Assembly: GCA_038062875.1 (NCBI GenBank)
Contig: JBBTWF010000008.1
Location: forward strand, 1-63,150
Length of the DNA: 63,150 nt
Reading direction: 5' to 3'
Source: Patescibacteria group bacterium
Lineage (GTDB): Bacteria > Patescibacteriota > Minisyncoccia > UBA6257 > UBA9933
The notes under the pieces: model-generated
What the model saw: the letters and a program-made list of their open reading frames with translations, nothing else
Databases searched by the model: none
What the model was told of the DNA's origin: nothing
In this document: positions 1-63,150 of the stretch, in pieces
Layout of the letters: each line of letters starts with the position of its first letter
Position numbering within the stretch: position 1 is the first letter of the stretch
Translations under genes and position numbers: made by a program

Positions 1-1
1 T

Positions 2-589
2 CTTAATCCGTTAGGAGTGGCCTCTAGAATGAATCTGGGGCAGATTCTAGAAACGCACTTGGGATTAGCCAGTAATAAACTGGGATATCGAGCTGTTTCT
101 CCAGGGTTAAGCGGCGCCACCGAAGAAAACATCAAAACCGAACTTAAAAAAGCCGGACTTCCGGAAACCGGCGAACTGACTCTTTATGATGGTCGAACCG
201 GCAAACCATTTCCAAGGCCAATCACTGTTGGTTATATGTATATAATGAAACTCAATCATTTAGTGGAAGACAAAATTCATATGAGGTCAATTGGCCCTTA
301 TTCGTTAATCACCCAACAGCCATTGGGAGGCAAAGCGCAATTCGGAGGCCAACGTTTCGGCGAGATGGAGGTCTGGGCGCTTGAAGGACACGGAGCTAGC
401 CATATTCTCCAAGAAATGCTTACCATAAAATCAGACGATGTTCTCGGGAGGTCAGCGGCTTTTGAATCTATAATCAGAGGAGAAGATATCAAAGCTCCAA
501 ACATTCCTTCGGCTTTTAATGTGCTGGTGAGCGAATTAAAAGCTCTAGGATTAAATATAGAAACGATAGAAGAGGATAGAAAAAAATAA
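2..589 (+). CDS. rpoB: DNA-directed RNA polymerase subunit beta, C-terminal fragment (5-prime end lies outside the window)
   Basis: The frame is open from the window edge. [21 protein letters not shown] and [18 protein letters not shown] are conserved RpoB C-terminal blocks. rpoC follows 1 nt later. Confidence 0.95.
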
Positions 590-590
590 T

Positions 591-3500
591 ATGAACTTTA
601 ACGCCATAAAAATTAAAATCGCTTCGCCAGAAGATATCAAAAGATGGTCCCATGGCGAGGTTATAAAGCCGGAAACCATAAATTATCGCACTCAGCGACC
701 GGAAAAAGACGGGCTTTTTTCCGAACGAATTTTCGGACCGACAAAGGACTACGAATGTTATTGCGGTAAATATCGCCGAATCCGCTATAAGGGAATTACT
801 TGCGATAAATGCGGAGTTGAAGTCACTCGTTCTTTGGTGCGACGCGAACGAATGGGGCATATTGAATTGGCCGCTCCCGTATCTCATATTTGGTTTTTGC
901 GCACCGTGCCTTCAAAAATCGGCCTTATTCTTGACGCGCCCTTACAAAAACTGGAAAAAGTGATTTATTACGCAGCTTATATAATTACAGAAGTCAATGA
1001 AGAAAATAAAAAGAAAACTCTGGAAGAATTGAATCGCGAACTTAAATCGCGGAAAAAAATCAGCCGTAAAACAACGCCAAAAACTATTAAAGGTTCCAAA
1101 AAATCCGAGGCGGATTTAAAAGAGAAAGAATTAGAAAACGCGGCTCTTCAAGCCAAAGAACTTTTAATTTCATTAAAGCCGGGAAAAACACTAAATGAAT
1201 CTGAATACCATAATTTAGCCAGACGCTTTGCCAATGTTTTTAAAGCCGATTCGGGAGCCGGAGCAGTAAGAAAAATTTTAGAAAAAATTGATTTAAAAAA
1301 ATCGGCTTTAGACGTTGAAGCGGAATTAAAAGAGACGAAAGACGCCGGACGAAAACGCAGACTACTTTACCGTCTTAAACTGCTCCGTTCTTTTAAGAAA
1401 AACGACATTAGACCGGAATGGATGATTTTGACTTTACTCCCCGTTCTTCCGCCCGATCTTCGTCCGATGGTAGCTTTAGAAGGCGGACGTTATGCCACTT
1501 CTGACTTAAACGACCTTTACCGACGCGTCATCAATAGAAACAACCGGTTAAAAAAACTTCTAGACCTAAAAGCTCCTGAGGTAATTATCACAAATGAAAA
1601 AAGAATGCTCCAAGAAGCGGTTGATTCCCTTATTGACAATACAGCCCGACTCGGCACTCAACAACAGCTCTCCAGCCAACGCAGGCCGTTAAAATCATTA
1701 TCGGACATTCTTAAAGGCAAACAGGGCAGATTTAGGCAAAATCTTCTGGGAAAAAGAGTTGATTATTCTGGTCGTTCGGTAATCGTAGTGGGTCCAAAAT
1801 TAAAATTAAACGAATGCGGCTTGCCTAAAAAAATGGCGCTTGAGCTTTTTAAACCTTTTATAATAAATAAAATTATTGAACGAGGAATGGCGCATAATAT
1901 CCGGAACGCTAATCGTTTAATTGAACAAGCGTCGCCGGAAATCTGGGAAATGCTCGAAGAAGTTATTGCCGATAGGTGGGTCCTTTTAAATCGCGCGCCT
2001 ACGCTTCACCGCTTGGGAATTCAAGCGTTTAAACCGATTCTTATTGAGGACCTAGCAATCAGAATCCCTCCTATGGTTTGCAGCGCGTTTAACGCGGATT
2101 TTGACGGCGATCAAATGCCGGTTTATTTGCCGTTGGGCAAAGAAGCCCAAAATGAAGCAAAAACGCGAATGGCGTCAAATCTTAACATATTAAAGCCATC
2201 TACCGGCGACCCTATAACCGTCCCCACTAAAGATATTGTTTTAGGATGTTATTTTTTGACTAAAATAAAGCGGGACGCTAAAAGCAGCGGAAAAACATTT
2301 AGCTCTTCGGAAGAAGCGGTTATCGCCTACAATCTTGACCACCTTGAAATAAACGCCCTGATTAAAGTTCCTAATCCAAAACCCGACGTCGGGACAAAAA
2401 AATCCGATTTAATCGAGACCACTTGTGGCCGATTGATTTTCAATCAAGTCCTACCTGAAGATTTTAATTTTGTTAACGAACTTTTGAACATGAAAACTCT
2501 TCAGAAAATCGTCTCTGATTTAATACAAAAATACGGCATTGAACCAATTTGGAAAATTTTAGACGAAATTAAAAATCTCGGTTTTGAATACGCGACCATT
2601 TCTGGAATCACTTGGGGCATGACTGGTTTAACAATACCGTTAGAAAAAAGAAAAATCCTTGAAACGGCTGAAAAAGAAATAATCCTAATTAACGGACAAT
2701 ACGAACAAGGACTTCTTACTGAACCCGAACGCAAAACGCGGGCAATTAGTATTTGGGATAAAGCCGGAGAAGAAATCGCAAAAATTGTTCCAGGCGCCCT
2801 TGACCCAGAAGGTTCAATTTACGCGATTATTGATTCTAAGGCCCGCGGTTCATGGTCTCAATCAACTCAGATGATGGGAATGAAAGGATTAGTACAAAAT
2901 CCAAAAGGTGAAACAATTGAATTGCCAATCAAGTCGTCTTATAAAGAAGGACTTGGCGTCTTAGAATTTTTTATCAATACTCACGGAGCGAGAAAGGGGC
3001 TGATTGATACTGCGCTTAAAACCGCTCAAGCCGGTTATCTGACACGAAGATTAGTGGATGTATCGCAGGACTTGATTACAAGAGAAATTGATTGCCGAAC
3101 AACGGAGGGGATTCAAATTAATCGCTTTGACCAAAATGATATCGGAAGATCGTTTAACCAGCGACTTTTCGGTCGCACATCTTTAGAGGATATAAAAGTG
3201 GAAAATAAAATAATTGTTAAAGCCGGGGAAATAATCTGCGGACCTGAATCCAAAATAATTGAAAAGTCAAAAAATGAAACAATAAAAACAAGATCGCCGA
3301 TTACTTGTAAAACATTGCATGGAATTTGTTCTCGCTGCTATGGCTTGGATTTAGGCAAAAACAAACCGGTTGAAATTGGAGAAGCTGTCGGTGTAGTAGC
3401 TGCCCAATCAATCGGCGAGCCAGGCACTCAATTAACCTTAAGGACTTTCCATCAGGGCGGAATTGCCGGAGTAGACATTACTCACGGTTTACCAAGAGTA

Positions 3501-4211
3501 GAAGAGCTTTTTGAAGCCAGAACGCCGAAAGGCAAAGCGATTTTAGCCGAAGATGACGGGAAAATCGAAGACGTAGAAGAGAAAGATGGACTAAAAATCA
3601 TAAAACTTAAAATAACCGAGAAAACAACGAAAACAAAAAAGAAACCGAAAATTCTCGAGTATTCCGTGCTGCGAACAACAACCATTTTCGTAAAACCAAA
3701 CCAGCAAGTTAAAAAAGGAGAGCAACTTTGCGAAGGGAGTATTGACCCTAAAGAACTTTTTGAACTTAAAAACAGGGAAGAAGTTGAACGTTATATCGTT
3801 AACGAAGTCCAAAGAATCTACGCTTCCGAAGGAACTCCTATAAATGAAAAACATATTGAAATAATTATCAGACAAATGTTTTCGCGAGTAATGATAAAAG
3901 AGTCCGGAGACACCGATTTTGTTATTGGCGAAATAACTGAAAAATCAAGATTCTTGGAAATAAATCAGGAAACAAAAAAGAAAGGCGGCGAACCGGCTAA
4001 AGCGAAAGAACTTTTAATGGGCATTACCAAAGTCGCGCTTTCAACCGAGAGCTTCCTTTCGGCCGCCTCTTTCCAAGAAACCGCTCGCGTCTTAGTGAAC
4101 GCCGCCAGCGAAGGCCGAACCGATTACCTGAAAGGACTTAAAGAAAATGTTATTATCGGTCGCTTAATACCGACGGGAACGGGATATAAAAAAGAAATTC
4201 CTAACGACTAA
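591..4211 (+). CDS. rpoC: DNA-directed RNA polymerase subunit beta-prime
   Basis: 1206-aa ORF with an N-terminal Zn-binding CxC...CxxC, the NADFDGDQM catalytic motif, and conserved bridge-helix and C-terminal blocks. A K/E-rich insertion lies at about aa 128-265. Confidence 0.97.
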
Positions 4212-4230
4212 TTTCTAATGTCTAAATAAA

Positions 4231-4272
4231 CCCCGTTAGAAATTCCAACGAGCTATTAAATTTCTAACGGGG
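4231..4272 (+). terminator. 14-bp perfect stem-loop downstream of rpoC (candidate terminator, no U-run)
   Basis: CCCCGTTAGAAATT (4231-4244) pairs with AATTTCTAACGGGG (4259-4272) around a 14-nt loop. It begins 20 nt after the rpoC stop. Confidence 0.4.
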
Positions 4273-4279
4273 TAAATCT

Positions 4280-4307
4280 TTGACATTTAATTTTTTTTGA
4301 TTAAAAT
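4280..4307 (+). promoter_or_regulatory. Sigma-70-like promoter for rpsF-ssb-rpsR
   Basis: TTGACA (4280-4285), a 16-nt spacer, then TAAAAT (4302-4307). The rpsF ATG lies 7 nt after the -10 and has no SD. Confidence 0.4.
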
Positions 4308-4314
4308 ATACCCT

Positions 4315-4743
4315 ATGGATGAAAAAGACGTAAAAAACTACGAAATCGGCTTTCTGATAAAAGACGAATCTGACGCTCAGGAGATAATCAAGACAATCGG
4401 CGATTATAAAGCGACCATAACCAATGAGGGTCCGATTAAAAGAATCCAGCTGGCTTATCCGATAAAAAAACAAACATCGGCCTGTTTTGGATATATTTTT
4501 TTCTCGATTCTTCCGGAAAATATAATCAAATTAAACGATTCTTTAAAGATTAATTCAAAGATATTAAGATTTTTAATTATCACTCCTCCGATTATCGGAA
4601 CTTCATTGCCGTCAAGCAGGCCTGTCAGAAAAATTTCTCCGGTTAAACCGATTAAACCAACGCAACCGATTAAAAAATTTGAGCCAACCCAGATATTAAG
4701 CAACGAAGCGTTAGAAAGAAAATTAGAGGAAATATTAAAATAA
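4315..4743 (+). CDS. rpsF: 30S ribosomal protein S6 with a Pro-rich C-terminal extension
   Basis: YEIGFLI...RIQLAYPIKK...ILRFLII matches the S6 pattern, and the rpsF-ssb-rpsR order is conserved. I prefer the ATG at 4315 to the TTG at 4297. Confidence 0.85.
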   Translation: MDEKDVKNYEIGFLIKDESDAQEIIKTIGDYKATITNEGPIKRIQLAYPIKKQTSACFGYIFFSILPENIIKLNDSLKINSKILRFLIITPPIIGTSLPSSRPVRKISPVKPIKPTQPIKKFEPTQILSNEALERKLEEILK

Positions 4744-4744
4744 T

Positions 4745-5191
4745 ATGAATCTAAACAAAGTTTTCGTCCTCGGCAGATTAACAGCCGACCCGCAATTAAG
4801 AACCACGCAAACAGGCCACCAAGTGGCGAATTTCAGCATAGCCACCAATCGCGTTTGGACCGATAAAGCCGGCGCTAAACAAGAAGAAGTTGAATTCCAT
4901 AATGTGGTACTTTGGGGAAGGCAAGCGGAAATAGCCAGCCAATTTTTATTCAAAGGAAGTTTAGCTTTAATTGAAGGGAGATTACAAACAAGGAGTTGGC
5001 AAGACAAACAGGGCCAGAATCGGAAGACCACCGAAATAATCTGCGAACGCCTTCAATTAGGCCCTCGCTCTACTCAGCCCGGCGCTCCAAAATCACAAAC
5101 ACAAACCACTGAAGCAAACGTTCAAAAAGACGAACTACCGGCAATTGACATAGACGAAGAAGACATAAAACCGGAGGATTTACCTTTCTAA
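4745..5191 (+). CDS. ssb: Single-stranded DNA-binding protein
   Basis: OB-fold N-terminus (NKVFVLGRLTADPQLR, FHNVVLWGRQAE), an acidic C-terminal tail ending DLPF, and its position between rpsF and rpsR. Confidence 0.95.
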   Translation: MNLNKVFVLGRLTADPQLRTTQTGHQVANFSIATNRVWTDKAGAKQEEVEFHNVVLWGRQAEIASQFLFKGSLALIEGRLQTRSWQDKQGQNRKTTEIICERLQLGPRSTQPGAPKSQTQTTEANVQKDELPAIDIDEEDIKPEDLPF

Positions 5192-5195
5192 AAAT

Positions 5196-5393
5196 ATGCA
5201 ATGTTTTTTCTGTTCACAAAACTTAAAAGAGGTTGATTATAAAGAAGTTGATTTACTTCAGCGTTTTGTTTCCAGCCAGGCGAAAATCACCGACCCGCAA
5301 CACACCAAAACCTGCGCCAAACACCAACGATTGCTGGCTCAAGCGATAAAAAGAGCCCGGATAATGGGGCTGTTGCCGTTCGTTAAACGATAA
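5196..5393 (+). CDS. rpsR: 30S ribosomal protein S18
   Basis: 65 aa. DYKEVDLLQRFVS...KHQRLLAQAIKRARIMGLLPF is the S18 signature. Confidence 0.93.
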   Translation: MQCFFCSQNLKEVDYKEVDLLQRFVSSQAKITDPQHTKTCAKHQRLLAQAIKRARIMGLLPFVKR

Positions 5394-5402
5394 TTTACTT
5401 TA

Positions 5403-5945
5403 ATGGCTTTTGACACTGCCGCGTTTCAATTTATCAATTCTCTTGCGGGCAAATTTAAAATCCTTGACTGGCTCGGAATTTTTTTAGCCGATTATCTCGG
5501 ATATTTTTTAATTATTTTAGCCATTCTGCTTATCATCACGAAAAAGAATTGGAAAGAACGGTTTTATTTTTTCTCTTTAACCGCTCTTTCAATAATTTTA
5601 TCCCGTGGGATAATCACTGAAACAATAAGATTCTTTTATTCCCGTCAACGACCATTTTCGGTTTTGGAAATTCAACCTTTGGTACAACACGACTTAGGCG
5701 GTTCTTTCCCGTCCGGACATATGACATTTTATTTTGCTTTGGCTTTCTCGGTTTTTCTCGTTAATAAAAGATGGGGTTGGAGATTTTTAGGCGCGACTCT
5801 TTTAATCGGCTTGGCGAGAATTTTTGTCGGCGTCCATTGGCCGCTGGATATTATCGTTGGCGCGTTCATCGGCATTGCCAGCGTTTTATTGATTAAAAAA
5901 ATTCTGCCTTCTATTGATAAAGACGCCACGACTTTAGATAATTAA
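5403..5945 (+). CDS. PAP2-family membrane phosphatase (undecaprenyl-diphosphatase-like)
   Basis: Multi-TM protein with the PAP2 motifs RQRPF, SFPSGH and VGVHWPLD. Confidence 0.85.
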   Translation: MAFDTAAFQFINSLAGKFKILDWLGIFLADYLGYFLIILAILLIITKKNWKERFYFFSLTALSIILSRGIITETIRFFYSRQRPFSVLEIQPLVQHDLGGSFPSGHMTFYFALAFSVFLVNKRWGWRFLGATLLIGLARIFVGVHWPLDIIVGAFIGIASVLLIKKILPSIDKDATTLDN

Positions 5946-5972
5946 TTTTTAGACGATTTATAAAAAAATAAA

Positions 5973-6001
5973 AAATGGCGTCCGTAAACGGGCGCCATTT
6001 T
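5973..6001. terminator. Bidirectional rho-independent terminator between convergent genes
   Basis: An 11-bp stem AATGGCGTCCG / CGGGCGCCATT with a TAAA loop, an A-run upstream and a T-run downstream. Confidence 0.65.
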
Positions 6002-6009
6002 AGTCTTGC

Positions 6010-6267
6010 TTAGCAAGGATTCAGTCGCGGCCGCAATTCTTTGGCGGTCAGCTTGAAAATAGAAACAAAGTTTTTTAACCCGTGTTTGTCTTTGGTGTCT
6101 TTATCTTTGGGCACTTTGTTTAAAAATTCAAGCAAAAAGCCGTCTTCAAGTATCGAATCTACGCCGATAAAAACATAACGCTCTTTTAATATTCCGAGAG
6201 CTTCACTGGGCGTAAGATATCCTTGCCTAAGCGCGAAGAGTGTCTGCATACAGTAACACTTTTCCAT
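6010..6267 (-). CDS. Hypothetical small protein (85 aa)
   Basis: GGAGGT SD 5 nt before the ATG, and its own TTGACA-16-TATCTT promoter. I recognise no motif. Confidence 0.6.
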   Translation of the reverse strand: MEKCYCMQTLFALRQGYLTPSEALGILKERYVFIGVDSILEDGFLLEFLNKVPKDKDTKDKHGLKNFVSIFKLTAKELRPRLNPC

Positions 6268-6300
6268 ATCGCACCTCCATCAAGTTAAGTTTCTGCTAAA

Positions 6301-6328
6301 AAGATAGCAAACCAGTTAGAATTGTCAA
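6301..6328 (-). promoter_or_regulatory. Sigma-70-like promoter of the 6010-6267 gene
   Basis: On the minus strand: TTGACA (6328-6323), a 16-nt spacer, TATCTT (6306-6301), then a leader of about 27 nt that carries the SD. Confidence 0.45.
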
Positions 6329-6446
6329 CCATATCAACGCTCTAACCCATTAGAACGCTTTGATTTAATAAAAATTTGAGCGGCTTCGCCGCGATCTTTG
6401 ACAATTTCAAGTTTTTCTTTGGCGGCAACAAATCATAGCAGATTCC

Positions 6447-7187
6447 TCAAACTCTGAAAATTTTTAAGGCGAGGAAAATGATAATAACAGCCATGACAGA
6501 TAAAATAATCCAATCAGTATATTTTTTATTAATTTTTAAAAGGGATTTTCGTCCTATCCAAATACCCAACACCGTGAACGGAATTATATATAACAAGGGC
6601 AGTAGATCTGGAACGACTACTTGTTTAGTGTATAGACGCGCAACTGTTGCTACAAGAAAATTCGCAGATCCAATGATGGCAGTAGTACCGTGTACCTGTG
6701 ATAAATTAAGACCCTCGGAGTATAAAAAATTATTCCTCAAATCGCTACCAGCTAGGCCGGTGCCTTGCAAGAATCCAGATAAAAGGCCGGTCGTACTAAT
6801 CGCTAACTTGTTGGTTGGTGTATAGGCGCGATTATGAAAATGTTGCTTCAGTATTTTATAAAAGAAATATAGAGTGAAAAATAATAATATTAACAAAAGC
6901 GGTTTTGTATCTATTTTTACAAGAGATAACGCTCCTATGGTAGCACCAACTAAAGAGATTGGTAAAAGGGGTTTAATATATTTGAACTGTATATCTTTAC
7001 GGAAAATGTAAACACGAATTATTCCGCTCAATAAGAAATAAAAAGAGGCTAGAGCAATTGCTCGATGTGGGTCAGTAAGTATGGCTAAAAAGGGTGTTAC
7101 AGTCGCAGAGCCAGAGATGGGAACTAAAATATTAACAAAAGAAGAAAGTGCTAATGCAATATAAATAAAAATATCCAAAAAATTCAT
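6447..7187 (-). CDS. TSUP (TauE/SafE-like) family membrane permease
   Basis: 246 aa, about 8 TM helices, with the two-halves architecture typical of TauE/SafE. The call rests on motifs only. Confidence 0.7.
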   Translation of the reverse strand: MNFLDIFIYIALALSSFVNILVPISGSATVTPFLAILTDPHRAIALASFYFLLSGIIRVYIFRKDIQFKYIKPLLPISLVGATIGALSLVKIDTKPLLLILLFFTLYFFYKILKQHFHNRAYTPTNKLAISTTGLLSGFLQGTGLAGSDLRNNFLYSEGLNLSQVHGTTAIIGSANFLVATVARLYTKQVVVPDLLPLLYIIPFTVLGIWIGRKSLLKINKKYTDWIILSVMAVIIIFLALKIFRV

Positions 7188-7344
7188 ATGATTAAAAAAT
7201 TTCTTCCCCCAAAATCAAAATATGATTAGAGCCGATTATTTTTAACATATCATTATTTATTTAATAAAGGTATATCTACGCCTTTTTTCTTTTGAAATTC
7301 TCTCTATCGCTTTTTCGGCAATAATTCTTTTTCTTTTAAATAAA

Positions 7345-7427
7345 TGGGCGAGGTGGGATTCGAACCCACACGGGATTGCTCCCATAGCATTTTGAGTGCT
7401 ACGCGTAAACCGTTCCGCCACTCGCCC
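7345..7427 (-). tRNA. tRNA-Leu (anticodon CAA), class II with a long variable arm, CCA not encoded
   Basis: Cloverleaf: acceptor GGGCGAG/CTCGCCC, anticodon stem TAGCA/TGCTA, loop CTCAAAA, 15-nt variable arm, T arm GTGGG-TTCGAAT-CCCAC. Confidence 0.9.
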
Positions 7428-7475
7428 TTATTTTTTTATTGATAATATCACGGAAAAACGATATAGTAAATAATT

Positions 7476-8246
7476 ATGGCGAAAGTTATCAGTATTTGCA
7501 ACGCTAAAGGCGGAGTTGGGAAAACCACAACCGCCGTTAATTTAAGTTCTTATTTGGCGGCGCTGGGTAAAAAAATTCTGCTTATTGATTTTGACCCGCA
7601 AGCCAACGCCAGCTCAGGACTGGGATATTCTCCGAAATTAGAAAATGATAGTATTTATCACGGCATTTTCGGCTACGCGACAATTGAAAATTTAATTAAA
7701 AACACGACGATTTTCAACCATCATTTAATTCCGGCTAATCAGCACTTGGCAGGCGCTTTGATTGAATTGGTTGATTTGCAAGACAGAGAATTTTATCTGC
7801 GTAAATTTATTAATCGCCTCCGTCACCAATACGATTATATTTTTATTGATTTGCCACCGAGTTTAAGTTTGCTGACCATAAATGGCTTGGTGGCGGCTGA
7901 CGAGGTTTTAATCCCGATTCAGTGCGAATATTACAGCTTGGAAGGATTAAGCCAGCTTTTGGAAACGATAAATCTTATAAACCAAAATCTCGGCCAGCGA
8001 ATAAAAGTTGCCGGCGGTCTTCTGACGATGTATGATAAAAGAGAAAAACTTTCCAATGAAGTCGCCAAAAATGTCAGGCGGCATTTTCCGCATTATGTTT
8101 TTGAAACAGAAATCCCCCGCTGTATCGCTTTAGCGGAAGCCCCGAGTTTCGGAAAACCGATTATTCTCCACGAACCGAATTCTTCAGGCGCGAAAGCGTA
8201 CGAACGGTTGGCAAGGGAAATTATTGAATTAGAATTTAGGATTTAG
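7476..8246 (+). CDS. parA: Chromosome partitioning ATPase ParA/Soj
   Basis: Deviant Walker A KGGVGKTT and ParA family blocks, directly upstream of parB. The last 6 codons (ELEFRI) and the stop lie in a dispersed repeat. Confidence 0.93.
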   Translation: MAKVISICNAKGGVGKTTTAVNLSSYLAALGKKILLIDFDPQANASSGLGYSPKLENDSIYHGIFGYATIENLIKNTTIFNHHLIPANQHLAGALIELVDLQDREFYLRKFINRLRHQYDYIFIDLPPSLSLLTINGLVAADEVLIPIQCEYYSLEGLSQLLETINLINQNLGQRIKVAGGLLTMYDKREKLSNEVAKNVRRHFPHYVFETEIPRCIALAEAPSFGKPIILHEPNSSGAKAYERLAREIIELEFRI

Positions 8247-8304
8247 AATATAGAATTTAGGACTAGTTAAAACCCCTAAATCCTAACTACTAAATTCTAA
8301 ATCC
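8229..8304. repeat. Inverted copies of the TAGAATTTAGG / CCTAAATTCTA repeat family (parA-parB junction)
   Basis: TTAGAATTTAGGATTTAGAATATAGAATTTAGG faces CCCCTAAATCCTAACTACTAAATTCTAAATCC. The left arm supplies the parA C-terminus and its TAG stop. Confidence 0.9.
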
Positions 8305-8312
8305 TTTTATTT

Positions 8313-9293
8313 ATGCTCGGCAAAGGACTTGAATCATTAATACCGAAAAGGAGAGAGATAGCGGAAAAGCCGCTTTCGAAAGACGCCATAGTTTTGCCTT
8401 CTCAAACGGATTTTCCGCCTTCTCAAAAAACACAAAACAACGAGAAAAATTTCCAAAATTCTACCAGAAAATCATCGGACGCCGACGCTATTTTTCTTAT
8501 TGAAATTGAAAACATCAAACCAAACCCTTTTCAACCGCGGAAAAATTTTGACGAGGAGTCGCTTAAAGAGTTGGCGGCTTCAATCAGAGAATTCGGCATT
8601 ATCCAGCCGCTGATTATTTCAAAAATTGAAAAAGAAACAGAAATGGGAACATCGGTTGAATATCAGCTGATCGCGGGAGAACGACGTCTTAGAGCAGCTG
8701 AAATGCTTGGCTGGGAACGAGTACCGGCAATCATAAAAAAAATTGAGCAGAAAGCCGACCAATTAGAAATAGCTATTGTCGAAAATCTCCAGCGCGCCGA
8801 TTTAAATCCAATTGAAACAGCCCGGTCATACTCGAAGCTTCAGGACGAATTTAGTTTGACTCAGCGAGAAATTGGAACTCGCCTCGGCAAAAGCCGGGAA
8901 ACCATTGCCAACACCCTGCGATTATTGGACTTACCCACGGAAATCCAAGACGCTCTTAATAAAGGAATAATAAACGAAAGCCAAGCGCGTTTACTTTTAG
9001 TTATCAACGACCCGCTCCAGCAACAAAACCTTTTCAATGAATTGCTTGCCGAAAATCTAAGCGTCCGCGAACTTCGAAATCGAATTAGAAAAAACCAATC
9101 GCCTAATTCCCAAGTTCACCAATCAACCAAAGAAGTTGACATTGAAACTAAACACCTAGAAGAACAGCTTGCCGAACTTTTAAGCGCTCCTGTAAAAATA
9201 CAAAAAACAGAACAGGGTGGAAAAGTGGTGATTACTTTTTATTCTCCGGAAGAAATCAGAGGAATAATAGAAAAGCTAAATCCTAAATCCTAA
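8313..9293 (+). CDS. parB: Chromosome partitioning protein ParB/Spo0J
   Basis: ParB-box GERRLRAA and an HTH (SLTQREIGTRLGKSRETIANTLRLL). The C-terminus LNPKS and the stop are encoded by a repeat. Confidence 0.93.
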   Translation: MLGKGLESLIPKRREIAEKPLSKDAIVLPSQTDFPPSQKTQNNEKNFQNSTRKSSDADAIFLIEIENIKPNPFQPRKNFDEESLKELAASIREFGIIQPLIISKIEKETEMGTSVEYQLIAGERRLRAAEMLGWERVPAIIKKIEQKADQLEIAIVENLQRADLNPIETARSYSKLQDEFSLTQREIGTRLGKSRETIANTLRLLDLPTEIQDALNKGIINESQARLLLVINDPLQQQNLFNELLAENLSVRELRNRIRKNQSPNSQVHQSTKEVDIETKHLEEQLAELLSAPVKIQKTEQGGKVVITFYSPEEIRGIIEKLNPKS

Positions 9294-9298
9294 ACTAG
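9276..9298. repeat. CTAAATCCTAAATCCTAAACTAG repeat copy that holds the overlapping stop codons of parB (+) and rel (-)
   Basis: The parB TAA is at 9291-9293 and the rel TAG is the complement of 9290-9292. Both fall inside the repeat. Confidence 0.9.
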
Positions 9299-17185: not shown

Positions 17186-17212
17186 GATAACGCCTAATGC
17201 GTTATCTTTTTT
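17186..17212 (+). terminator. Rho-independent terminator
   Basis: GATAACGC-CTAAT-GCGTTATC followed by TTTTTT. Confidence 0.8.
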
Positions 17213-17216
17213 ATAT

Positions 17217-17570
17217 ATGAACATACATAAGGAAAATTTAGCAAAATTAAAAAATAAACTTGAGGAAGAAAAAGAAAGTATTCTTTCGGAATTAAAAAGA
17301 TTGGAAAAAATTCCGGAATTTGGAAACGATGTCGACCCAGACGAAGAAACAGATGAGTCGGAAGAATACGGAAATCAATTAGCGATTGCCCAAGAAATTA
17401 AAAATCGTTTGGCGGATATTGACTCTGCTTTACTGAAAATTAATCCGCAAGCTGGCGGAAACGAATACGGAATTTGCGAAAAATGTAAAAAAGAAATTTC
17501 TTTAGAGTTGCTGGAAATCGACCCGGAGTCAAGATTGTGTAAAAGTTGTAAAAAATCTTCAGACAATTAA
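17217..17570 (+). CDS. DksA/TraR-family C4 zinc-finger protein
   Basis: N-terminal coiled-coil plus C-terminal CEKC...CKSC. It contains repeat-derived PQAGGNE. Confidence 0.8.
   Translation: MNIHKENLAKLKNKLEEEKESILSELKRLEKIPEFGNDVDPDEETDESEEYGNQLAIAQEIKNRLADIDSALLKINPQAGGNEYGICEKCKKEISLELLEIDPESRLCKSCKKSSDN
17445..17458. repeat. CCGCAAGCTGGCGG, a one-mismatch copy of the CCGCCAGCTGGCGG palindrome, in frame (PQAGG)
   Basis: Read directly from the sequence. Confidence 0.85.
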
Positions 17571-17573
17571 AAA

Positions 17574-19115
17574 ATGGCGAAAAATTTCTCCAAAACTTTC
17601 TCCGCCGAACTTGACGGCATTCATGCCAAATTGATTGAAGTGGAGGTTGACATCAATGTCGGCCTCCACTCTTTTAATATTGTTGGCTTGGCCGACAAAG
17701 CGCTTTCCGAAGCAAAAGAACGGGTGAGTTCAGCGCTTAAAAATACCGGCGTCAAACCGCCGAATAAAGAAAACAGAAAAATCACTGTCAATCTCGCGCC
17801 GGCGGACATTAAAAAAACCGGCTCCCAATACGACTTGGCCATTACCGTGGGCTATCTTCTGGCAACCAAACAAATAAAGGACTTTGAGACAAAAGATAAA
17901 ATTTTTATCGGCGAATTGTCTTTGGACGGAACGCTTCGGTCGGTCAACGGATGCTTGAGCATTGCCCGTATGGCGAAAAAACTCGGTTTTAAATATTTGT
18001 TTTTGCCCAAACAAAACGCGGTGGAAGCCGCCATTATAAAAAATATAAAAATTATTCCGACAACAGATTTAGAAGAATTAATAAACCATTTGGAAAATCG
18101 AAACCTGATTCCTCCCCAGCCGACAACCGAATTCAAACCAAACCAAGAATCAATACTAGTTGATATTTCGGAAATCAAAGGCCAGGAAAACGCCAAAAGG
18201 GCATTAATGGTGGCAGCTGCCGGAGGCCATAATATCCTAATGGCTGGTCCTCCCGGCGCTGGGAAAACAATGCTTGCCCAAGCGCTAATTTCAATTCTTC
18301 CTTTACCGTCGCTTGAAGAAGCGATTGCAATCACTCAAATATACAGCGCGGCCGGACGACTCGGAGAAAACGCTTTTTTAAATTATAGACCTTTCCGCTC
18401 GCCTCACCATTCCGCTTCGCCTGTGTCGGTTATCGGCGGCGGCGCCAATCCAAAACCAGGAGAAATCAGCTTGGCCCATCGGGGAGTTTTATTTTTAGAT
18501 GAAATTCCGGAATTCCGGCGCGACCTTTTAGAATCGCTCCGCCAGCCGTTGGAGAGCGGTTGTGTCTTTGTTTCTCGCGCAAAAAACGCTCTTATTTTTC
18601 CGTCAAAATTTTCTTTAGTGGCCGCCATGAATCCCTGTCCGTGCGGATATTTCGGCAATTCGGAAAAAGAATGCCGTTGCACAGCCAACGAGGTCTTTCG
18701 CTACCAGAAAAAAATATCCGGACCGCTTTTGGACAGAATTGACATCCAAATTGAAGTGCCGCAAGTGAAAATAGATATTTTAAGAAGCTCCGCCGCTCGT
18801 GGCACCAACAGCCAAGAAATCAAAGATAAAATCCAAAAAGCCAGAGAAATTCAAACAGAACGGTTCAAAAAAATCAAACCGAAAATTTACACCAATTCCG
18901 AAATGAGCTCAAAACAAGTTGACGAATTGATAGCTCTTGACGATTCGGCTGAAAATTTTTTAAAAAATATTTTAGAAAAGTCGTTTATTTCGGCGCGGGG
19001 ATATTATCGTGTTCTTAAAACCGCTCAAACCATTTCTGACCTAGAAGAATCGGCGAAAGTAACGGGCAACCACTTGGCCGAAGCGTTCCAATATCGAATC
19101 AGAGAAAAAGAATAA
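17574..19115 (+). CDS. comM: YifB/ComM family Mg-chelatase-like AAA+ ATPase (competence-associated)
   Basis: Lon-protease-like N-domain, Walker A GPPGAGKT, ChlI-type core (GVLFLDEIPEF) and a C-terminal ComM domain. Confidence 0.92.
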   Translation: MAKNFSKTFSAELDGIHAKLIEVEVDINVGLHSFNIVGLADKALSEAKERVSSALKNTGVKPPNKENRKITVNLAPADIKKTGSQYDLAITVGYLLATKQIKDFETKDKIFIGELSLDGTLRSVNGCLSIARMAKKLGFKYLFLPKQNAVEAAIIKNIKIIPTTDLEELINHLENRNLIPPQPTTEFKPNQESILVDISEIKGQENAKRALMVAAAGGHNILMAGPPGAGKTMLAQALISILPLPSLEEAIAITQIYSAAGRLGENAFLNYRPFRSPHHSASPVSVIGGGANPKPGEISLAHRGVLFLDEIPEFRRDLLESLRQPLESGCVFVSRAKNALIFPSKFSLVAAMNPCPCGYFGNSEKECRCTANEVFRYQKKISGPLLDRIDIQIEVPQVKIDILRSSAARGTNSQEIKDKIQKAREIQTERFKKIKPKIYTNSEMSSKQVDELIALDDSAENFLKNILEKSFISARGYYRVLKTAQTISDLEESAKVTGNHLAEAFQYRIREKE

Positions 19116-19117
19116 AA

Positions 19118-19981
19118 ATGGAAAAATTAGGCCAGCATTTTTTAATAAATAAAAATAAAATAGATAAAATTATCGACGCCTTGGAATTGAAACCCAAAGA
19201 TACGATAATTGAAATCGGGCCAGGGCACGGGGAACTCACCTTGCCTTTGGCAAGGAATTTTCAATTTCTAATTTCTAATTTTCAAATAATTGCGGTTGAA
19301 AAGGATAAAAAATTAGCTGAAAATCTTAAAAGGAAATTCGCCAGTGAAAAAAATATTAAAATTATTAATGACGACATCCTGAAAATATTATCAAAAGTCC
19401 CTAAATCCTATATTCTAAATTCTAAATCCTATAAAATCGTTGGCAATATCCCTTATTACATAACCGGATATTTATTGAGAATTATCGGCGAACTAACCGC
19501 CTCGCCACAGCGAGGCGAGTCTCGCCCAAAAATCTCTGGGCGGAAAAACAAGCCCTCTCTAATTGTTTTAACAATCCAAAAAGAAGTTGCTGAAAGAATT
19601 GTCGCTAAACCGCCTAAGATGAATTTATTAGCTGCCAGCGTTCAATTTTGGGCAAAACCGGAAATTATTGATTATATCCCAAAAAAAGATTTCCGACCGG
19701 CTCCGAAAGTGGATTCAGCGATAATCAAATTAACACCTAAAACTAAAACCCAAAACCTAACACCTAAAACCTATTACTCTTTTATTAAATTTCTTTTTAA
19801 ACAGCCGAGGAAGACGATAATGAATAATTTAGAATTTAGAATTAAGAATTTAGAATTGAGGGGGAAAAACAAACAAAAATTAAAACAGAAATTGTTAAAA
19901 ATCGGCATTAATCCTCAAGACAGACCTCAAAATCTAAGCGTTGAAAAAATCAAACAATTATCAAAAACAATTAAGGTTTAA
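19118..19981 (+). CDS. rsmA: 16S rRNA (adenine1518/1519-N6)-dimethyltransferase RsmA/KsgA, interrupted in frame by five repeat-derived segments
   Basis: GQHFL, SAM motif IIEIGPGHGELT, GNIPYYIT, QKEVAERI, FRPAPKVDSAII. Confidence 0.9.
   Translation: MEKLGQHFLINKNKIDKIIDALELKPKDTIIEIGPGHGELTLPLARNFQFLISNFQIIAVEKDKKLAENLKRKFASEKNIKIINDDILKILSKVPKSYILNSKSYKIVGNIPYYITGYLLRIIGELTASPQRGESRPKISGRKNKPSLIVLTIQKEVAERIVAKPPKMNLLAASVQFWAKPEIIDYIPKKDFRPAPKVDSAIIKLTPKTKTQNLTPKTYYSFIKFLFKQPRKTIMNNLEFRIKNLELRGKNKQKLKQKLLKIGINPQDRPQNLSVEKIKQLSKTIKV
19256..19288. repeat. AATTTTCAATTTCTAATTTCTAATTTTCAAATA low-complexity repeat in rsmA (NFQFLISNFQI)
   Basis: Read directly. It is related to ATTTCTAATGTCTAAAT at 4211-4227. 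Confidence 0.85.
19399..19433. repeat. CCCTAAATCCTATATTCTAAATTCTAAATCCTATA family copy in rsmA (VPKSYILNSKSYK)
   Basis: Near-identical strings occur at 52611-52642 and 35025-35050. Confidence 0.9.
19498..19542. repeat. Two GC-rich hairpins in rsmA (encoding ASPQRGESRPKISGR)
   Basis: CGCCTCGC-CACA-GCGAGGCG (19498-19517) and CGCCCA-8 nt-TGGGCG (19523-19542). Confidence 0.85.
19733..19771. repeat. CCTAAAAC-type low-complexity repeat in rsmA (TPKTKTQNLTPKT)
   Basis: ACACCTAAAACTAAAACCCAAAACCTAACACCTAAAACC. Confidence 0.85.
19826..19860. repeat. TTTAGAATTTAGAATTAAGAATTTAGAATTGAG family copy in rsmA (NLEFRIKNLELR)
   Basis: Same unit as at the parA end, where it also encodes LEFRI. Confidence 0.9.
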
Positions 19982-20003
19982 AAATGTTCGATTATCGTAA
20001 AAA

Positions 20004-21902
20004 TTAAAGATCAAAATCAAATTCGGCGAATATTATAACTTTTCCGGGACCGCCTGCTCCATAACAATCAACTTTTTCTCCCAACTCTCCAATAAGCCAC
20101 ATCCCTACTTCTGGTATTGTGTAGGGAGCATAAGTAGTCGTGTCCTTAGAGCCAAAAATGGCAGTTAATGCGTTTTCTAATTTAGATTCGCCCATTTTCC
20201 ATATAAATCTTCCACCTTCTTTACCCAAAATTTGGACAGAATTATTCCGAGGAGGAATAGTGCAAGGACTTACGTTTGTTACCATCCCTCCAAATGTTTG
20301 ATTCTCTTCCGAGGAAGCGGTTTTATCGTCTGAAGAAGCTGGATAAGTAGGAGAAGCGATAGAAGAAATATACACACTTACCGAGTCAGAAACAGAACCG
20401 GCGTCACCGGAACAAGTTAAAGTGTAATATCTATATTCGGTTAAATTACTGATTGATTCTGACCCGTCAAGAGATTTTTCTCCTAACCAATCACGAGAAG
20501 CATTACAAGAACTGACGTTTCTGGAAGTCCAGGATAAATTAACAGAACTGTTTTTAGAAATCGTAACAGAACTGCTGTTATTAACTTTAAGGTCAACAAC
20601 CGGAGATGTAGAGGTGGCGATTGATGAAGTTGTAGATGTGATGCTGGAAGCAATACCCGCAGAAACATATACAGTTACTGAATCCGAAACAGAACCGTTT
20701 TTGCCAGAACAAGTTAAAGTGTAATATCTGGATTTGACTAAATTGCTGATTAATTCCGTTCCGTCAATAGATTTTTCACCTGACCAACCGCTGGAGCCAA
20801 CACAGGATTCAACATTACTAGATTCCCAAGACAAAGACACTTCGCTATCCACCCCAACAGTAATTGGCTTATCGGAATTATTGGCCTTAATATCAACGGT
20901 TGGTATTGAAGTTAATACCGGCGTTGTGGTAGCGCCGCTAGAAACTGTACCTCCAGAAAGAGACTCCCCGAGATAATCTGCCGCTATCCAGCCAATTCGA
21001 CCATCGCTTATTACTTGCGCTTCCCGCATTTGGAATTTTTCATCAGCGATAACGCAGTATTTTATTTCATCGCTGGTTATTTTTAAAGACGTTCCTGTTG
21101 TGACGGCCCCAATTTTTTGGCAATTATCATCTCTTAAATTTATAGTAACGACCGTTTCAGTGCCCGATATTAAATATTGGTTTGAGGAGTCTGACGATAA
21201 CGCTAAATAAGTTGAGGCCCCAGCGCCGTAAAGCTCATTAAGAACGCTTATAGTTTTGGGTCTAGCGTAGCCCGTTTGTTCAATAAAATACGCTTTTTGA
21301 AATTTTTTAAGGGCAATTAAGGTTTGTTCGTCAAAATTTCCGGTAATTTGGTCTGACGATAAAAGATACTCCGAAAAAAGAACCTTTTGAAGAGCGACTA
21401 CATCTAAGTCGTTTTTCGAACCGAAACCAAAATTTTTATTCCAAGTGTAGGAGAAATTTTTAAGAGAGTCACGATTGATGGCTGAAACGGTTGAAGTCAC
21501 GTTCGCGGAGATGGTTTTTTCATCAATATAAATGACAACGGACGATGATGCTGTTTCGTTTTTTTCATTAACACATAAAAGAAGATAATTTTTCGCTTCT
21601 GTGATGTTTTCAATTAATCGGGAACCAGAACCCGGAACGATTTCTGACCAGTTGCCGGAGATTTCACAATGGACAGCGTTATTGGACTCCCAACTTAATT
21701 TAATAGAATCGTTATACGGAACAGTTATCGCACCAACAGTATCATTAGCCTTAATAACAACAGAAATCGCGTTTGGTTCAATGTTTGGCTTGTAAAAATT
21801 TTTCAACGCCACAATACCGCCTCCGACAAGACCGATTATAACGATAAGAGATAAAACGATTATTTTTATATGCATATGTCGATTATTGGACTTCCCCCCC
21901 AC
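20004..21902 (-). CDS. Membrane-anchored cell-wall-binding protein: three Cys-containing Ig-like repeats of about 77-81 aa, a PG-binding domain, an SH3b-like domain and an unknown C-terminal domain
   Basis: N-terminal TM helix. Repeats at aa 46-126, 336-412 and 436-512 (SLSWES..C....YYTLTCSG). PG_binding_1-like DVVALQKVL...ALKKFQ. SH3b-like GRIGWIAADYL. The start may instead be the ATG at 21875. Confidence 0.75.
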   Translation of the reverse strand: MGGKSNNRHMHIKIIVLSLIVIIGLVGGGIVALKNFYKPNIEPNAISVVIKANDTVGAITVPYNDSIKLSWESNNAVHCEISGNWSEIVPGSGSRLIENITEAKNYLLLCVNEKNETASSSVVIYIDEKTISANVTSTVSAINRDSLKNFSYTWNKNFGFGSKNDLDVVALQKVLFSEYLLSSDQITGNFDEQTLIALKKFQKAYFIEQTGYARPKTISVLNELYGAGASTYLALSSDSSNQYLISGTETVVTINLRDDNCQKIGAVTTGTSLKITSDEIKYCVIADEKFQMREAQVISDGRIGWIAADYLGESLSGGTVSSGATTTPVLTSIPTVDIKANNSDKPITVGVDSEVSLSWESSNVESCVGSSGWSGEKSIDGTELISNLVKSRYYTLTCSGKNGSVSDSVTVYVSAGIASSITSTTSSIATSTSPVVDLKVNNSSSVTISKNSSVNLSWTSRNVSSCNASRDWLGEKSLDGSESISNLTEYRYYTLTCSGDAGSVSDSVSVYISSIASPTYPASSDDKTASSEENQTFGGMVTNVSPCTIPPRNNSVQILGKEGGRFIWKMGESKLENALTAIFGSKDTTTYAPYTIPEVGMWLIGELGEKVDCYGAGGPGKVIIFAEFDFDL

Positions 21903-21972
21903 TCCACATAATTACACAATAGTATTATAATATTTATTATAAGAAATTGCCAAAAATAATACAATTTAAAAA

Positions 21973-23514
21973 ATGACAAAAAAATCTTTATTTCTAATTT
22001 CGTCTTTTTTGGCCGGTTTTTCTTTAATGACAGTAGAACTAATTTCAACAAGAATATTGGCTCCTTATGTAGGCGCTTCAATTTATACTTGGACGTCCGT
22101 TATCGGTGTGATTCTATTGGGATTATCCGTTGGCAATTATTTAGGCGGATATCTAATTGATAAATATCGGTCATTAAAAACACTATTTAGTTTTTTTATT
22201 CTGTCTTCGCTTTTTACGGCCGCTATCCCCATATTGACGACTCAAGCTCAGTTTTTTGTCTTTCTTGATTTGTTATTGCCTATTGTAATTATATTGATAT
22301 CTATAATATTATTTTTTCTCCCGGCTGTTTTTATAGGTACGCTTTATCCTTCTATCCTTAAATTTTATTCCGAAGACGTCGGGACGATTGGATTAAAATC
22401 CGGACAATTATCTTCCTTATGGTCTATCGGCAGTATTGTTGGTACTTTTTTAACTGGTTTTTATTTTATAGGACATATCGGAAACAATACCACGATATTT
22501 TTTATATCTGCCGTCCTTTTTATTAATGGATTGTTTTTTTATCGCCCAAAAATTAAAAATTTAATTATTTTAATTGTTATTTCAGCGACAATAATTTATT
22601 CTCCACAATTAATCAATAAGCAAAATAATGTTATTTTTAATCACGAAAGTAATTATTACACCATTCGCGTTGTTGACGGCGTTCATAATATTTTTGGCAA
22701 TATTAGAGTGTTATTTTTGGACTTTGACGCACATAGCGCGGAAGGATTAGACGGCCAACAACTTAATACTTATCCGGAAATTTATCCGGTTTTTTCGGTT
22801 CTCAAATCAAACATCCATAATATTTTAACCATTGGCGGCGGTTCATACTTAATAGCTAAAAATTTCTCCGATTTTTATAAAAATTCCAAAATAACGGTTG
22901 TTGAAATCGACCCTGCTGTTACAAAAACCGCCGAAGAATTTTTTAATTTAAAATCTTATCCTATCCAAACCGTTATTTCGGACGGCCGAATTTTTCTTCA
23001 AAAAAATAATCAAAAATACGACCTAATATTTTCAGACGCTTATAACTCTTTTGTTTCAATCCCTTGGCATCTTGCAACTAAAGAATTTAACGATTTAGCC
23101 AAAAGTCATCTCACCGACGGTGGAATTTACGCCGTTAATTTTACCTCGGCGTTTTATGGCAAAAATTCCGCTTTTTTCCGAAGTATGCTGTCAACTTTTA
23201 AAAAAACATTTGAAAATTATCAAATATTTTCTTTTGGCGAAGTTTTTCCAACTGACCCGCAAAATATAATATTAGTTGGCGTTAATTCCAATGAACAAAT
23301 TGACCCGCTTGAATTAAGAGAAAAAATTATGGCTTTAAAAAATGGTGAACTCTTATCATCTAAATTAGTTATTAAAAAGCCGCTTGATGACAACGCGCTT
23401 GTTTTAACCGATAATTTCGCGCCAATAGAAAAATTAATGACGCCCTTAATTAATAATTATTTCTCGCGTTATGCCGAGTTTTACTATTCTTTTTTAAAAA
23501 ATCAAAAAATCTGA
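21973..23514 (+). CDS. Fused membrane domain plus spermidine-synthase-like (polyamine aminopropyltransferase fold) protein
   Basis: About 7 N-terminal TM helices, then a class I MTase/spermidine-synthase-like block (ILTIGGGSY...VVEIDPAV...DLIFSDAY). Confidence 0.7.
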   Translation: MTKKSLFLISSFLAGFSLMTVELISTRILAPYVGASIYTWTSVIGVILLGLSVGNYLGGYLIDKYRSLKTLFSFFILSSLFTAAIPILTTQAQFFVFLDLLLPIVIILISIILFFLPAVFIGTLYPSILKFYSEDVGTIGLKSGQLSSLWSIGSIVGTFLTGFYFIGHIGNNTTIFFISAVLFINGLFFYRPKIKNLIILIVISATIIYSPQLINKQNNVIFNHESNYYTIRVVDGVHNIFGNIRVLFLDFDAHSAEGLDGQQLNTYPEIYPVFSVLKSNIHNILTIGGGSYLIAKNFSDFYKNSKITVVEIDPAVTKTAEEFFNLKSYPIQTVISDGRIFLQKNNQKYDLIFSDAYNSFVSIPWHLATKEFNDLAKSHLTDGGIYAVNFTSAFYGKNSAFFRSMLSTFKKTFENYQIFSFGEVFPTDPQNIILVGVNSNEQIDPLELREKIMALKNGELLSSKLVIKKPLDDNALVLTDNFAPIEKLMTPLINNYFSRYAEFYYSFLKNQKI

Positions 23515-23526
23515 GAATTATCCACA

Positions 23527-23554
23527 TTGTTTTGAATATTAAATAATGTATAAT
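23527..23554 (+). promoter_or_regulatory. Candidate promoter of the secretion-like operon, abutted by a perfect DnaA-box 9-mer
   Basis: TTGTTT (23527-23532), a 16-nt spacer, TATAAT (23549-23554). The ATG lies 9 nt downstream with no SD. TTATCCACA is at 23518-23526. Confidence 0.4.
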
Positions 23555-23563
23555 AAATAATAT

Positions 23564-24403
23564 ATGAAAGCCCTAAAAATCGCGGCGATGATTTTGGTTA
23601 TCAGCGCCGGATTACTCGGTTCTTATTGGATTATTAAAGACGCAAAAAAAGCCGACAGCGAAACTGCGGGTTTTTCTTTGGAAGACGCGATTAAACCAGG
23701 TGGCACGCTTTTTAAGTACATAGAAAAAGCGGCTCAAGATATTCAAGGAGCGGTTCCGAATAATAACGCGACTTCTTCCATAAATACCGATGACTCTTCT
23801 AATCTCACCGAAATGATTGCCAAAGTCATCGCTAATAAAGTTATAGAACAAAATAAAAACGGCTTAACCAAGACCGAAACCGGCGAACAGAAACTCGCGG
23901 CGCCGAACCAAGAAGTTATTATCCAAGAATTGACTAGGCAACTCTCTAATTTAGATTCTAATTTACTTAACCCAAATCAACCAATTAACGAAAACGACTT
24001 AAATATCTCCCAGGATAATTCTCAAGAAGCGCAAATCAAATATATCGAGAAGATTTCAAAAATCCATCAAAATTATTTTTGGGGGTTTAATAAAGATTTT
24101 TTAGCAGTATTATCCGATGCTTTTGAAAGAAATGATACTGTGCCAGCTAACCAATTAGCCAATATTTACAAAAATACATCCGATGACTTTTTAAATTTAA
24201 CTGTGCCTTCGGACTGGCTAGAAATCCATAAAAGATTAATTTCTTATTTTCAAACCTCGGAATTTGTTTTACGGGCAGTTGCCAATTATTCCAATGATCC
24301 GGTAAAGGCTCTAATGGCGTTGGATGTTATTGACCATCTTTTAATTGACGGCAAAACCAATCGGGAATTGTTTAATCAAAAAATTAAAGAATTAGAGTTA
24401 TGA
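23564..24403 (+). CDS. Operon gene 1: membrane-anchored helical protein, unknown function
   Basis: N-terminal TM helix. I recognise no motif. Its stop overlaps the next start (ATGA). Confidence 0.7.
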   Translation: MKALKIAAMILVISAGLLGSYWIIKDAKKADSETAGFSLEDAIKPGGTLFKYIEKAAQDIQGAVPNNNATSSINTDDSSNLTEMIAKVIANKVIEQNKNGLTKTETGEQKLAAPNQEVIIQELTRQLSNLDSNLLNPNQPINENDLNISQDNSQEAQIKYIEKISKIHQNYFWGFNKDFLAVLSDAFERNDTVPANQLANIYKNTSDDFLNLTVPSDWLEIHKRLISYFQTSEFVLRAVANYSNDPVKALMALDVIDHLLIDGKTNRELFNQKIKELEL

Positions 24404-25878
24404 AAAAAATTGTTTTAATTCTTATAATCGGTATTCTTATTTTTAATTTCCCTGGGATTTCTATCCGGCCAACTAAAGCTATACTCTCCCTAGTTCCTGT
24501 TGATATCGCGAATTTGGTTTGGGACATAGCAAACCGTGCCTGGACTTGGTTTAAAGGTAATTGGCAACACATGATGAGAGATCTAATTGTCAGGCGGATT
24601 GTGGATGCGATGGCTGACGATGTTATCCAATGGATTCAAGGAGGCGGGGAACCGGGATTTGTCACTGATTTTGGTGGCTTTATGGAAGACGCTTTTCAAG
24701 CCGGGGTCGGCGATGTTGCCAAAGAATTAAATATGGCTTGGCTTTGTAGCCCGTTTAAAGCCCAACTTCAACTTTCGGTTAATTATTTGCCGGTGCAAAG
24801 ATTTTCTCAACGGGTTGAGTGCACGCTTGACGACATTGTCGCCAATATAAATGATTTTTACGCGAATTTTGAAAACGGCGGCTGGATCGCTTACAACGAA
24901 AGCTGGAAACCACAGAATAATTTTTATGGCGCGATGCTGATGGCGCACGACGAAATGTTGATTCGTGGCAGCCAAGAACAAGAAGCGGCCAAAAATGAGG
25001 CCCTGGCTGGCGCTGGATTTCTTTCGCAAAAAAGATGCGAAACCGCTGCTAATTATATTGACAGAACAACCTGCGAATCGGTTGAAAGCGGAACCTGCGC
25101 CAAAGACAGCGAGGGCGATTGGTGTTCGGCAAATGATATAAAAATTATTACTCCTGGCGACACTATTGGCGAAGTAATAGCTAAGACCGCGATAAAAGAT
25201 TTTGATTACATAGACAATGTTCAATCCTATGTTGCCGCTATTGTGAATGCCATTATTAATCGGCTCTTCAGCGAAGGACTTGCCTTAATGAAAGACAGTA
25301 CTTCTCCAGGCGGCACTTCTTATGATTACGTAAGTCTTGGCTACGGCGATGTTGCTCAACAAGATTTAGAAAACCAAAAACAACAAATGAATAGTGAATA
25401 CAAAAAATTCATTCAAGAAAAACAATACATCCTTAATGCCAAAAATCAATCGCTGTCGTATAATCAACAAGCTCTTCAAACGCTTCAATATATTAAAAAC
25501 AATTGCGCGAGCTGCCAGCCAGTGGTTACTGACGCGGAAATCAATAATGTTCAATCAGAGGTTAATCGCTTGCAAAACGAAGTAAATGAGCTACGGGCAA
25601 TAATTAATAAAATTAATGGCTGGATAGCTGAAATTGATAATATGTCTTTGGATAATCGCGATAGAGAGATGGCGATTGTTATTCAGCATTATGATGAATT
25701 TACAAATGAATACGCCGCAGAGATTAATCAAGATATTGCGCTTGGCAAAAAAAGAGAAGCGGCTGACAGCGAAGCCCAAAGCAAACAAACCGAATTAACC
25801 AACGCCCAGAATCGATTAAATTCCTGCAAGACGATGAATTCCTGCACAATTCCAACAGCCACCTCAACGCAACCATAA
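24400..25878 (+). CDS. Operon gene 2: secreted or anchored Cys-rich protein with a C-terminal coiled-coil, unknown function
   Basis: N-terminal hydrophobic segment, at least 10 Cys, and a long Q/N/E-rich coiled-coil. Confidence 0.7.
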   Translation: MKKIVLILIIGILIFNFPGISIRPTKAILSLVPVDIANLVWDIANRAWTWFKGNWQHMMRDLIVRRIVDAMADDVIQWIQGGGEPGFVTDFGGFMEDAFQAGVGDVAKELNMAWLCSPFKAQLQLSVNYLPVQRFSQRVECTLDDIVANINDFYANFENGGWIAYNESWKPQNNFYGAMLMAHDEMLIRGSQEQEAAKNEALAGAGFLSQKRCETAANYIDRTTCESVESGTCAKDSEGDWCSANDIKIITPGDTIGEVIAKTAIKDFDYIDNVQSYVAAIVNAIINRLFSEGLALMKDSTSPGGTSYDYVSLGYGDVAQQDLENQKQQMNSEYKKFIQEKQYILNAKNQSLSYNQQALQTLQYIKNNCASCQPVVTDAEINNVQSEVNRLQNEVNELRAIINKINGWIAEIDNMSLDNRDREMAIVIQHYDEFTNEYAAEINQDIALGKKREAADSEAQSKQTELTNAQNRLNSCKTMNSCTIPTATSTQP

Positions 25879-25923
25879 TAACCAAAATGAAATCCCAACG
25901 GAATAAAAAAATAATATAAATAT

Positions 25924-27912
25924 ATGAGTGTACTAACAGGGCTCACCAGTGGAGTTATTGGCGCTATTGTATTGGGGATAACCTATATAGTCGGAAAAAT
26001 AGGCCAAGTTCTTATGACGCTGGCTGCTTCGCTAATTGATATAGCCCTAGAAGTAAATAAATTAATCCTGAATAGCCCCATAGTCACTGAAGGATGGCGG
26101 ATAGTTCTTGATCTCGCTAATTTGGGTTTTGTTTTAGCGATTATCGTCATTGCTTTTGCCACAATTCTTCGCTTAGAAAGTTATGCGATGAAACAGACGC
26201 TTTGGAAGTTAATTGTGGCGGCACTTTTGGTGAATTTCAGTTTGGTGATTGCTGGAGCCTTTATAAGCAGCTCTGATACCGTTACCGCTCTTTTCAGCGA
26301 TCAATTCAAGCAAGTGGACCTATCAACAAAATTAACGGGCCTATTGGAAGTTCAGTCGTTAAACAATCCCTTTGACCAAAACACTGGTAGTCTAGAAAAA
26401 TATGGTATGTGGTACTCAAGGCAAGTACTTGGACCTGTAGCGGACTGGATTTACGAAGTATCCAGCGGTGACTCAAAAGCGCCAGCTTCCCCGACGCTTG
26501 AATCAACTTTGCCATTAATTGTTACCGGAATTTTTGCGGTTATCTTTACTCTTTTATCGGCATTTGTAATGCTGGCAATAGGAATAATGTTGTTTATCCG
26601 CTATGTTTATCTCGGAGTTCTTTTAATTTTATCTCCGATTGTCTGGCTTCTTTGGATTTTCCCTAATACCCAACACCTTTGGCAAAAATGGTGGAATAGT
26701 TTTTTAAGATGGGTATTTTTCGCGCCATTGTCATTATTCTTTCTTTATTTAGCAATATTTGCCTTAGAAAAACCGCCAGCGACTCAACAACAAATTATCA
26801 ACCAACAACAACAAGAATTTGTAAAAAATTTATCGGAAAAACAAAAAGGAGTTGAAATTCCTCTCGCGAAATACGGCAATATGATAATTTTGCTCGGCTT
26901 ATTAATGGGTGGCTTAATTGCGGCGAATTCTTTAAGCATCACCGGTTCGAAAACCGCCATGGGCGCGGCGCAGGGCGCGGGCAAAATGTTCGGGGGTTGG
27001 GTTGGGAAGAAAGGGGTTGCGCTTGGAACTAGGCCACTTAGAGGCGAATGGGGAAGGAAGGTTACCGAAGGAATGCAAAAATTTGGAGCTGGGAGAGGAG
27101 CGCTCGGCAGATTAATGACTGCGCCGGTTAGACATTTAGGAACAGCTGTTAGCGGCGTTGGTGTGGGACAAGGAGAAAAATTGATAAAAAACGCTGGAGA
27201 ACGTTTAAATAAACGTTTTATTAATGATAAAAACTTGGCAAACGCCTGGGACACTTTAAGCCGCGATGAAAAAATCGCCGGTGCTAAAAGATTTATGAAA
27301 AATAAGACGATGAATTTATTAAGCGACGAACAGTTAAATCGTGATATTGGCAATGAGGGAACAAAGAAATATTTTGAAAGACACGGGGAAAAGAAATCAT
27401 ACGAAGATTTTGAAAAAGCGGCTATGCGCAATACATCAATGGTAAACAGTAAAAGCGCTACTCAGCGAGGAATTGAAGCAGAAAAATTTTTCAGGTCATC
27501 TTATTCTGTTAAAGATTTTGAAACGGTTAGAACAAAATCAATGTATGAAGACGCTACAGCAGCCCAAAATATCAAAATAGTTCTTGAAACGCATCCCGGC
27601 GCCCTTGGCAAAATAATGCCGAAACTTGACGGAAAAGATTTTGACAAACTGCACGAACTTATAAAAGAATCTGTTATGACTAAAGATTCGTCCGGAAACG
27701 TCGTAATCCCAACAGGGCAAACAATCGCCGGGCAAAAAGTTGGCGTGGCTAAAAATATAAAAGATATTACCGCTGAAGAAACAGAAAGGTATTTGGGAGA
27801 AGCCAAAAAAATAGACGCAAAACTTGGAGCTATCCATAAATCATTCTCAAAAAATTTAGGCAATCGCGTAATCGGTTCTTCCTGGGAATATATTCCGCCC
27901 GCCACAACATAA
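25924..27912 (+). CDS. Operon gene 3: polytopic membrane protein, VirB6/TrbL-like, with a soluble C-terminal extension of about 300 aa
   Basis: About 7-8 TM helices in the first 350 aa, a Gly-rich linker and a basic C-terminal domain. Its size and position next to VirB3/VirB4-like genes support the call. Confidence 0.55.
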   Translation: MSVLTGLTSGVIGAIVLGITYIVGKIGQVLMTLAASLIDIALEVNKLILNSPIVTEGWRIVLDLANLGFVLAIIVIAFATILRLESYAMKQTLWKLIVAALLVNFSLVIAGAFISSSDTVTALFSDQFKQVDLSTKLTGLLEVQSLNNPFDQNTGSLEKYGMWYSRQVLGPVADWIYEVSSGDSKAPASPTLESTLPLIVTGIFAVIFTLLSAFVMLAIGIMLFIRYVYLGVLLILSPIVWLLWIFPNTQHLWQKWWNSFLRWVFFAPLSLFFLYLAIFALEKPPATQQQIINQQQQEFVKNLSEKQKGVEIPLAKYGNMIILLGLLMGGLIAANSLSITGSKTAMGAAQGAGKMFGGWVGKKGVALGTRPLRGEWGRKVTEGMQKFGAGRGALGRLMTAPVRHLGTAVSGVGVGQGEKLIKNAGERLNKRFINDKNLANAWDTLSRDEKIAGAKRFMKNKTMNLLSDEQLNRDIGNEGTKKYFERHGEKKSYEDFEKAAMRNTSMVNSKSATQRGIEAEKFFRSSYSVKDFETVRTKSMYEDATAAQNIKIVLETHPGALGKIMPKLDGKDFDKLHELIKESVMTKDSSGNVVIPTGQTIAGQKVGVAKNIKDITAEETERYLGEAKKIDAKLGAIHKSFSKNLGNRVIGSSWEYIPPATT

Positions 27913-27931
27913 ATAACAAATCAAATAATTT

Positions 27932-28927
27932 ATGCTTAAAATCACTCGACAACAAGCTCTACAAAGATGGGATATATTGCCCGACAATCTTAAAGAGGCG
28001 TTATTCTCTGAACAAAACGCCGATGTTTTGTGGCGCGCCTGCGAAGCACAACATTTATCTGAAGATAAAATTCGGGTAGTGGCGACTTTAGCTGGCGACG
28101 TGATTATGGGTTTTATACACCCCGAAGATTTGGCGCAGGAAATCAAAAATACGCTCGGCATAAACTCTGAAATAGCCGCTTCAATCAGCCGCGAAATTGA
28201 CCGGAAAATTTTCAGCCCGATTAAAAACGATTTGGAAAAAGTTTATTCGCCCATAACAGAGGAAAGGGAATGGAAAAAAGAGGAAAGAGAAAAAGAAATC
28301 GTTGATTTAAGAACTGAAATAAAAAAACCTGAAGAAATTAGGGAAGAAAAAATTTTACCGGAAATTATTCCAATTATTCTTCCAAAAATTTCCGAAGTTC
28401 AACCTCCGAAAATTGAAAAAACATCCGAAGAAATTAAACCTCAAAAAATAGAAATACCTTCAACATTTCCAATAATTCCAATCCTCGAAGAAGACCAACC
28501 AAAAATCATCCACGAAGAGAAAAAAATCACTCCGCTGACTGACACAAGAAAACGTTCTCTTGCCGGACTGTTTGGTTTTCTTAAAAAAGAGGAGGTGGAG
28601 AAGGGGAAAGAGAAAAGTGCGCCGCCAGTCAAAATTAAATTAGAGACAAAAGAATCTTTTGCCGAAATGGCGCTTCCACAAAAATCCGAAATCGCCAAAA
28701 CAGAAATTCCTAAACCGCGAGTCGTTCATTACAGCGATTTGCGAACGCCACTCTCGCCGTTCGGCGCAACACAAAAGGAAAAAGAGGAGAAGAAAGAGAA
28801 AAACAAGGAAATAAAACCGCCGGAGAATTTACCGATTACCGAATCTCATAAAATTGAATCCAATGTTGAAAACGAAGAAGATGTAATCGATTTGAGAACG
28901 TTTGAGAAATTTAAAAAACCACAATAA
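27932..28927 (+). CDS. Operon gene 4: soluble protein with a folded N-domain of about 110 aa and an E/K/P-rich low-complexity tail
   Basis: No TM helix and no recognisable motif. Its stop overlaps the next start. Confidence 0.65.
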   Translation: MLKITRQQALQRWDILPDNLKEALFSEQNADVLWRACEAQHLSEDKIRVVATLAGDVIMGFIHPEDLAQEIKNTLGINSEIAASISREIDRKIFSPIKNDLEKVYSPITEEREWKKEEREKEIVDLRTEIKKPEEIREEKILPEIIPIILPKISEVQPPKIEKTSEEIKPQKIEIPSTFPIIPILEEDQPKIIHEEKKITPLTDTRKRSLAGLFGFLKKEEVEKGKEKSAPPVKIKLETKESFAEMALPQKSEIAKTEIPKPRVVHYSDLRTPLSPFGATQKEKEEKKEKNKEIKPPENLPITESHKIESNVENEEDVIDLRTFEKFKKPQ

Positions 28928-29559
28928 TGCAATTCCAGATTCCCCAATTCATTGATGTAGAAAACAAAATCGTCGGGCCTTTGAGTTTAAGGCAGTTTTT
29001 GTATTTGGCCGGCGCCGGGGCGATTAGTTTTATGCTTTTTTTCGTTCTCCAAATGTGGCTGTGGTTTTTAGTCACGGTTTTTTTAACAATAATAGCCCTA
29101 GCTTTAGCTCTTATAAAATATAACGGCCAGCCGTTGCCTAAAATTCTTTGGCTCGCTTTAGGTTTTCTTTGGAAACCCCGCCTTTATCTATGGCAAAGAG
29201 AAATAGAGGAAAAAATCGTTAAAATTCCGCAAATGCCGAAATTTTCTTCGCTTCCAAAAACCCCTCAAAGAATTTCAATGCCCTACTCGCCGATTAACCA
29301 ACCAACACCAACTCTAAAAGAAAAATGGGATTCAACGGAAAGTGTTATTTCTAAAAGGGAAAAATTAAAAACATTTTTTTCTGAAATGCCGAACGTAAAA
29401 AAACTCTGGCAAGACCTTCTGACAACAAAAAATCCGGTCCCGCAAAGAGAGAAAACCGCAAAAACGCCTTTCTGGGGCAAAAAACCGACTGAACGATTCC
29501 AGGTTTTCAGAAAAATTACTGGGGAAAAAGATATAGCGAGAAGAATAGATTACAGATAA
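28927..29559 (+). CDS. Operon gene 5: PrgI-family (VirB3-like) membrane protein
   Basis: The N-terminus MQFQIPQFIDVENKIVGPLSLRQFLYL followed by two TM helices is the PrgI/VirB3-like pattern of Gram-positive T4SSs. Confidence 0.65.
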   Translation: MQFQIPQFIDVENKIVGPLSLRQFLYLAGAGAISFMLFFVLQMWLWFLVTVFLTIIALALALIKYNGQPLPKILWLALGFLWKPRLYLWQREIEEKIVKIPQMPKFSSLPKTPQRISMPYSPINQPTPTLKEKWDSTESVISKREKLKTFFSEMPNVKKLWQDLLTTKNPVPQREKTAKTPFWGKKPTERFQVFRKITGEKDIARRIDYR

Positions 29560-29583
29560 ATTAAAAAAGGATATAATAAATTT

Positions 29584-30231
29584 ATGGCGAAAAAAGAAAA
29601 CATTTCCACCCAACAATTCGTTGATATTGAAGATATACGCGATGGAGTGATTATTCTGAAAAACGGCTCTTTGCGACGGGTTTTAATGGTTGCCGGAATC
29701 AACTTTGAACTCAAGTCCGAAGACGAACAAAATATCACTATAAGTACATATCAAAATTTCTTAAACACGTTGAATTTCTCCGTTCAATTTGTAATTCATT
29801 CCCGGAAACTTAACATTGACGCTTATCTTGAAAAATTGTCGGAGCGAAAAAACCAAGAAAATAACGAACTGCTAAAAAACCAAATCTCTGAATATGTGGA
29901 ATTTATTCGTTCGTTTGTGGAGCAAAACGCCGTAATGGCAAAGACGTTTTTCACTGTCGTGCCTTATGATCCGATTATAATTCCAACCGGCGGCAAAAAA
30001 TTCATAGAAATGTTCAAATTCGGAAAAAAAATAACGGCTATGCAAACCGAACAAACTCTGGAACAAAAAATTCAACAACTCGACCACCTGACCGACCAAG
30101 TTATCAACGGCCTTACTCAAATCGGCCTTCGGGTGGTGCCGCTCGATAATGAAGAACTGATAGAATTATTTTACAATCTTTACAATCCAAGCGTGACGGA
30201 GAAAAAAGATTTAAAAATCGCGCATACATAA
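29584..30231 (+). CDS. Operon gene 6: VirB4-family N-terminal domain encoded as a separate ORF
   Basis: TQQFVDIEDIRDGVIILKNGSLRRVLMVAGINFELKSEDEQ resembles the N-terminus of Gram-positive VirB4 homologues (Tn916 Orf16 / PrgJ type). Confidence 0.6.
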   Translation: MAKKENISTQQFVDIEDIRDGVIILKNGSLRRVLMVAGINFELKSEDEQNITISTYQNFLNTLNFSVQFVIHSRKLNIDAYLEKLSERKNQENNELLKNQISEYVEFIRSFVEQNAVMAKTFFTVVPYDPIIIPTGGKKFIEMFKFGKKITAMQTEQTLEQKIQQLDHLTDQVINGLTQIGLRVVPLDNEELIELFYNLYNPSVTEKKDLKIAHT

Positions 30232-30254
30232 TCACTATTAAATTTCAATAATAT

Positions 30255-31994
30255 ATGAACATAAAAATCCAACAACCTTATACGGCAAGCGAGAAAGACG
30301 TAAAAAACGTTATCGCGCCCGCGGCTATGGAAGTTAATCCTAGTCATCTAAAGCTTGGCGATAAATTCGCGAAAACAATTTTTATTTTTACTTACCCCCG
30401 ATACTTGGCAACCAGTTGGTTCAATTCAATTATTAATCTGCCAAATCTTTTAGATATTTCTATTTTTATCCATCCGGTTGATACCAGTTTGGCCTTGCGA
30501 AATCTCCGCAAAAAAACCGCCCAGATTGAAGCCCAACTAATGGAACGGCAAGAAAAAGGTCTAGTCAGGGACCCGCTTTTGGAAACCGCTTTTCAAGACA
30601 TTGAGGCGCTGCGCGACACGCTCCAACAATCTCAAGAACGACTATTCAACGCGGGAATCTACATTACAATTTACGGCGAAACCATCGAAGAACTTAATAA
30701 ACTAGAAGAAAGCATTAATTCTTTATTTGAAAGCCATTTAGTTTATGTTAAGCCAGCTATTTTCCAGCAATTAGAAGGTGTCCAGTCAACTCTGCCTCTC
30801 GGTCAAGACAAACTTCTTGTTCATACTCCGCTTAATTCCGGACCTGTTTCTTCTTTTTTTCCATTTGTCTCCACTGACCTGACTTCGGACGAAGGGATTC
30901 TTTATGGCATCAACCGCCATAATAATACCCTTGTGATTTTTGACCGCTTTTCTTTAGAAAACGCCAATCAAGTTGTTTTCGCCAAAGCCGGCGCCGGCAA
31001 AAGCTACGCCACTAAAATAGAAATTATTCGCTCTCTGATGATGGGAATTGACGTCTTAATTATTGACCCGGAAAATGAATACCAAAAATTAGCCGAGTCG
31101 GTTGGCGGTAGTTTCTTCAAAATTTCTTTAACTTCTGAAAACCAAATCAATCCTTTTGAAATTCCGATTATTCCCGAAGACGAGGACCCAGCCGATGTTT
31201 TCAAGTCGCATATTCTTAATCTAACCGGCCTGGTTAAATTAATGCTCGGCCAGATTACGCCGGAAGAAGACGCCCTTTTGGATAGAGCGGTTACCGAAAC
31301 ATACGCTTCACGAGACATCACGCCTGAAAAAAAAGATTTTACTCAAGCCCAACCGCCGACCTTGGGGGATTTACAAATTATTTTGGAAAACACCGAGGGC
31401 GGACGAGGATTGGCTCAACGATTGGAAAAATACACACGTGGAAGTTATGCCGGATTCACCAACCAACAAACAAACATTGATATCAAAAATCGTTTGATTG
31501 TTTTTTCAATCCGCGACTTAGAAGAACAACTTAGGCCGATTGCCATGTATATTGTGCTTAATTTTATTTGGAATCTTATTCGGGCTGATTTTAAAAAACG
31601 GGTAATGATTATTGACGAAGCGTGGTGGATGATGAAATATCCGGACAGCGCTTCATTCCTTTTCAGTTTGGCAAAGCGCTGTAGAAAATATTATCTTGGC
31701 CTTACCACAATTACCCAAAATGTTGAGGACTTTTTAGAATCGCCTTATGGACGACCAATTATCACGAACTCCTCTCTCCAATTACTCTTGAAGCAAGCTC
31801 CTGCAACCATAGATCTGATAGCTAAAACATTTAATCTAACGGAAGCGGAAAAACAATTATTATTGGAAGCGGCTGTTGGCGAAGGATTATTTTTCGCCGG
31901 ATTAAAACACGTGGCGATTCAAATCATCGCTTCTTACTTTGAAGACCAAATTATCACGACCAGCCCGGAGCAGTTGTTAGAAATGAAGAAATAA
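30255..31994 (+). CDS. virB4: Operon gene 7: VirB4-family T4SS ATPase (central and C-terminal ATPase part)
   Basis: IAPAAMEV...YPRYL...GW block, Walker A KAGAGKSY, Walker B VMIIDEAWWMM, conserved C-terminal region. Confidence 0.85.
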   Translation: MNIKIQQPYTASEKDVKNVIAPAAMEVNPSHLKLGDKFAKTIFIFTYPRYLATSWFNSIINLPNLLDISIFIHPVDTSLALRNLRKKTAQIEAQLMERQEKGLVRDPLLETAFQDIEALRDTLQQSQERLFNAGIYITIYGETIEELNKLEESINSLFESHLVYVKPAIFQQLEGVQSTLPLGQDKLLVHTPLNSGPVSSFFPFVSTDLTSDEGILYGINRHNNTLVIFDRFSLENANQVVFAKAGAGKSYATKIEIIRSLMMGIDVLIIDPENEYQKLAESVGGSFFKISLTSENQINPFEIPIIPEDEDPADVFKSHILNLTGLVKLMLGQITPEEDALLDRAVTETYASRDITPEKKDFTQAQPPTLGDLQIILENTEGGRGLAQRLEKYTRGSYAGFTNQQTNIDIKNRLIVFSIRDLEEQLRPIAMYIVLNFIWNLIRADFKKRVMIIDEAWWMMKYPDSASFLFSLAKRCRKYYLGLTTITQNVEDFLESPYGRPIITNSSLQLLLKQAPATIDLIAKTFNLTEAEKQLLLEAAVGEGLFFAGLKHVAIQIIASYFEDQIITTSPEQLLEMKK

Positions 31995-32002
31995 AAAAAT
32001 TT

Positions 32003-32383
32003 ATGGATGAAGAGAAAAAAATATCGTTGCCGGAAATAATTCTGATGGTGCTGATTGTCGGCGTAGCCGATATTTTTGGAATAATAGCGGGGTTGGTTGT
32101 CGGGATACCAGCGATCGGACAAATATTAATTATTGTCAGTCTTTTTATTAGTATCATCGTTTGGCTTATTGTCCAATTTTGGCTTATAATGAAGGGGGTA
32201 AATGGCTGGTGGTATGGTGGAGGAAGCTTGGTTGATATTATTTCTGGCGGCAGCCTGCCACTACAGACTCCTACCTTAATAGTCACTATTTTTATTGCCA
32301 ACAATCCCAAGTTAAGCAAGGTGGCTGGAATAGTAAAGGGGAAACCCCCAACTATATTAGCAAAAGGCAATATCGCAAAATGA
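32003..32383 (+). CDS. Operon gene 8: small polytopic membrane protein (126 aa)
   Basis: 3-4 TM helices and a Gly-rich loop. No recognisable motif. Confidence 0.6.
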   Translation: MDEEKKISLPEIILMVLIVGVADIFGIIAGLVVGIPAIGQILIIVSLFISIIVWLIVQFWLIMKGVNGWWYGGGSLVDIISGGSLPLQTPTLIVTIFIANNPKLSKVAGIVKGKPPTILAKGNIAK

Positions 32384-33081
32384 CAAATTTTAAATTAAAA
32401 TTTAAAAATTTTATATTTTACATTGTCATTTTGATTTTTACATTTTTATTTTTACATTTTGCCGTTGCTGCCTCGCCTCAATTTCTAACCTCTTGGCAAT
32501 CTAATAGTTACGTCCCATCTTGGTATCAAGGCAAAATTTTCCCTACTCGCGGATCTTTAATAAATGTTAGTTTTGAAATTATCAACAACGACAAAATCGC
32601 CGATATTTCAAAAAATAAAATCCGTTGGTATATTAACGATAAATTAATAAAAAATGAAAATAACGGTTTGGGGATAAGGTCTTTAAAATTTATCAATGAT
32701 GATTTTCCGGGCGGAGAAATTAGTGTAAAAATCGCGGTTGTTGATTATGCCGCCGAACCGCTGTATAAAATAATCCGAATCCCAGTTGTCTCGCCCGAAG
32801 CCGTGATTGACGCGCCTTACGCCGAACGAAAAATAAATACCGGAAAAAATTTATTCCGCGTTTTTCCATTTTTCTTTAATATCAAAAATTTAAACTCGCT
32901 ATCTTTTGAATGGCAGGCAAACGAACAAACATCTGAGGCCGCTGAAAATCCGCAAGAACTTAATTTAAATATTGACCTTCAAACGCCGTCAAGAACCGTA
33001 ATTAATATTGCGGCAATAATTAAAAATATCTCCAATCAATTGGAATTCGCGAGTAAAAACATTAAACTGGAAGTTAAATAA
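32380..33081 (+). CDS. Operon gene 9: secreted or anchored protein, probably beta-rich
   Basis: N-terminal signal or anchor. Its start overlaps the upstream stop by 4 nt. Confidence 0.6.
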   Translation: MTNFKLKFKNFIFYIVILIFTFLFLHFAVAASPQFLTSWQSNSYVPSWYQGKIFPTRGSLINVSFEIINNDKIADISKNKIRWYINDKLIKNENNGLGIRSLKFINDDFPGGEISVKIAVVDYAAEPLYKIIRIPVVSPEAVIDAPYAERKINTGKNLFRVFPFFFNIKNLNSLSFEWQANEQTSEAAENPQELNLNIDLQTPSRTVINIAAIIKNISNQLEFASKNIKLEVK

Positions 33082-33086
33082 ATCTC

Positions 33087-33911
33087 ATGACCAATAAAAT
33101 AATTTTTATAATTTTACTCTTCGTTCTCTGTTTTTTTAGTTTTAGCGCGGTTTTTGCGGCTAATATTGATTACAAATATCCTTGGAAAGGGGAAACAACT
33201 CCTTCTGGTCTTGTAAATAGAATTTACATCTATGCGTTAAGCGTTGTTGGCGCCGTTGCGATGGGAGTACTGGTTTACGGAGGAATTTTACATACGATTT
33301 CCGCCGGTAATTCCTCAAAACAGCAAGACGCTAAAGAATGGATAACCGGAGCGATTTGGGGGTTGGCACTTTTATTAGGAGCGTATCTGATTCTTTGGAC
33401 GATTAACCCCGATTTGGTAAGTTTAAAGGATCCAGTAATTACTGGTATATTCCCCGGTGGAGGTGGTGGACAATTCAAGGGGGCAGGCACAAGCGGAAGC
33501 TGGGGGCCTACGACGCCTGCGCCAGGAACATTGTCTGACCAGCAAGCCAAATCACAACTTCAGCAAGGAATGGTCAGTTATAAACCCAATGTCAGTTTTG
33601 ACAATATTAAACAAACGACCATTAATGAAGCTAAAGCGTTGAGTTTTGACTTGCAAAATAAAGGAGTGGGCATAGGCAACGAAACAATAACCAGTGGCAC
33701 AGAAGGAACCCATAACGAAGGCACTTACAGCCATGCCAATGGCTATAAGTTTGATTTAAGAATAAATAATGATCTTACAAATTTTATTGAAAAAAATTAT
33801 ACATTAATTGGGACGAGAAGCGATGGTGCTCCTCAATATCAAAATTCAAGAGGCGCTATTTACGCTAAAGAAGGAGACCACTGGGACGTTCTAGTAAGAA
33901 CAGAAGGATGA
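33087..33911 (+). CDS. Operon gene 10: T4SS-pilin-like (TrbC/VirB2-type two-helix) domain fused to a LAS/M15-like zinc peptidase domain
   Basis: Signal peptide. TM1-GGILHTISAGNSSKQQDAKEWI-TM2 is the pilin-like pattern. A Gly-rich linker follows. The C-terminal SHANGYKFD and EGDHW fit the SxHxxGxAxD and ExxH motifs of VanX/VanY-type peptidases. Confidence 0.5.
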   Translation: MTNKIIFIILLFVLCFFSFSAVFAANIDYKYPWKGETTPSGLVNRIYIYALSVVGAVAMGVLVYGGILHTISAGNSSKQQDAKEWITGAIWGLALLLGAYLILWTINPDLVSLKDPVITGIFPGGGGGQFKGAGTSGSWGPTTPAPGTLSDQQAKSQLQQGMVSYKPNVSFDNIKQTTINEAKALSFDLQNKGVGIGNETITSGTEGTHNEGTYSHANGYKFDLRINNDLTNFIEKNYTLIGTRSDGAPQYQNSRGAIYAKEGDHWDVLVRTEG

Positions 33912-35026
33912 AAAAAACAATTATCACAATAGGCGTTATTTTGGGAATTATCGCTATGGGGCTCGGCGTTTATTTCGCTTGGAAAAAATCGCAAGAGATT
34001 TTGACGCCACCTATTTCTGACCAACAACCAATAACTAACAACCAACAACAACTCCCTTCGGCAACTGAAAAACTTAAAGTTTTAAGCGACCAACCGGTTT
34101 TTGATTATTGGACAATAACTACCGGAACTTCCACTAAAATTTTTTACATTAACAAAACCGGTCAAATATTAAAAGTTAATCCGCCAGCTGGCGGAGGAAA
34201 AGATGAAATTATCAGCTCGCAAACAATAAACAATCTTCAACAAGCAAAATCCAGCAATAACGGCGAGCGGATTTTGCTTAAATTAGGCGGCGCTGATTCG
34301 CCTCAATTTAATATTTTCAACGCAACGAATAATATTTGGGAATTGCTACCTTCGGGGATTACGACGGCTGACTTTTCTCCAAGCAATAAAGAAATCGCTT
34401 ATTTAAAAACCAACGGCGACAAAAGCGATTTAATAATAAAAAATTTAACCGCTTCAAAAACCAATAAAATTATTTCAATCGCGCAAAATGACTTTGACTT
34501 AAATTGGCTTACAGACGAAATAATTCTTTTAACCGATAAACCGTCTTTCTATATTGACGACGACATTTGGGCTCTTAATATTAAAAATAAAACCATTAAA
34601 AAAATAACCTCTGGAAGAGGATTATTAACCAATTGGTCGCCCAACGGCGACTCTGGGATAAAATTCTCCGTTGACCAACAAAGAAATTCTTACTTAGAGT
34701 TGATAAATAACGATGGAACGATTCGAGCAAGTTTTGATTTTTCAACACTTCCCGATAAATGCGTTTTTGATTCTTTAAAAATATATTGCGCCGTTCCTCA
34801 AATTAATAATTCTATTCAAAAACCAGCTTTCCCCGATGATTATCTAAAAAGAGCTGTTTATTTCAAGGATATTATTTATAAAATGGACATAGAACAAAAC
34901 ACTTTTGAAATGATTTACGCCAACCCTGAAATAGACATTGACGCCTCTCATTTGTCAATTTCCGACAACCAACTCTTATTTATCAACCGCTATGACAGCA
35001 AACTCTACGAATTAATTCTTGAATAA
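33908..35026 (+). CDS. Operon gene 11: membrane-anchored beta-propeller-like (PD40/TolB-like repeats) protein
   Basis: N-terminal TM helix. FSPSNKEIAYLKTNGDKSDLIIKNL-type repeats. It carries an in-frame PPAGG palindrome. Confidence 0.5.
   Translation: MKKTIITIGVILGIIAMGLGVYFAWKKSQEILTPPISDQQPITNNQQQLPSATEKLKVLSDQPVFDYWTITTGTSTKIFYINKTGQILKVNPPAGGGKDEIISSQTINNLQQAKSSNNGERILLKLGGADSPQFNIFNATNNIWELLPSGITTADFSPSNKEIAYLKTNGDKSDLIIKNLTASKTNKIISIAQNDFDLNWLTDEIILLTDKPSFYIDDDIWALNIKNKTIKKITSGRGLLTNWSPNGDSGIKFSVDQQRNSYLELINNDGTIRASFDFSTLPDKCVFDSLKIYCAVPQINNSIQKPAFPDDYLKRAVYFKDIIYKMDIEQNTFEMIYANPEIDIDASHLSISDNQLLFINRYDSKLYELILE
34181..34194. repeat. Perfect palindrome CCGCCAGCTGGCGG, in frame (NPPAGGG)
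   Basis: Identical to the copy at 13947-13960. Confidence 0.95.
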
Positions 35027-35050
35027 TCCTAAATTCTATATTCTATATCC
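35025..35050. repeat. AATCCTAAATTCTATATTCTATATCC family copy between convergent genes
   Basis: It overlaps the stop codon of the last operon gene. Confidence 0.85.
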
Positions 35051-35055
35051 TCGCT

Positions 35056-35484
35056 TTATATCGGCTTAATCACCACGCGCCGCTCTTTGCCTTCGCCAAC
35101 GCTCTCGGTGCTTATATCCGGACGACCAACCAACTCTATGTGGACTAACCGACGCTCATAAGCGTTCATCGCCGGCAAAGAAACTTCTTCTTTAATGGAA
35201 ACGGCTTTTCTGGCGGCGGCCCGCGCCAATTCTAAAATAATACCTTCGCGTTCGCGCCGATAATTATTCACGTCAACAAAAACAATCCCAAGATTATTTT
35301 TTTTGGCGATTAATTTAACCAAGTGGTCCAAGTCGTTCACGAAAAAAGGCAAAAATCTTTTAAACCCTTCTCCTTCGTTAAGAAAAATCAGAAAACGGCT
35401 GCTTTCCGAATCGTAATTAACGGAAAAATCGGCGAAGCCCATTAGTTCTATAAGTTTTTGGATTATATCTTGTAGTTGCTGCAT
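35056..35484 (-). CDS. jag: Jag-like KH/R3H RNA-binding protein
   Basis: R3H motif (YERRLVHIEL) and its position after yidC. Confidence 0.85.
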   Translation of the reverse strand: MQQLQDIIQKLIELMGFADFSVNYDSESSRFLIFLNEGEGFKRFLPFFVNDLDHLVKLIAKKNNLGIVFVDVNNYRREREGIILELARAAARKAVSIKEEVSLPAMNAYERRLVHIELVGRPDISTESVGEGKERRVVIKPI

Positions 35485-35494
35485 ATTTTTTTAT

Positions 35495-36259
35495 TTATAG
35501 TTTATAGTGTAATTTTTTGTCTATTTCAATTAAATTCTTGTCGCTTGTTTGAAGTTGTTTGTTAATCGCTATTTGTTGGATAACTGAAAAAACCGTTGTT
35601 GTCAGCCAATAAACCCCAACCGCCGAAGGGAGTTTGAATGTATATAAAAAAACAAATGTTAAGATCGGACCCATAAAAACCATCTGCCGGCTCATTTTCT
35701 CCATAGGAGACAACGATTTTTCGACTTCGCCTTTATTTTTATTTTTAACAAGCGATAGTTTGCCTTGAAAATATTGCGCGACGACCGCTAAAATTATAAT
35801 AAAAATATTGCGGACGCTCAAATCAACTATGCCTAAAAAATGAAAATTTAATAAATCCGGCCGAGGGATAAAAGAATACAAAACATCAAATGAGCCGCTG
35901 GAAAGTCCCTTTAAAAAAACTTGGTATAGAGCTATTAGAATAGGCAACTGAACGATGAGTAACAAAAACCCGGAAATTGGGTTAACCTTATGAAGACGGT
36001 AAAGCTCCATCATCTCTTTGGCTTGTTTTTCTTTGTCGTGTTTATGGTTTTGTTGAATTTCCTTTATTTTCGGCGCCAGACGCTGCATAATCGCCTGGTC
36101 TTTAGCTCCCTTATAAAACAAAGGGAATAGAATTAACCGAATTAAAACCGTTAAAATAATAATCGCGATGCCGAGATCGTGGAAAGAAAGATTTTGGTAT
36201 AAAAAAATCAAAGCGTTGAATAACGGCCGGTATAAAATTTCGTGGAATAAATTAGCCAT
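35495..36259 (-). CDS. yidC: Membrane protein insertase YidC (short form)
   Basis: 5-TM YidC/Oxa1 core within the rpmH-rnpA-yidC-jag arrangement. Confidence 0.9.
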   Translation of the reverse strand: MANLFHEILYRPLFNALIFLYQNLSFHDLGIAIIILTVLIRLILFPLFYKGAKDQAIMQRLAPKIKEIQQNHKHDKEKQAKEMMELYRLHKVNPISGFLLLIVQLPILIALYQVFLKGLSSGSFDVLYSFIPRPDLLNFHFLGIVDLSVRNIFIIILAVVAQYFQGKLSLVKNKNKGEVEKSLSPMEKMSRQMVFMGPILTFVFLYTFKLPSAVGVYWLTTTVFSVIQQIAINKQLQTSDKNLIEIDKKLHYKL

Positions 36260-36575
36260 AATATTTTTCTAATTCTTTTTCTAATTCTTTTTTTGTCAGT
36301 TTATTTACAAGCGGCGAAACGATAGTCAGTGTATCTTTTCCGATTTTTAGATGGTACTCTTTTAATCTGATAAAATCAAAAATTATTCTTTTTATTTTAT
36401 TCCGCTTAACGGCGCTTTTATTTACTTTATTGCTTATAATCACGCCGAACCGACTAAATAATAATTTATTTGGCTTGGATTTAATAATAAAATACTTACC
36501 CCGCGCAACCTCGAAAAGATTGGCGCGGGGTTTAGAAAGTCCTTGAATCGGTAAACGATATTTTTTAGACAGCAT
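36252..36575 (-). CDS. rnpA: Ribonuclease P protein component
   Basis: 107-aa basic protein (KKYRLP...) located between rpmH and yidC. Confidence 0.88.
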   Translation of the reverse strand: MLSKKYRLPIQGLSKPRANLFEVARGKYFIIKSKPNKLLFSRFGVIISNKVNKSAVKRNKIKRIIFDFIRLKEYHLKIGKDTLTIVSPLVNKLTKKELEKELEKYYG

Positions 36576-36582
36576 GACAAAT

Positions 36583-36723
36583 TTAAATCCCTACACTAAT
36601 CTTTTTTCTGCCTTTTCGTCGTCTTCTTTTTAAAACGCTTTTTCCTCCGGCAGACCTAGACCTTTTTAAAAATCCATGAGCTCTTCTCCTTTTCCTTTTT
36701 TTAGGTTGATAGGTTGTAGACAT
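36583..36723 (-). CDS. rpmH: 50S ribosomal protein L34 (46 aa; below the ORF-track cutoff)
   Basis: My own translation gives [46 protein letters not shown], which matches the L34 consensus TYQP.KRKR...HGF. Confidence 0.93.
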
Positions 36724-36943
36724 ATAATTTTACTCCTTTTTATTTATAGCTGGGCGTTCGACTCTTTTATTAATTATAATGCGGAATAAATATTAATTCA
36801 AGGGTTTTAATGTAAAAAATTAAAAAGTTCTCCACAGGAAATCAACAGGTTTAAAACTTTTCCCAATTTGACTAGTTTTTTTATCTATATAGAATATAAA
36901 TAGTTTACGCTTTATTTTTTAGAAATTAAAATTTTTTATATTT
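36724..36943. other. Candidate replication origin region (rpmH | dnaA divergent intergenic)
   Basis: Classical rpmH-dnaA junction, where gene orientation switches from minus to plus. It is AT-rich. Only one near-consensus DnaA box is present (TTCTCCACA, 36828-36836). Confidence 0.45.
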
Positions 36944-38311
36944 ATGGACATTAATCAACTTTGGCAAACAACCCTATCGGAACTTGAACTCCAAATTTCG
37001 CGCCCCAATTTTTTAACTTGGCTAAAAAACAGCCGACCGGTTGAAAAAAACGAGGAAGGAAAAATATTAATCGGCTTGACTAATAATTTTGCCAAAGAAT
37101 GGGTTGAAAATAAATATCATAAAACCATTTTAAGTATTATTCGTTCGTTAGATGAGACAATTAAGGGAGTTGAATACACGGTTTTGACAGGAGCGATTAA
37201 CGAACAAGCGCAAAAAGTCCGCGGCGCTCAACGAGAAAAAACCGAGCAATCGCATCCGAGTTTCCCGGAATTAAAAATAGACCCCGAAACAAATCTCCAC
37301 CCTCGCTATAATCTAAATTCCTTCGTTGTCGGCTCTTCTAATGAACTGGCTTACGCTGCCGCTTCCGCGGTAATTAAAGATGTCGGTAAAAAATATAATC
37401 CGTTTTTTATTTACGGTGGCGTTGGTTTGGGGAAAACCCATCTTATACAGGGCATCGGCAATGAAATCAAAAAGGTTTATAAAAATAAAATAAAAGTAAA
37501 ATACGTGCCGTCAGAAAAATTCGTTAATGAAGTAATTTGGGCGATTCGCAATAAACGAATGGACGACGTTAAAAGTAGATACCGCAATATCGATGTCTTA
37601 ATTATCGACGACATTCAGTTTATCGGCGGCAAAGAAAGAAGTGAAGAAGAATTTTTCCACACATTTAACGCTTTATACGAAAACGGCAAACAAATAATAA
37701 TCTCGTCCGACAGACCGCCGGCAGCCATCCCGACGCTGGAAGAACGGCTACGTTCACGTTTTTTGGGCGGAATGATTGCCGACGTCTCCCAGCCCGATTA
37801 TGAAATGAGAGTAGCTATTATCAAGACTAAGCTCCAGGAAAAAAACAACGCCCTTTCAGACGACCTCTGTGGGCTAATCGCCAATAAAGTAAGAAAAAAC
37901 ATCCGTGAGATCGAGGGGATTTTAAATAAAATAATTTTTTACCGAGAGAATAAATGTGTTGACTTAACGCCCGCCATAATCGGGGATATAATTGATTCCG
38001 CAATACAACAATCAGTTAAAAATATCAGCCCAAGCCAAGTAATTAAGGTGGTGGCTGAATTTTTTGAAATTACGCCTAGTGATTTAACTATTCGTTCTAG
38101 AAAAAAAGAAATAGTCGAACCGCGCCAAATAACGATGTTTCTTTTGAGGGATATCCTGGGGTTATCTTACCCGCATATTGGGGAAAAGATGGGGAAAAGA
38201 GACCACAGCACCGCTATACACTCATATGAAAAAATATCAAATGAAATCAATAAAAATCGCGATTTAAGCCAAAAAATAATCTTAATAAAGGAATTAATTT
38301 ATAAACAATAA
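36944..38311 (+). CDS. dnaA: Chromosomal replication initiator DnaA
   Basis: AAA+ Walker A GGVGLGKTHL, LIIDDIQF, sensor motifs, and a C-terminal DNA-binding HTH (RDHSTAIHSYEKI). Confidence 0.96.
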   Translation: MDINQLWQTTLSELELQISRPNFLTWLKNSRPVEKNEEGKILIGLTNNFAKEWVENKYHKTILSIIRSLDETIKGVEYTVLTGAINEQAQKVRGAQREKTEQSHPSFPELKIDPETNLHPRYNLNSFVVGSSNELAYAAASAVIKDVGKKYNPFFIYGGVGLGKTHLIQGIGNEIKKVYKNKIKVKYVPSEKFVNEVIWAIRNKRMDDVKSRYRNIDVLIIDDIQFIGGKERSEEEFFHTFNALYENGKQIIISSDRPPAAIPTLEERLRSRFLGGMIADVSQPDYEMRVAIIKTKLQEKNNALSDDLCGLIANKVRKNIREIEGILNKIIFYRENKCVDLTPAIIGDIIDSAIQQSVKNISPSQVIKVVAEFFEITPSDLTIRSRKKEIVEPRQITMFLLRDILGLSYPHIGEKMGKRDHSTAIHSYEKISNEINKNRDLSQKIILIKELIYKQ

Positions 38312-38419
38312 ATTTTTAGTTTTCCACAAGATGTTAAAATTAAGTTATAATTATTGTATTGTTAATATTATAAATAATTAACTTATTAACTTATTAACAG
38401 CCACTACTAATACTACTAT

Positions 38420-39535
38420 ATGAAATTAATAATACTTAGAAGTAATATAAAAGAAGGGATGGGGGTAATTGATAAAATTATCGGAGAAAATCTTAATTTA
38501 CCGGTTTTAAAAAATTTTCTTATTGAAACCGTGGAAAATAAAATAAAACTATCATCAACAAACCTTGAATTGGCGATTACTAATTTTGTTTCGGGAAAAA
38601 TAATAGAAGAAGGAAGCTTAACGGTCCCGATTAATATTTTTACATCAATAATTAATAATCTTCAAACCGAAAGGATTAATTTAGAAGTTAAAGACAATAA
38701 TTTAATAATCAAAACAGACAATTATCAAGCGAAAATACAAGGAATTAAAAAAGAAGAATTTCCGATAATCCCAAAAATCGGCAACAACCAGCGCTTCTTA
38801 GAAATCCCAACCTCAATATTAAAGCAATCGTTATTTTCGGTGATTAGCGCAGCTCAATTTTCAAATATCCGGCCTGAACTTAACGGCGTTCTTTTTGATT
38901 TTCAAATAAATTCCATTAAGTTGGCGGCTACTGATAGTTTTAGGTTGGCGGAAAAAACAATTACCAACGACCAATTTAAAACAGATATTAATAAACAATT
39001 TAAAACAATTATTCCATTAAAAACCATTCAAGAAACAATCAGGACAATTAAAGACAACGACGGCAAAACCGAGATTTATTTTGATTCCAACCAGGTTCTT
39101 TTTAAAAATAACGATTTAGAAATTATTTCACGGTTGATTGACGGAGAATTTCCGGATTATCAGGCGATTATTCCCGAATCAATCGAGACCGAGGCAATTA
39201 TTAATAGGGAACAATTAATTAACGCAGTAAAACTTGCCAGCGCTTTTATCGACCGGCTTAATGAAATAAAAATAACCATCAAGGAAAAAACGAAAAATAT
39301 TGAAGTTTATTCGGCTGGTCAGAGTTTAGGAGAAAATCAATATTTAATTCCGGCTAAAATCAAAGGGCCGTCTTTGGAAATTATTTTCAATTGGAGGTTT
39401 CTTTTGGACGGACTTAAAAATTTGGACTCCGAAGACGTGATTTTAGGATTAAACGGCAATAACAAGCCGGTGGTGATTAAGTCGCCGAACAACATCTCTT
39501 ATTTTTATATTTTGATGCCGATAAAAACAAATTAA
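38420..39535 (+). CDS. dnaN: DNA polymerase III beta sliding clamp
   Basis: 371 aa with a three-domain repeat pattern, immediately downstream of dnaA. Confidence 0.9.
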   Translation: MKLIILRSNIKEGMGVIDKIIGENLNLPVLKNFLIETVENKIKLSSTNLELAITNFVSGKIIEEGSLTVPINIFTSIINNLQTERINLEVKDNNLIIKTDNYQAKIQGIKKEEFPIIPKIGNNQRFLEIPTSILKQSLFSVISAAQFSNIRPELNGVLFDFQINSIKLAATDSFRLAEKTITNDQFKTDINKQFKTIIPLKTIQETIRTIKDNDGKTEIYFDSNQVLFKNNDLEIISRLIDGEFPDYQAIIPESIETEAIINREQLINAVKLASAFIDRLNEIKITIKEKTKNIEVYSAGQSLGENQYLIPAKIKGPSLEIIFNWRFLLDGLKNLDSEDVILGLNGNNKPVVIKSPNNISYFYILMPIKTN

Positions 39536-41716
39536 TTAATAATTAATTGTTGACGCTGGAATTTCTATTAGCATTTCGATATGAGCGTCTGTTGGCACGG
39601 GTTGATTATATTGTTTGAAGTCGGGGATATTATTTTTAATCCACATTAGAATTGGTTTCTCCCAATTTTGGAATTGTGGGTCTTGTTCCGGGCTTGACGG
39701 CTCGGGTCCGAGTGGGTCGTTTTTATCCACATAATAAAGAATATTATGGATTTGTGGGAAATTTTTATCGCTTAATTTATAATTTACAACATATTCTCCT
39801 TTTAAAACGGGCTTAGTTTGGAATATTGGCTCGGGCTTATTAAATGATTCAAACGGCTGGCTGACAAGGGCTTCGTTTAAGAAATTATGCCAGATTGGAA
39901 CAGCAGCCAAAATACTGCCGCCTTGTTTTTGCATCGGCTGATTATTATTATTGCCCGTCCAAACACCTACAACTAAAGACGGCGTATAGCCGATTGCCCA
40001 GGCGTCTTTATAATTATTAGTGGTTCCGGTTTTGAGGGCTACTTCCCTGTCGCTAAAAACAGTGAGGTCGAAACTATTTTGGAAAAGAGCTTTTCTGGCT
40101 TCTTGGTCAGAAAGAATATTATTAATAAGTTTTGCTGGTTGCGGTTCAATTACCGCGGTCGCCTGGTCAGAATATTTTTCCAAAGTTTTTCCTTGGGAGT
40201 CCTCTATGTTTAAAATTAAAGATTGCTGATGTTTTATCCCCTCTTGGCTAAAGACCGAATAAGCGCCGATCATCTCAATAAGTTTCACTTCCCCGCCTCC
40301 CAAAACAAGAGAAAGGCCGTAGCGGCTGCGTTCTTTTAGGGTGGTAATCCCGAAGTCCTGAGCGGTTTTTAAGGTGTCGTCAATATTCGCGAGGTATAAA
40401 ACTTTAACCGCCGGGATGTTAATTGATTGAGCAAGGGCTTGGCGAAAATTTATGGGTCCGCGGAATTTTTGGTCAAAATTTTCCGGCTGATAGCTTTTAA
40501 GCGGATTACCGCTTGTGTCAAATTCGGTTGGTAAGTCAAAAATAACTGTTTCCGGGGAATATCCTTTTTTAAAAGCTGTTACATAAGCAAACGGCTTAAA
40601 GGCCGAACCTGGTTGTCTTAATCCTTGGCTGGCGACATTAAAATTACCATCGTTTTTAATATCAAAATAATCGCGCGAACCGACTAATGCGAGGATTTGT
40701 CCGGTTTTGGCGTCTTGAGCAACCAAAGACGCGTTTTTTCCTTTGTATAATTCTTCGTTTCGTTCAGCCCCTTCTTTTATTATTCGTTCGGCGATTTCCT
40801 GAAGCGGCCAGTCAAGGGTGGTGGTTATTTTCATTCCGCCCTTTTCCACCTCTTCTTCCCCGTATTTATTATTTAAATATTCTCGCACCATCATCACGAA
40901 ATGAGGCGCTTTTATTGAGCCGATATTCGGCGAAGTGAATTTTAATTCTTTGTTTTGACTGCGCGTTTTTTCCTCTTCGTCAATAAATTTTAATCCGAAC
41001 ATTTGGTTTAAGACGTAGTTTTTTCGGCTTTCCAATTCATCAACATGAGTTCCCCAAGGCGAGTAGTAAGACGGCGCTTTAGGAAGGGTGGCTAAAACAG
41101 CCGCTTCGGCAAGTCCAAGATCTTTGGCGGGCTTATTAAAATATGTTTGGCTGGCGGCTTCAACCCCGTAAGCGTTTGCGCCGTAAGGGATTTGGTTGAG
41201 ATACATATTTAGAATTTCATCTTTGGAATAGCGGCGTTCTAGCCAGTAAGATAAAATCATCTCTTTGATTTTTCTTGAAAAAGTTTTTTCGGAAGTTAAA
41301 AAGGCATTCTTAGCTAATTGTTGGGTGATGGTTGAGCCGCCTTGGACTACTCGTCCTCTTAAAAGATTAACGGAAAAGGCCCGAATCATCGATCTCCAGT
41401 CAAGCGCAGGATGATTATAAAAATTTTGGTCTTCAATAGCGATAGTCGCTTGCTTAACGTATTCGGGGATTTCCATAAAAGGGATAATAGCCCTTTTTTC
41501 TTCTCCGTGAATTTCATAAAGTAATATTTCGCCGGTTTTGTCGTAAATTTTAGTTGATTGGGCTATTTGGCGATTCGCGAATTGTTCTGGGTTTGGGAGC
41601 TCTTTGGCCATTTTAGACAGAATGGTTAGCCCCGTTAAAACTAAGCCAAAGGCGACCAAAAAAAATAAGCCAGCGATTTTTAGCAGAGTTTTTTTCTTTT
41701 TTGTCATTATGGGCAT
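39536..41716 (-). CDS. Bifunctional class A penicillin-binding protein (glycosyltransferase/transpeptidase)
   Basis: GT51 motifs EDQNFYNH and GGSTITQQLAKN. Transpeptidase motifs SAFKPF and KTGTTN. N-terminal TM helix. Confidence 0.93.
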   Translation of the reverse strand: MPIMTKKKKTLLKIAGLFFLVAFGLVLTGLTILSKMAKELPNPEQFANRQIAQSTKIYDKTGEILLYEIHGEEKRAIIPFMEIPEYVKQATIAIEDQNFYNHPALDWRSMIRAFSVNLLRGRVVQGGSTITQQLAKNAFLTSEKTFSRKIKEMILSYWLERRYSKDEILNMYLNQIPYGANAYGVEAASQTYFNKPAKDLGLAEAAVLATLPKAPSYYSPWGTHVDELESRKNYVLNQMFGLKFIDEEEKTRSQNKELKFTSPNIGSIKAPHFVMMVREYLNNKYGEEEVEKGGMKITTTLDWPLQEIAERIIKEGAERNEELYKGKNASLVAQDAKTGQILALVGSRDYFDIKNDGNFNVASQGLRQPGSAFKPFAYVTAFKKGYSPETVIFDLPTEFDTSGNPLKSYQPENFDQKFRGPINFRQALAQSINIPAVKVLYLANIDDTLKTAQDFGITTLKERSRYGLSLVLGGGEVKLIEMIGAYSVFSQEGIKHQQSLILNIEDSQGKTLEKYSDQATAVIEPQPAKLINNILSDQEARKALFQNSFDLTVFSDREVALKTGTTNNYKDAWAIGYTPSLVVGVWTGNNNNQPMQKQGGSILAAVPIWHNFLNEALVSQPFESFNKPEPIFQTKPVLKGEYVVNYKLSDKNFPQIHNILYYVDKNDPLGPEPSSPEQDPQFQNWEKPILMWIKNNIPDFKQYNQPVPTDAHIEMLIEIPASTINY

Positions 41717-41722
41717 ATTATA

Positions 41723-42202
41723 TCAAAAAATTTGGAATTTATAAGAGCTGGCGGCCGTTAAGGCGATTGCCAAGGCGTCGCTTACGTCATCCGGCCCATT
41801 TATTTTTTCAATTTTTAAAATTTTAGCAGTCATTTTAGCCACGGCTTTTTTATCAGCCGCGCCGTAGCCCGTGACATTTAATTTAACTTCTGAAGGCGTG
41901 TATTCTAATAAAGATATTTTATGTTGAGCGACAAGCAGGGCCAGAATCCCTCGCGATTGCGCCACATCCAGACCTGTTTTAAGATTTTTAACGAAGTAAA
42001 GTTTTTCTAGGGCGACAATATTAGGCCTGGTTTTTATGAGTAGCTTTCTAAAAGATTTTTCCAATTCTAAAAGACGCTGGCTTTTGTCTTTTGAAGTTAT
42101 TTTTAAAAGGCCGCTTTCAACGTAGCAAAATTGGCTGCCATCTTTTTTTATTAAACCATAGCCGACCCTGGTACTGCCTGGGTCAACGCCAAGAATTTTC
42201 AT
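41723..42202 (-). CDS. ruvC: Holliday junction resolvase RuvC
   Basis: MKILGVDPGSTRVGYG N-terminus and RNase H-like catalytic acidic residues. Confidence 0.92.
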   Translation of the reverse strand: MKILGVDPGSTRVGYGLIKKDGSQFCYVESGLLKITSKDKSQRLLELEKSFRKLLIKTRPNIVALEKLYFVKNLKTGLDVAQSRGILALLVAQHKISLLEYTPSEVKLNVTGYGAADKKAVAKMTAKILKIEKINGPDDVSDALAIALTAASSYKFQIF

Positions 42203-42723
42203 ATATTTGTGTGTACTTTTTGTATATCGTCGTGATTTTCTAATTCGGCGATTATATTTTTAAGTTTTTCTTTTGTTTCGTTTGATGCGCTTTGTTTGAA
42301 TTTCGCCTGCCAATCCCCGTTTTTATTTTCAAAGGCCCATTGGACAGAGCCGGGGTCGGCCCATTTGGCGTTTTGCTCGTTTAAAATTTTTTTAATTTCC
42401 GCGACGGTTCTGTTTCTATTATCCGTGGCCGCTTCAATTAAAATCGCAACACCTTCCGGTCCATAGGCCTCAATAATTAATTCTTCCAAATTTTTTCCGA
42501 TTTCCGAGGCGCGTTTGATCGCGCGTTCAATATTGTCTTGCGGTACGTTGTTCTCGCGGGCTTTTTCAATGGTCGTTCGGAGACGAGGATTAAATTGTGG
42601 GCTTGGTTCTTGTTTGGCGGCGATAGTAACGGCTTTTAAGAGTTTAGAAAACAGTTGGCCGCGTTTTTGGTCAGTCGTTCCTTTTTTGTGTTTTATGCCC
42701 GCCCAATGGGAATGTCCCGACAT
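42199..42723 (-). CDS. yebC: YebC/PmpR family transcriptional regulator (short)
   Basis: SGHSHWAGIKHKKG N-terminus. I placed the start at the ATG at 42723 rather than at the ORF-track start of 42759. Confidence 0.88.
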   Translation of the reverse strand: MSGHSHWAGIKHKKGTTDQKRGQLFSKLLKAVTIAAKQEPSPQFNPRLRTTIEKARENNVPQDNIERAIKRASEIGKNLEELIIEAYGPEGVAILIEAATDNRNRTVAEIKKILNEQNAKWADPGSVQWAFENKNGDWQAKFKQSASNETKEKLKNIIAELENHDDIQKVHTNI

Positions 42724-42760
42724 AGTTGTTATTTTATAAATTTTTAAGCGGAAGCGCAAG

Positions 42761-42796
42761 AAAAAAAGCTCTTGCGAACAAGAGCTTTTATTTTTT
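42761..42796. terminator. Bidirectional rho-independent terminator
   Basis: AAAGCTCTTG-CGAA-CAAGAGCTTT flanked by an A7 run and a T-rich run. It lies downstream of the minus-strand lipoprotein operon. Confidence 0.75.
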
Positions 42797-42811
42797 GTAT
42801 GGCGCGATAGA

Positions 42812-42952
42812 TTAAACTAATCGCGTCGCCAGCAAAGCAATCATTACTATTATTACGCATGCTATTACGCCGAGTATAACACCTTGTAATATCCCCTCTA
42901 CTGGCCGTAAAGGGTCGGACGCTTTTAATTTTGAATGGAAAAAATTTTTCAT
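42812..42952 (-). CDS. Small single-TM protein (46 aa; below the ORF-track cutoff)
   Basis: AGGAGG SD 6 nt before the ATG. My translation gives MKNFFHSKLKASDPLRPVEGILQGVILGVIACVIIVMIALLATRLV. It lies directly downstream of the lipoprotein gene. Confidence 0.6.
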   Translation of the reverse strand: MKNFFHSKLKASDPLRPVEGILQGVILGVIACVIIVMIALLATRLV

Positions 42953-42977
42953 ACCATTCCTCCTCTTTTAGTGGTTT

Positions 42978-43358
42978 TTAGTCGCACATATTTGCATATC
43001 TACAAGCAGGGCTGTTGGGTCCGTAATCCTCATAAGGACCGCGTCTGTTGCGGTTATTGCCGTTCCATGGTCCGCCCCAGGTCTTTACTTTTACTGAAAG
43101 AATCGGCCAATAATTTTTCTCGGCGTAGCTATTATAACCATAAGAGCGCTCGCCGGTACGCCCATACCAATAAGCGGAATTTTCGCGCGCTTGTTGAAGC
43201 TCCTGCATCCCAACTGCTTTCCCTTTTTCGCAAGCGATCTTTTCGTCTGCTGTGGGAAATTGGTTGCAATCCACCTGTTTATAGGCCATAGTGGTGGCGC
43301 AACCAACCAAAAAACTAAAAACCAAAACTAAAAAACTAAAACCTAACGCTTTTTTCAT
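42978..43358 (-). CDS. Lipoprotein (126 aa), unknown function
   Basis: Signal peptide with lipobox FLVGC, and Cys pairs in the mature part. I preferred it over two overlapping ORFs. Confidence 0.7.
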   Translation of the reverse strand: MKKALGFSFLVLVFSFLVGCATTMAYKQVDCNQFPTADEKIACEKGKAVGMQELQQARENSAYWYGRTGERSYGYNSYAEKNYWPILSVKVKTWGGPWNGNNRNRRGPYEDYGPNSPACRYANMCD

Positions 43359-43466
43359 TTCACACCTCCTTAGTAGTTTAAATTTTTATAATTAAATCAA
43401 TCTATACTCATTTTTTAATGTTCAGTATTCTTACTGGCGATTATACACCTTTTTATTAATTTGTCA

Positions 43467-43596
43467 ACCCCGTACCTTTCGCTATGAAAATTGTGGTATT
43501 TTATGATTAATAGAGGCGAAGCCCTGCCTGCCGGCAGGCGCCTTACGGCTCTGGCTGGGTAATGCCTCTTTGCCTTTACTACGAAAGGTGCGGGGT
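43467..43596. repeat. 130-nt inverted-repeat element or structured RNA upstream of pilB
   Basis: 15-bp outer stem ACCCCGTACCTTTCG / CGAAAGGTGCGGGGT (one G-U pair). Inner AGAGGC/GCCTCT stem. Central palindrome GCCTGCCGGCAGGC (43526-43539). Confidence 0.8.
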
Positions 43597-43646
43597 CAAT
43601 ATATTTATTTTAACAATGTTTTTATTAAAAGAGTGGTGTATAATTA

Positions 43647-45320
43647 ATGACAATTATGATAAAAGGCATTAAAGAAAAATTAACTCAAATGCGGCGTCAA
43701 GCTGAAGAAAGAGCTGCTCAGCGTCGGGCTCAGGAGAGCGGATATCAATACGCCGACTTGGCCGCCGCCCCTGTTAATGTTGAAGCATTAGGATTAGTTT
43801 CCGAAGAGACGGCCAAAGAATTAAAAGTTGCTATTACTGAAATTAAAACCAAAAAAATAGCGCTGGCGGTTTTTGACCCGAAAACCCATGAGATAAAAGA
43901 TTTGGTTAAAAGCTTAGAATTGAAGGGGTATCAAGTTTCTATTTTTATTGTTTCTTTAAGCGGGTTAAAATACGCGTGGGATTTTTACAAATTCGTTTTT
44001 AAAAAACCGACTCAAATCACCGGCCGGGTGGAAATAGAAGAAAAAAAATTAATTGAATTAAAAAAAGTTCTCATTACGCTGGAAAACATAAAAACGGCGC
44101 TTCAAAAGACGGTTAAAGAAAACGCGATGGCGGCCGAGATTTTTGAAATTGTTTTGGCCGGCGCTTTGGCTAATCGGGCGTCTGATATCCATTTTGAACC
44201 GGAAGAAAATCAGGTGAAATTGCGTTTAAGAATAGACGGCCTGCTCCACGATGTTTTTACGGAATTCAAAAAAAACGATTATTTATATTTGGTCTCGCGA
44301 ATTAAACTGCTTTCCCGTTTAAAATTAAACATTCATAATGAGCCCCAGGACGGCCGTTTCACTATTTCTCTGCCGAACAAAGATATTGAAATCAGGACGT
44401 CTATTCTTCCTTCGGAATTCGGCGAGACAATTGTTTTGAGAATTCTTGACCCGGAATCAATCCAGGTTGAACTTGAAGAGATGGGGATTAGGGAGGACGA
44501 TTTAGAAATTATTAAGAAGGAATTAAACAGGCCAAATGGCATGATTTTAAATACTGGTCCGACCGGCTCAGGCAAAACAACAACCCTCTACGCTTTTCTA
44601 AGACATACTCAAAACCCGGAAATTAAAACCATCACTATCGAAGACCCGATTGAGTATCATCTCGAAGGGATTGAACAGACGCAAATTGATTCGTCTGCTG
44701 GTTATACGTTTGCCGGCGGTTTGCGTTCCATTTTACGCCAGGACCCGGATATGATTTTGGTCGGCGAAATCCGCGACTTAGAAACCGCTGAAATCGCTAT
44801 GCACGCGTCTTTAACTGGTCATTTGGTTTTTTCCACCCTTCACACCAATCAGGCGTCAGGAGCCATTCCTCGTCTAATTGATATGGGCGTAAAACCGTCG
44901 ATTATAGCGCCGGCTCTTAATTTAATTATCGCTCAGCGTTTAGTCAGGCGGCTTTGTCAAGATTGCAAAACCCCTCAAAAAATTGACAAGGAATTAGAAA
45001 AAAATATTAAGAGTTTTATGGGGAAATTACCGCCTCGCGTTGACAAGAATAAATATCAAGAAATTAAAATTTTTCAAGTCAAGGGTTGTGAAAAATGCAG
45101 CGGGTTTGGGTATAAAGGAAGAATAGGGATTTTTGAATTTCTTTTAGTTGACGCGGAATTGGAAAAAGCGATTGTCCAAGAAGTGGTTGACGCTGAAATT
45201 GAGAAAATCGCGGTAGCCAACGAAATGGTTACGATGCAACAGGACGGAATTTTAAAAGTTATTTCAGGGTTAACAACTTTCGACGAAATAGGGAGAATTT
45301 CCGGTGAAATTGAGTGGTAA
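43647..45320 (+). CDS. pilB: Type IV pilus assembly / type II secretion ATPase (PilB/GspE family)
   Basis: Walker A GPTGSGKTTT, Asp boxes, Walker B, His box, and a C-terminal tetracysteine (CQDC...CEKC). Confidence 0.93.
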   Translation: MTIMIKGIKEKLTQMRRQAEERAAQRRAQESGYQYADLAAAPVNVEALGLVSEETAKELKVAITEIKTKKIALAVFDPKTHEIKDLVKSLELKGYQVSIFIVSLSGLKYAWDFYKFVFKKPTQITGRVEIEEKKLIELKKVLITLENIKTALQKTVKENAMAAEIFEIVLAGALANRASDIHFEPEENQVKLRLRIDGLLHDVFTEFKKNDYLYLVSRIKLLSRLKLNIHNEPQDGRFTISLPNKDIEIRTSILPSEFGETIVLRILDPESIQVELEEMGIREDDLEIIKKELNRPNGMILNTGPTGSGKTTTLYAFLRHTQNPEIKTITIEDPIEYHLEGIEQTQIDSSAGYTFAGGLRSILRQDPDMILVGEIRDLETAEIAMHASLTGHLVFSTLHTNQASGAIPRLIDMGVKPSIIAPALNLIIAQRLVRRLCQDCKTPQKIDKELEKNIKSFMGKLPPRVDKNKYQEIKIFQVKGCEKCSGFGYKGRIGIFEFLLVDAELEKAIVQEVVDAEIEKIAVANEMVTMQQDGILKVISGLTTFDEIGRISGEIEW

Positions 45321-45324
45321 AAAA

Positions 45325-45456
45325 CCGCTGTTCTGTGGGCGCTGTTTAAAACAATATTCCCCTAAAAAAGAAGATTAAGAGTTTTTTCGAGGAACAGCCC
45401 AGTCGGAACCAGATTGCCCATTGCTAAAAAAACTCCATTAACCCACAGAACAGCGG
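45325..45456. repeat. 132-nt element bounded by perfect 15-bp inverted repeats, downstream of pilB
   Basis: CCGCTGTTCTGTGGG (45325-45339) and CCCACAGAACAGCGG (45442-45456). Confidence 0.85.
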
Positions 45457-45541
45457 CTTCTTATAAAACACGCCGTTGTTTATTTACAAAAGGATACTAA
45501 CATAAAACAATTTCATTGTCAAGACCCACAATTTGCCTCTT

Positions 45542-46534
45542 ATGTCTAAAAAAATAAAAACAAAAATAAACAATAAAGAAGACCAATTTATAGATTTGAT
45601 GCTTAGGCCTCGCTCTTGGCAGGATTATATAGGGCAGGAGCGGGTGAAAAGGGGCCTAAAGGTCATTTTAACAGCCGCTAAGAAAAGAAACGAATCAAGC
45701 GACCATTTGTTATTCTACGGTCAGGCGGGGCTTGGCAAAACTACCCTGGCTAATTTGGTTGCCAAAGAAATGGGAGCCAATTTAAAAACGGTTTCCGGTC
45801 CGACCTTGGAAAAAGTCGGGGACATTGTATCCACTCTTTCTAATTTAGAAAGCGGGGACATTCTTTTTATTGACGAAGCGCATCGGCTTAATCGGACGAT
45901 TGAGGAAGCGCTTTACCCTGCGATGGAAACTCGGAAAATAAATATTATACTCGGTAAGGGCCCGGCAAGCCGGACGATTTGTCTGGATTTGCCTCCTTTT
46001 ACTTTGGTTGCCGCCACTACTCGGCCAAACCTTTTATCTTCTCCTTTGCGTTCCCGTTTCGGGGCTTCTTTCCGCCTTGATTATTACGAGATTAAAGATA
46101 TGGAGATTATTATCAAGCGTTCGGCTGAAATTTTAGGAATGGAAATTGATTCAGGGGCGATTTCGGTGATTGCCGAGGCATCGCGTTTTACGCCGAGAGT
46201 GGCAAACCGCTTACTTAAACGCAGTCGGGATTTCGCCGAAATAAATAATTCGAAACTTATTAATTCTGAAACCGCTTTTAAAACCTTAAATCTTTTGGAA
46301 ATTGACGAGATCGGGCTGGAAGCGGTTGACCGCCAACTTTTAGAAATTATTATTAAAAAATTCAAAGGAGGTCCGGTTGGAGTAGGCGCTTTAGCCGCGT
46401 CTCTGGGCGAGGACAAAGGAATAATAGAAGAGGTTTTTGAACCGTATTTAATGAGGATAGGAATGATTCAAAGGACGCAGGGAGGAAGGGTGGCGACAGA
46501 GAAGGCGTATAGGCATTTGAAGGTTTCTAATTAA
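45542..46534 (+). CDS. ruvB: Holliday junction branch migration ATPase RuvB
   Basis: Walker A GQAGLGKTTLA, Walker B FIDEAHRL, RuvB C-terminal winged helix. I prefer the ATG at 45542 to the TTG at 45533. Confidence 0.95.
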   Translation: MSKKIKTKINNKEDQFIDLMLRPRSWQDYIGQERVKRGLKVILTAAKKRNESSDHLLFYGQAGLGKTTLANLVAKEMGANLKTVSGPTLEKVGDIVSTLSNLESGDILFIDEAHRLNRTIEEALYPAMETRKINIILGKGPASRTICLDLPPFTLVAATTRPNLLSSPLRSRFGASFRLDYYEIKDMEIIIKRSAEILGMEIDSGAISVIAEASRFTPRVANRLLKRSRDFAEINNSKLINSETAFKTLNLLEIDEIGLEAVDRQLLEIIIKKFKGGPVGVGALAASLGEDKGIIEEVFEPYLMRIGMIQRTQGGRVATEKAYRHLKVSN

Positions 46535-46546
46535 AAATTAATTATT

Positions 46547-47050
46547 ATGGTAATTTCTGAATTTCTTCCAAATCCGGTTGGTAAAGACACCGAAGGCGAG
46601 TGGGTAAAATTATTCAATGATGGCAAAGAGGAAGTCAATCTTGGGCAATGGCATTTGAAAGACGCTTCAGGGAAAGTTTTTTATTTTAAAGACATAGATA
46701 TAAAACCCGGAGAATATTTATCGTTTGGTTATCAAACTACAAAGATTCCCTTAAACAATAATGACGAAACGTTGTTCCTTTTTGATAAAAATAATAATCT
46801 AATCGACCAACTCGGATTTTCAGGCGCTATTAACGAAGGCGAGGTTGTTAAAAAAGACAGAGGCTTGGCGGATATCGCGACCAATTCAATCCAAAATCAG
46901 AATTCCATCTCTCAAATAGTTAATTTATCCGATAAGTCCGCGTTTGGTTTAAATTTTTTATTAAGCGGATTGGCAATATGTCTGGTTTTGTCTTTTTTAG
47001 GTATAATACTTGTTAAGAAAATCAAAATTAACAAACAGGACAATGCCTAA
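46547..47050 (+). CDS. Lamin-tail-domain (LTD) protein with a C-terminal TM anchor
   Basis: EFLPNPVGKDTEGEWVKLFN...WHLKD is the LTD signature. One C-terminal TM helix. Confidence 0.8.
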   Translation: MVISEFLPNPVGKDTEGEWVKLFNDGKEEVNLGQWHLKDASGKVFYFKDIDIKPGEYLSFGYQTTKIPLNNNDETLFLFDKNNNLIDQLGFSGAINEGEVVKKDRGLADIATNSIQNQNSISQIVNLSDKSAFGLNFLLSGLAICLVLSFLGIILVKKIKINKQDNA

Positions 47051-47540
47051 ATTATTTTTTCAAATTTCTTTTTCGTCTAATCAAACCAAGAGAATCGCAA
47101 AATTTTTAGCCAGCCGGCTTTTTGAAAAGTGTTCTCATAAAAACGCTTTGGTCTTGGCTTTAATCGGTGATTTGGGCTCCGGCAAAACGACTTTTATCCA
47201 AGGATTCGCGCGGGCAATGGGCGTGAAAAAAAGAATCACCAGCCCGACTTTCGTAATCGTTAAAAGCTATAAATCTCGACGAGAAGTCGGGATCCCGACT
47301 AAGGCGTCGGGACTAAAAGCTAAAAGCTACCAAAAAATTTACCATCTTGATTGTTATAGAATAAAAAATCCGAAAGAAATTTTAGATTTAGAATTTAAAA
47401 AAATTGTCAGCAACCCAGAAAACGTCGTTTTAATAGAATGGGCGGATAAGATTAAAAAATTATTGCCCAAAAAGACGATTTGGCTCAATTTTAGCCATGG
47501 AGATAAAGATAGGGAAAGGATTATAAAAATCAAAATATGA
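47043..47540 (+). CDS. tsaE: tRNA threonylcarbamoyladenosine biosynthesis ATPase TsaE, with an in-frame palindrome-derived insertion
   Basis: P-loop GDLGSGKTTF, SPTF, YHLDCYR, IEWADK. Confidence 0.88.
   Translation: MPKLFFQISFSSNQTKRIAKFLASRLFEKCSHKNALVLALIGDLGSGKTTFIQGFARAMGVKKRITSPTFVIVKSYKSRREVGIPTKASGLKAKSYQKIYHLDCYRIKNPKEILDLEFKKIVSNPENVVLIEWADKIKKLLPKKTIWLNFSHGDKDRERIIKIKI
47285..47300. repeat. Perfect 16-nt palindrome AGTCGGGATCCCGACT inside tsaE
   Basis: Read directly. It lies in the extra segment SRREVGIPTKASGLKAKSYQK between the conserved SPTF and YHLD blocks. Confidence 0.9.
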
Positions 47541-48412
47541 AAACTTTATTACTTATTGACGCCAACGCCTTAATACATCGTTGTTTTCACGCTTTGCCGC
47601 CGTTCACGAATAAAAGCGGAAAGCCAACCGGCGCGCTTTACGGATTGGCAAGTATTTTAATAAGAATTTTTAGAGAACAAAGATTTGATTTTATGGTCGC
47701 TTTTTTTGATAGACCAGAACCGACTTTTAGAAAAGAGGCGTTTGACGATTATAAGGCGCATCGGCCAAAAGCGCCTGACGAATTGGTCTCGCAAATAATA
47801 GAAGCCCATAGATTATTCGAAAGTTTTCATATAAAAACATTTGAAATCCCGGGGCTTGAAGCTGACGATTTAATCGGAACTGCCGCGGAAAAATTAAAAA
47901 AATTACCCGATTTGAGAATTATTATTTTAACAGGCGACTTGGATACTCTCCAGCTGGTCGAGGACGATAATGACAAGGTTTTGGTTGAGACCCTTAAAAA
48001 AGGCGTAAGCGAGACGATTATTTACAATGAAGCTGCCATCAAAGAGCGTTACGGAATCAAGCCGAGCCAGCTTCCGGATTATAAGGGATTAGTTGGTGAT
48101 GCCTCGGACAATATTCCGGGAGTGCCCGGGATTGGTCCCAAAACCGCGACTCTACTGATTAATAAATATAATAATTTGGAAAATCTTTTAGAAAAAGGCG
48201 GCAGAGAAAAATCCTATAAAAAAATTTTTGAGTTTCAGGACCAGGCGTTACTTTCGCGGAATTTATCGGTTATTAGGCGCGACGCGCCGCTGGATTTAAA
48301 TATAGACGATTTAAAGTATTTGGGCTTGCCAAAAAACGAAGTAATTTCGTATTTTGGAGAGCTGGGCTTTAAGAGTTTAATTGATAGAATTAACGGGGCG
48401 AATATGGCATAA
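47537..48412 (+). CDS. 5-prime to 3-prime exonuclease (stand-alone Pol I N-terminal/FEN domain)
   Basis: LLIDANALIHRCFHA, acidic metal-binding clusters, and the H3TH motif GDASDNIPGVPGIGPKTA. Confidence 0.92.
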   Translation: MKTLLLIDANALIHRCFHALPPFTNKSGKPTGALYGLASILIRIFREQRFDFMVAFFDRPEPTFRKEAFDDYKAHRPKAPDELVSQIIEAHRLFESFHIKTFEIPGLEADDLIGTAAEKLKKLPDLRIIILTGDLDTLQLVEDDNDKVLVETLKKGVSETIIYNEAAIKERYGIKPSQLPDYKGLVGDASDNIPGVPGIGPKTATLLINKYNNLENLLEKGGREKSYKKIFEFQDQALLSRNLSVIRRDAPLDLNIDDLKYLGLPKNEVISYFGELGFKSLIDRINGANMA

Positions 48413-48419
48413 TTAAAAA

Positions 48420-49757
48420 ATGGGGTTTTTTCAGCGCCAATTCAAAAAATTCTTTTTATACGCCGGCTTGCCGGAAATGAAGTTGTTTTGGTTATTTTTA
48501 CCGTTGGTTTTGATAATTCTCGGCATTAATTTCCGTTATTTGCCACAATCTTGGTTTTTGATAACAGCCGTCGTCTTTTTTGTTTTGGCAACTATTATCT
48601 TTGTCGGCAATCTCCGTTTGGCGCGGTCAAATCTGGATATCAAACTTGAACGTAACGAATTGACGGGAATTGTTTCCAACTTAAACATCGGCGTTATCGC
48701 TTACGACCCGAATTTTAGAATTTTAATTTTTAATCGGGCAGCCGAAGGGATTTTTAGCATTAAGGGGGAAGAGATTATTGGTAAGGTATTTGATTTAGAA
48801 AAAGCCAAAGGTCCTCGTTTTAGATTATTAGCCCAGATAATTTATCCTTCCTTAGCTCCTTTAGTGGTTAGGCGTTCAGACGCCGGCGCTTATCCTCAAA
48901 TATCTGATTTTTCTTTTGAAGAGCCGAAAGCGGAATTAAGAGTAACCACTAATAAAATTATTGATTCGGCCGACCATTTGTTGGGCTTTGTGAAATTGGT
49001 TCATGACAGGACTCGGGAGATTGAGATTCTGCGTTCAAAAAGCGAATTTATAACCGTGGCGGCTCATCAACTAAGAACCCCTTCAACCGCGGTTCAATGG
49101 GCGCTGGATTCTTTATCTAAGGAATCTTTAGCGCCGAGCCAAAAAGAGCTGGTGGATACCGGTTTGGGAGCGGCTACTAATCTTTTAAAGACAATCAACG
49201 ACTTATTAGATGTCTCTAAAATAGAGGAAGGAAGGTCTGGTTATCAGTTCGAGAATGTTAATATTGTAAGTTTCCTTGAGGAGATTCTCGGCGAGTTGAT
49301 GTTGTTGGCGAAACAAACTGGTATTAAGCTGTATTTTCAAAAACCGGCCGAATCGTCAATTGTTGTTTCTGTTGACCAGCAAAAATTAAAAATGGTTTTA
49401 TTTAATCTTGTAGATAATGCCATTAAATATAACGTGCCTAACGGCGAAGTGACTGTCGGTCTTGAGCGCGTTAATGGTCAACCATATATTCAAATAAGCG
49501 TAAAAGATACCGGCATTGGCGTGTCGCCTGCCCAAATTAATAAATTATTTACTAAATTTTTCCGGGCTGAAAACGCCGTCAAAGCTGTTCCGGGCGGATT
49601 GGGGCTGGGACTTTATATTATTAGAAATATTGTTAAGCGCCACGGCGGAGAAATTAGAGCGGAATCTGAATTAAACCGCGGCACCACTTTTTATTTCACT
49701 ATTCCAACTGACCCGAAACTGATTCCGCCGAAGGAAATAGTGTATGGGGAGGAGTAA
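48420..49757 (+). CDS. Sensor histidine kinase (2 TM, PAS-like, HisKA, HATPase_c); no adjacent response regulator
   Basis: H-box AAHQLRTP, N-box DNAIKYN, G-boxes DTGIGV and GGLGLGL. Confidence 0.9.
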   Translation: MGFFQRQFKKFFLYAGLPEMKLFWLFLPLVLIILGINFRYLPQSWFLITAVVFFVLATIIFVGNLRLARSNLDIKLERNELTGIVSNLNIGVIAYDPNFRILIFNRAAEGIFSIKGEEIIGKVFDLEKAKGPRFRLLAQIIYPSLAPLVVRRSDAGAYPQISDFSFEEPKAELRVTTNKIIDSADHLLGFVKLVHDRTREIEILRSKSEFITVAAHQLRTPSTAVQWALDSLSKESLAPSQKELVDTGLGAATNLLKTINDLLDVSKIEEGRSGYQFENVNIVSFLEEILGELMLLAKQTGIKLYFQKPAESSIVVSVDQQKLKMVLFNLVDNAIKYNVPNGEVTVGLERVNGQPYIQISVKDTGIGVSPAQINKLFTKFFRAENAVKAVPGGLGLGLYIIRNIVKRHGGEIRAESELNRGTTFYFTIPTDPKLIPPKEIVYGEE

Positions 49758-49779
49758 TTAGCCGTTAATTATTAAATTT

Positions 49780-51405
49780 ATGCGTAAATATATTTTCATC
49801 GTCGGTGGCGTGATGTCCGGAGTTGGAAAAGGCGTTGCCGCGGCTTCAATCGGAAAAATTATCCAGTCGCGGGGGTTTGAGGTGACGGCAATTAAAATCG
49901 ACCCCTATATCAACGTTGACGCCGGCACAATGAACCCAACCGAGCACGGCGAAGTGTTTGTTTTGGATGACGGAATGGAATGCGACCAAGATATGGGAAA
50001 TTACGAACGATTTTTGGACAGGGATTTATCAGGCGCTAACTATATGACTACCGGTAGCGTTTACCAAGCGGTGATTGAACGGGAGAGGGGGTTGGGTTAT
50101 GCCGGCAAATGCGTTGAAGTCGTTCCTCATATTCCCTTGGAGGTTTTAAACAGGATTGATAAAGCGGCGACTAAAAATAAGGCTGATTTTGTAATCGTTG
50201 AAATCGGAGGCACGGTCGGCGAATATCAAAATATTTTATTTTTAGAAGCAATTAGGATGTTAAAAATTAAAAAGCCGCAAGATGTTCTTCTATGCTTGGT
50301 AAGTTATTTACCGCTTCAAAGCGAGGGAGAATTAAAAACCAAACCGACCCAATACGCGGTTCGTACTTTGAATTCAGCTGGTCTTCAGCCGGACATAATC
50401 ATCGCGCGCGCGAAAGTCCCTTTAGATAAAAAACGCAAAGAGAAGATCGCTTTTAATTGCAATATTAACGAGTCCGATGTTATTTCCGCGCCAAACATTG
50501 AGAGTATTTATGAGGTACCGGTAAATTTTGAGAAAGACAAAATAAGCGAACTTATTTTAAATAAATTAAAACTTAAACCGCGGAGTCGCGATATGCGGCG
50601 TTGGCAGAAATTGGTTAAGAATATCCACTTTTCTAAAAAACCGGTAAAAATAGGGATTGTTGGCAAATATTTCAGCGCCGGAGAATTTATTCTAGCGGAT
50701 TCTTATATTTCGGTGATCGAGGCCGTTAAGCAAGCGTCTTATTTTTTCAATAAAAAACCTATAATTTCATGGCTTAATGCCGAGGCCTACGAAAAGACAT
50801 CGAGCCGTCTTTCGGAATTGGACGAATATCATGGCATTATCGTGCCCGGCGGATTCGGAAGCCGCGGCACAGAAGGAAAAATATCTGTTATCCGTTATTG
50901 TCGTGAGAATAAAATTCCGATTTTTGGGCTTTGTTATGGAATGCAATTAGCCGTTATTGAATTCGCTCGTTCAGTCGGAAAAATGAAAAAAGCCAATACC
51001 ACAGAAGTTAACTCCGAGACGCCGTACCCTGTAATTGATATCCTACCTGAACAGAAAAAAAATCTATCCGAGCAGAATTATGGCGGCACCATGCGTTTGG
51101 GCGCTTATCCGGCAATCATCAAAAAAGGAACAATCGCTTATCAGGCGTATAAGCAACACTTAATTTCCGAACGCCACCGCCATCGTTACGAAGTTAATCC
51201 CCAATACATTGAACGGCTGGAAAAGAAAGGATTGATTTTTTCTGGTTTTTCTCCGGATAAACGGCTTATGGAAATTTTGGAATTGCCGCGAGAGAAGCAT
51301 CCCTTTTTCGTCGCCACCCAATTTCATCCAGAATTTAAGTCCCGGCCATTGAATCCACATCCGTTGTTTATGGAATTTATTAAAGCGACCATAAAATACA
51401 AATGA
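49780..51405 (+). CDS. pyrG: CTP synthase
   Basis: N-terminal GGVMSGVGKG, GATase domain GLCYGMQ, HRHRYEVN. Confidence 0.96.
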   Translation: MRKYIFIVGGVMSGVGKGVAAASIGKIIQSRGFEVTAIKIDPYINVDAGTMNPTEHGEVFVLDDGMECDQDMGNYERFLDRDLSGANYMTTGSVYQAVIERERGLGYAGKCVEVVPHIPLEVLNRIDKAATKNKADFVIVEIGGTVGEYQNILFLEAIRMLKIKKPQDVLLCLVSYLPLQSEGELKTKPTQYAVRTLNSAGLQPDIIIARAKVPLDKKRKEKIAFNCNINESDVISAPNIESIYEVPVNFEKDKISELILNKLKLKPRSRDMRRWQKLVKNIHFSKKPVKIGIVGKYFSAGEFILADSYISVIEAVKQASYFFNKKPIISWLNAEAYEKTSSRLSELDEYHGIIVPGGFGSRGTEGKISVIRYCRENKIPIFGLCYGMQLAVIEFARSVGKMKKANTTEVNSETPYPVIDILPEQKKNLSEQNYGGTMRLGAYPAIIKKGTIAYQAYKQHLISERHRHRYEVNPQYIERLEKKGLIFSGFSPDKRLMEILELPREKHPFFVATQFHPEFKSRPLNPHPLFMEFIKATIKYK

Positions 51406-52268
51406 TAATTTTTCTTTACGGGCCCGATTCCTATCGGCGCCAAAAAAAAGTAAAAGAGCTAGTTGATGATTATCGCCGCAAAGACGCGGCTTTTGATTTG
51501 GAGTATTTTGATTTTTCTTCTCAAAATCAAAACGGAGAAAATTTAAGCGAATTTTTGCGATTAAGAGAATTCGTCGCCACGCAGTCGCTTTTCAGGAAAA
51601 ATAAATTCGGAGTCGCGGAAAACGTCTTTTTCAAAATAAGCGCTTATTCTATTTCCCGACGCAAAGAACTGAAAAATTTTCTTAAAGCGCAAATGTCTCC
51701 GCAGGACCTGGTTTTAATTATTTCCGAAGACGGCAAACCGCTGGCTGATTTTAATTTTTTGATTGACGAAAAAGCGCCGTCTACCGAACTTAAATTTCAG
51801 GAATTTGAAAACCCAAAAGGCGCTCAATTAGAGCATTTTATCAGAAAAGAGGCGAAAGAACGCGGCGTTAATTTTACTCCAAGGGCGATTGGTTTTTTAG
51901 CGGAGAGTTTTAACAACGACAGCTGGGGATTAATTAACGAATTAAATAAATTATCTTTTATTAAATCAGAATCAGTCGATGTGGATAAAATTAAAGAAAT
52001 CAGCGATTATATTGAACCGCCGACCGATGGGGGGAAAATTTATTATTCTATAATGGACATTGTTGGTAATCGTTCGTTGTCGCAAAAATTAAGGGATTTG
52101 GAGATTTTATTCTGTCGTCAGGAAGAACCCGCGAAAATTTTTAATATTTTAGCTAGTCAGGTTGCGTCGTTGGAATTGGCGCAAAAATTGGCTGACTACG
52201 ACCCATTAATAAAATTCGGCCGAATTGATTACGAGGAGGCGTTGCTCGACTTAGTAATTAGCCACTAG
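51402..52268 (+). CDS. holA: DNA polymerase III delta subunit-like protein
   Basis: Size, the N-terminus IIFLYGPDSY and delta-like helical C-domains. The last two codons and the stop lie in the TAGCCAC element. Confidence 0.65.
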   Translation: MIIFLYGPDSYRRQKKVKELVDDYRRKDAAFDLEYFDFSSQNQNGENLSEFLRLREFVATQSLFRKNKFGVAENVFFKISAYSISRRKELKNFLKAQMSPQDLVLIISEDGKPLADFNFLIDEKAPSTELKFQEFENPKGAQLEHFIRKEAKERGVNFTPRAIGFLAESFNNDSWGLINELNKLSFIKSESVDVDKIKEISDYIEPPTDGGKIYYSIMDIVGNRSLSQKLRDLEILFCRQEEPAKIFNILASQVASLELAQKLADYDPLIKFGRIDYEEALLDLVISH

Positions 52269-52282
52269 CCACTAGTGGCTAA
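52258..52282. repeat. TTAGCCACTAGCCACTAGTGGCTAA: TAGCCAC heptamer x2.4 merged with a 16-nt palindrome; supplies the stops of convergent holA and rpsT
   Basis: The holA TAG is at 52266-52268 and the rpsT TAG is the complement of 52272-52274. The palindrome TAGCCACTAGTGGCTA spans 52266-52281. Confidence 0.93.
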
Positions 52283-52526
52283 GTTTTTTAGCCAATCTTG
52301 ATTTCATTCTGTTGGCTGTATTTTTTTTAATAAGATTCGTTTTCGCCGATTTATCAAGTTTTTTATAGACCAAAGATAATTGTTTTTTTGCTTCTTCCGG
52401 GTTGCTTTCCAGCAGTTTTTTGTATTGCTTAATAACCGATTTTAATTCAGTTTTTCTTTTGATATTTTTCTGGCGGCGTCTGATATTCTGACGCAGCGCT
52501 TTTTTCGCGGATTTTGTAATAGGCAT
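52272..52526 (-). CDS. rpsT: 30S ribosomal protein S20
   Basis: 84-aa basic helical protein with the S20-like KSAKKALRQNIRR N-terminus. Confidence 0.9.
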   Translation of the reverse strand: MPITKSAKKALRQNIRRRQKNIKRKTELKSVIKQYKKLLESNPEEAKKQLSLVYKKLDKSAKTNLIKKNTANRMKSRLAKKLSH

Positions 52527-52530
52527 AACA

Positions 52531-52642
52531 AATAGAATTTAGGATATAGAATTTAGAATATAGGATACGGCTTTTAATGTCAATGATTTTGGAATATAAT
52601 AACTATCACGTCCCTAAATTCTAAATCCTATATTCTATATTC
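52531..52642. repeat. Two inverted blocks of the TAGAATTTAGG family flanking the rpsT/ruvA divergent promoter region
   Basis: Left block 52531-52567, right block 52611-52642. The perfect 13-bp complement is TAGAATATAGGAT (52554-52566) with ATCCTATATTCTA (52625-52637). A TATAAT lies at 52595-52600 between them. Confidence 0.88.
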
Positions 52643-52649
52643 TTAATTT

Positions 52650-53228
52650 ATGATTCATTCTCTTTCCGGAAAATTAATCGTCAAAAAAAGCGCTTTCGCG
52701 GTTGTTGAGGCGAACGGCATCGGTTTTAAGGTTTTTATTTCGCCTAAGACATTTAAGGCCTTACCAAAGATTAATTCGCGGTTAAGGGTTTTTTGTTCTT
52801 TTCACGTTAAACAGGACGGAGCGGAATTATTCGGCTTTTTAAAAGAAGACGAATTGGAGTTTTTTGAAATGCTTAATTCAATCACCGGAGTCGGCCCGAG
52901 AACCGCTTTAAAAATAACCGGCATAGCGGATATTGATAAATTATTGACCGCCGTTAATCAACAACGAGCGGACCTCTTAATCAAAACCTCGGGAATCGGC
53001 AAAAAAACAGCTAATCGGATTATTTTGGAACTCTCCGACAGGATTAAAAGCAAAAAAGACGAAGAATTGATTTCGTTAATGGAATCAGACGGGGATATTG
53101 AAGATGCGTTAAAAGGTCTTGGTTATAGACAGCGCGAAATTCTGGAAGCGCTCAAAAAAATTCCTTCAAAACTCACGAAAACCGAAGAGCGATTGAAAAC
53201 GGCGCTAAAGTTTTTAGGCAAAAGATAA
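52650..53228 (+). CDS. ruvA: Holliday junction DNA helicase subunit RuvA
   Basis: OB-fold N-terminus (GKLIVKKSAFAVVEANGIGFKV) and two HhH motifs (GVGPRTALKI, GIGKKTANRI). Confidence 0.92.
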   Translation: MIHSLSGKLIVKKSAFAVVEANGIGFKVFISPKTFKALPKINSRLRVFCSFHVKQDGAELFGFLKEDELEFFEMLNSITGVGPRTALKITGIADIDKLLTAVNQQRADLLIKTSGIGKKTANRIILELSDRIKSKKDEELISLMESDGDIEDALKGLGYRQREILEALKKIPSKLTKTEERLKTALKFLGKR

Positions 53229-53237
53229 AATTTAAAT

Positions 53238-54491
53238 ATGAATACTTTTTTTCGATTTCCATTTATCGGTCTAATTGTTTTTTTTGCTTTTCTCTTTTCT
53301 CTTTTCTTTCATCACTTGTCTTTTGCTGCCGATCCTCAGGAATTAAAAAATTCCATTGAGCAGAAATCTTTAGAACTCAAAGAAATCAACACTAAAATTC
53401 AAGAAACCCAAAAAGGGCTTGAAGAAACCCAAGAGGAGGGTCAAACATTAAAAAAGGAAATCGGAAAAATCGGCAGTCAGCTTAACCAGCTTAATTTGGG
53501 TATTCGTTCAAGCGAGGTGACAATCAGTAAATTAGGATTGGAAGTGGAATCGCTTCAATACGACATTGTCGACACGGAGAAACAAATCTCCGTCAATAAG
53601 GAAGCCATTGCCGAGATTTTACGGCAACTTCAACAAAAAGAAGGAGAAACCGCTTTGGTTATTTTTCTTAAAAATAAAAGCTTGGCTGACAGCGCTTTTG
53701 AGGTTCAAGGTCTATCTGATCTTAACGCTAAATTATCCGTTGAAATCACTGATTTGAGGGGTTCAAAGACAAAATTAGCCGGCGCCTTAGATGAGACAGC
53801 CGATAAAAAACATTCCGTGGAAATAGAAAGTTTTAATCTTAAAAATAAAAAAGGTATAGTTGAAGATGTTAAAAAAGAAAAACAAGTAGTTTTGGACGAA
53901 ACCAAAAATAAAGAAAGCAATTATCAGAAGATTCTCAGCGACTTGGAAAAAAAACAGAACGTTATTAGTGATGGAATTGAAGAGTTGGAAGACGCGCTTC
54001 GGCGTTCATTTGACCCGACGCTTCTACCATTAAAGCGCCCGGGTGTTTTAATTTGGCCGATTCTTAACCCAAGAATCACGCAAAATTTTGGCGAAATTTC
54101 CCGACTCTATCGTGGCAAACCACATAACGGCATGGATTTCGGCGTTTCCATCGGCACGCCTATTTTTGCCGCTGACGACGGTGAAGTGATGGCAACAGGT
54201 AACAACGGTCGTTTCCAGTACGGAAAATACGTGCTTATCAAGCATAATAATAATTTAGCCACTTTATATGCCCATCTTTCTCTTAATTCCGTGGTTAAAA
54301 AAGGAGATGTCGTTAAACGTGGACAAATAATAGGATATTCCGGCAATACCGGATACGCCATTGGTCGCGGGCATCTTCATTTCGGCCTTTATTGGGAACC
54401 AAGCATTCAACTTCAATCACTTCCGAATTGTAATTGTGGGCTTGTGCCGATTGGCGTAACCGTTAACCCTAGAGATTATCTTCCATTGTAA
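53238..54491 (+). CDS. Coiled-coil plus M23 (LytM) family metallopeptidase (EnvC-like architecture)
   Basis: Signal or anchor, a long coiled-coil, and the M23 motifs HNGMDF and GNTGYAIGRGHLHF. Confidence 0.88.
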   Translation: MNTFFRFPFIGLIVFFAFLFSLFFHHLSFAADPQELKNSIEQKSLELKEINTKIQETQKGLEETQEEGQTLKKEIGKIGSQLNQLNLGIRSSEVTISKLGLEVESLQYDIVDTEKQISVNKEAIAEILRQLQQKEGETALVIFLKNKSLADSAFEVQGLSDLNAKLSVEITDLRGSKTKLAGALDETADKKHSVEIESFNLKNKKGIVEDVKKEKQVVLDETKNKESNYQKILSDLEKKQNVISDGIEELEDALRRSFDPTLLPLKRPGVLIWPILNPRITQNFGEISRLYRGKPHNGMDFGVSIGTPIFAADDGEVMATGNNGRFQYGKYVLIKHNNNLATLYAHLSLNSVVKKGDVVKRGQIIGYSGNTGYAIGRGHLHFGLYWEPSIQLQSLPNCNCGLVPIGVTVNPRDYLPL

Positions 54492-54498
54492 AAACGTT

Positions 54499-55857
54499 AT
54501 GGAAAAAGTTTTAAGATTTTTTGAAAAATACTTTATCTCCAAATCGCTCTATCGTTTGGGCCAACCTATTTATCATTTTTTGATGGCGTTTTTTGCCGTT
54601 TTAATTTACGGTTTTCCGTCAAAAAAAATGATCGTTATAGGCGTTACCGGAACTAAAGGTAAAAGCACAACCTGTTATTTAATCGCCCAAATTTTAGAAG
54701 CTGCTGGTTTTAAAACTGGAATGGCGACTACGGTTCTTTTTAAAATCGGCGAGAAAGAATGGATTAACGATTCTAAGCAGACAATGCTCGGAAGATTTCA
54801 GCTTCAGAAATTATTAAAAGAAATGGTTAATGCGGGCTGTCTTTATGCGGTAATTGAAACATCTTCAGAGGGCATTCTTCAATATCGGCATCGTTTTATT
54901 GATTATGATATTGTTGTTTTCACTAATTTGTCTCCAGAACACATTGAACGGCATGGCAGTTTTGAAAATTATCAAAGCGCAAAAATAAGATTATTTGAGA
55001 AAGTCGCTCAAAAATCGGACGGCGTAGGCGTTTATAATCTGGACGACGAGAATGTTAAATTCTTTTTAGAACCTAAAATCAGCCAACAACATCTTTACGC
55101 TTTAAAATTTAAAAAAATGACAGGCGGGATTCAGAATCTTTATAAAATCACTGATATAAAATCCAAAAAACGCGGCACAAGTTTTTTGTTTAATAACGAA
55201 AAATTTGGAATGTCTTTAATCGGCGAGTTCAACATTTATAACGCGGCCGGCGCGATTTGCGTTGCTTTATCGCAAGGTATTTCAATGGAAAAAATTAAAA
55301 CTGCTCTGTCCCAGGTCAAAGCGCCTCCGGGGAGATTTGAGGTTGTGGATAAGGGGCAGGATTTTACGGTGATTATTGATTACGCCCATGAGCCGGCGAG
55401 TTTGGAGGCGGTTTATAAAGCAGCCGGAAAATTAAAAACTTCCGCCATAGGCGGATCCGCCAAAGGCGGAAAAAATTCAAAACTGATTTGTCTATTGGGG
55501 GGGCAGGGTGGCGGAAGGGATAAATGGAAAAGGCCTAAAATGGGAGAAATTGCGTTAAAGTATTGCGATAAAATTATTTTGACGAATGAAGACCCATATG
55601 ACGAAAACCCGCTTCAAATTATAAATGATATTGAAAGCGGATTACTAAAAATCAAAAATATTTACAAAATAATTAATAGAAAAGAAGCTATTAGAAGGGC
55701 TCTTTCTTTGGCGAAAAAAGGCGACATAGTGATTTTAACCGGTAAAGGTGGCGAGGTCTGGATGTGCGTGAAAAACGAAAAGAAAATCCCGTGGGACGAG
55801 CGGAAAATCGTTGAGGAAATATTAAATGAGAATAAAAAAAGAGGGGATTTGGAATGA
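54499..55857 (+). CDS. Mur ligase family protein (MurE-like UDP-MurNAc-peptide ligase)
   Basis: P-loop GVTGTKGKST and DYAHEP. The central and C-terminal Mur ligase domains are present. The amino-acid specificity is not determinable from sequence. Confidence 0.75.
   Translation: MEKVLRFFEKYFISKSLYRLGQPIYHFLMAFFAVLIYGFPSKKMIVIGVTGTKGKSTTCYLIAQILEAAGFKTGMATTVLFKIGEKEWINDSKQTMLGRFQLQKLLKEMVNAGCLYAVIETSSEGILQYRHRFIDYDIVVFTNLSPEHIERHGSFENYQSAKIRLFEKVAQKSDGVGVYNLDDENVKFFLEPKISQQHLYALKFKKMTGGIQNLYKITDIKSKKRGTSFLFNNEKFGMSLIGEFNIYNAAGAICVALSQGISMEKIKTALSQVKAPPGRFEVVDKGQDFTVIIDYAHEPASLEAVYKAAGKLKTSAIGGSAKGGKNSKLICLLGGQGGGRDKWKRPKMGEIALKYCDKIILTNEDPYDENPLQIINDIESGLLKIKNIYKIINRKEAIRRALSLAKKGDIVILTGKGGEVWMCVKNEKKIPWDERKIVEEILNENKKRGDLE
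55441..55470. repeat. Two tandem GC-rich mini-hairpins TCCGCC-NNN-GGCGGA inside the Mur ligase gene
   Basis: TCCGCCATAGGCGGA followed by TCCGCCAAAGGCGGA, translated as SAIGGSAKGG. Confidence 0.9.
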
Positions 55858-55869
55858 ATAAATTATTCG

Positions 55870-56103
55870 TTATCCCCTCGTTTCGTTTTGCTTCAAGCGA
55901 CATCGTATGTGGATCGCGGCGCGCCAAGTAATAAGTTCAAATTCCGTCAATGTTTCGTTCGCGCCTATTTCTTCGTGTAGGTTTTCGTCGCAATTACCGC
56001 ATTTCGTCGCGCCGTGGCTTGGGTTACTACAACCACAACGTCTACATATATACCCCATGCCTTCCGAGGTAAATATGAGAGGTTTTTCTTTTGTTTTCGG
56101 CAT
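55870..56103 (-). CDS. Small zinc-ribbon protein (77 aa)
   Basis: GAGGAGG SD before the ATG at 56103. CRRC...CGNC. Third gene of a small operon. Confidence 0.6.
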   Translation of the reverse strand: MPKTKEKPLIFTSEGMGYICRRCGCSNPSHGATKCGNCDENLHEEIGANETLTEFELITWRAAIHIRCRLKQNETRG

Positions 56104-56114
56104 AGAGTACCTCC

Positions 56115-56276
56115 TCAAAACAATTTTATCAGCCATTTCCATGGCGTATGCCAAAATGGCATATATGGAATGTTTTCGCCATTAGCGACGGTTAAGAACG
56201 AAACCGCGCCGATAGACAAATAGATAACCGCTAAAAACATAACAACATTAGCTACCTCTTTCATTTTTTCTATCAT
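56115..56276 (-). CDS. Small single-TM protein (53 aa; below the ORF-track cutoff)
   Basis: AAGGAGGAG SD. My translation gives MIEKMKEVANVVMFLAVIYLSIGAVSFLTVANGENIPYMPFWHTPWKWLIKLF. Confidence 0.55.
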   Translation of the reverse strand: MIEKMKEVANVVMFLAVIYLSIGAVSFLTVANGENIPYMPFWHTPWKWLIKLF

Positions 56277-56296
56277 TTCTCCTCCTTTTAGATTTA

Positions 56297-56497
56297 TTAA
56301 CGTGCAACATCCGTAATGCCAAATTTTTGTTCCAATTCTTCAATTTCCTTCGCCGAATATTCTTTAGATAATAATTTTTTATTCAAGAAAATATTGGGGC
56401 TCCCTCCACATTTAATACATCTATTATTGTGCTTAAGAACTTTAATATGATTTTTACTGCCTTCTTTGTATTTCCTTCCGCAATTAATACAAGTCAT
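56297..56497 (-). CDS. Small zinc-ribbon protein (66 aa)
   Basis: CINC...CIKC. GGAGGGGG SD-like sequence upstream. First gene of the small operon. Confidence 0.6.
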   Translation of the reverse strand: MTCINCGRKYKEGSKNHIKVLKHNNRCIKCGGSPNIFLNKKLLSKEYSAKEIEELEQKFGITDVAR

Positions 56498-56608
56498 ACC
56501 CCCTCCTTATTTATAAGTTAATATAGATTCAGTTATTTTAATAGTACTAAAAATAATATAGCATATTTATTTAATAAAGTCAATACCTGATTTTTAAGTT
56601 TTAAAATG

Positions 56609-56617
56609 TGATATAAT
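56609..56617 (+). promoter_or_regulatory. Extended -10 promoter element (TGATATAAT) for the beta-CASP gene
   Basis: A perfect TGnTATAAT 16 nt upstream of the ATG at 56634, in an AT-rich divergent intergenic region. Confidence 0.5.
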
Positions 56618-56633
56618 ACTTTAAAATATACTT

Positions 56634-58049
56634 ATGAAACTTACTTTTTACGGCGGTGCTAAAATGGTGACCGGCGCCAACTACTTGCTGCAAACTACAA
56701 ACGACAAACGACAAACAACGAGAATTTTGATTGATTGCGGGTTATTCCAGGGAAGCAATTATTACGAGCGGTTGAATTTTGAACCGTTTCCTTTTGACCC
56801 GAAACAAATTAACGCGGTTTTAATTACTCACGCCCACATTGACCATATCGGCCGTTTGCCAAAACTTTACAAAGACGGATTTCGCGGAAAAATATTCTCA
56901 ACCAAACCGACGAAAGAATTTGCTGAATACCTTTTAATTGATTCAATGGATATTTTAAATAAAGAAGCTGGCAAGAAAAATCTCTCGTCTATTTATAATA
57001 TTGACGATATCCAGGGAGCGATGAATTTGTGGGAAGGGATAGAATATCATCAGAAAATTAAAATCCCGCCAGCTGGCAGAGGTGGACTAGGGGCGGAATT
57101 TTTTGACGCAGGCCACATTCTCGGTTCGGCTTTTATAAGGGTTTCCGGGGAAGGCAAATCCGTTGTTTTCTCAGGCGATTTGGGGAATGTTGCCGCTCCG
57201 TTGGTTAAAGACACCGAAAATTTACCAGAGGCGGATTATGTTTTAATTGAATCAACTTACGGCAATCGGATTCACGAAGACGTAAAGCAACGGAAAGATA
57301 TTCTTGAAGACACAATTGAAGAGACATTCAAAGCTGGCGGCACTTTGATAATACCGTCTTTTGCTTTGGAAAGGTCTCAAGACCTTCTTTATGAATTGAA
57401 TAATTTAATTGAAAACGGGAAAATACCGAGAATGCCGATTTTTATCGACAGCCCGTTGGCGATTCGGCTGACTGAGGTTTACAAAAAATATTCCCAGAAT
57501 CCGGAATATCTTGACGACGAAGCCATAAAATTGGCGAAGTCTGGAGATTTGGTTTTTGATTTTCCCGGCTTGAAATTCACTTTAACAACCCAGCAATCAA
57601 AAGAGATTAATAATGTCGTTGGTCCGAAAGTGATTATCGCCGGAGCCGGGATGTCGCAAGGGGGCAGAATTTTACATCACGAATTCCGCTATCTCTCCGA
57701 TCCCAAGAGCGCTATTTTATTTATCGGTTATCAGGGGATAGGAACGCTTGGAAGAAAAATTATGGACGGCGCTAGAGCTATTAAAAAAGGGTTGAGTTCG
57801 GGTTTTTCCGTAAAAATATTCGGAGAAGAAATTCCGGCGCGCTGTCGCGTTAAGGCGATTGGAGGATATTCGGCTCACGCCGACCAAACGAAACTTTTAG
57901 AGTGGCTGGAGCCGATGCGCGCTAAAATTAAAAAGGTTTTTATAGTCCAGGGCGAAGGCGATCAAATGGTGCCATTCGCTCAAAAAATCAGAGATGAATT
58001 CGCGATAGAGGCGATAATCCCTTCAACAAATGACGAGGTTATGCTATAA
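56634..58049 (+). CDS. Metallo-beta-lactamase / beta-CASP family RNA-metabolising nuclease (RNase J/CPSF-like)
   Basis: HAHIDHIG (HxHxDH), beta-CASP motifs and a C-terminal His. It contains a heptamer tract and a PPAGR palindrome copy. Confidence 0.88.
   Translation: MKLTFYGGAKMVTGANYLLQTTNDKRQTTRILIDCGLFQGSNYYERLNFEPFPFDPKQINAVLITHAHIDHIGRLPKLYKDGFRGKIFSTKPTKEFAEYLLIDSMDILNKEAGKKNLSSIYNIDDIQGAMNLWEGIEYHQKIKIPPAGRGGLGAEFFDAGHILGSAFIRVSGEGKSVVFSGDLGNVAAPLVKDTENLPEADYVLIESTYGNRIHEDVKQRKDILEDTIEETFKAGGTLIIPSFALERSQDLLYELNNLIENGKIPRMPIFIDSPLAIRLTEVYKKYSQNPEYLDDEAIKLAKSGDLVFDFPGLKFTLTTQQSKEINNVVGPKVIIAGAGMSQGGRILHHEFRYLSDPKSAILFIGYQGIGTLGRKIMDGARAIKKGLSSGFSVKIFGEEIPARCRVKAIGGYSAHADQTKLLEWLEPMRAKIKKVFIVQGEGDQMVPFAQKIRDEFAIEAIIPSTNDEVML
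56691..56720. repeat. Heptanucleotide tandem repeat (CAAACGA-type, about 4 units) in the beta-CASP gene
   Basis: CAAACTACAAACGACAAACGACAAACAACG, translated as QTTNDKRQTT. Confidence 0.9.
57066..57079. repeat. CCGCCAGCTGGCAG, a one-mismatch copy of the CCGCCAGCTGGCGG palindrome, in frame (PPAGR)
   Basis: Read directly from the sequence. Confidence 0.85.
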
Positions 58050-58060
58050 TTTATAAAATT

Positions 58061-58636
58061 ATGGATAAAGATATTTGCCATACAAGTTTTAAATATAAAA
58101 TTTGCGTTTCGGGCGCTGCTGAAACCGGCCATTGCGGTCCGGGCGCCGATAAATTGGCCGAAGAATTAGGTAGAGAAATCGTTCGGCATAACGCGGTTTT
58201 GGTTGACGGCGCCACCACAGGTTTTCCTCTTTGGGCCGCAAAAGGCGCCAAAGAAGAAGGAGGCATCGTTATCGGTCTTTCGCCGGCATCTACCGAAAAA
58301 GAGCATATTCAAGATTATAAATTGCCATTCGATTATCACGATTTAATTATTTACACCGGCTTTAATTATACAGGAAGAAATTTGCTTTTGACTAGAACCT
58401 CGGACGCGGTGATTGTTGGTTGTGGCAGAATGGGGACCTTAAACGAATTCACCATTGCTTTTGAAGATAACAAGCCCATCGGCGTTTTAGAGGGGTCTTG
58501 GGAAACAGACGATATGATTAAGGAGATAATAGCCGAGTCGCATCGCGGTTCGGGTAAATTAGTATATTCTTCAAATCCAAAAGAATTGGTGGAAAAAGTC
58601 ATAGAGTTAATTAAAAAAGATAAAAATAATTCGTAA
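58061..58636 (+). CDS. TIGR00725-like / LOG (SLOG) Rossmann-fold family protein
   Basis: KICVSGAAETGHCG...GGATTG...TGFNYTGRN...VGCGRMGTLNE resembles LOG/TIGR00725 proteins. The call rests on motifs only. Confidence 0.55.
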   Translation: MDKDICHTSFKYKICVSGAAETGHCGPGADKLAEELGREIVRHNAVLVDGATTGFPLWAAKGAKEEGGIVIGLSPASTEKEHIQDYKLPFDYHDLIIYTGFNYTGRNLLLTRTSDAVIVGCGRMGTLNEFTIAFEDNKPIGVLEGSWETDDMIKEIIAESHRGSGKLVYSSNPKELVEKVIELIKKDKNNS

Positions 58637-58643
58637 TGAATAA

Positions 58644-58720
58644 ATCCCGCACCTTTTGGCGGAACATTAAACTTTGTTAAAAAGATTATATCCGTTAAGT
58701 TGTTCAAAAAGGTGCGGGAT
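58644..58720. repeat. 77-nt rod-like hairpin with a perfect 14-bp outer stem
   Basis: ATCCCGCACCTTTT (58644-58657) pairs with AAAAGGTGCGGGAT (58707-58720). An inner GAACA/TGTTC stem is also present. The arm motif CCCGCACCTTT is shared with the 43467-43596 element. Confidence 0.85.
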
Positions 58721-58754
58721 AAAGGTCGCTAAATATTTAATCTTTTCAAAGATT

Positions 58755-59012
58755 ATGGCTAAAGAACAAAAACCAATCGGCGTAGTCACTCATTACTTCG
58801 GCCATATCGGAGTGGCGATCGTAAAATTCAACAAAGAAATTAAAGTTGGAGAAACTATTCAGCTTAAAGGCGCTCACACCGATTTCATACAGAAGATTGA
58901 TTCAATGCAATACGACCATAAAGAAATTGAAAAAGCGAAGAAGGGGCAGGAAGTCGGGATTAAAGTGAGTGAGAAAATTAGAGAAGGAGATGAAGCGTTT
59001 GAAATCGCCTAA
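58755..59012 (+). CDS. Small beta-barrel protein resembling elongation-factor domain 2 (translation elongation factor-like)
   Basis: 85 aa. GVVTHYFGHIGVAIVKF...VGETIQLKG...GQEVGIKV has an EF-Tu-domain-2-like pattern. I placed the start at the ATG at 58755. Confidence 0.5.
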   Translation: MAKEQKPIGVVTHYFGHIGVAIVKFNKEIKVGETIQLKGAHTDFIQKIDSMQYDHKEIEKAKKGQEVGIKVSEKIREGDEAFEIA

Positions 59013-59033
59013 AATTTTTTAGGATAGTTTTAT

Positions 59034-60164
59034 ATGTTTAGAAATATAATTCTGCCATCGAGTTTGCTGGCAGGGACAATTATTGGCGCGGGGATTTTCG
59101 CCTTGCCTTTTCTTTTTAATAAAGCCGGAATTTTAACCGGCTTATTTTATTTGACGGCCGGCGGCGCGATTTTTACTTTGATCCATTTAATTTACGCTGA
59201 CATCATCGTCCGCACCAAAGAAAATCATCGTTTTGCCGGCTATGCGAAAATTTATTTCGGTTCATTTGGAGAATGGTCGGCAATTTTAATAACTCTTGTC
59301 GGAATGGTTTTTACTCTCACCGTTTATCTGGTTTTGTCAACGAGTTTTTTAAATTTTGTTTTATCGGGAATCGTTTTGCCCGATATTTTCAAGATTCTAA
59401 TTTTTTGGTTTTTGGGTTCAGCGGCTATTTTTATGGGCATTAATCGGTTGGCGGTTTCCGAATTTTTAATCACCGTTGGCATCGCGGCGATTATTCTGCT
59501 GATTTTTATTTATGATTTAGCCGGCCATAAAACAATCTCCGCGCCTCTTTTTGATTTTAATAATTTTCTTTTGCCTTACGGCGCGGTGATTTTCTCTTTC
59601 GCCGGACGTGTCGCTGTCCCGGCCGTGCTCGGTTATTTCAGAAAAAACAATCAGCCGGCCGCGAAAGCGAAAATGCCGATTATTCTCGGGAGTTTAGCGC
59701 CGATTCCAATTTATCTGCTTTTTGTTTTTGGTATTCTCGGTCTTTCAGGAACGGTTTCCGAGGATTCAATTTCCGGTTTGGTCGGCAATTTGCCGCCATT
59801 GATTATGATGTTATTAGGGATTCTCGGCATCGCTTCTTTGTGGAGTTCTTACATTGTGATAGGCAGAGACATTAAAAAAAGTTTGGAGCATGACTTTAGA
59901 TTGTCTTCGCTCTGGGCGGGATTGTTGGTGGTTATCGTTCCTCTTCTGTTTTACTTTTTGGGTTTTCAAAATTTTCTAAAATTAGTGGGGTTGGTAGGAG
60001 GGGTCTTTATCGGGCTAGAGGGAATTTTGGTTATTTTAATGTGGTTAAAGGCCCGTAAAACGAGCGTTTTAGGAGAAGAGGTGATTATTAAGAAATTAAA
60101 TCCGGTAATCGTTTTTATTTTACTCGCGGTATTTATCGGCGGAGCGGTTTATGCTATTCTATAA
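59034..60164 (+). CDS. Amino-acid permease-like transporter (about 11 TM)
   Basis: N-terminal GTIIGAGIFALP motif and polytopic topology. The substrate is unknown. Confidence 0.6.
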   Translation: MFRNIILPSSLLAGTIIGAGIFALPFLFNKAGILTGLFYLTAGGAIFTLIHLIYADIIVRTKENHRFAGYAKIYFGSFGEWSAILITLVGMVFTLTVYLVLSTSFLNFVLSGIVLPDIFKILIFWFLGSAAIFMGINRLAVSEFLITVGIAAIILLIFIYDLAGHKTISAPLFDFNNFLLPYGAVIFSFAGRVAVPAVLGYFRKNNQPAAKAKMPIILGSLAPIPIYLLFVFGILGLSGTVSEDSISGLVGNLPPLIMMLLGILGIASLWSSYIVIGRDIKKSLEHDFRLSSLWAGLLVVIVPLLFYFLGFQNFLKLVGLVGGVFIGLEGILVILMWLKARKTSVLGEEVIIKKLNPVIVFILLAVFIGGAVYAIL

Positions 60165-60172
60165 GATAGAAC

Positions 60173-60685
60173 ATGGGAAAGAATATTTCCAAAATAGAAA
60201 AATTTGAATCGTTTGAGCCAAGAACGGAAAAACATGAAATGCCGAAAGGCAAGCTCGGTTTAGTTTTGTGCAAGGAATGTAACGCCGCTTATTACAAAAA
60301 ATCCTGGCATCACAATCTCCGACATTTTAAAGAACTCCGTGAGGATTTGCGGGTAAGTTTTGTTGTTTGTCCGGCTTGTAATATGATAAAAAACAAACAA
60401 TTTGAAGGTCAAATTGAGATTATTAATATCCCGTTAAAAATTTCCGAAGAACTGATTAATTTAATAAAATCGTTTTGCCGCCGCGCTTACGAGCGCGACC
60501 CAATGGACCGATTAATTGGAATAAAAAATACAAAAGGAGGATTAGAAGCGACTACAACCGAGAACCAGTTAGCGGTAAAATTAGCTAAAAAAATAAAGCA
60601 AACTTTTAAAAAAGTTGATATGAAAATTTCTTATTCTCCAACTCCGAGCGATGTGGTGTATGTTAAGTTAGAGTTTAGCCACTAG
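60173..60685 (+). CDS. Zinc-ribbon protein, possibly NMD3-like
   Basis: CKEC...CPAC followed by an alpha/beta domain. The C-terminal SH and the stop come from the TAGCCAC element. The family assignment is tentative. Confidence 0.4.
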   Translation: MGKNISKIEKFESFEPRTEKHEMPKGKLGLVLCKECNAAYYKKSWHHNLRHFKELREDLRVSFVVCPACNMIKNKQFEGQIEIINIPLKISEELINLIKSFCRRAYERDPMDRLIGIKNTKGGLEATTTENQLAVKLAKKIKQTFKKVDMKISYSPTPSDVVYVKLEFSH

Positions 60686-60693
60686 CCACTAGT
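60675..60693. repeat. Second copy of the 19-nt TTAGCCACTAGCCACTAGT six-frame stop element
   Basis: Identical to 52258-52276. It contains the TAG stop of the upstream gene (60683-60685) and ends 2 nt before tRNA-Arg. Confidence 0.95.
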
Positions 60694-60695
60694 AC

Positions 60696-60767
60696 GTCCC
60701 CATAGCTCAACGGATAGAGCGTAGCCCTCCGAAGGCTGAGGTCGAGGTTCAATTCCTCGTAGGGACA
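60696..60767 (+). tRNA. tRNA-Arg (anticodon CCG), CCA not encoded
   Basis: Acceptor GTCCCCA/TAGGGAC (one C-A mismatch), D arm GCTC-AACGGATA-GAGC, anticodon stem TAGCC/GGCTG with loop CTCCGAA, T arm CGAGG-TTCAATT-CCTCG. Confidence 0.85.
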
Positions 60768-60777
60768 CAATAAGTGT

Positions 60778-60805
60778 GGGGGTGAAATTCCTGTCGAGGG
60801 CACCA
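60778..60805 (+). other. Degenerate copy of a tRNA 3-prime end (T-arm/acceptor/CCA-like) 11 nt after tRNA-Arg
   Basis: GGGGGTGAAATTCCTGTCGAGGGCACCA compared with the tRNA's GAGGTTCAATTCCTCGTAGGGACA. It cannot fold as a T arm. Confidence 0.5.
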
Positions 60806-60846
60806 CGAAGGAAATTGCAAGTTTGAAAGGTTCGCCTCGCTTCGCT

Positions 60847-60865
60847 CTGCCTTGCCGGCAGGCAG
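60847..60865. repeat. Copy of the GCCTGCCGGCAGGC palindrome family
   Basis: CTGCCTTGCCGGCAGGCAG, intergenic. Confidence 0.85.
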
Positions 60866-60925
60866 GTCGGCGACTAATTCGTATTAGATTTTCGGGGTAA
60901 AAACGAATTCACGATTTCGCAAAAT

Positions 60926-61212
60926 ATGGTTCGAGCCGGTGTTTTTCGGAGATATGGTTGGGAAAATAATATACCGGCGATATTTGATAATTTACATAAA
61001 TTACGCAAAGGTAATAAAATATATATTGAAGATAGAAAAGGGTCGAATACTATTTTCGTTGTGCGCGAAATTCAGATATATAGCAAGAACGAGGACGCTT
61101 CTGGCGTGTTTGGTCCAAGCTACACCTTAATCTCATCGCTTGCGCAGGAGTTTGGAACAAGGTGAAGAAAACTCGTTCCGATAGACTCATAGTATTTACT
61201 GATAAAGAATAA
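60926..61212 (+). pseudogene. 5-prime-truncated, frameshifted sortase-like gene remnant
   Basis: Frame 1 reads IFDNLHKLRKGNKIYIEDRKGSNTIFVVREIQIY (sortase beta-barrel pattern). After a frameshift it reads KLHLNLIACAGVW...RLIVFTDKE (TLxTC-like Cys region). No upstream His region is present. Confidence 0.55.
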
Positions 61213-61239
61213 TTGGCAGAATGAAGTAATATTAAAGGT

Positions 61240-62112
61240 ATGAACAAAAAATTTATTACATTGTTCATCGCATTCTTTGTAATTGTTTCGGGCAGCGCTT
61301 TTTTATTTAAAGATGATATATCAAATCTTTATTCGAAATTATTATTAAGGTTGCCAAAAATCGAAAAGGGATTTAATGATCTAGTTGTCCAAGAAATTAA
61401 AAAACAGGTATTTACTCCTCCGCCGCTTAGATCTGACAGTCAAGAAGAGCAGTCTTTTTTAACACGCCTTGGGGTCATAAAGTTCACAAATATTGAAAGG
61501 GTCAAAGCCGGTCTATCCCCATTAAAAGAGAACGCGGGATTGGATATCAGTTCTAGTATAAAAGCAAAAGACCTGTTAGATAAACAATATTTTGCCCACG
61601 AGTCTCCCTCTGGTATCGGGGTTGCGGATTTAGCAGAAAGAGCAGGTTACGGGTTTATTTTAATCGGAGAGAATTTAGCATTGGGGAACTTTAAAGATGA
61701 TCAGGCTCTGGTTCAGGCTTGGATGGATAGTCCCGGACATCGAGCGAATATATTGAATACAAAATATAAAGACATCGGAGTAAGCGTTATAAAAGGAATG
61801 TTTGAGGGGAGGACTACTTGGTTTGCTGTTCAGCATTTTGGTTTTTCTTCCTCTGCTTGCCCTGAACCCAGTCAGAGCCTCAAAAACCAGATTAGTATAG
61901 AGAGAAATCAAGCGCAAGAGTTTCAAGTAATTTTAGATTCCTTAAGGATCGAGATCGAAAGTTCGGGCTTTAAGAGGAGAGATTATAATCAAAAAGTTCA
62001 GCAGTATAATGATTTGGTTTCGCAATACAACAATCTTAACGTAGAGATCGAAATTTTGTTAGACCAATATAATAATCAAGTTTTGGTTTTTAATAATTGC
62101 GCTGGGTTGTAA
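61240..62112 (+). CDS. CAP/SCP (PR-1-like, YkwD-type) domain protein with an N-terminal anchor and a C-terminal coiled-coil
   Basis: GENLALGNF...WMDSPGHRANIL...YKDIGV is the CAP signature. Confidence 0.85.
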   Translation: MNKKFITLFIAFFVIVSGSAFLFKDDISNLYSKLLLRLPKIEKGFNDLVVQEIKKQVFTPPPLRSDSQEEQSFLTRLGVIKFTNIERVKAGLSPLKENAGLDISSSIKAKDLLDKQYFAHESPSGIGVADLAERAGYGFILIGENLALGNFKDDQALVQAWMDSPGHRANILNTKYKDIGVSVIKGMFEGRTTWFAVQHFGFSSSACPEPSQSLKNQISIERNQAQEFQVILDSLRIEIESSGFKRRDYNQKVQQYNDLVSQYNNLNVEIEILLDQYNNQVLVFNNCAGL

Positions 62113-62207
62113 TATAAAATTCTATTATTAGTTGTAGAAGAAGCGGTTTCTTAATATATAATAAAAATGAAAGGTCGAATATCTTTAATTAACTAATACA
62201 AAAAACT

Positions 62208-62735
62208 ATGCAAAAAATTAAAAATTACTCGTTGTTTATAATTTCTTTAGTATTAGCACTAATGTTTTGTTTTCCAGTCGCCTTTGCCAAGGTACAAAAT
62301 ACTAAACAAGTTAATGGCGTTGAACATCAGAGCGCAGTGTCAACATTTGTTCAGACCCTTTTAAATGTAGCCGATGAAGAACAGAAAGGAATAGGTGAAC
62401 AGGTGAGGGTAGTTGCCCAGTTACAGAATGAAACCAAAGACAAGATGGCTGATGGAATAGATAAAATCCAGAATAGAAGCAAGATAAAGACATTCTTAAT
62501 TGGGACGGACTATAAAAACATTGGTCAGTTGCGTAGCGAGATGGTGAAAACCGGAAACCAGATTGACTGGTTGAAAAGATTGATAGATAAAGCAACGAGT
62601 GAAGAAAGCAAAACAACTCTTCAGGGACAAGTTCAAGCATTAGAACAGGAGCAGCAAAAGATCGAAGATTTCTTTAAGGCCAACGAGAGTAAATTCAGCC
62701 TATTTGGTTGGTTTGTAAAATTATTCAATAAATAA
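62208..62735 (+). CDS. Secreted coiled-coil protein, unknown function
   Basis: Signal peptide (FPVAFA), then a helical Q/E/K-rich sequence. Confidence 0.65.
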   Translation: MQKIKNYSLFIISLVLALMFCFPVAFAKVQNTKQVNGVEHQSAVSTFVQTLLNVADEEQKGIGEQVRVVAQLQNETKDKMADGIDKIQNRSKIKTFLIGTDYKNIGQLRSEMVKTGNQIDWLKRLIDKATSEESKTTLQGQVQALEQEQQKIEDFFKANESKFSLFGWFVKLFNK

Positions 62736-62763
62736 ATTAAATTAATAATAGGAAAAATTATTT

Positions 62764-63150: not shown

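What the first reader, a model, noticed from the sequence alone, without database searches (positions are those of the whole stretch)
8229..9298. Dispersed TAGAATTTAGG / CTAAATCCTAAA repeat family that writes gene ends and in-frame peptides (LEFRI, LNPKS)
AT-rich units built from TAGAATTT, AGGATTT and TATAGAAT occur at least nine times. The copies are at 8229-8304, 9276-9298, 13961-13997, 19399-19433, 19826-19860, 35025-50, 52531-67 and 52611-42. In one orientation the unit is full of stop codons and terminates genes: parA ends ELEFRI-TAG, parB ends LNPKS-TAA, and the convergent rel stop overlaps the parB stop inside the same copy. In the other frames it is open and is translated inside proteins: LNPKS again in the DprA linker, VPKSYILNSKSYK and NLEFRIKNLELR in RsmA. 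Inverted pairs flank the parA/parB junction and the rpsT/ruvA divergent promoter. The same DNA producing identical peptides in unrelated proteins argues for a spreading DNA element rather than protein-level selection.
Basis: seen in the sequence. Interest (0 to 1): 0.65.

Follow-up and report, generated by a model that had tools for sequence, protein, structure and literature searches.

The report
Heptamer-repeat hairpins at gene boundaries
The repeats are real: short tandem runs of a 7-base unit (TAGRATW), often paired into hairpins, that fill gene junctions and flexible protein loops of a groundwater Parcubacteria genome and are gained, lost and swapped between relatives. They are a new variant of the long-known but unexplained bacterial heptanucleotide repeats.

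Summary
Nine arrays of 2-5 tandem copies of the heptamer TAGRATW (reverse WATYCTA) lie at the stated coordinates. This is far above chance (18 hits against 2.4 expected), and independent metagenome assemblies reproduce them without a difference. Two pairs form long A/U-rich hairpins. The arrays supply the stop codons of parA, parB and rel, and they encode LNPKS, PKSYILNSKSYK and NLEFRIKNLEL in frame.

The family is one of several heptamer families in this genome. Period-7 arrays number 18 against 2.7 expected. Relatives carry heptamer hairpins at the same junctions (parA|parB, dprA|topA, parB|rel, rpsR|PAP2) but with different units, or carry none. A near-identical TAGRATW hairpin sits at a different junction in another genome. 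In one relative an rsmA loop array was replaced by a copy of a neighbouring array.

Arrays are more conserved than silent sites (p = 3e-4). No transposase, Rfam family or RNA data were found. Control scans show the unit is not special across the biosphere.

Best reading: a non-autonomous heptanucleotide satellite in hairpin form, related to STRR/LSSR repeats and behaving like RPE/REPIN elements. It spreads by copy-choice or ectopic conversion, changes length by slippage, and is tolerated only at gene boundaries and in linkers. Any function in termination or RNA processing is inferred only.

The parts
8230..8264 (+). Left arm of the parA|parB hairpin: TAGAATT TAGGATT TAGAATA TAGAATT TAGGACT. 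It encodes the last 5 residues (LEFRI) and the TAG stop (8244-8246) of parA.
8265..8272 (.). A-rich loop (AGTTAAAA) of the parA|parB hairpin.
8273..8304 (-). Right arm (CCCCTAAATCCTAACTACTAAATTCTAAATCC). It ends 8 nt before the parB ATG (8313). The hairpin folds at -22 to -28 kcal/mol, z = -5.2.
9276..9294 (-). Solo array (CTAAATC x2.7). It encodes the ParB C-terminus LNPKS plus the TAA stop, and on the other strand the TAG stop of rel.
13964..13979 (+). Array of 2.3 units in the DprA linker (gene on the - strand; read as LNPKS). It lies next to the palindrome TCCGCCAGCTGGCGGA at 13946-13961 (PPAGG).
19400..19431 (-). Array in RsmA loop 2, read as PKSYILNSKSY. Units 2 and 5 carry TAT where an in-frame TAA would fall.
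19826..19857 (+). Array in RsmA loop 4, read as NLEFRIKNLEL. The in-frame TAG is replaced by AAG.
35025..35050 (-). Solo array between the convergent hyp372 (stop at 35024-35026) and jag (35056-35484, - strand).
52532..52567 (+). Left arm of the rpsT/ruvA inverted pair. It ends 5 nt from the rpsT start codon (52526, - strand).
52568..52613 (.). 46-nt centre between the arms. It holds a promoter-like TTGACA-17-TATTCT site (52583-52555, - strand) pointing at rpsT.
52614..52648 (-). Right arm, ending 1 nt before the ruvA ATG (52650). The pair folds at -30 to -33 kcal/mol, z = -4.3 to -5.7.
19259..19281 (+). Sister heptamer array (TTTCTAA/AATTTCT) in RsmA loop 1, read as NFQFLISNFQ. A perfect (AATTTCC)4 occupies the same loop in L129 and the DprA linker of L022.
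19731..19773 (+). Sister heptamer array (CTAAAAC/CTAACAC) in RsmA loop 3, read as TPKTKTQNLTPKT. In L128 this loop holds a TAGRATW-family array instead.
12589..12626 (-). Other heptamer array (CAACGAC x5.4) in frame in TopA, read as DQRPTTNDQRRTT.
52259..52275 (+). Other heptamer array (TAGCCAC x2.4). It supplies the stops of ORF 51402-52268 and rpsT, and lies inside the palindrome TTAGCCACTAG/CTAGTGGCTAA. The same unit occurs at 60676-60692.

Best explanation
The copies are short tandem arrays of a heptanucleotide (TAGRATW). They are one family within a genome-wide population of heptanucleotide satellites in this Parcubacteria (Paceibacteria) lineage.

The typical full element is an inverted pair, (TAGRATW)n, an A-rich loop, then (WATYCTA)n. 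This is a 70-120 nt A/T-rich hairpin that fills the spacer between the stop of one gene and the start of the next. Single arms also occur at convergent gene ends and inside coding regions.

Proposed way of working, with each step marked:
1. Arrays change length in unit steps by replication slippage. Shown: a 21-nt (3-unit) in-frame deletion and a one-unit difference between relatives.
2. Array sequence is copied from one locus to another without an element-encoded enzyme, by template switching or ectopic conversion between arrays, possibly helped by DNA exchange between co-occurring relatives. Shown: one array was overwritten by a copy of its neighbour, near-identical hairpins lie at non-orthologous junctions, and filled and empty sites exist. 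The enzymology is inferred.
3. Selection removes every copy that breaks a gene. Survivors therefore sit exactly between stop and start codons, or in disordered loops and linkers. Inside ORFs only short arrays, or arrays with TAT/AAG variant units, survive (shown).
4. The host has co-opted them as punctuation. They provide stop codons and the last residues of proteins (shown). They also form the whole leader in front of parB, rpsT and ruvA (shown). The long stem-loops probably act in RNA as terminators, stabilisers or RNase III-type processing sites (inferred, untested).
For: Enrichment:
- The motif is enriched 7- to 11-fold over shuffles.
- Period-7 arrays number 18 against 2.7 expected (maximum 7 in 50 shuffles); other periods are only 1.5-3x.

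Reality and extent:
- Contigs of 8 or more runs match with 0 differences.
- Word depth at each array is about 10-30x the genome's own depth.
- At least 5 more hairpins with other loops appear at this genome's depth, so the family extends beyond the window.

Hairpins fold with z of -4.3 to -5.7.

Turnover at orthologous junctions:
- parA|parB holds a TAGRATW hairpin here, a TAGKTTT/CTAACAC hairpin in L121, a TAGAATC/TAGAAAA hairpin in L129, other units in L292 and L293, and none in L122-126.
- dprA|topA overlaps by ATGA here. It is filled by 39-140 nt of five different heptamer arrays in L022 and L291-L294.
- rpsR|PAP2 is 9 nt here. In L292 it is an 83-nt TAGRATW hairpin whose first TAG is the rpsR stop and whose right arm ends 2 nt before the ATG.

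Spread between loci:
- The L022 dprA|topA hairpin is 84% identical over 88 nt to the window's parA|parB hairpin. It has the same order of variant units and the same odd unit CCTAACTMC, whereas topA is 74% identical.
- L128 loop 3 of rsmA matches the loop-2 array of its relatives at 31/33 positions, but matches the orthologous loop 3 of L127 at only 23/33. The genes are 88% identical elsewhere.

DNA-level conservation: third codon positions agree at 42/53 sites inside arrays against 111/212 outside, window versus L127, Fisher p = 3e-4.

Polarity: inverted pairs run TAG-sense then CTA-sense in 12 cases and the reverse in 1.

Coding filter: pure arrays have stops in six frames, and the ORF copies carry variants exactly at the in-frame stop positions.

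Precedent: heptanucleotide repeats are the most abundant long SSR class in many bacteria and are linked to slippage (Mrazek 2007, as summarised in PMC4679880 and PMC4692102).
Against: - No step of the copying mechanism was observed directly.
- The polarity of gain versus loss at the junctions is not established. The window's compact junctions could be deletions.
- Short A/T-rich arrays are poor substrates for RecA-type conversion.
- Conservation above silent-site level could instead mean sequence-specific selection for a function.
- The TATGAA duplication around the L022 hairpin looks like a transposase footprint.
- Only 63 kb of the genome and a handful of relatives were examined.
- There are no transcript data.
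Confidence: 0.5

Rival explanations
1. It is a classical non-autonomous transposon (MITE or REPIN-like). The inverted arrays are terminal repeats that a transposase encoded elsewhere in the genome recognises and uses to cut or copy the hairpin into new spacers.
For: - The structure has inverted repeats, is 70-120 nt long and has a strict polarity of 12:1.
- There are filled and empty sites.
- A 6-bp TATGAA duplication flanks the L022 copy.
- Near-identical copies sit at different loci.
- A RAYT-like Y1 transposase exists in a relative, L292.
- REPINs are likewise inverted doublets that form hairpins (PMC3116915).
Against: - No transposase lies in the window (tblastn; Pfam on the large ORFs).
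- The L292 RAYT is flanked by its own GC-rich REP hairpin (TAAGGACRTYCGAWGTCCTTA), not by heptamer arrays.
- The window's two hairpins and the L292 hairpin show no target duplication.
- At least 4 bp of the L022 duplication is required simply to keep both overlapping genes intact.
- The outer ends are not sharply defined and the arm lengths vary.
- The same junctions hold arrays of different units in different genomes.
Confidence: 0.17
2. It is a functional cis-element kept by selection. The arrays would be binding sites or RNA signals for a trans-acting factor. Candidates are cold-shock or S1-type proteins, RNase III, a DNA-uptake receptor as for DUS/USS, or RNA polymerase through the -10-like TAGAAT. 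Their placement at gene boundaries would then be the point, not a by-product.
For: - Arrays are more conserved than silent sites.
- CTA-sense arms abut the start codons of parB, ruvA, rpsT, L022 topA, L129 and L121 parB, and L292 PAP2 within 1-8 nt.
- Hairpins persist at parA|parB in several lineages.
- Promoter-like TTGGCA-16-TAGAAT and TTGACA-17-TATTCT sites use array units.
- TAACTGA heptamers in Beggiatoaceae also sit just upstream of start codons (PMC4679880).
- dprA and pilus genes in the neighbourhood fit a competent lifestyle.
Against: - Many different units coexist in one genome and replace each other at the same site, which does not fit a single recognition specificity.
- Many orthologous junctions have no array at all.
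- One hairpin (L293) has the opposite polarity.
- Across 155 arrays in other genomes the start-codon proximity bias is only 22 against 12.
- The stems are not G+C-rich and the terminator scan does not call them.
- The density of about 1 per 7 kb is low for an uptake sequence.
Confidence: 0.2
3. They are purely local microsatellites. Each array arose and grew in place by slippage, and the shared unit reflects base composition and chance. Nothing moves between loci.
For: - Heptamer SSRs are common in many bacteria.
- Control scans show that other A/T-rich heptamers form 5-unit arrays about as often as TAGRATW in viral contigs (30 against 14 and 26 contigs).
- Unit-step length differences are seen.
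Against: - Nine loci in one genome share the same three unit variants, while orthologous loci in relatives carry other units.
- The L022 and window hairpins share the order of units and an aberrant unit at non-orthologous sites.
- L128 loop 3 is a copy of loop 2.
- The paired inverted arms and the 12:1 polarity are not produced by slippage alone.
Confidence: 0.08
4. It is an assembly artefact, or the result of protein-level selection for the LNPKS or LEFRI motifs.
For: The sequence is of low complexity. Logan unitigs break inside the parA|parB array.
Against: - Long contigs from independent runs and studies span the arrays with 0 differences.
- The peptides lie in variable loops where orthologues have unrelated repeat-coded peptides.
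- The same DNA also occurs in intergenic regions.
Confidence: 0.02

Closest known systems
Heptanucleotide tandem repeats of bacteria. These are the STRR sequences of heterocystous cyanobacteria (Mazel et al. 1990, from my own knowledge) and the 'long SSRs' of Mrazek et al. 2007, as summarised in PMC4679880 and PMC4692102.
   Same: The unit is 7 bp and repeats head to tail. Many loci are dispersed through the genome and lie mainly at gene boundaries. Period 7 is over-represented relative to other periods. Length changes in unit steps. Function is unknown. The same taxa (cyanobacteria, Bacteroidota) carry TAGRATW arrays.
   Different: Here the arrays are short (2-5 units) and are typically arranged as inverted pairs that form hairpins. 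They are also translated in frame inside housekeeping genes. The host is a Parcubacteria (CPR) genome, for which I found no report.
TAACTGA direct repeats of marine Beggiatoaceae (MacGregor 2015, PMC4679880).
   Same: It is a stop-codon-containing heptamer in sets of 2-6 copies, placed within a few nucleotides upstream of start codons. The distribution is patchy across phyla, and no transfer mechanism is known. TAACTGA arrays also occur in the loci fetched here.
   Different: TAACTGA sets are direct repeats: 169 direct sets and 1 inverted. They have a strong forward bias upstream of genes, and that paper reports no hairpin or unit swapping at orthologous sites.
GGGAATC and GGGGATT repeats of Xanthomonas and Nostoc (Rehm et al. 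2015, PMC4692102).
   Same: They are intergenic heptamer arrays, some of them inverted pairs between genes. Length and sequence vary widely between close relatives at the same intergenic sites.
   Different: Those repeats are G-rich and form quadruplexes. The arrays here are A/T-rich and form duplex hairpins.
Rickettsia palindromic elements, RPE (Ogata et al. 2000, from my own knowledge; the reference appears in the papers).
   Same: They are small palindromic repeats inserted in frame into unrelated, often essential, protein genes. They add the same peptide to surface or variable regions without destroying function.
   Different: RPEs are 100-150 bp elements of unique sequence, not tandem heptamers. 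The ORF copies here are mostly single arms of 16-35 nt.
REP/REPIN elements with RAYT transposases (Bertels and Rainey 2011, PMC3116915).
   Same: They are inverted doublets that form hairpins in extragenic space, inside operons and at gene ends. Doublets predominate over singlets, and the families are genome-specific.
   Different: REPs are G+C-rich, with an invariant 16-mer, and are linked to a RAYT gene. Here the arms are A/T-rich tandem arrays, and the only RAYT seen (L292) is flanked by a different, classical REP.

Membership tests
Heptanucleotide tandem repeats (STRR / long SSR) | Repeat unit of 7 bp in head-to-tail copies | tested here: met
   TRF gives period 7 with 2.3-5.1 copies at all nine sites.
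Heptanucleotide tandem repeats (STRR / long SSR) | Same unit at many dispersed loci, above chance, with period 7 specifically enriched | tested here: met
   18 hits against 2.4 expected. Period-7 arrays number 18 against 2.7 expected, while other periods are 1.5-3x.
Heptanucleotide tandem repeats (STRR / long SSR) | Length polymorphism in unit steps between relatives | tested here: met
   L128 lacks exactly 21 nt (3 units) in rsmA loop 2. The window and L127 differ by one unit in loop 3.
MITE (non-autonomous DNA transposon) | Terminal inverted repeats and small size | tested here: met
   The inverted arrays make elements of 75-117 nt.
MITE (non-autonomous DNA transposon) | Target-site duplication of fixed length at every copy | tested here: inconclusive
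   TATGAA is duplicated at the L022 copy, and 4 of those 6 bp are required to keep both genes. None is seen at the window's two hairpins or at the L292 hairpin.
MITE (non-autonomous DNA transposon) | Cognate transposase with matching ends in the genome | tested here: not met
   None lies in the 63-kb window. The rest of the genome could not be searched.
REPIN-RAYT system | Element family found next to a RAYT (Y1 transposase) gene | tested here: not met
   The window has no RAYT. The RAYT-like gene in L292 is flanked by TAAGGACRTYCGAWGTCCTTA, not by heptamer arrays.
RPE-like in-frame palindromic insertions | The same repeat DNA is translated within unrelated proteins, at variable positions, with the reading frame kept | tested here: met
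   This holds for ParA, ParB, DprA and RsmA. The sites are the indel-rich loops of the RsmA and DprA alignments.
DNA uptake sequences (DUS/USS) | One fixed motif at about 1 per kb, and a demonstrated uptake bias | tested here: not met
   The density is about 1 per 7 kb, and several unrelated units coexist and replace each other. Uptake bias is not testable with these tools.
Intrinsic (Rho-independent) terminator | G+C-rich stem followed by a U-tract, with RNA 3' ends at the site | tested here: inconclusive
   The stems are stable but A/U-rich, and the scan does not call them. A U-tract follows the parA|parB hairpin only. No RNA runs were available.
Any curated RNA family (Rfam 15) | Match at the gathering score | tested here: not met
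   Only 4 tRNAs are found in the window.

The most novel reading that the evidence does not exclude
Heptamer-array hairpins could be a selected, sequence-specific gene-punctuation system of Parcubacteria. In this reading a trans-acting factor reads the arrays, which explains why they are kept beyond silent-site saturation and why they sit exactly from stop codon to start codon. The factor could be an RNase III-type or cold-shock/S1-type RNA-binding protein, or a DNA-uptake receptor. The unit 'dialects' would then co-evolve with that factor in each lineage. This would give the first function for the 35-year-old puzzle of bacterial heptanucleotide repeats.
Probability: 0.15. Interest if true: 0.75.

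Novelty: new variant of a known kind. Interest (0 to 1): 0.5.

Why it matters
Heptanucleotide repeats have been known in bacteria since 1990, and neither their origin nor their role has been explained. This lineage offers unusually clean comparative material. The genomes are tiny and gene-dense, so a spacer is either minimal or filled by one hairpin. Many sequenced relatives show gain, loss, unit swapping and array-to-array copying at the same junctions.

The case also shows that such repeats write stop codons, protein tails and loop segments of essential genes (ParA, ParB, RsmA, DprA, TopA). That matters for gene calling, for protein-family alignments and for low-complexity 'insertions' in CPR proteomes. 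It also explains why metagenome assemblies of these organisms break at gene junctions.

Tried and rejected
1. A special, horizontally shared unit. TAGRATW arrays turned up in many phyla and viruses. Two composition-matched control heptamers gave similar counts of 5-unit arrays in viral contigs (30 against 14 and 26), so the cross-phylum occurrence is generic.
2. Rfam gave no family.
3. RNA-seq: no run holds the locus, so termination and processing are untested.
4. The metagenome scan with ParB yielded only 6 loci. These were useful for parA|parB but too few for a gain/loss phylogeny.
5. RAYT link: the Y1 transposase in L292 has its own REP hairpins and no homologue in the window.
6. Target-site duplications were seen at one copy only.
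7. Start-codon proximity across 155 arrays of other genomes shows only a weak bias, 22 against 12.
8. The sigma-70 and terminator consensus scans give suggestive -10-like TAGAAT matches but no terminator calls.
9. Covariation analysis of the stem was not attempted. Tandem arms cannot be aligned unambiguously, and only two clearly homologous full copies were available.
10. Strain-level unit-number polymorphism could not be read, because the runs are held as contigs that collapse or break at the arrays.
Full report
**1. What is there**

The window is 37-41% G+C. It comes from a Parcubacteria/Paceibacteria-type bacterium of groundwater: the best RsmA and DprA relatives are named Paceibacterota, Nealsonbacteria, Wolfebacteria or Patescibacteria, and the runs that hold it are groundwater metagenomes. 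The window spans the replication origin region, with rnpA-yidC-jag facing dnaA-dnaN and the cumulative GC-skew minimum there.

The 11-mer and 12-mer seeds are 7- to 11-fold over-represented. They give 18 hits against 2.43 expected and 14 against 1.25, and no shuffle reached the observed counts.

**2. Anatomy**

Two sites are inverted pairs. At parA|parB the structure is 8230-8264 (five units), an 8-nt A-rich loop, and 8273-8304. At rpsT/ruvA it is 52532-52567, a 46-nt centre, and 52614-52648. Both fold into long A/U-rich stem-loops on either strand, at -22 to -33 kcal/mol with z of -4.3 to -5.7.

The parA stop (TAG, 8244-8246) and its last five codons lie in the left arm. The right arm ends 8 nt before the parB ATG. 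At the divergent pair the arms end 5 nt from the rpsT start and 1 nt from the ruvA start, so the whole 123-nt intergenic region is the element plus its centre.

The solo array at 9276-9294 supplies the parB stop and, on the other strand, the rel stop. The array at 35025-35050 lies between the convergent hyp372 and jag. Three arrays are translated: the DprA linker and RsmA loops 2 and 4.

A pure array of three or more TAGAATT or TAGGATT units has a stop in all six frames, whereas the TAGAATA variant is open in the reverse sense. The ORF copies are open because they are shorter than three units (DprA), or because they carry TAT or AAG exactly where the in-frame TAA or TAG would fall (RsmA).

**3. 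Not an artefact, and not confined to the window**

Contigs from at least eight runs of two studies match with no difference, including contigs of 12.8 and 15.5 kb that span all the rsmA arrays. Word depth jumps from about 12-30 (this genome) to about 470-930 at the TAGRATW arrays. It reaches 1,500-2,100 at the AATTTCY array in another site's runs, so these units are highly repeated in the communities.

Contigs that join a TAG-sense arm to a CTA-sense arm through other short, mostly A-rich loops occur at the depth of this genome. The loops include GGCTTAAAATC, GGAATAAAACTCTAAGCAGTAAATAAAATC, GGGGTGGTTAT, CGAGAAAAAA and ATAGGGAACGGAACAAAAAATTACC. There are therefore at least five more hairpins outside the window.

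**4. One family among many heptamer families**

TRF finds 18 non-overlapping period-7 arrays in the window against 2.7 in Markov shuffles (maximum 7). Other periods are only 1.5-3 times expected. Other units include:
- AATTTCT (RsmA loop 1, NFQFLISNFQ);
- CTAAAAC/CTAACAC (RsmA loop 3, TPKTKTQNLTPKT, and an intergenic copy at 43310);
- CAACGAC (TopA, DQRPTTNDQRRTT) and CAAACGA (an RNase J-like protein);
- CTAAAAG;
- TAGCCAC (two gene ends).

In 126 fetched loci, period 7 accounts for 302 of about 600 arrays, and these include the published TAACTGA unit.

A scan of one genome per species found TAGRATW arrays in Patescibacteria, cyanobacteria, Bacteroidota, Acidobacteriota, Planctomycetota and others, mostly 4-12 units long. 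Viral contigs have them too. Two composition-matched control heptamers give similar numbers of five-unit arrays (30 against 14 and 26 contigs). The unit itself is therefore not special. What is general is the tendency of A/T-rich heptamers to form arrays.

Inverted pairs were seen only in bacterial loci. They are strongly polar, with 12 running TAG-sense then CTA-sense and 1 the reverse, and none occurs among 158 viral arrays.

**5. Comparison with relatives**

Syntenic contigs of relatives were fetched through RsmA, DprA and ParB.

- **parA|parB.** L121 has a hairpin of TAGKTTT and CTAACAC units. L129 has one of TAGAATC/TAGAAAA units. L292 and L293 have other units. L122-126 have no spacer at all.
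- **dprA|topA.** In the window the two genes overlap by ATGA. L022 has an 87-nt TAGRATW hairpin, L291 has 112 nt, L292 has 39 nt of (ATTTCTA)n, L293 has a 140-nt hairpin of opposite polarity, and L294 has 76 nt of TAGGGKT/GACTAAT units.
- **rpsR|PAP2.** The window has 9 nt. L292 has an 83-nt TAGRATW hairpin whose first TAG is the rpsR stop and whose right arm ends 2 nt before the ATG. At ssb|rpsR the window has 4 nt and L292 has about 160 nt of another heptamer hairpin.
- **parB|rel.** Spacers range from 6-8 nt in L129 and L292 to a 120-nt hairpin in L293.

Spacers in this clade are thus either minimal or filled by one heptamer hairpin. The unit differs between genomes at the same site, while one genome uses the same few units at many sites.

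**6. Evidence that sequence moves between loci**

The L022 dprA|topA hairpin is 84% identical over 88 nt to the window's parA|parB hairpin. It has the same order of variant units and the same aberrant unit CCTAACTMC, although topA of the two genomes is only 74% identical.

In rsmA all four variable loops are heptamer arrays in all four genomes compared. L127 and L128 are 88% identical outside the arrays. L128 has lost exactly 21 nt (three units) from loop 2. Its loop 3 matches the loop-2 array of its relatives at 31/33 positions, but matches the orthologous loop 3 of L127 at only 23/33. One array has been overwritten by a copy of another 300 bp away.

L129 has (CTAAAAG)n in loop 2 and a perfect (AATTTCC)4 in loop 1. 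That same unit fills the DprA linker of L022.

Between the window and L127, third codon positions agree at 42/53 sites inside arrays and at 111/212 sites outside them (Fisher p = 3e-4). The arrays are therefore held or refreshed at the DNA level, beyond what the protein requires.

**7. Mechanism**

I commit to the following model, with confidence of about 0.5. These are non-autonomous heptanucleotide satellites in hairpin form.
- They change length by slippage (shown by the unit-step indels).
- They are copied between loci by template switching or ectopic conversion, possibly helped by DNA exchange among co-occurring relatives. The outcome is shown; the enzymology is inferred.
- They are filtered by selection, so that only copies lying between a stop and a start, or in disordered loops, survive (shown by their placement and by the stop-avoiding variants).

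The host uses them as gene ends and leaders (shown). The stem-loops may act as terminators, stabilisers or RNase III-type processing sites, and the TAGAAT units resemble -10 hexamers. None of that could be tested, because no RNA run holds the locus, Rfam has no match, and the terminator scan does not call A/U-rich stems.

Rivals:
- A true MITE or REPIN moved by a transposase in trans (0.17). This is favoured by the TATGAA duplication in L022 and by the polarity. It is weakened by the lack of duplications elsewhere, the lack of a transposase in the window, and a RAYT in L292 that carries its own different REP.
- A selected cis-element read by a trans factor (0.2). This is favoured by the conservation and by the abutment on start codons. 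It is weakened by the many interchangeable units and by the many empty orthologous sites.
- Purely local microsatellites (0.08).
- Artefact or protein-level selection (0.02).

**8. Relation to what is known**

Heptanucleotide tandem repeats are a known kind. They include the STRR sequences of cyanobacteria (Mazel 1990, from my own knowledge) and the dominant class of long SSRs in many bacteria, for which polymerase slippage has been proposed (Mrazek 2007, as summarised in PMC4679880 and PMC4692102). TAACTGA repeats sit just upstream of start codons in Beggiatoaceae, cyanobacteria and Bacteroidetes (PMC4679880). GGGAATC and GGGGATT repeats, with some inverted pairs, occur in Xanthomonas and Nostoc (PMC4692102).

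In-frame palindromic repeats are known from Rickettsia (RPE, from my own knowledge), and inverted doublets that form hairpins are known as REPINs (PMC3116915).

The following were not found described in my searches:
- heptamer arrays organised as polar inverted pairs that fill spacers exactly from stop to start;
- their in-frame use in essential genes;
- unit swapping at orthologous sites;
- array-to-array copying;
- any of these in CPR bacteria.

I therefore rate the finding a new variant of a known kind.

**9. Verdict**

Interest is 0.5. The phenomenon is not categorically new, but this lineage makes a long-standing puzzle tractable by comparative genomics.

Noticed in passing
window 11751-11766, 13946-13961, 17444-17459, 34180-34195, 57065-57080: A second repeat family: the G+C-rich 16-bp palindrome TCCGCCAGCTGGCGGA. 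It has 5 copies (up to 2 mismatches) against 0.02 expected. All copies lie inside ORFs and all are translated as PPAGG or PQAGG in five unrelated proteins (TopA, DprA, a 117-aa ORF, hyp372 and an RNase J-like protein). A DprA relative (P0126) has NPPTGG at the same linker.
   Followed up: partly
window about 19520-19567 (rsmA): A 48-nt in-frame insertion (TASPQRGESRPKISGR), unique to this genome among 20 RsmA homologues. It is built from two small G+C-rich hairpins (GCCTCGC-CACA-GCGAGGC and CGCCCA-N8-TGGGCG).
   Followed up: no
window 52249-52285 and 60676-60692: The heptamer TAGCCAC x2.4 occurs at two gene ends. The first copy lies inside the palindrome TTAGCCACTAG/CTAGTGGCTAA between ORF 51402-52268 and rpsT and gives both stops (LVISH*, KLSH*). 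The second ends ORF 60173-60685, 4 nt before a tRNA (60696-60767).
   Followed up: no
L292 486-1208 and flanks (relative; DprA 74% identical): A Y1 (HuH, motif HYHLL) transposase of RAYT type is inserted between the comM-like gene and rsmA. It is flanked on both sides by the REP-like hairpin TAAGGACRTYCGAWGTCCTTA. It is absent from the window.
   Followed up: partly
window 35056-39535: The origin region has the layout jag, yidC and rnpA (- strand) facing dnaA and dnaN (+ strand). There is a 368-nt A/T-rich gap at 36576-36943, and the cumulative GC-skew minimum is here. This is the likely oriC.
   Followed up: partly
RsmA and DprA homologues P0004-P0021, P0128-P0145; L129 about 10700-10800: Other repeat-coded peptides recur in the same variable loops of relatives. 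Examples are LRQAQGK, EAEKRGFMRIIEADKRGF, VNQRTHQRLSAS/RVNPRLNPRQSAS and TNIRNYENN. This points to further DNA repeat families (REP-like and other heptamers) that use the same tolerant sites.
   Followed up: no
window 20364-20538 and 20661-20835: A 175-nt direct repeat (74% identity, 297 nt apart) lies inside the 632-aa ORF 20004-21902 (- strand; it has a peptidoglycan-binding domain). This is probably an internal protein repeat.
   Followed up: no
window 15536-15656: A 20-nt tandem repeat (AAACGGCAATTCCAAACGGC x2.1) and classical G+C-rich terminator-like hairpins lie next to the tRNA at 15455-15526. Ordinary G+C-rich terminators therefore coexist with the A/T-rich heptamer hairpins.
   Followed up: no

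Follow-up and report, generated by a model that had tools for sequence, protein, structure and literature searches.

The T4SS of Patescibacteria

The T4SS of Patescibacteria was described to possess its own VirB4 clade beside the MPF-FATA class of monoderm conjugation systems, with TrsD, PrgI, VirB6 and VirB2-like pilins being encoded near virB4, relaxases being almost absent and coupling proteins mostly being distant; in Paceibacteria it typically locates near dnaA, dnaN, rnpA and ksgA (PMC12102498). Work with Southlakia revealed that epibiotic growth cannot proceed without the T4SS and its pilins and that comEC is required for transformation and dispensable for growth (PMC10633639; PMC12857230), whereby type IV pili (T4P) and T4SS were identified to be each separately essential (PMC10633639). 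Tubular structures, possibly T4SS pili, were reported for a parasite-host interface (bioRxiv 10.64898/2026.06.21.733656).

Architecture of the locus

The locus considered here is part of a window (i.e., the whole stretch of DNA that was analysed) of 63,150 nucleotides from a Candidatus Wolfebacteria genome obtained from the 0.1 um fraction of Hainich groundwater. At 23564-35026, eleven co-directional ORFs (g1 to g11) are encoded on the plus strand, and both the coordinates and the tight spacing reported by a first-pass annotation of the DNA were confirmed, the junctions from g1 to g11 being a 4-nt overlap, gaps of 45 and 19 nt, a 1-nt overlap, gaps of 24, 23 and 8 nt, a 4-nt overlap, a gap of 5 nt and a 4-nt overlap. 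Based on this gene spacing, we infer a single transcription unit. The operon and its surroundings comprise the following features:

19118-19981, ksgA, context, the gene usually found left of g1 in other Paceibacteria
20004-21902, minus strand, PG_binding_1/SH3 protein, extra gene after ksgA in this genome
21973-23514, plus strand, spermidine-synthase-like polytopic protein, second extra gene after ksgA, 49 nt upstream of g1
23518-23526, plus strand, perfect DnaA box TTATCCACA, 46 nt upstream of the g1 ATG
23549-23554, TATAAT, between DnaA box and g1
23564-24403, plus strand, g1, bitopic membrane protein with one N-terminal TM helix
24400-25878, plus strand, g2, bitopic, Cys-containing helical ectodomain and C-terminal coiled-coil hairpin
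25924-27912, plus strand, g3, putative extended VirB6/TrbL-like polytopic membrane protein
27932-28927, plus strand, g4, soluble, TM helix absent
28927-29559, plus strand, g5, PrgI/VirB3-like two-TM protein
29584-30231, plus strand, g6, TrsD-like protein related to the VirB4/TraC N-terminal region
30255-31994, plus strand, g7, VirB4-family ATPase of 579 aa
32003-32383, plus strand, g8, small polytopic membrane protein
32380-33081, plus strand, g9, secreted or anchored, Ig-like beta-sandwich domains
33087-33911, plus strand, g10, signal peptide, VirB2-type pilin hairpin and C-terminal head
33908-35026, plus strand, g11, membrane-anchored, TolB-like beta-propeller
35056-38311, jag (R3H), yidC and rnpA on the minus strand, then dnaA on the plus strand, context, outside the machine

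The VirB4-type core

As a VirB4-family ATPase, g7 is both motor and signature protein of the T4SS. Both motifs from which VirB4 had been recognised at first sight, Walker A (KAGAGKSY) and Walker B (IIDEAWW), were located, and Pfam (P-loop_TraG with 1.1e-25, also AAA_10) agrees with the PDB, where Thermoanaerobacter VirB4 (4AG5, 3e-49) is the top match. The homolog search was saturated, yielding at least 8000 scored candidates, all with E<=1e-10; among the best 120 of these, from which names were taken, several are annotated as VirB4 or TraC and the named ones belong to Wolfebacteria, Paceibacterota or the Patescibacteria group, one Spirochaetota-labelled record being the exception. Over 80 Paceibacteria species, g7 identity amounts to 58-93%. 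The membrane partner of VirB4 is g5, which matches Pfam PrgI (PF12666) with E 7.8e-11 and a score of 42.8 bits (cut-off 27) and carries a tail of ~130 aa beyond its two TM helices. For g6, which the first-pass annotation had left among six or seven proteins devoid of a nameable motif, this description did not hold: Pfam TraC_F_IV is matched over profile positions 22-179 of 375 (E 5e-5, under the gathering score) and is likewise matched by 8/26 orthologs, and as judged from sequence g6 is a TrsD-like separate polypeptide homologous to the VirB4 N-terminal region. Hydropathy of g3 revealed ~6-7 TM helices within residues 1-340, followed by a hydrophilic tail of ~320 aa. The window protein itself gave no VirB6/TrbL match in Pfam, while TrbL/VirB6 (PF04610) was matched by 3 of its 23 positional orthologs (best 6e-6); the putative VirB6-like identity proposed earlier thus draws its profile support from orthologs only, with the hydropathy being in line.

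The pilin and its head domain

The g10 protein is composed of a signal peptide, a pilin helical hairpin (39-106), a Gly-rich linker (115-136) and an alpha/beta head (148-270). Pfam T4SS_pilin (PF18895) is matched with 5.7e-8 and was found in 22/25 orthologs. As for PrgI, this match exceeds the gathering score. The profile searches which the first-pass annotation had proposed for the VirB4, TrbL, PrgI and pilin families confirm its VirB4, PrgI and pilin assignments and support that of g3 through orthologs. The structure predictions it had likewise proposed were of unequal outcome, as the AF2 model of g10 is confident (pLDDT 84.4, head >90) and that of g2 (mean pLDDT 66.8) is confident in the coiled coil only.

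Within the head, H209, H216, G219, D223, E262 and H265 are invariant or near-invariant, forming the pattern S-H-x2-G-x3-D ... E-x2-H. The head domain family comprises 2147 clusters, and two proteins combine head domain, T4SS_pilin and an SLT lytic transglycosylase in one chain. This head occupies the g10 slot in 4/63 loci and is already absent from the nearest relative, and in other lineages the slot carries VanY or SLT domains; the pilin C-terminal head is a swappable domain. Considering the His/Asp/Glu pattern, the SLT-pilin fusions and the VanY and SLT domains found in the g10 slot elsewhere, the head in this genome is probably a metal-dependent cell-wall hydrolase. Significant support for a hydrolase was obtained neither from Pfam and PDB profile searches nor from Foldseek comparison of the whole-protein model with PDB and BFVD, and hhalign of the head with a VanY-bearing ortholog gave a non-significant E of 0.075. 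With a head of ~150 aa placed on the pilin, the hairpin may serve as a membrane anchor only.

Accessory proteins

Next to core and pilin, six conserved proteins are encoded, five of which (g1, g2, g8, g9 and g11) are anchored or bear a signal peptide while g4 is soluble; an N-terminal hydrophobic anchor or signal peptide was identified for g1, g2, g9, g10 and g11. The descriptive labels given at first to g2, g4, g9 and g11 were found to be appropriate. The g1 ectodomain looks helical by eye, and g1 has neither a Pfam nor a PDB match. The fast-diverging g2 possesses 10 Cys, a conserved helical ectodomain (~residues 60-300) and a long coiled-coil hairpin (310-478); neither its sequence (Pfam, PDB) nor its model (Foldseek against PDB at E<=1e-3) yielded a match. 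In g4, which is without Pfam or PDB-profile matches, a conserved N-terminal helical domain of ~100 aa is connected by a P/E/K-rich low-complexity linker to a conserved C-terminal DPYxEP motif. Orthologs of g9 match BiPBP_C (6/26), Ig_3, Cadherin-like and PKD, and its family profile identified the Ig-like domains of phage T4 Hoc in the PDB (E 1.8e-4), and g9 is built of Ig-like domains. Similarly, the g11 family profile matches TolB beta-propellers in the PDB (E 4e-9), its orthologs give weak propeller matches in Pfam, and g11, with an N-terminal TM helix and the conserved Cys pair C285/C294, is a TolB-like propeller. The very fast-evolving g8 has ~3 hydrophobic helices, a conserved Asp in helix 1 and a conserved Pro, and shares 34% identity with the nearest relative, as compared to 93% for VirB4, 67% for g9 and 61% for g11. 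The anchors and signal peptides on g1, g2, g9, g10 and g11, together with the divergence of g8, g9 and g11 relative to VirB4 and the lack of the g10 head in the nearest relative, argue for a surface-exposed, host-facing character.

Conservation, inheritance and genomic context

The order ksgA, g1-g11, jag-yidC-rnpA, dnaA-dnaN recurs in 80 species-level Paceibacteria loci (Wolfe-, Harrison-, Jorgensen-, Nomura-, Kaiser-, Giovannoni-, Zambryski- and Taylorbacteria), thereby bearing out the proposed synteny check; as this order is repeated in 80 independent species-level genomes, the arrangement is not due to chance. Each of the 11 genes was detected in 73-100% of the loci covering its position (g1 74%, g2 83%, g3 91%, g4 83%, g5 99%, g6 97%, g8 73% by iterated profile search, g9 94%, the pilin g10 95% and g11 93%), and all 11 occur in order in 21/38 full-span loci, a count for which detection of the fast-evolving genes is insensitive. 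The 11 genes are one conserved module. In 47 of the 51 loci that are long enough dnaA lies downstream of the operon, and VirB4 identity co-varies with that of DnaA (Spearman 0.74, n=49), VirB4 being the more conserved (median 60% vs 43%). A break in composition across the window was not seen, and no flanking repeats exceeded chance AT-rich matches in length. Consistent with the initial report, relaxase, VirD4 coupling protein, integrase and VirB11 were not found in 81.5 kb (the window ORFs scanned plus 10 kb past each end), and no VirB8/9/10-like component was detectable at the locus. The conserved order, the co-variation of VirB4 with DnaA and the absence of mobile-element genes and repeats document a vertically inherited core machine rather than a mobile element, and the first-pass view of a chromosomal non-conjugative machine is supported by this analysis and by the literature (PMC12102498, PMC10633639).

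The right boundary of the operon is formed by the origin block jag-yidC-rnpA-dnaA, with dnaA starting 1.9 kb downstream, close to the 2 kb noted before, and the cumulative GC-skew minimum at 36-38 kb. The window also carries, as previously noted, dprA, comM and pilB, and further a PilO-like gene; in four related loci comM is likewise located upstream of ksgA, and dprA, comM and pilB are ordinary conserved origin-proximal neighbours outside the operon. The DnaA box sits inside the 49-nt gap preceding the operon. Four further Paceibacteria loci have DnaA-box-like sites (<=1 mismatch) at positions -43 to -51, and the 9.2 kb analysed upstream of g1 contain 10 such matches, the background density being 0.39 per kb, which is suggestive only and makes the box a candidate regulatory site.

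Proposed function and alternative readings

The locus as a whole is best explained, and with reasonable likelihood, as a T4SS that serves the episymbiotic lifestyle and functions neither in conjugation nor in DNA uptake. Its membrane core, encoded together with the pilin g10, consists of VirB4 (g7), the TrsD-like partner (g6), PrgI/VirB3 (g5) and the VirB6-like channel (g3). VirB4, kept at the membrane through PrgI and VirB6, would extract the pilin and subsequently polymerise or position it, yielding a short pilus or stalk that spans the monoderm envelope, with the pilin C-terminus carrying the swappable head on its flexible Gly-rich linker. Participation of VirB4, VirB3 and VirB6 in pilus biogenesis is an established activity for which a coupling protein is not needed. 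In this genome the head may fill the VirB1 role or act on the host wall. As surface proteins that evolve fast, g2, g9 and g11 would make contact with the host cell, and the apparatus would move macromolecules such as proteins between the symbiont and its host in support of an episymbiotic lifestyle. Adjacency to oriC, and possibly the DnaA box before g1, could tie expression to replication. Secretion is what we infer here, since neither a substrate nor an effector nor a coupling protein was identified.

It is conceivable, if rather unlikely, that the core assembles a VirB2-type filament or stalk for host adhesion with nothing being translocated, the Ig-like and propeller proteins serving as accessory adhesins. 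The missing coupling protein, in VirB/VirD4 systems needed for substrate transfer and not for pilus biogenesis, would fit such an organelle, as would the pilin being kept in 95% of the loci and the fast evolution of the surface proteins. However, for adhesion Patescibacteria already possess type IV pili (the window carries pilB and the PilO-like gene), in Southlakia each of T4P and T4SS is essential on its own (PMC10633639), and Ptl and Brucella VirB secrete without a coupling protein (PMC12102498). An apparatus taking in host macromolecules (RNA, nucleotides, lipids or proteins) is improbable to a greater degree. It would suit a cell poor in biosynthetic capacity, as Patescibacteria genomes generally are; a preprint connects the monophyly of VirB4 and the putative T4SS tubes with the acquisition of host RNA (bioRxiv 10.64898/2026.06.21.733656), and archaeal Ced and Helicobacter ComB are VirB4-based systems able to import (PMC12102498). 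Yet this support is purely correlative, and among the 11 proteins neither a nuclease nor a component binding nucleic acids was identified.

The first-pass annotation had favoured ComB as analogy and had held uptake and host contact to be equally possible. A ComB-like T4SS for natural transformation, in accordance with the missing relaxase and coupling protein and with dprA and comM lying 5-10 kb upstream, has become very improbable, as Southlakia, the only genetically tested patescibacterium, transforms via ComEC, its T4SS being essential and comEC not (PMC10633639; PMC12857230), and as dprA, comM and ksgA are ordinary neighbours of the origin; the two functions hence are not on a par, a host-contact apparatus being better supported. 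Finally, a decayed ICE that lost relaxase, coupling protein and integrase is hardly credible and, as regards recent history, effectively refuted by the shared order and chromosomal site of the 11 genes in dozens of species, by VirB4 being more conserved than and co-varying with DnaA and by the absence of att-like repeats and of a GC anomaly, although the VirB4 family has its origin in conjugation machinery, the closest solved g7 relative is a Firmicute protein and acquisition in ancient times, at the group's root, is conceivable.

Comparison with known systems

ComB systems possess homologs of VirB7/8/9/10; in contrast, none of these is detectable at this locus. The TrsD-like assignment of g6 agrees with the TrsD component of the Patescibacteria T4SS (PMC12102498). 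Taken together, the locus is the chromosomal relaxase-less T4SS known from ultrasmall Patescibacteria (2023, 2025), here in its Paceibacteria 11-gene form, and the earlier interpretation is right but not new. To our knowledge, Saccharibacteria and one other cultured lineage are the only groups for which T4SS essentiality or pili have been shown or are suspected. While the kind of system was known already, the 11-gene module, the TolB-like propeller of g11, the Ig-like nature of g9, the swappable pilin head and the DnaA box upstream of g1 are new.

Operon layout and core machine proteins

The eleven co-directional plus-strand open reading frames (g1 to g11) described in the first-pass annotation as a type IV secretion system (T4SS)-like operon at 23564-35026 were confirmed on the sequence with their coordinates and spacings, the successive junctions from g1 to g11 being a 4-nt overlap, gaps of 45 and 19 nt, a 1-nt overlap, gaps of 24, 23 and 8 nt, a 4-nt overlap, a gap of 5 nt and a final 4-nt overlap. 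Scanning for promoters and terminators returned nothing informative in this AT-rich DNA. A 28-nt inverted repeat (32376-32433, 79% complementary, 2-nt spacer) spans the junction between the g8 stop and the g9 start.

The VirB4 ATPase recognised earlier is g7, which matches P-loop_TraG (1.1e-25) and AAA_10 in Pfam, has Walker A and Walker B motifs readable in the translation and finds its closest solved structure in 4AG5, the VirB4 of the Firmicute Thermoanaerobacter (E 3e-49). Likewise, the PrgI/VirB3-like assignment of g5 was upheld by a match to Pfam PrgI above the curated cut-off (7.8e-11), and the pilin-like assignment of g10 by a match to T4SS_pilin (PF18895; 5.7e-8, 33.2 bits against a cut-off of 26.6) which recurs in 22 of 25 g10 orthologs. 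The VirB6/TrbL-like reading of g3 stood in part: the hydropathy profile (about six to seven membrane helices and, behind them, some 320 residues of hydrophilic tail) agrees with it and three of 23 positional orthologs match TrbL/VirB6 (best 6e-6), but g3 has no Pfam match of its own. A revision was required for g6, which had been counted among the proteins without a name but matches the N-terminal TraC/VirB4 family (Pfam TraC_F_IV; profile positions 22-179 of 375, E 5e-5, under the cut-off), as do eight of 26 orthologs; TraC_F_IV is the single source of this TrsD-like assignment. The TrsD-like g6 and the PrgI/VirB3-like g5 adjoin virB4, and 97-99% of the loci compared preserve the succession g5-g6-g7. 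A duplication of the N-terminal part of g7 was considered as the origin of g6 and rejected, as hhalign revealed no relation between the two and the g6 profile retrieved no VirB4 chain from the PDB. All-against-all hhalign of the eleven families, by which a case such as g8 being a cryptic pilin was checked, gave only signal-peptide and transmembrane-helix matches, so that the families are not paralogs.

Genomic context

The locus is embedded in housekeeping genes of a 115.7-kb contig recovered from the 0.1 um fraction of Hainich groundwater. Upstream lie rpoC, parA/parB, relA/spoT, topA, dprA, comM and ksgA, and downstream, on the opposite strand, jag, yidC and rnpA, followed by dnaA, which begins 1.9 kb past the end of g11, as the first-pass annotation had placed it, and then by dnaN, a class A PBP gene, ruvC, pilB and ruvB. 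The 10 kb beyond each end of the window add only rpoB, ftsW, tsaD, lexA, a restriction-modification pair and infB. The restriction-modification pair (an N6_N4 methyltransferase and a HinfI-like endonuclease adjoining lexA; 15025-17382 in L082, L numbers being our handles for loci) lies about 4-6 kb past the right end of the window. Further genes of the window are:

20004-21902, minus strand: PG_binding_1/SH3 protein of 632 aa with a 175-nt imperfect internal repeat (20364-20538 and 20661-20835)
21973-23514, plus strand: spermidine-synthase-like polytopic protein of 513 aa, 49 nt upstream of g1
14705-15220: PilO-like protein, an envelope/host-interaction candidate
43647-45320: PilB ATPase (type IV pilus), an envelope/host-interaction candidate
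46547-47050: lamin-tail-domain protein, an envelope/host-interaction candidate
61240-62112: CAP-domain secreted protein, an envelope/host-interaction candidate

The first two separate ksgA from g1 and are absent from this position in most relatives; the spermidine-synthase-like gene may be co-transcribed with the operon. At 11063-11139, overlapping the start of an ORF at 11048-11509, ARAGORN reports a tRNA-like gene with an undetermined four-base anticodon (ggaa).

The absence of mobile-element features claimed earlier was borne out over 81.5 kb, comprising the window and 10 kb on each side. No relaxase, coupling protein (VirD4/TcpA), VirB11 or integrase was found among the Pfam-scanned ORFs of the window (all of at least 200 aa and most smaller ones) or the annotated genes within 10 kb of its ends. 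Direct or inverted repeats flanking the locus as att sites were likewise sought, and short AT-rich matches were all that was recovered, in line with the earlier statement that no repeat-bounded island is present. The GC content shows no break between the locus and its flanks, and the cumulative GC skew reaches its minimum at 36-38 kb, next to dnaA. In sum, of the features by which a conjugative T4SS or an integrative conjugative element (ICE) is recognised, namely relaxase, T4CP, integrase, att repeats, patchy distribution and foreign composition, none was found in these 81.5 kb or in the comparison across species.

The operon (23564-35026, viewed relative to 36576-36943) is transcribed toward dnaA and the GC-skew minimum, and nearly all related loci share this orientation. 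Should oriC lie in the interval from rnpA to dnaA, the leftward replication fork would meet the operon head-on, jag-yidC-rnpA being read co-directionally with it. The 49-nt gap before g1 holds a TATAAT sequence and a perfect DnaA box (TTATCCACA, 23518-23526) 46 nt upstream of the g1 start, and four further Paceibacteria loci (L012, L027, L042 and L046) have DnaA-box-like sites, with one mismatch or none, between -43 and -51. In the regions upstream of g1 such sites number about 1.1 per kb, against a background of 0.39. The window contains five perfect DnaA boxes, none of them in the rnpA-dnaA spacer, which has only a one-mismatch box at 36828. The sites before g1 are suggestive of a regulatory role, without establishing it.

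Conservation across Paceibacteria

One genome per species was scanned, which gave 80 loci with a VirB4 58-93% identical to that of the window, all from Paceibacteria-type MAGs (Wolfe-, Harrison-, Jorgensen-, Azam-, Specht-, Taylor-, Kaiser-, Giovannoni-, Nomura- and Zambryskibacteria), and their six-frame ORFs were searched with iterated profiles of the window proteins (HMMER alignments). The synteny comparison proposed in the first-pass annotation revealed an order of ksgA, g1 to g11, jag-yidC-rnpA on the other strand and dnaA-dnaN which recurs almost everywhere. Among loci covering the respective position, g7 is present in 100%, g5 in 99%, g6 in 97%, g10 in 95%, g9 in 94%, g11 in 93%, g3 in 91%, g2 and g4 in 83% each, g1 in 74% and g8 in 73%; dnaA follows the operon in 47 of 51. 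All eleven genes stand in order in 21 of the 38 loci with full span, and genes missing from the others probably reflect limits of detection, since the shortfalls fall on the fastest-evolving genes. Identity to the window covaries between VirB4 and DnaA (Spearman 0.74, n=49), and VirB4 has diverged less than DnaA (median 60% versus 43%). Given the conserved order and site and this covariation, the eleven genes form a single module, inherited vertically and fixed at one chromosomal site, and not a mobile element. The unit of conservation is consequently made up of eleven genes and not of the four or five recognisable ones, and the window offers a clean example of the Paceibacteria version.

Rates of change differ within this module. 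Relative to the nearest relative (L001), identity is 93% for VirB4, 86% for DnaA, 81% for g6, 69% for g5, 67% for g9, 61% for g11, 40% for g4 and 34% for g8; the VirB4/TrsD core changes more slowly than most of the proteins predicted to be at the surface or accessory to the membrane. Some Paceibacteria have two pilin genes in the g10 slot (the loci in question being L026, L053, L066, L076 and others), and in others (L070, L073) large ORFs of 1,041-1,165 aa lie between g2 and g3.

Accessory proteins

Next to the core and the pilin, the operon encodes six conserved families of uncharacterised function, g1, g2, g4, g8, g9 and g11. For g11, a profile of 25 orthologs matches 12 TolB structures in the PDB (E 4e-9 to 3e-4), which identifies it as a TolB-like beta-propeller at the level of the fold only and not a component of a Tol-Pal system; the protein has an N-terminal anchor and a conserved Cys pair. 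Orthologs of g9 match Ig-like families, and its profile matches the Ig-like domains of T4 Hoc (1.8e-4). The g2 product is anchored and combines a coiled coil with a conserved ectodomain that contains ten Cys; neither Pfam nor PDB returned a sequence match for it. Its AlphaFold2 (AF2) model (97 homologs) is confident for the C-terminal coiled coil only, with generic helical bundles as Foldseek matches. The protein diverges quickly, its closest homolog being 65% identical as compared to 98% for VirB4. Of the remainder, g1 is anchored and helical as judged by eye only, g4 is soluble with a conserved N-terminal domain, a P/E/K-rich linker and a C-terminal DPYxEP motif, and g8 is small with about three membrane helices; none of the three matched anything known, and profile searches of g1, g3 and g4 against the PDB gave nothing meaningful. 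No Pfam or PDB match to VirB7, VirB8, VirB9 or VirB10 was obtained for any of the eleven proteins or their ortholog profiles. The six families are candidates to supply the VirB8, VirB5, adhesin and channel functions that are otherwise missing.

The pilin and its head domain

As expected of a VirB2/TrbC-type pilin, g10 has a signal peptide and a two-helix hydrophobic hairpin fitting the pilin profile. Its AF2 model (75 homologs, pLDDT 84) comprises the signal peptide, a hairpin at 39-106 (helices 39-71 and 76-106, pLDDT 80-96), a Gly-rich linker at 115-136 predicted to be disordered and a C-terminal head at 148-270, predicted to be a compact alpha/beta domain with pLDDT above 90. Across the 75 homologs, H209, G219 and D223 of the head are invariant and H216, K221, E262, H265, W266 and D267 are conserved to at least 90%. 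Each position of the head motif S215-H216-x2-G219-x3-D223 ... E262-x2-H265 is likewise either invariant or conserved to at least 90%. LAS/M15 peptidases (VanX/VanY) have the motif S-x-H-x2-G-x-A-x-D ... E-x2-H, and the head motif appears to resemble the zinc site of these enzymes.

Membership of the LAS/M15 family was examined and not adopted: neither the Pfam scans of the head sequences nor the head profile run against the PDB returned anything, hhalign against the VanY-bearing ortholog of locus L078 returned E 0.075 with a probability below 1%, and Foldseek with the whole g10 model, a search dominated by the helical hairpin which drew histidine-kinase-like matches, gave no match at E<=1e-3 in PDB or BFVD.

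The head profile retrieved 2,147 clusters from 1.84 billion representative proteins, mostly of 260-320 aa and bearing the domain C-terminally. Ten atypical members were inspected, of which six have an N-terminal T4SS_pilin domain (E 1e-4 or better) and a seventh a weak match to it; two of the ten combine pilin, SLT lytic transglycosylase and head in a single chain. Elsewhere in Paceibacteria the same gene slot encodes proteins of 101 to 615 aa which end in VanY, SLT or Cys-rich modules or in nothing, the window-type head being present in only four of 63 loci; in the nearest relative, g10 is a headless pilin of 143 aa ending after the Gly-rich linker. This variability of the C-termini, even toward the nearest relative, indicates by sequence comparison that the head is a modular and frequently exchanged appendage of the pilin, a modularity not described in PMC12102498 or PMC10633639 and hence new here. 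The associations with SLT and VanY point indirectly toward the cell wall, and most likely the head cuts or binds peptidoglycan, be it that of the own wall (the role of VirB1) or that of the host. With more than 2,000 clusters lacking annotation, the pilin-fused head provides a tractable entry point for biochemistry.

Proposed function and alternatives

Encoded at the locus and inherited together are a membrane core of VirB4, TrsD-like, PrgI and putative VirB6 proteins, a pilin of VirB2 type and five partners that are anchored or secreted, with no DNA-processing or coupling component nearby. Extraction and polymerisation of pilin by VirB4, acting with VirB3 and VirB6, needs no coupling protein; the minimal activity of the locus would therefore be the building of a pilus or stalk across the monoderm envelope. 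By analogy, VirB4, VirB3 and VirB6 would extract the g10 pilin from the membrane and polymerise it. In known conjugative pilins the C-terminus faces the outside of the filament, and in the solved F-pilus both pilin termini lie on the outer face, whence the head is expected on the outside of the structure, where it would act on peptidoglycan; g2, g9 and g11 may make the contact with the host. A host-interface apparatus of this kind is considered the probable identity of the locus, much less confidence being attached to any direction of transport or cargo. More speculative, and rather unlikely as a whole, is the extended idea that the single pilin serves as a modular display scaffold whose C-terminal heads (the uncharacterised His/Asp/Glu domain of the window, SLT, VanY, Cys-rich modules or no head) are interchangeable even among close relatives. 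The pilus would then be studded with wall-cutting or wall-binding heads specific to the lineage, which would set which host envelope is breached, with the DnaA box possibly coupling expression to replication initiation. If true, head swapping would be a host-range mechanism without counterpart in described T4SSs.

Several alternatives have to be weighed against a host-interface apparatus. A structure serving adhesion only, as a pilus, would still employ the minimal pilin-polymerising activity and keeps a minor share of the probability. Import of host macromolecules is somewhat less probable still; a 2026 preprint reported tubular structures, perhaps T4SS pili, where parasite and host meet, as well as uptake of host RNA (bioRxiv 10.64898/2026.06.21.733656). 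DNA uptake in the manner of Helicobacter ComB, which the first-pass annotation had put on a par with host contact, is now regarded as very unlikely. ComB resembles the locus in being chromosomal and non-conjugative and in having neither relaxase nor coupling protein, but it belongs to a diderm and has ComB7/8/9/10 (VirB7-10), homologs of which were not found among the eleven proteins. Moreover, deletion of comEC in Southlakia epibionticum abolished transformation and left growth intact (PMC10633639), so that transformation there is ComEC-dependent and separable from the essentiality of the T4SS; of the two functions, DNA uptake is the weaker. A decayed ICE is the least credible origin, given the fixed site across species, the covariation of VirB4 with DnaA, the lack of att-like repeats and a GC content like that of the surroundings.

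Comparison with known systems

A large part of bacterial diversity falls within the Patescibacteria, whose members appear to live on other cells. Most of their VirB4s were reported to form a clade of their own beside the monoderm MPF-FATA class, with TrsD (an N-terminal VirB4 homolog), PrgI/VirB3, VirB6 and VirB2-like pilins (PF18895) encoded near virB4, relaxases almost absent and coupling-protein homologs mostly distant; for Paceibacteria, a position near dnaA, dnaN, rnpA, ksgA and rpmH was described, which the authors suggested to boost expression through gene dosage (Quinonero-Coronel et al. 2025, PMC12102498). Tn-seq showed that Southlakia epibionticum cannot grow on its host without the T4SS cluster and its pilin array (Wang et al. 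2023, PMC10633639), and a 2025 review named this the first T4SS essential for its bearer and the "most exciting newcomer" of the superfamily (PMC12857230).

Compared with MPF-FATA systems (pCF10 Prg/Pcf, pIP501 Tra, pGO1 Trs), the locus shares a VirB4 closest to monoderm VirB4 (4AG5), PrgI, TrsD-like and putative VirB6-like proteins and the lack of outer-membrane core proteins (VirB7/9/10). It differs in having no relaxase, T4CP (PcfC/VirD4), detectable PrgL/VirB8-like protein or PrgB-type adhesin, in possessing a VirB2-type pilin, which is absent from monoderm conjugation systems, and in being chromosomal, vertically inherited and non-mobile. With the two-domain VirB1-like cell-wall hydrolases of monoderm T4SSs (PrgK, pIP501 TraG, CD419/TcpG), the g10 family has in common a membrane-anchored, operon-encoded protein with domains of wall-hydrolase type, relatives of g10 bearing SLT and/or VanY and some of them SLT and the window-type head in one chain. 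Unlike in these hydrolases, the anchor of g10 is a VirB2-type pilin hairpin instead of a single transmembrane helix, and neither sequence searches nor fold searches with the whole model linked its head to a known hydrolase family.

Closest is the Patescibacteria-clade T4SS itself, as represented by Southlakia SEML1_0005-0019, the only case in which function was tested. Six short pilins in an array, a triple-lysozyme protein of its own and an NTF2 (VirB8-like) protein set Southlakia apart. The window locus instead encodes one pilin, to which the head is fused; it has no lysozyme as a separate protein, an NTF2 protein was not detected, and it also has four conserved families (g1, g2, g8 and the TolB-like g11) undescribed in PMC12102498 or PMC10633639. 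In both, the genes for VirB4, the TrsD-like protein and PrgI/VirB3 stand side by side in one order, the cluster includes a PF18895 pilin and an exported Ig-like protein (SEML1_0005, PEGA/Ig-like; g9) but no relaxase or coupling protein, and the chromosomal position adjoins dnaA, to which dnaN, rnpA and ksgA are added in Paceibacteria. The VirB6-like protein of Southlakia and its putative counterpart g3 each bear a large hydrophilic extension. Among the best 120 VirB4 homologs, all of about 580 aa, those named belong to Candidatus Wolfebacteria, Paceibacterota or the Patescibacteria group, bar one record labelled Spirochaetota, a ranking consistent with the Patescibacteria VirB4 lineage. Taken together, the adjacent TrsD and PrgI genes, the PF18895 pilin, the chromosomal location without relaxase and the proximity to dnaA, dnaN, rnpA and ksgA allow the locus to be assigned with high confidence to the Patescibacteria T4SS. 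As this system was described in 2023-2025, the first-pass reading of a chromosomal, non-conjugative, dnaA-adjoining machine was right and reproduces published conclusions, and the locus is therefore a further member of that published type.
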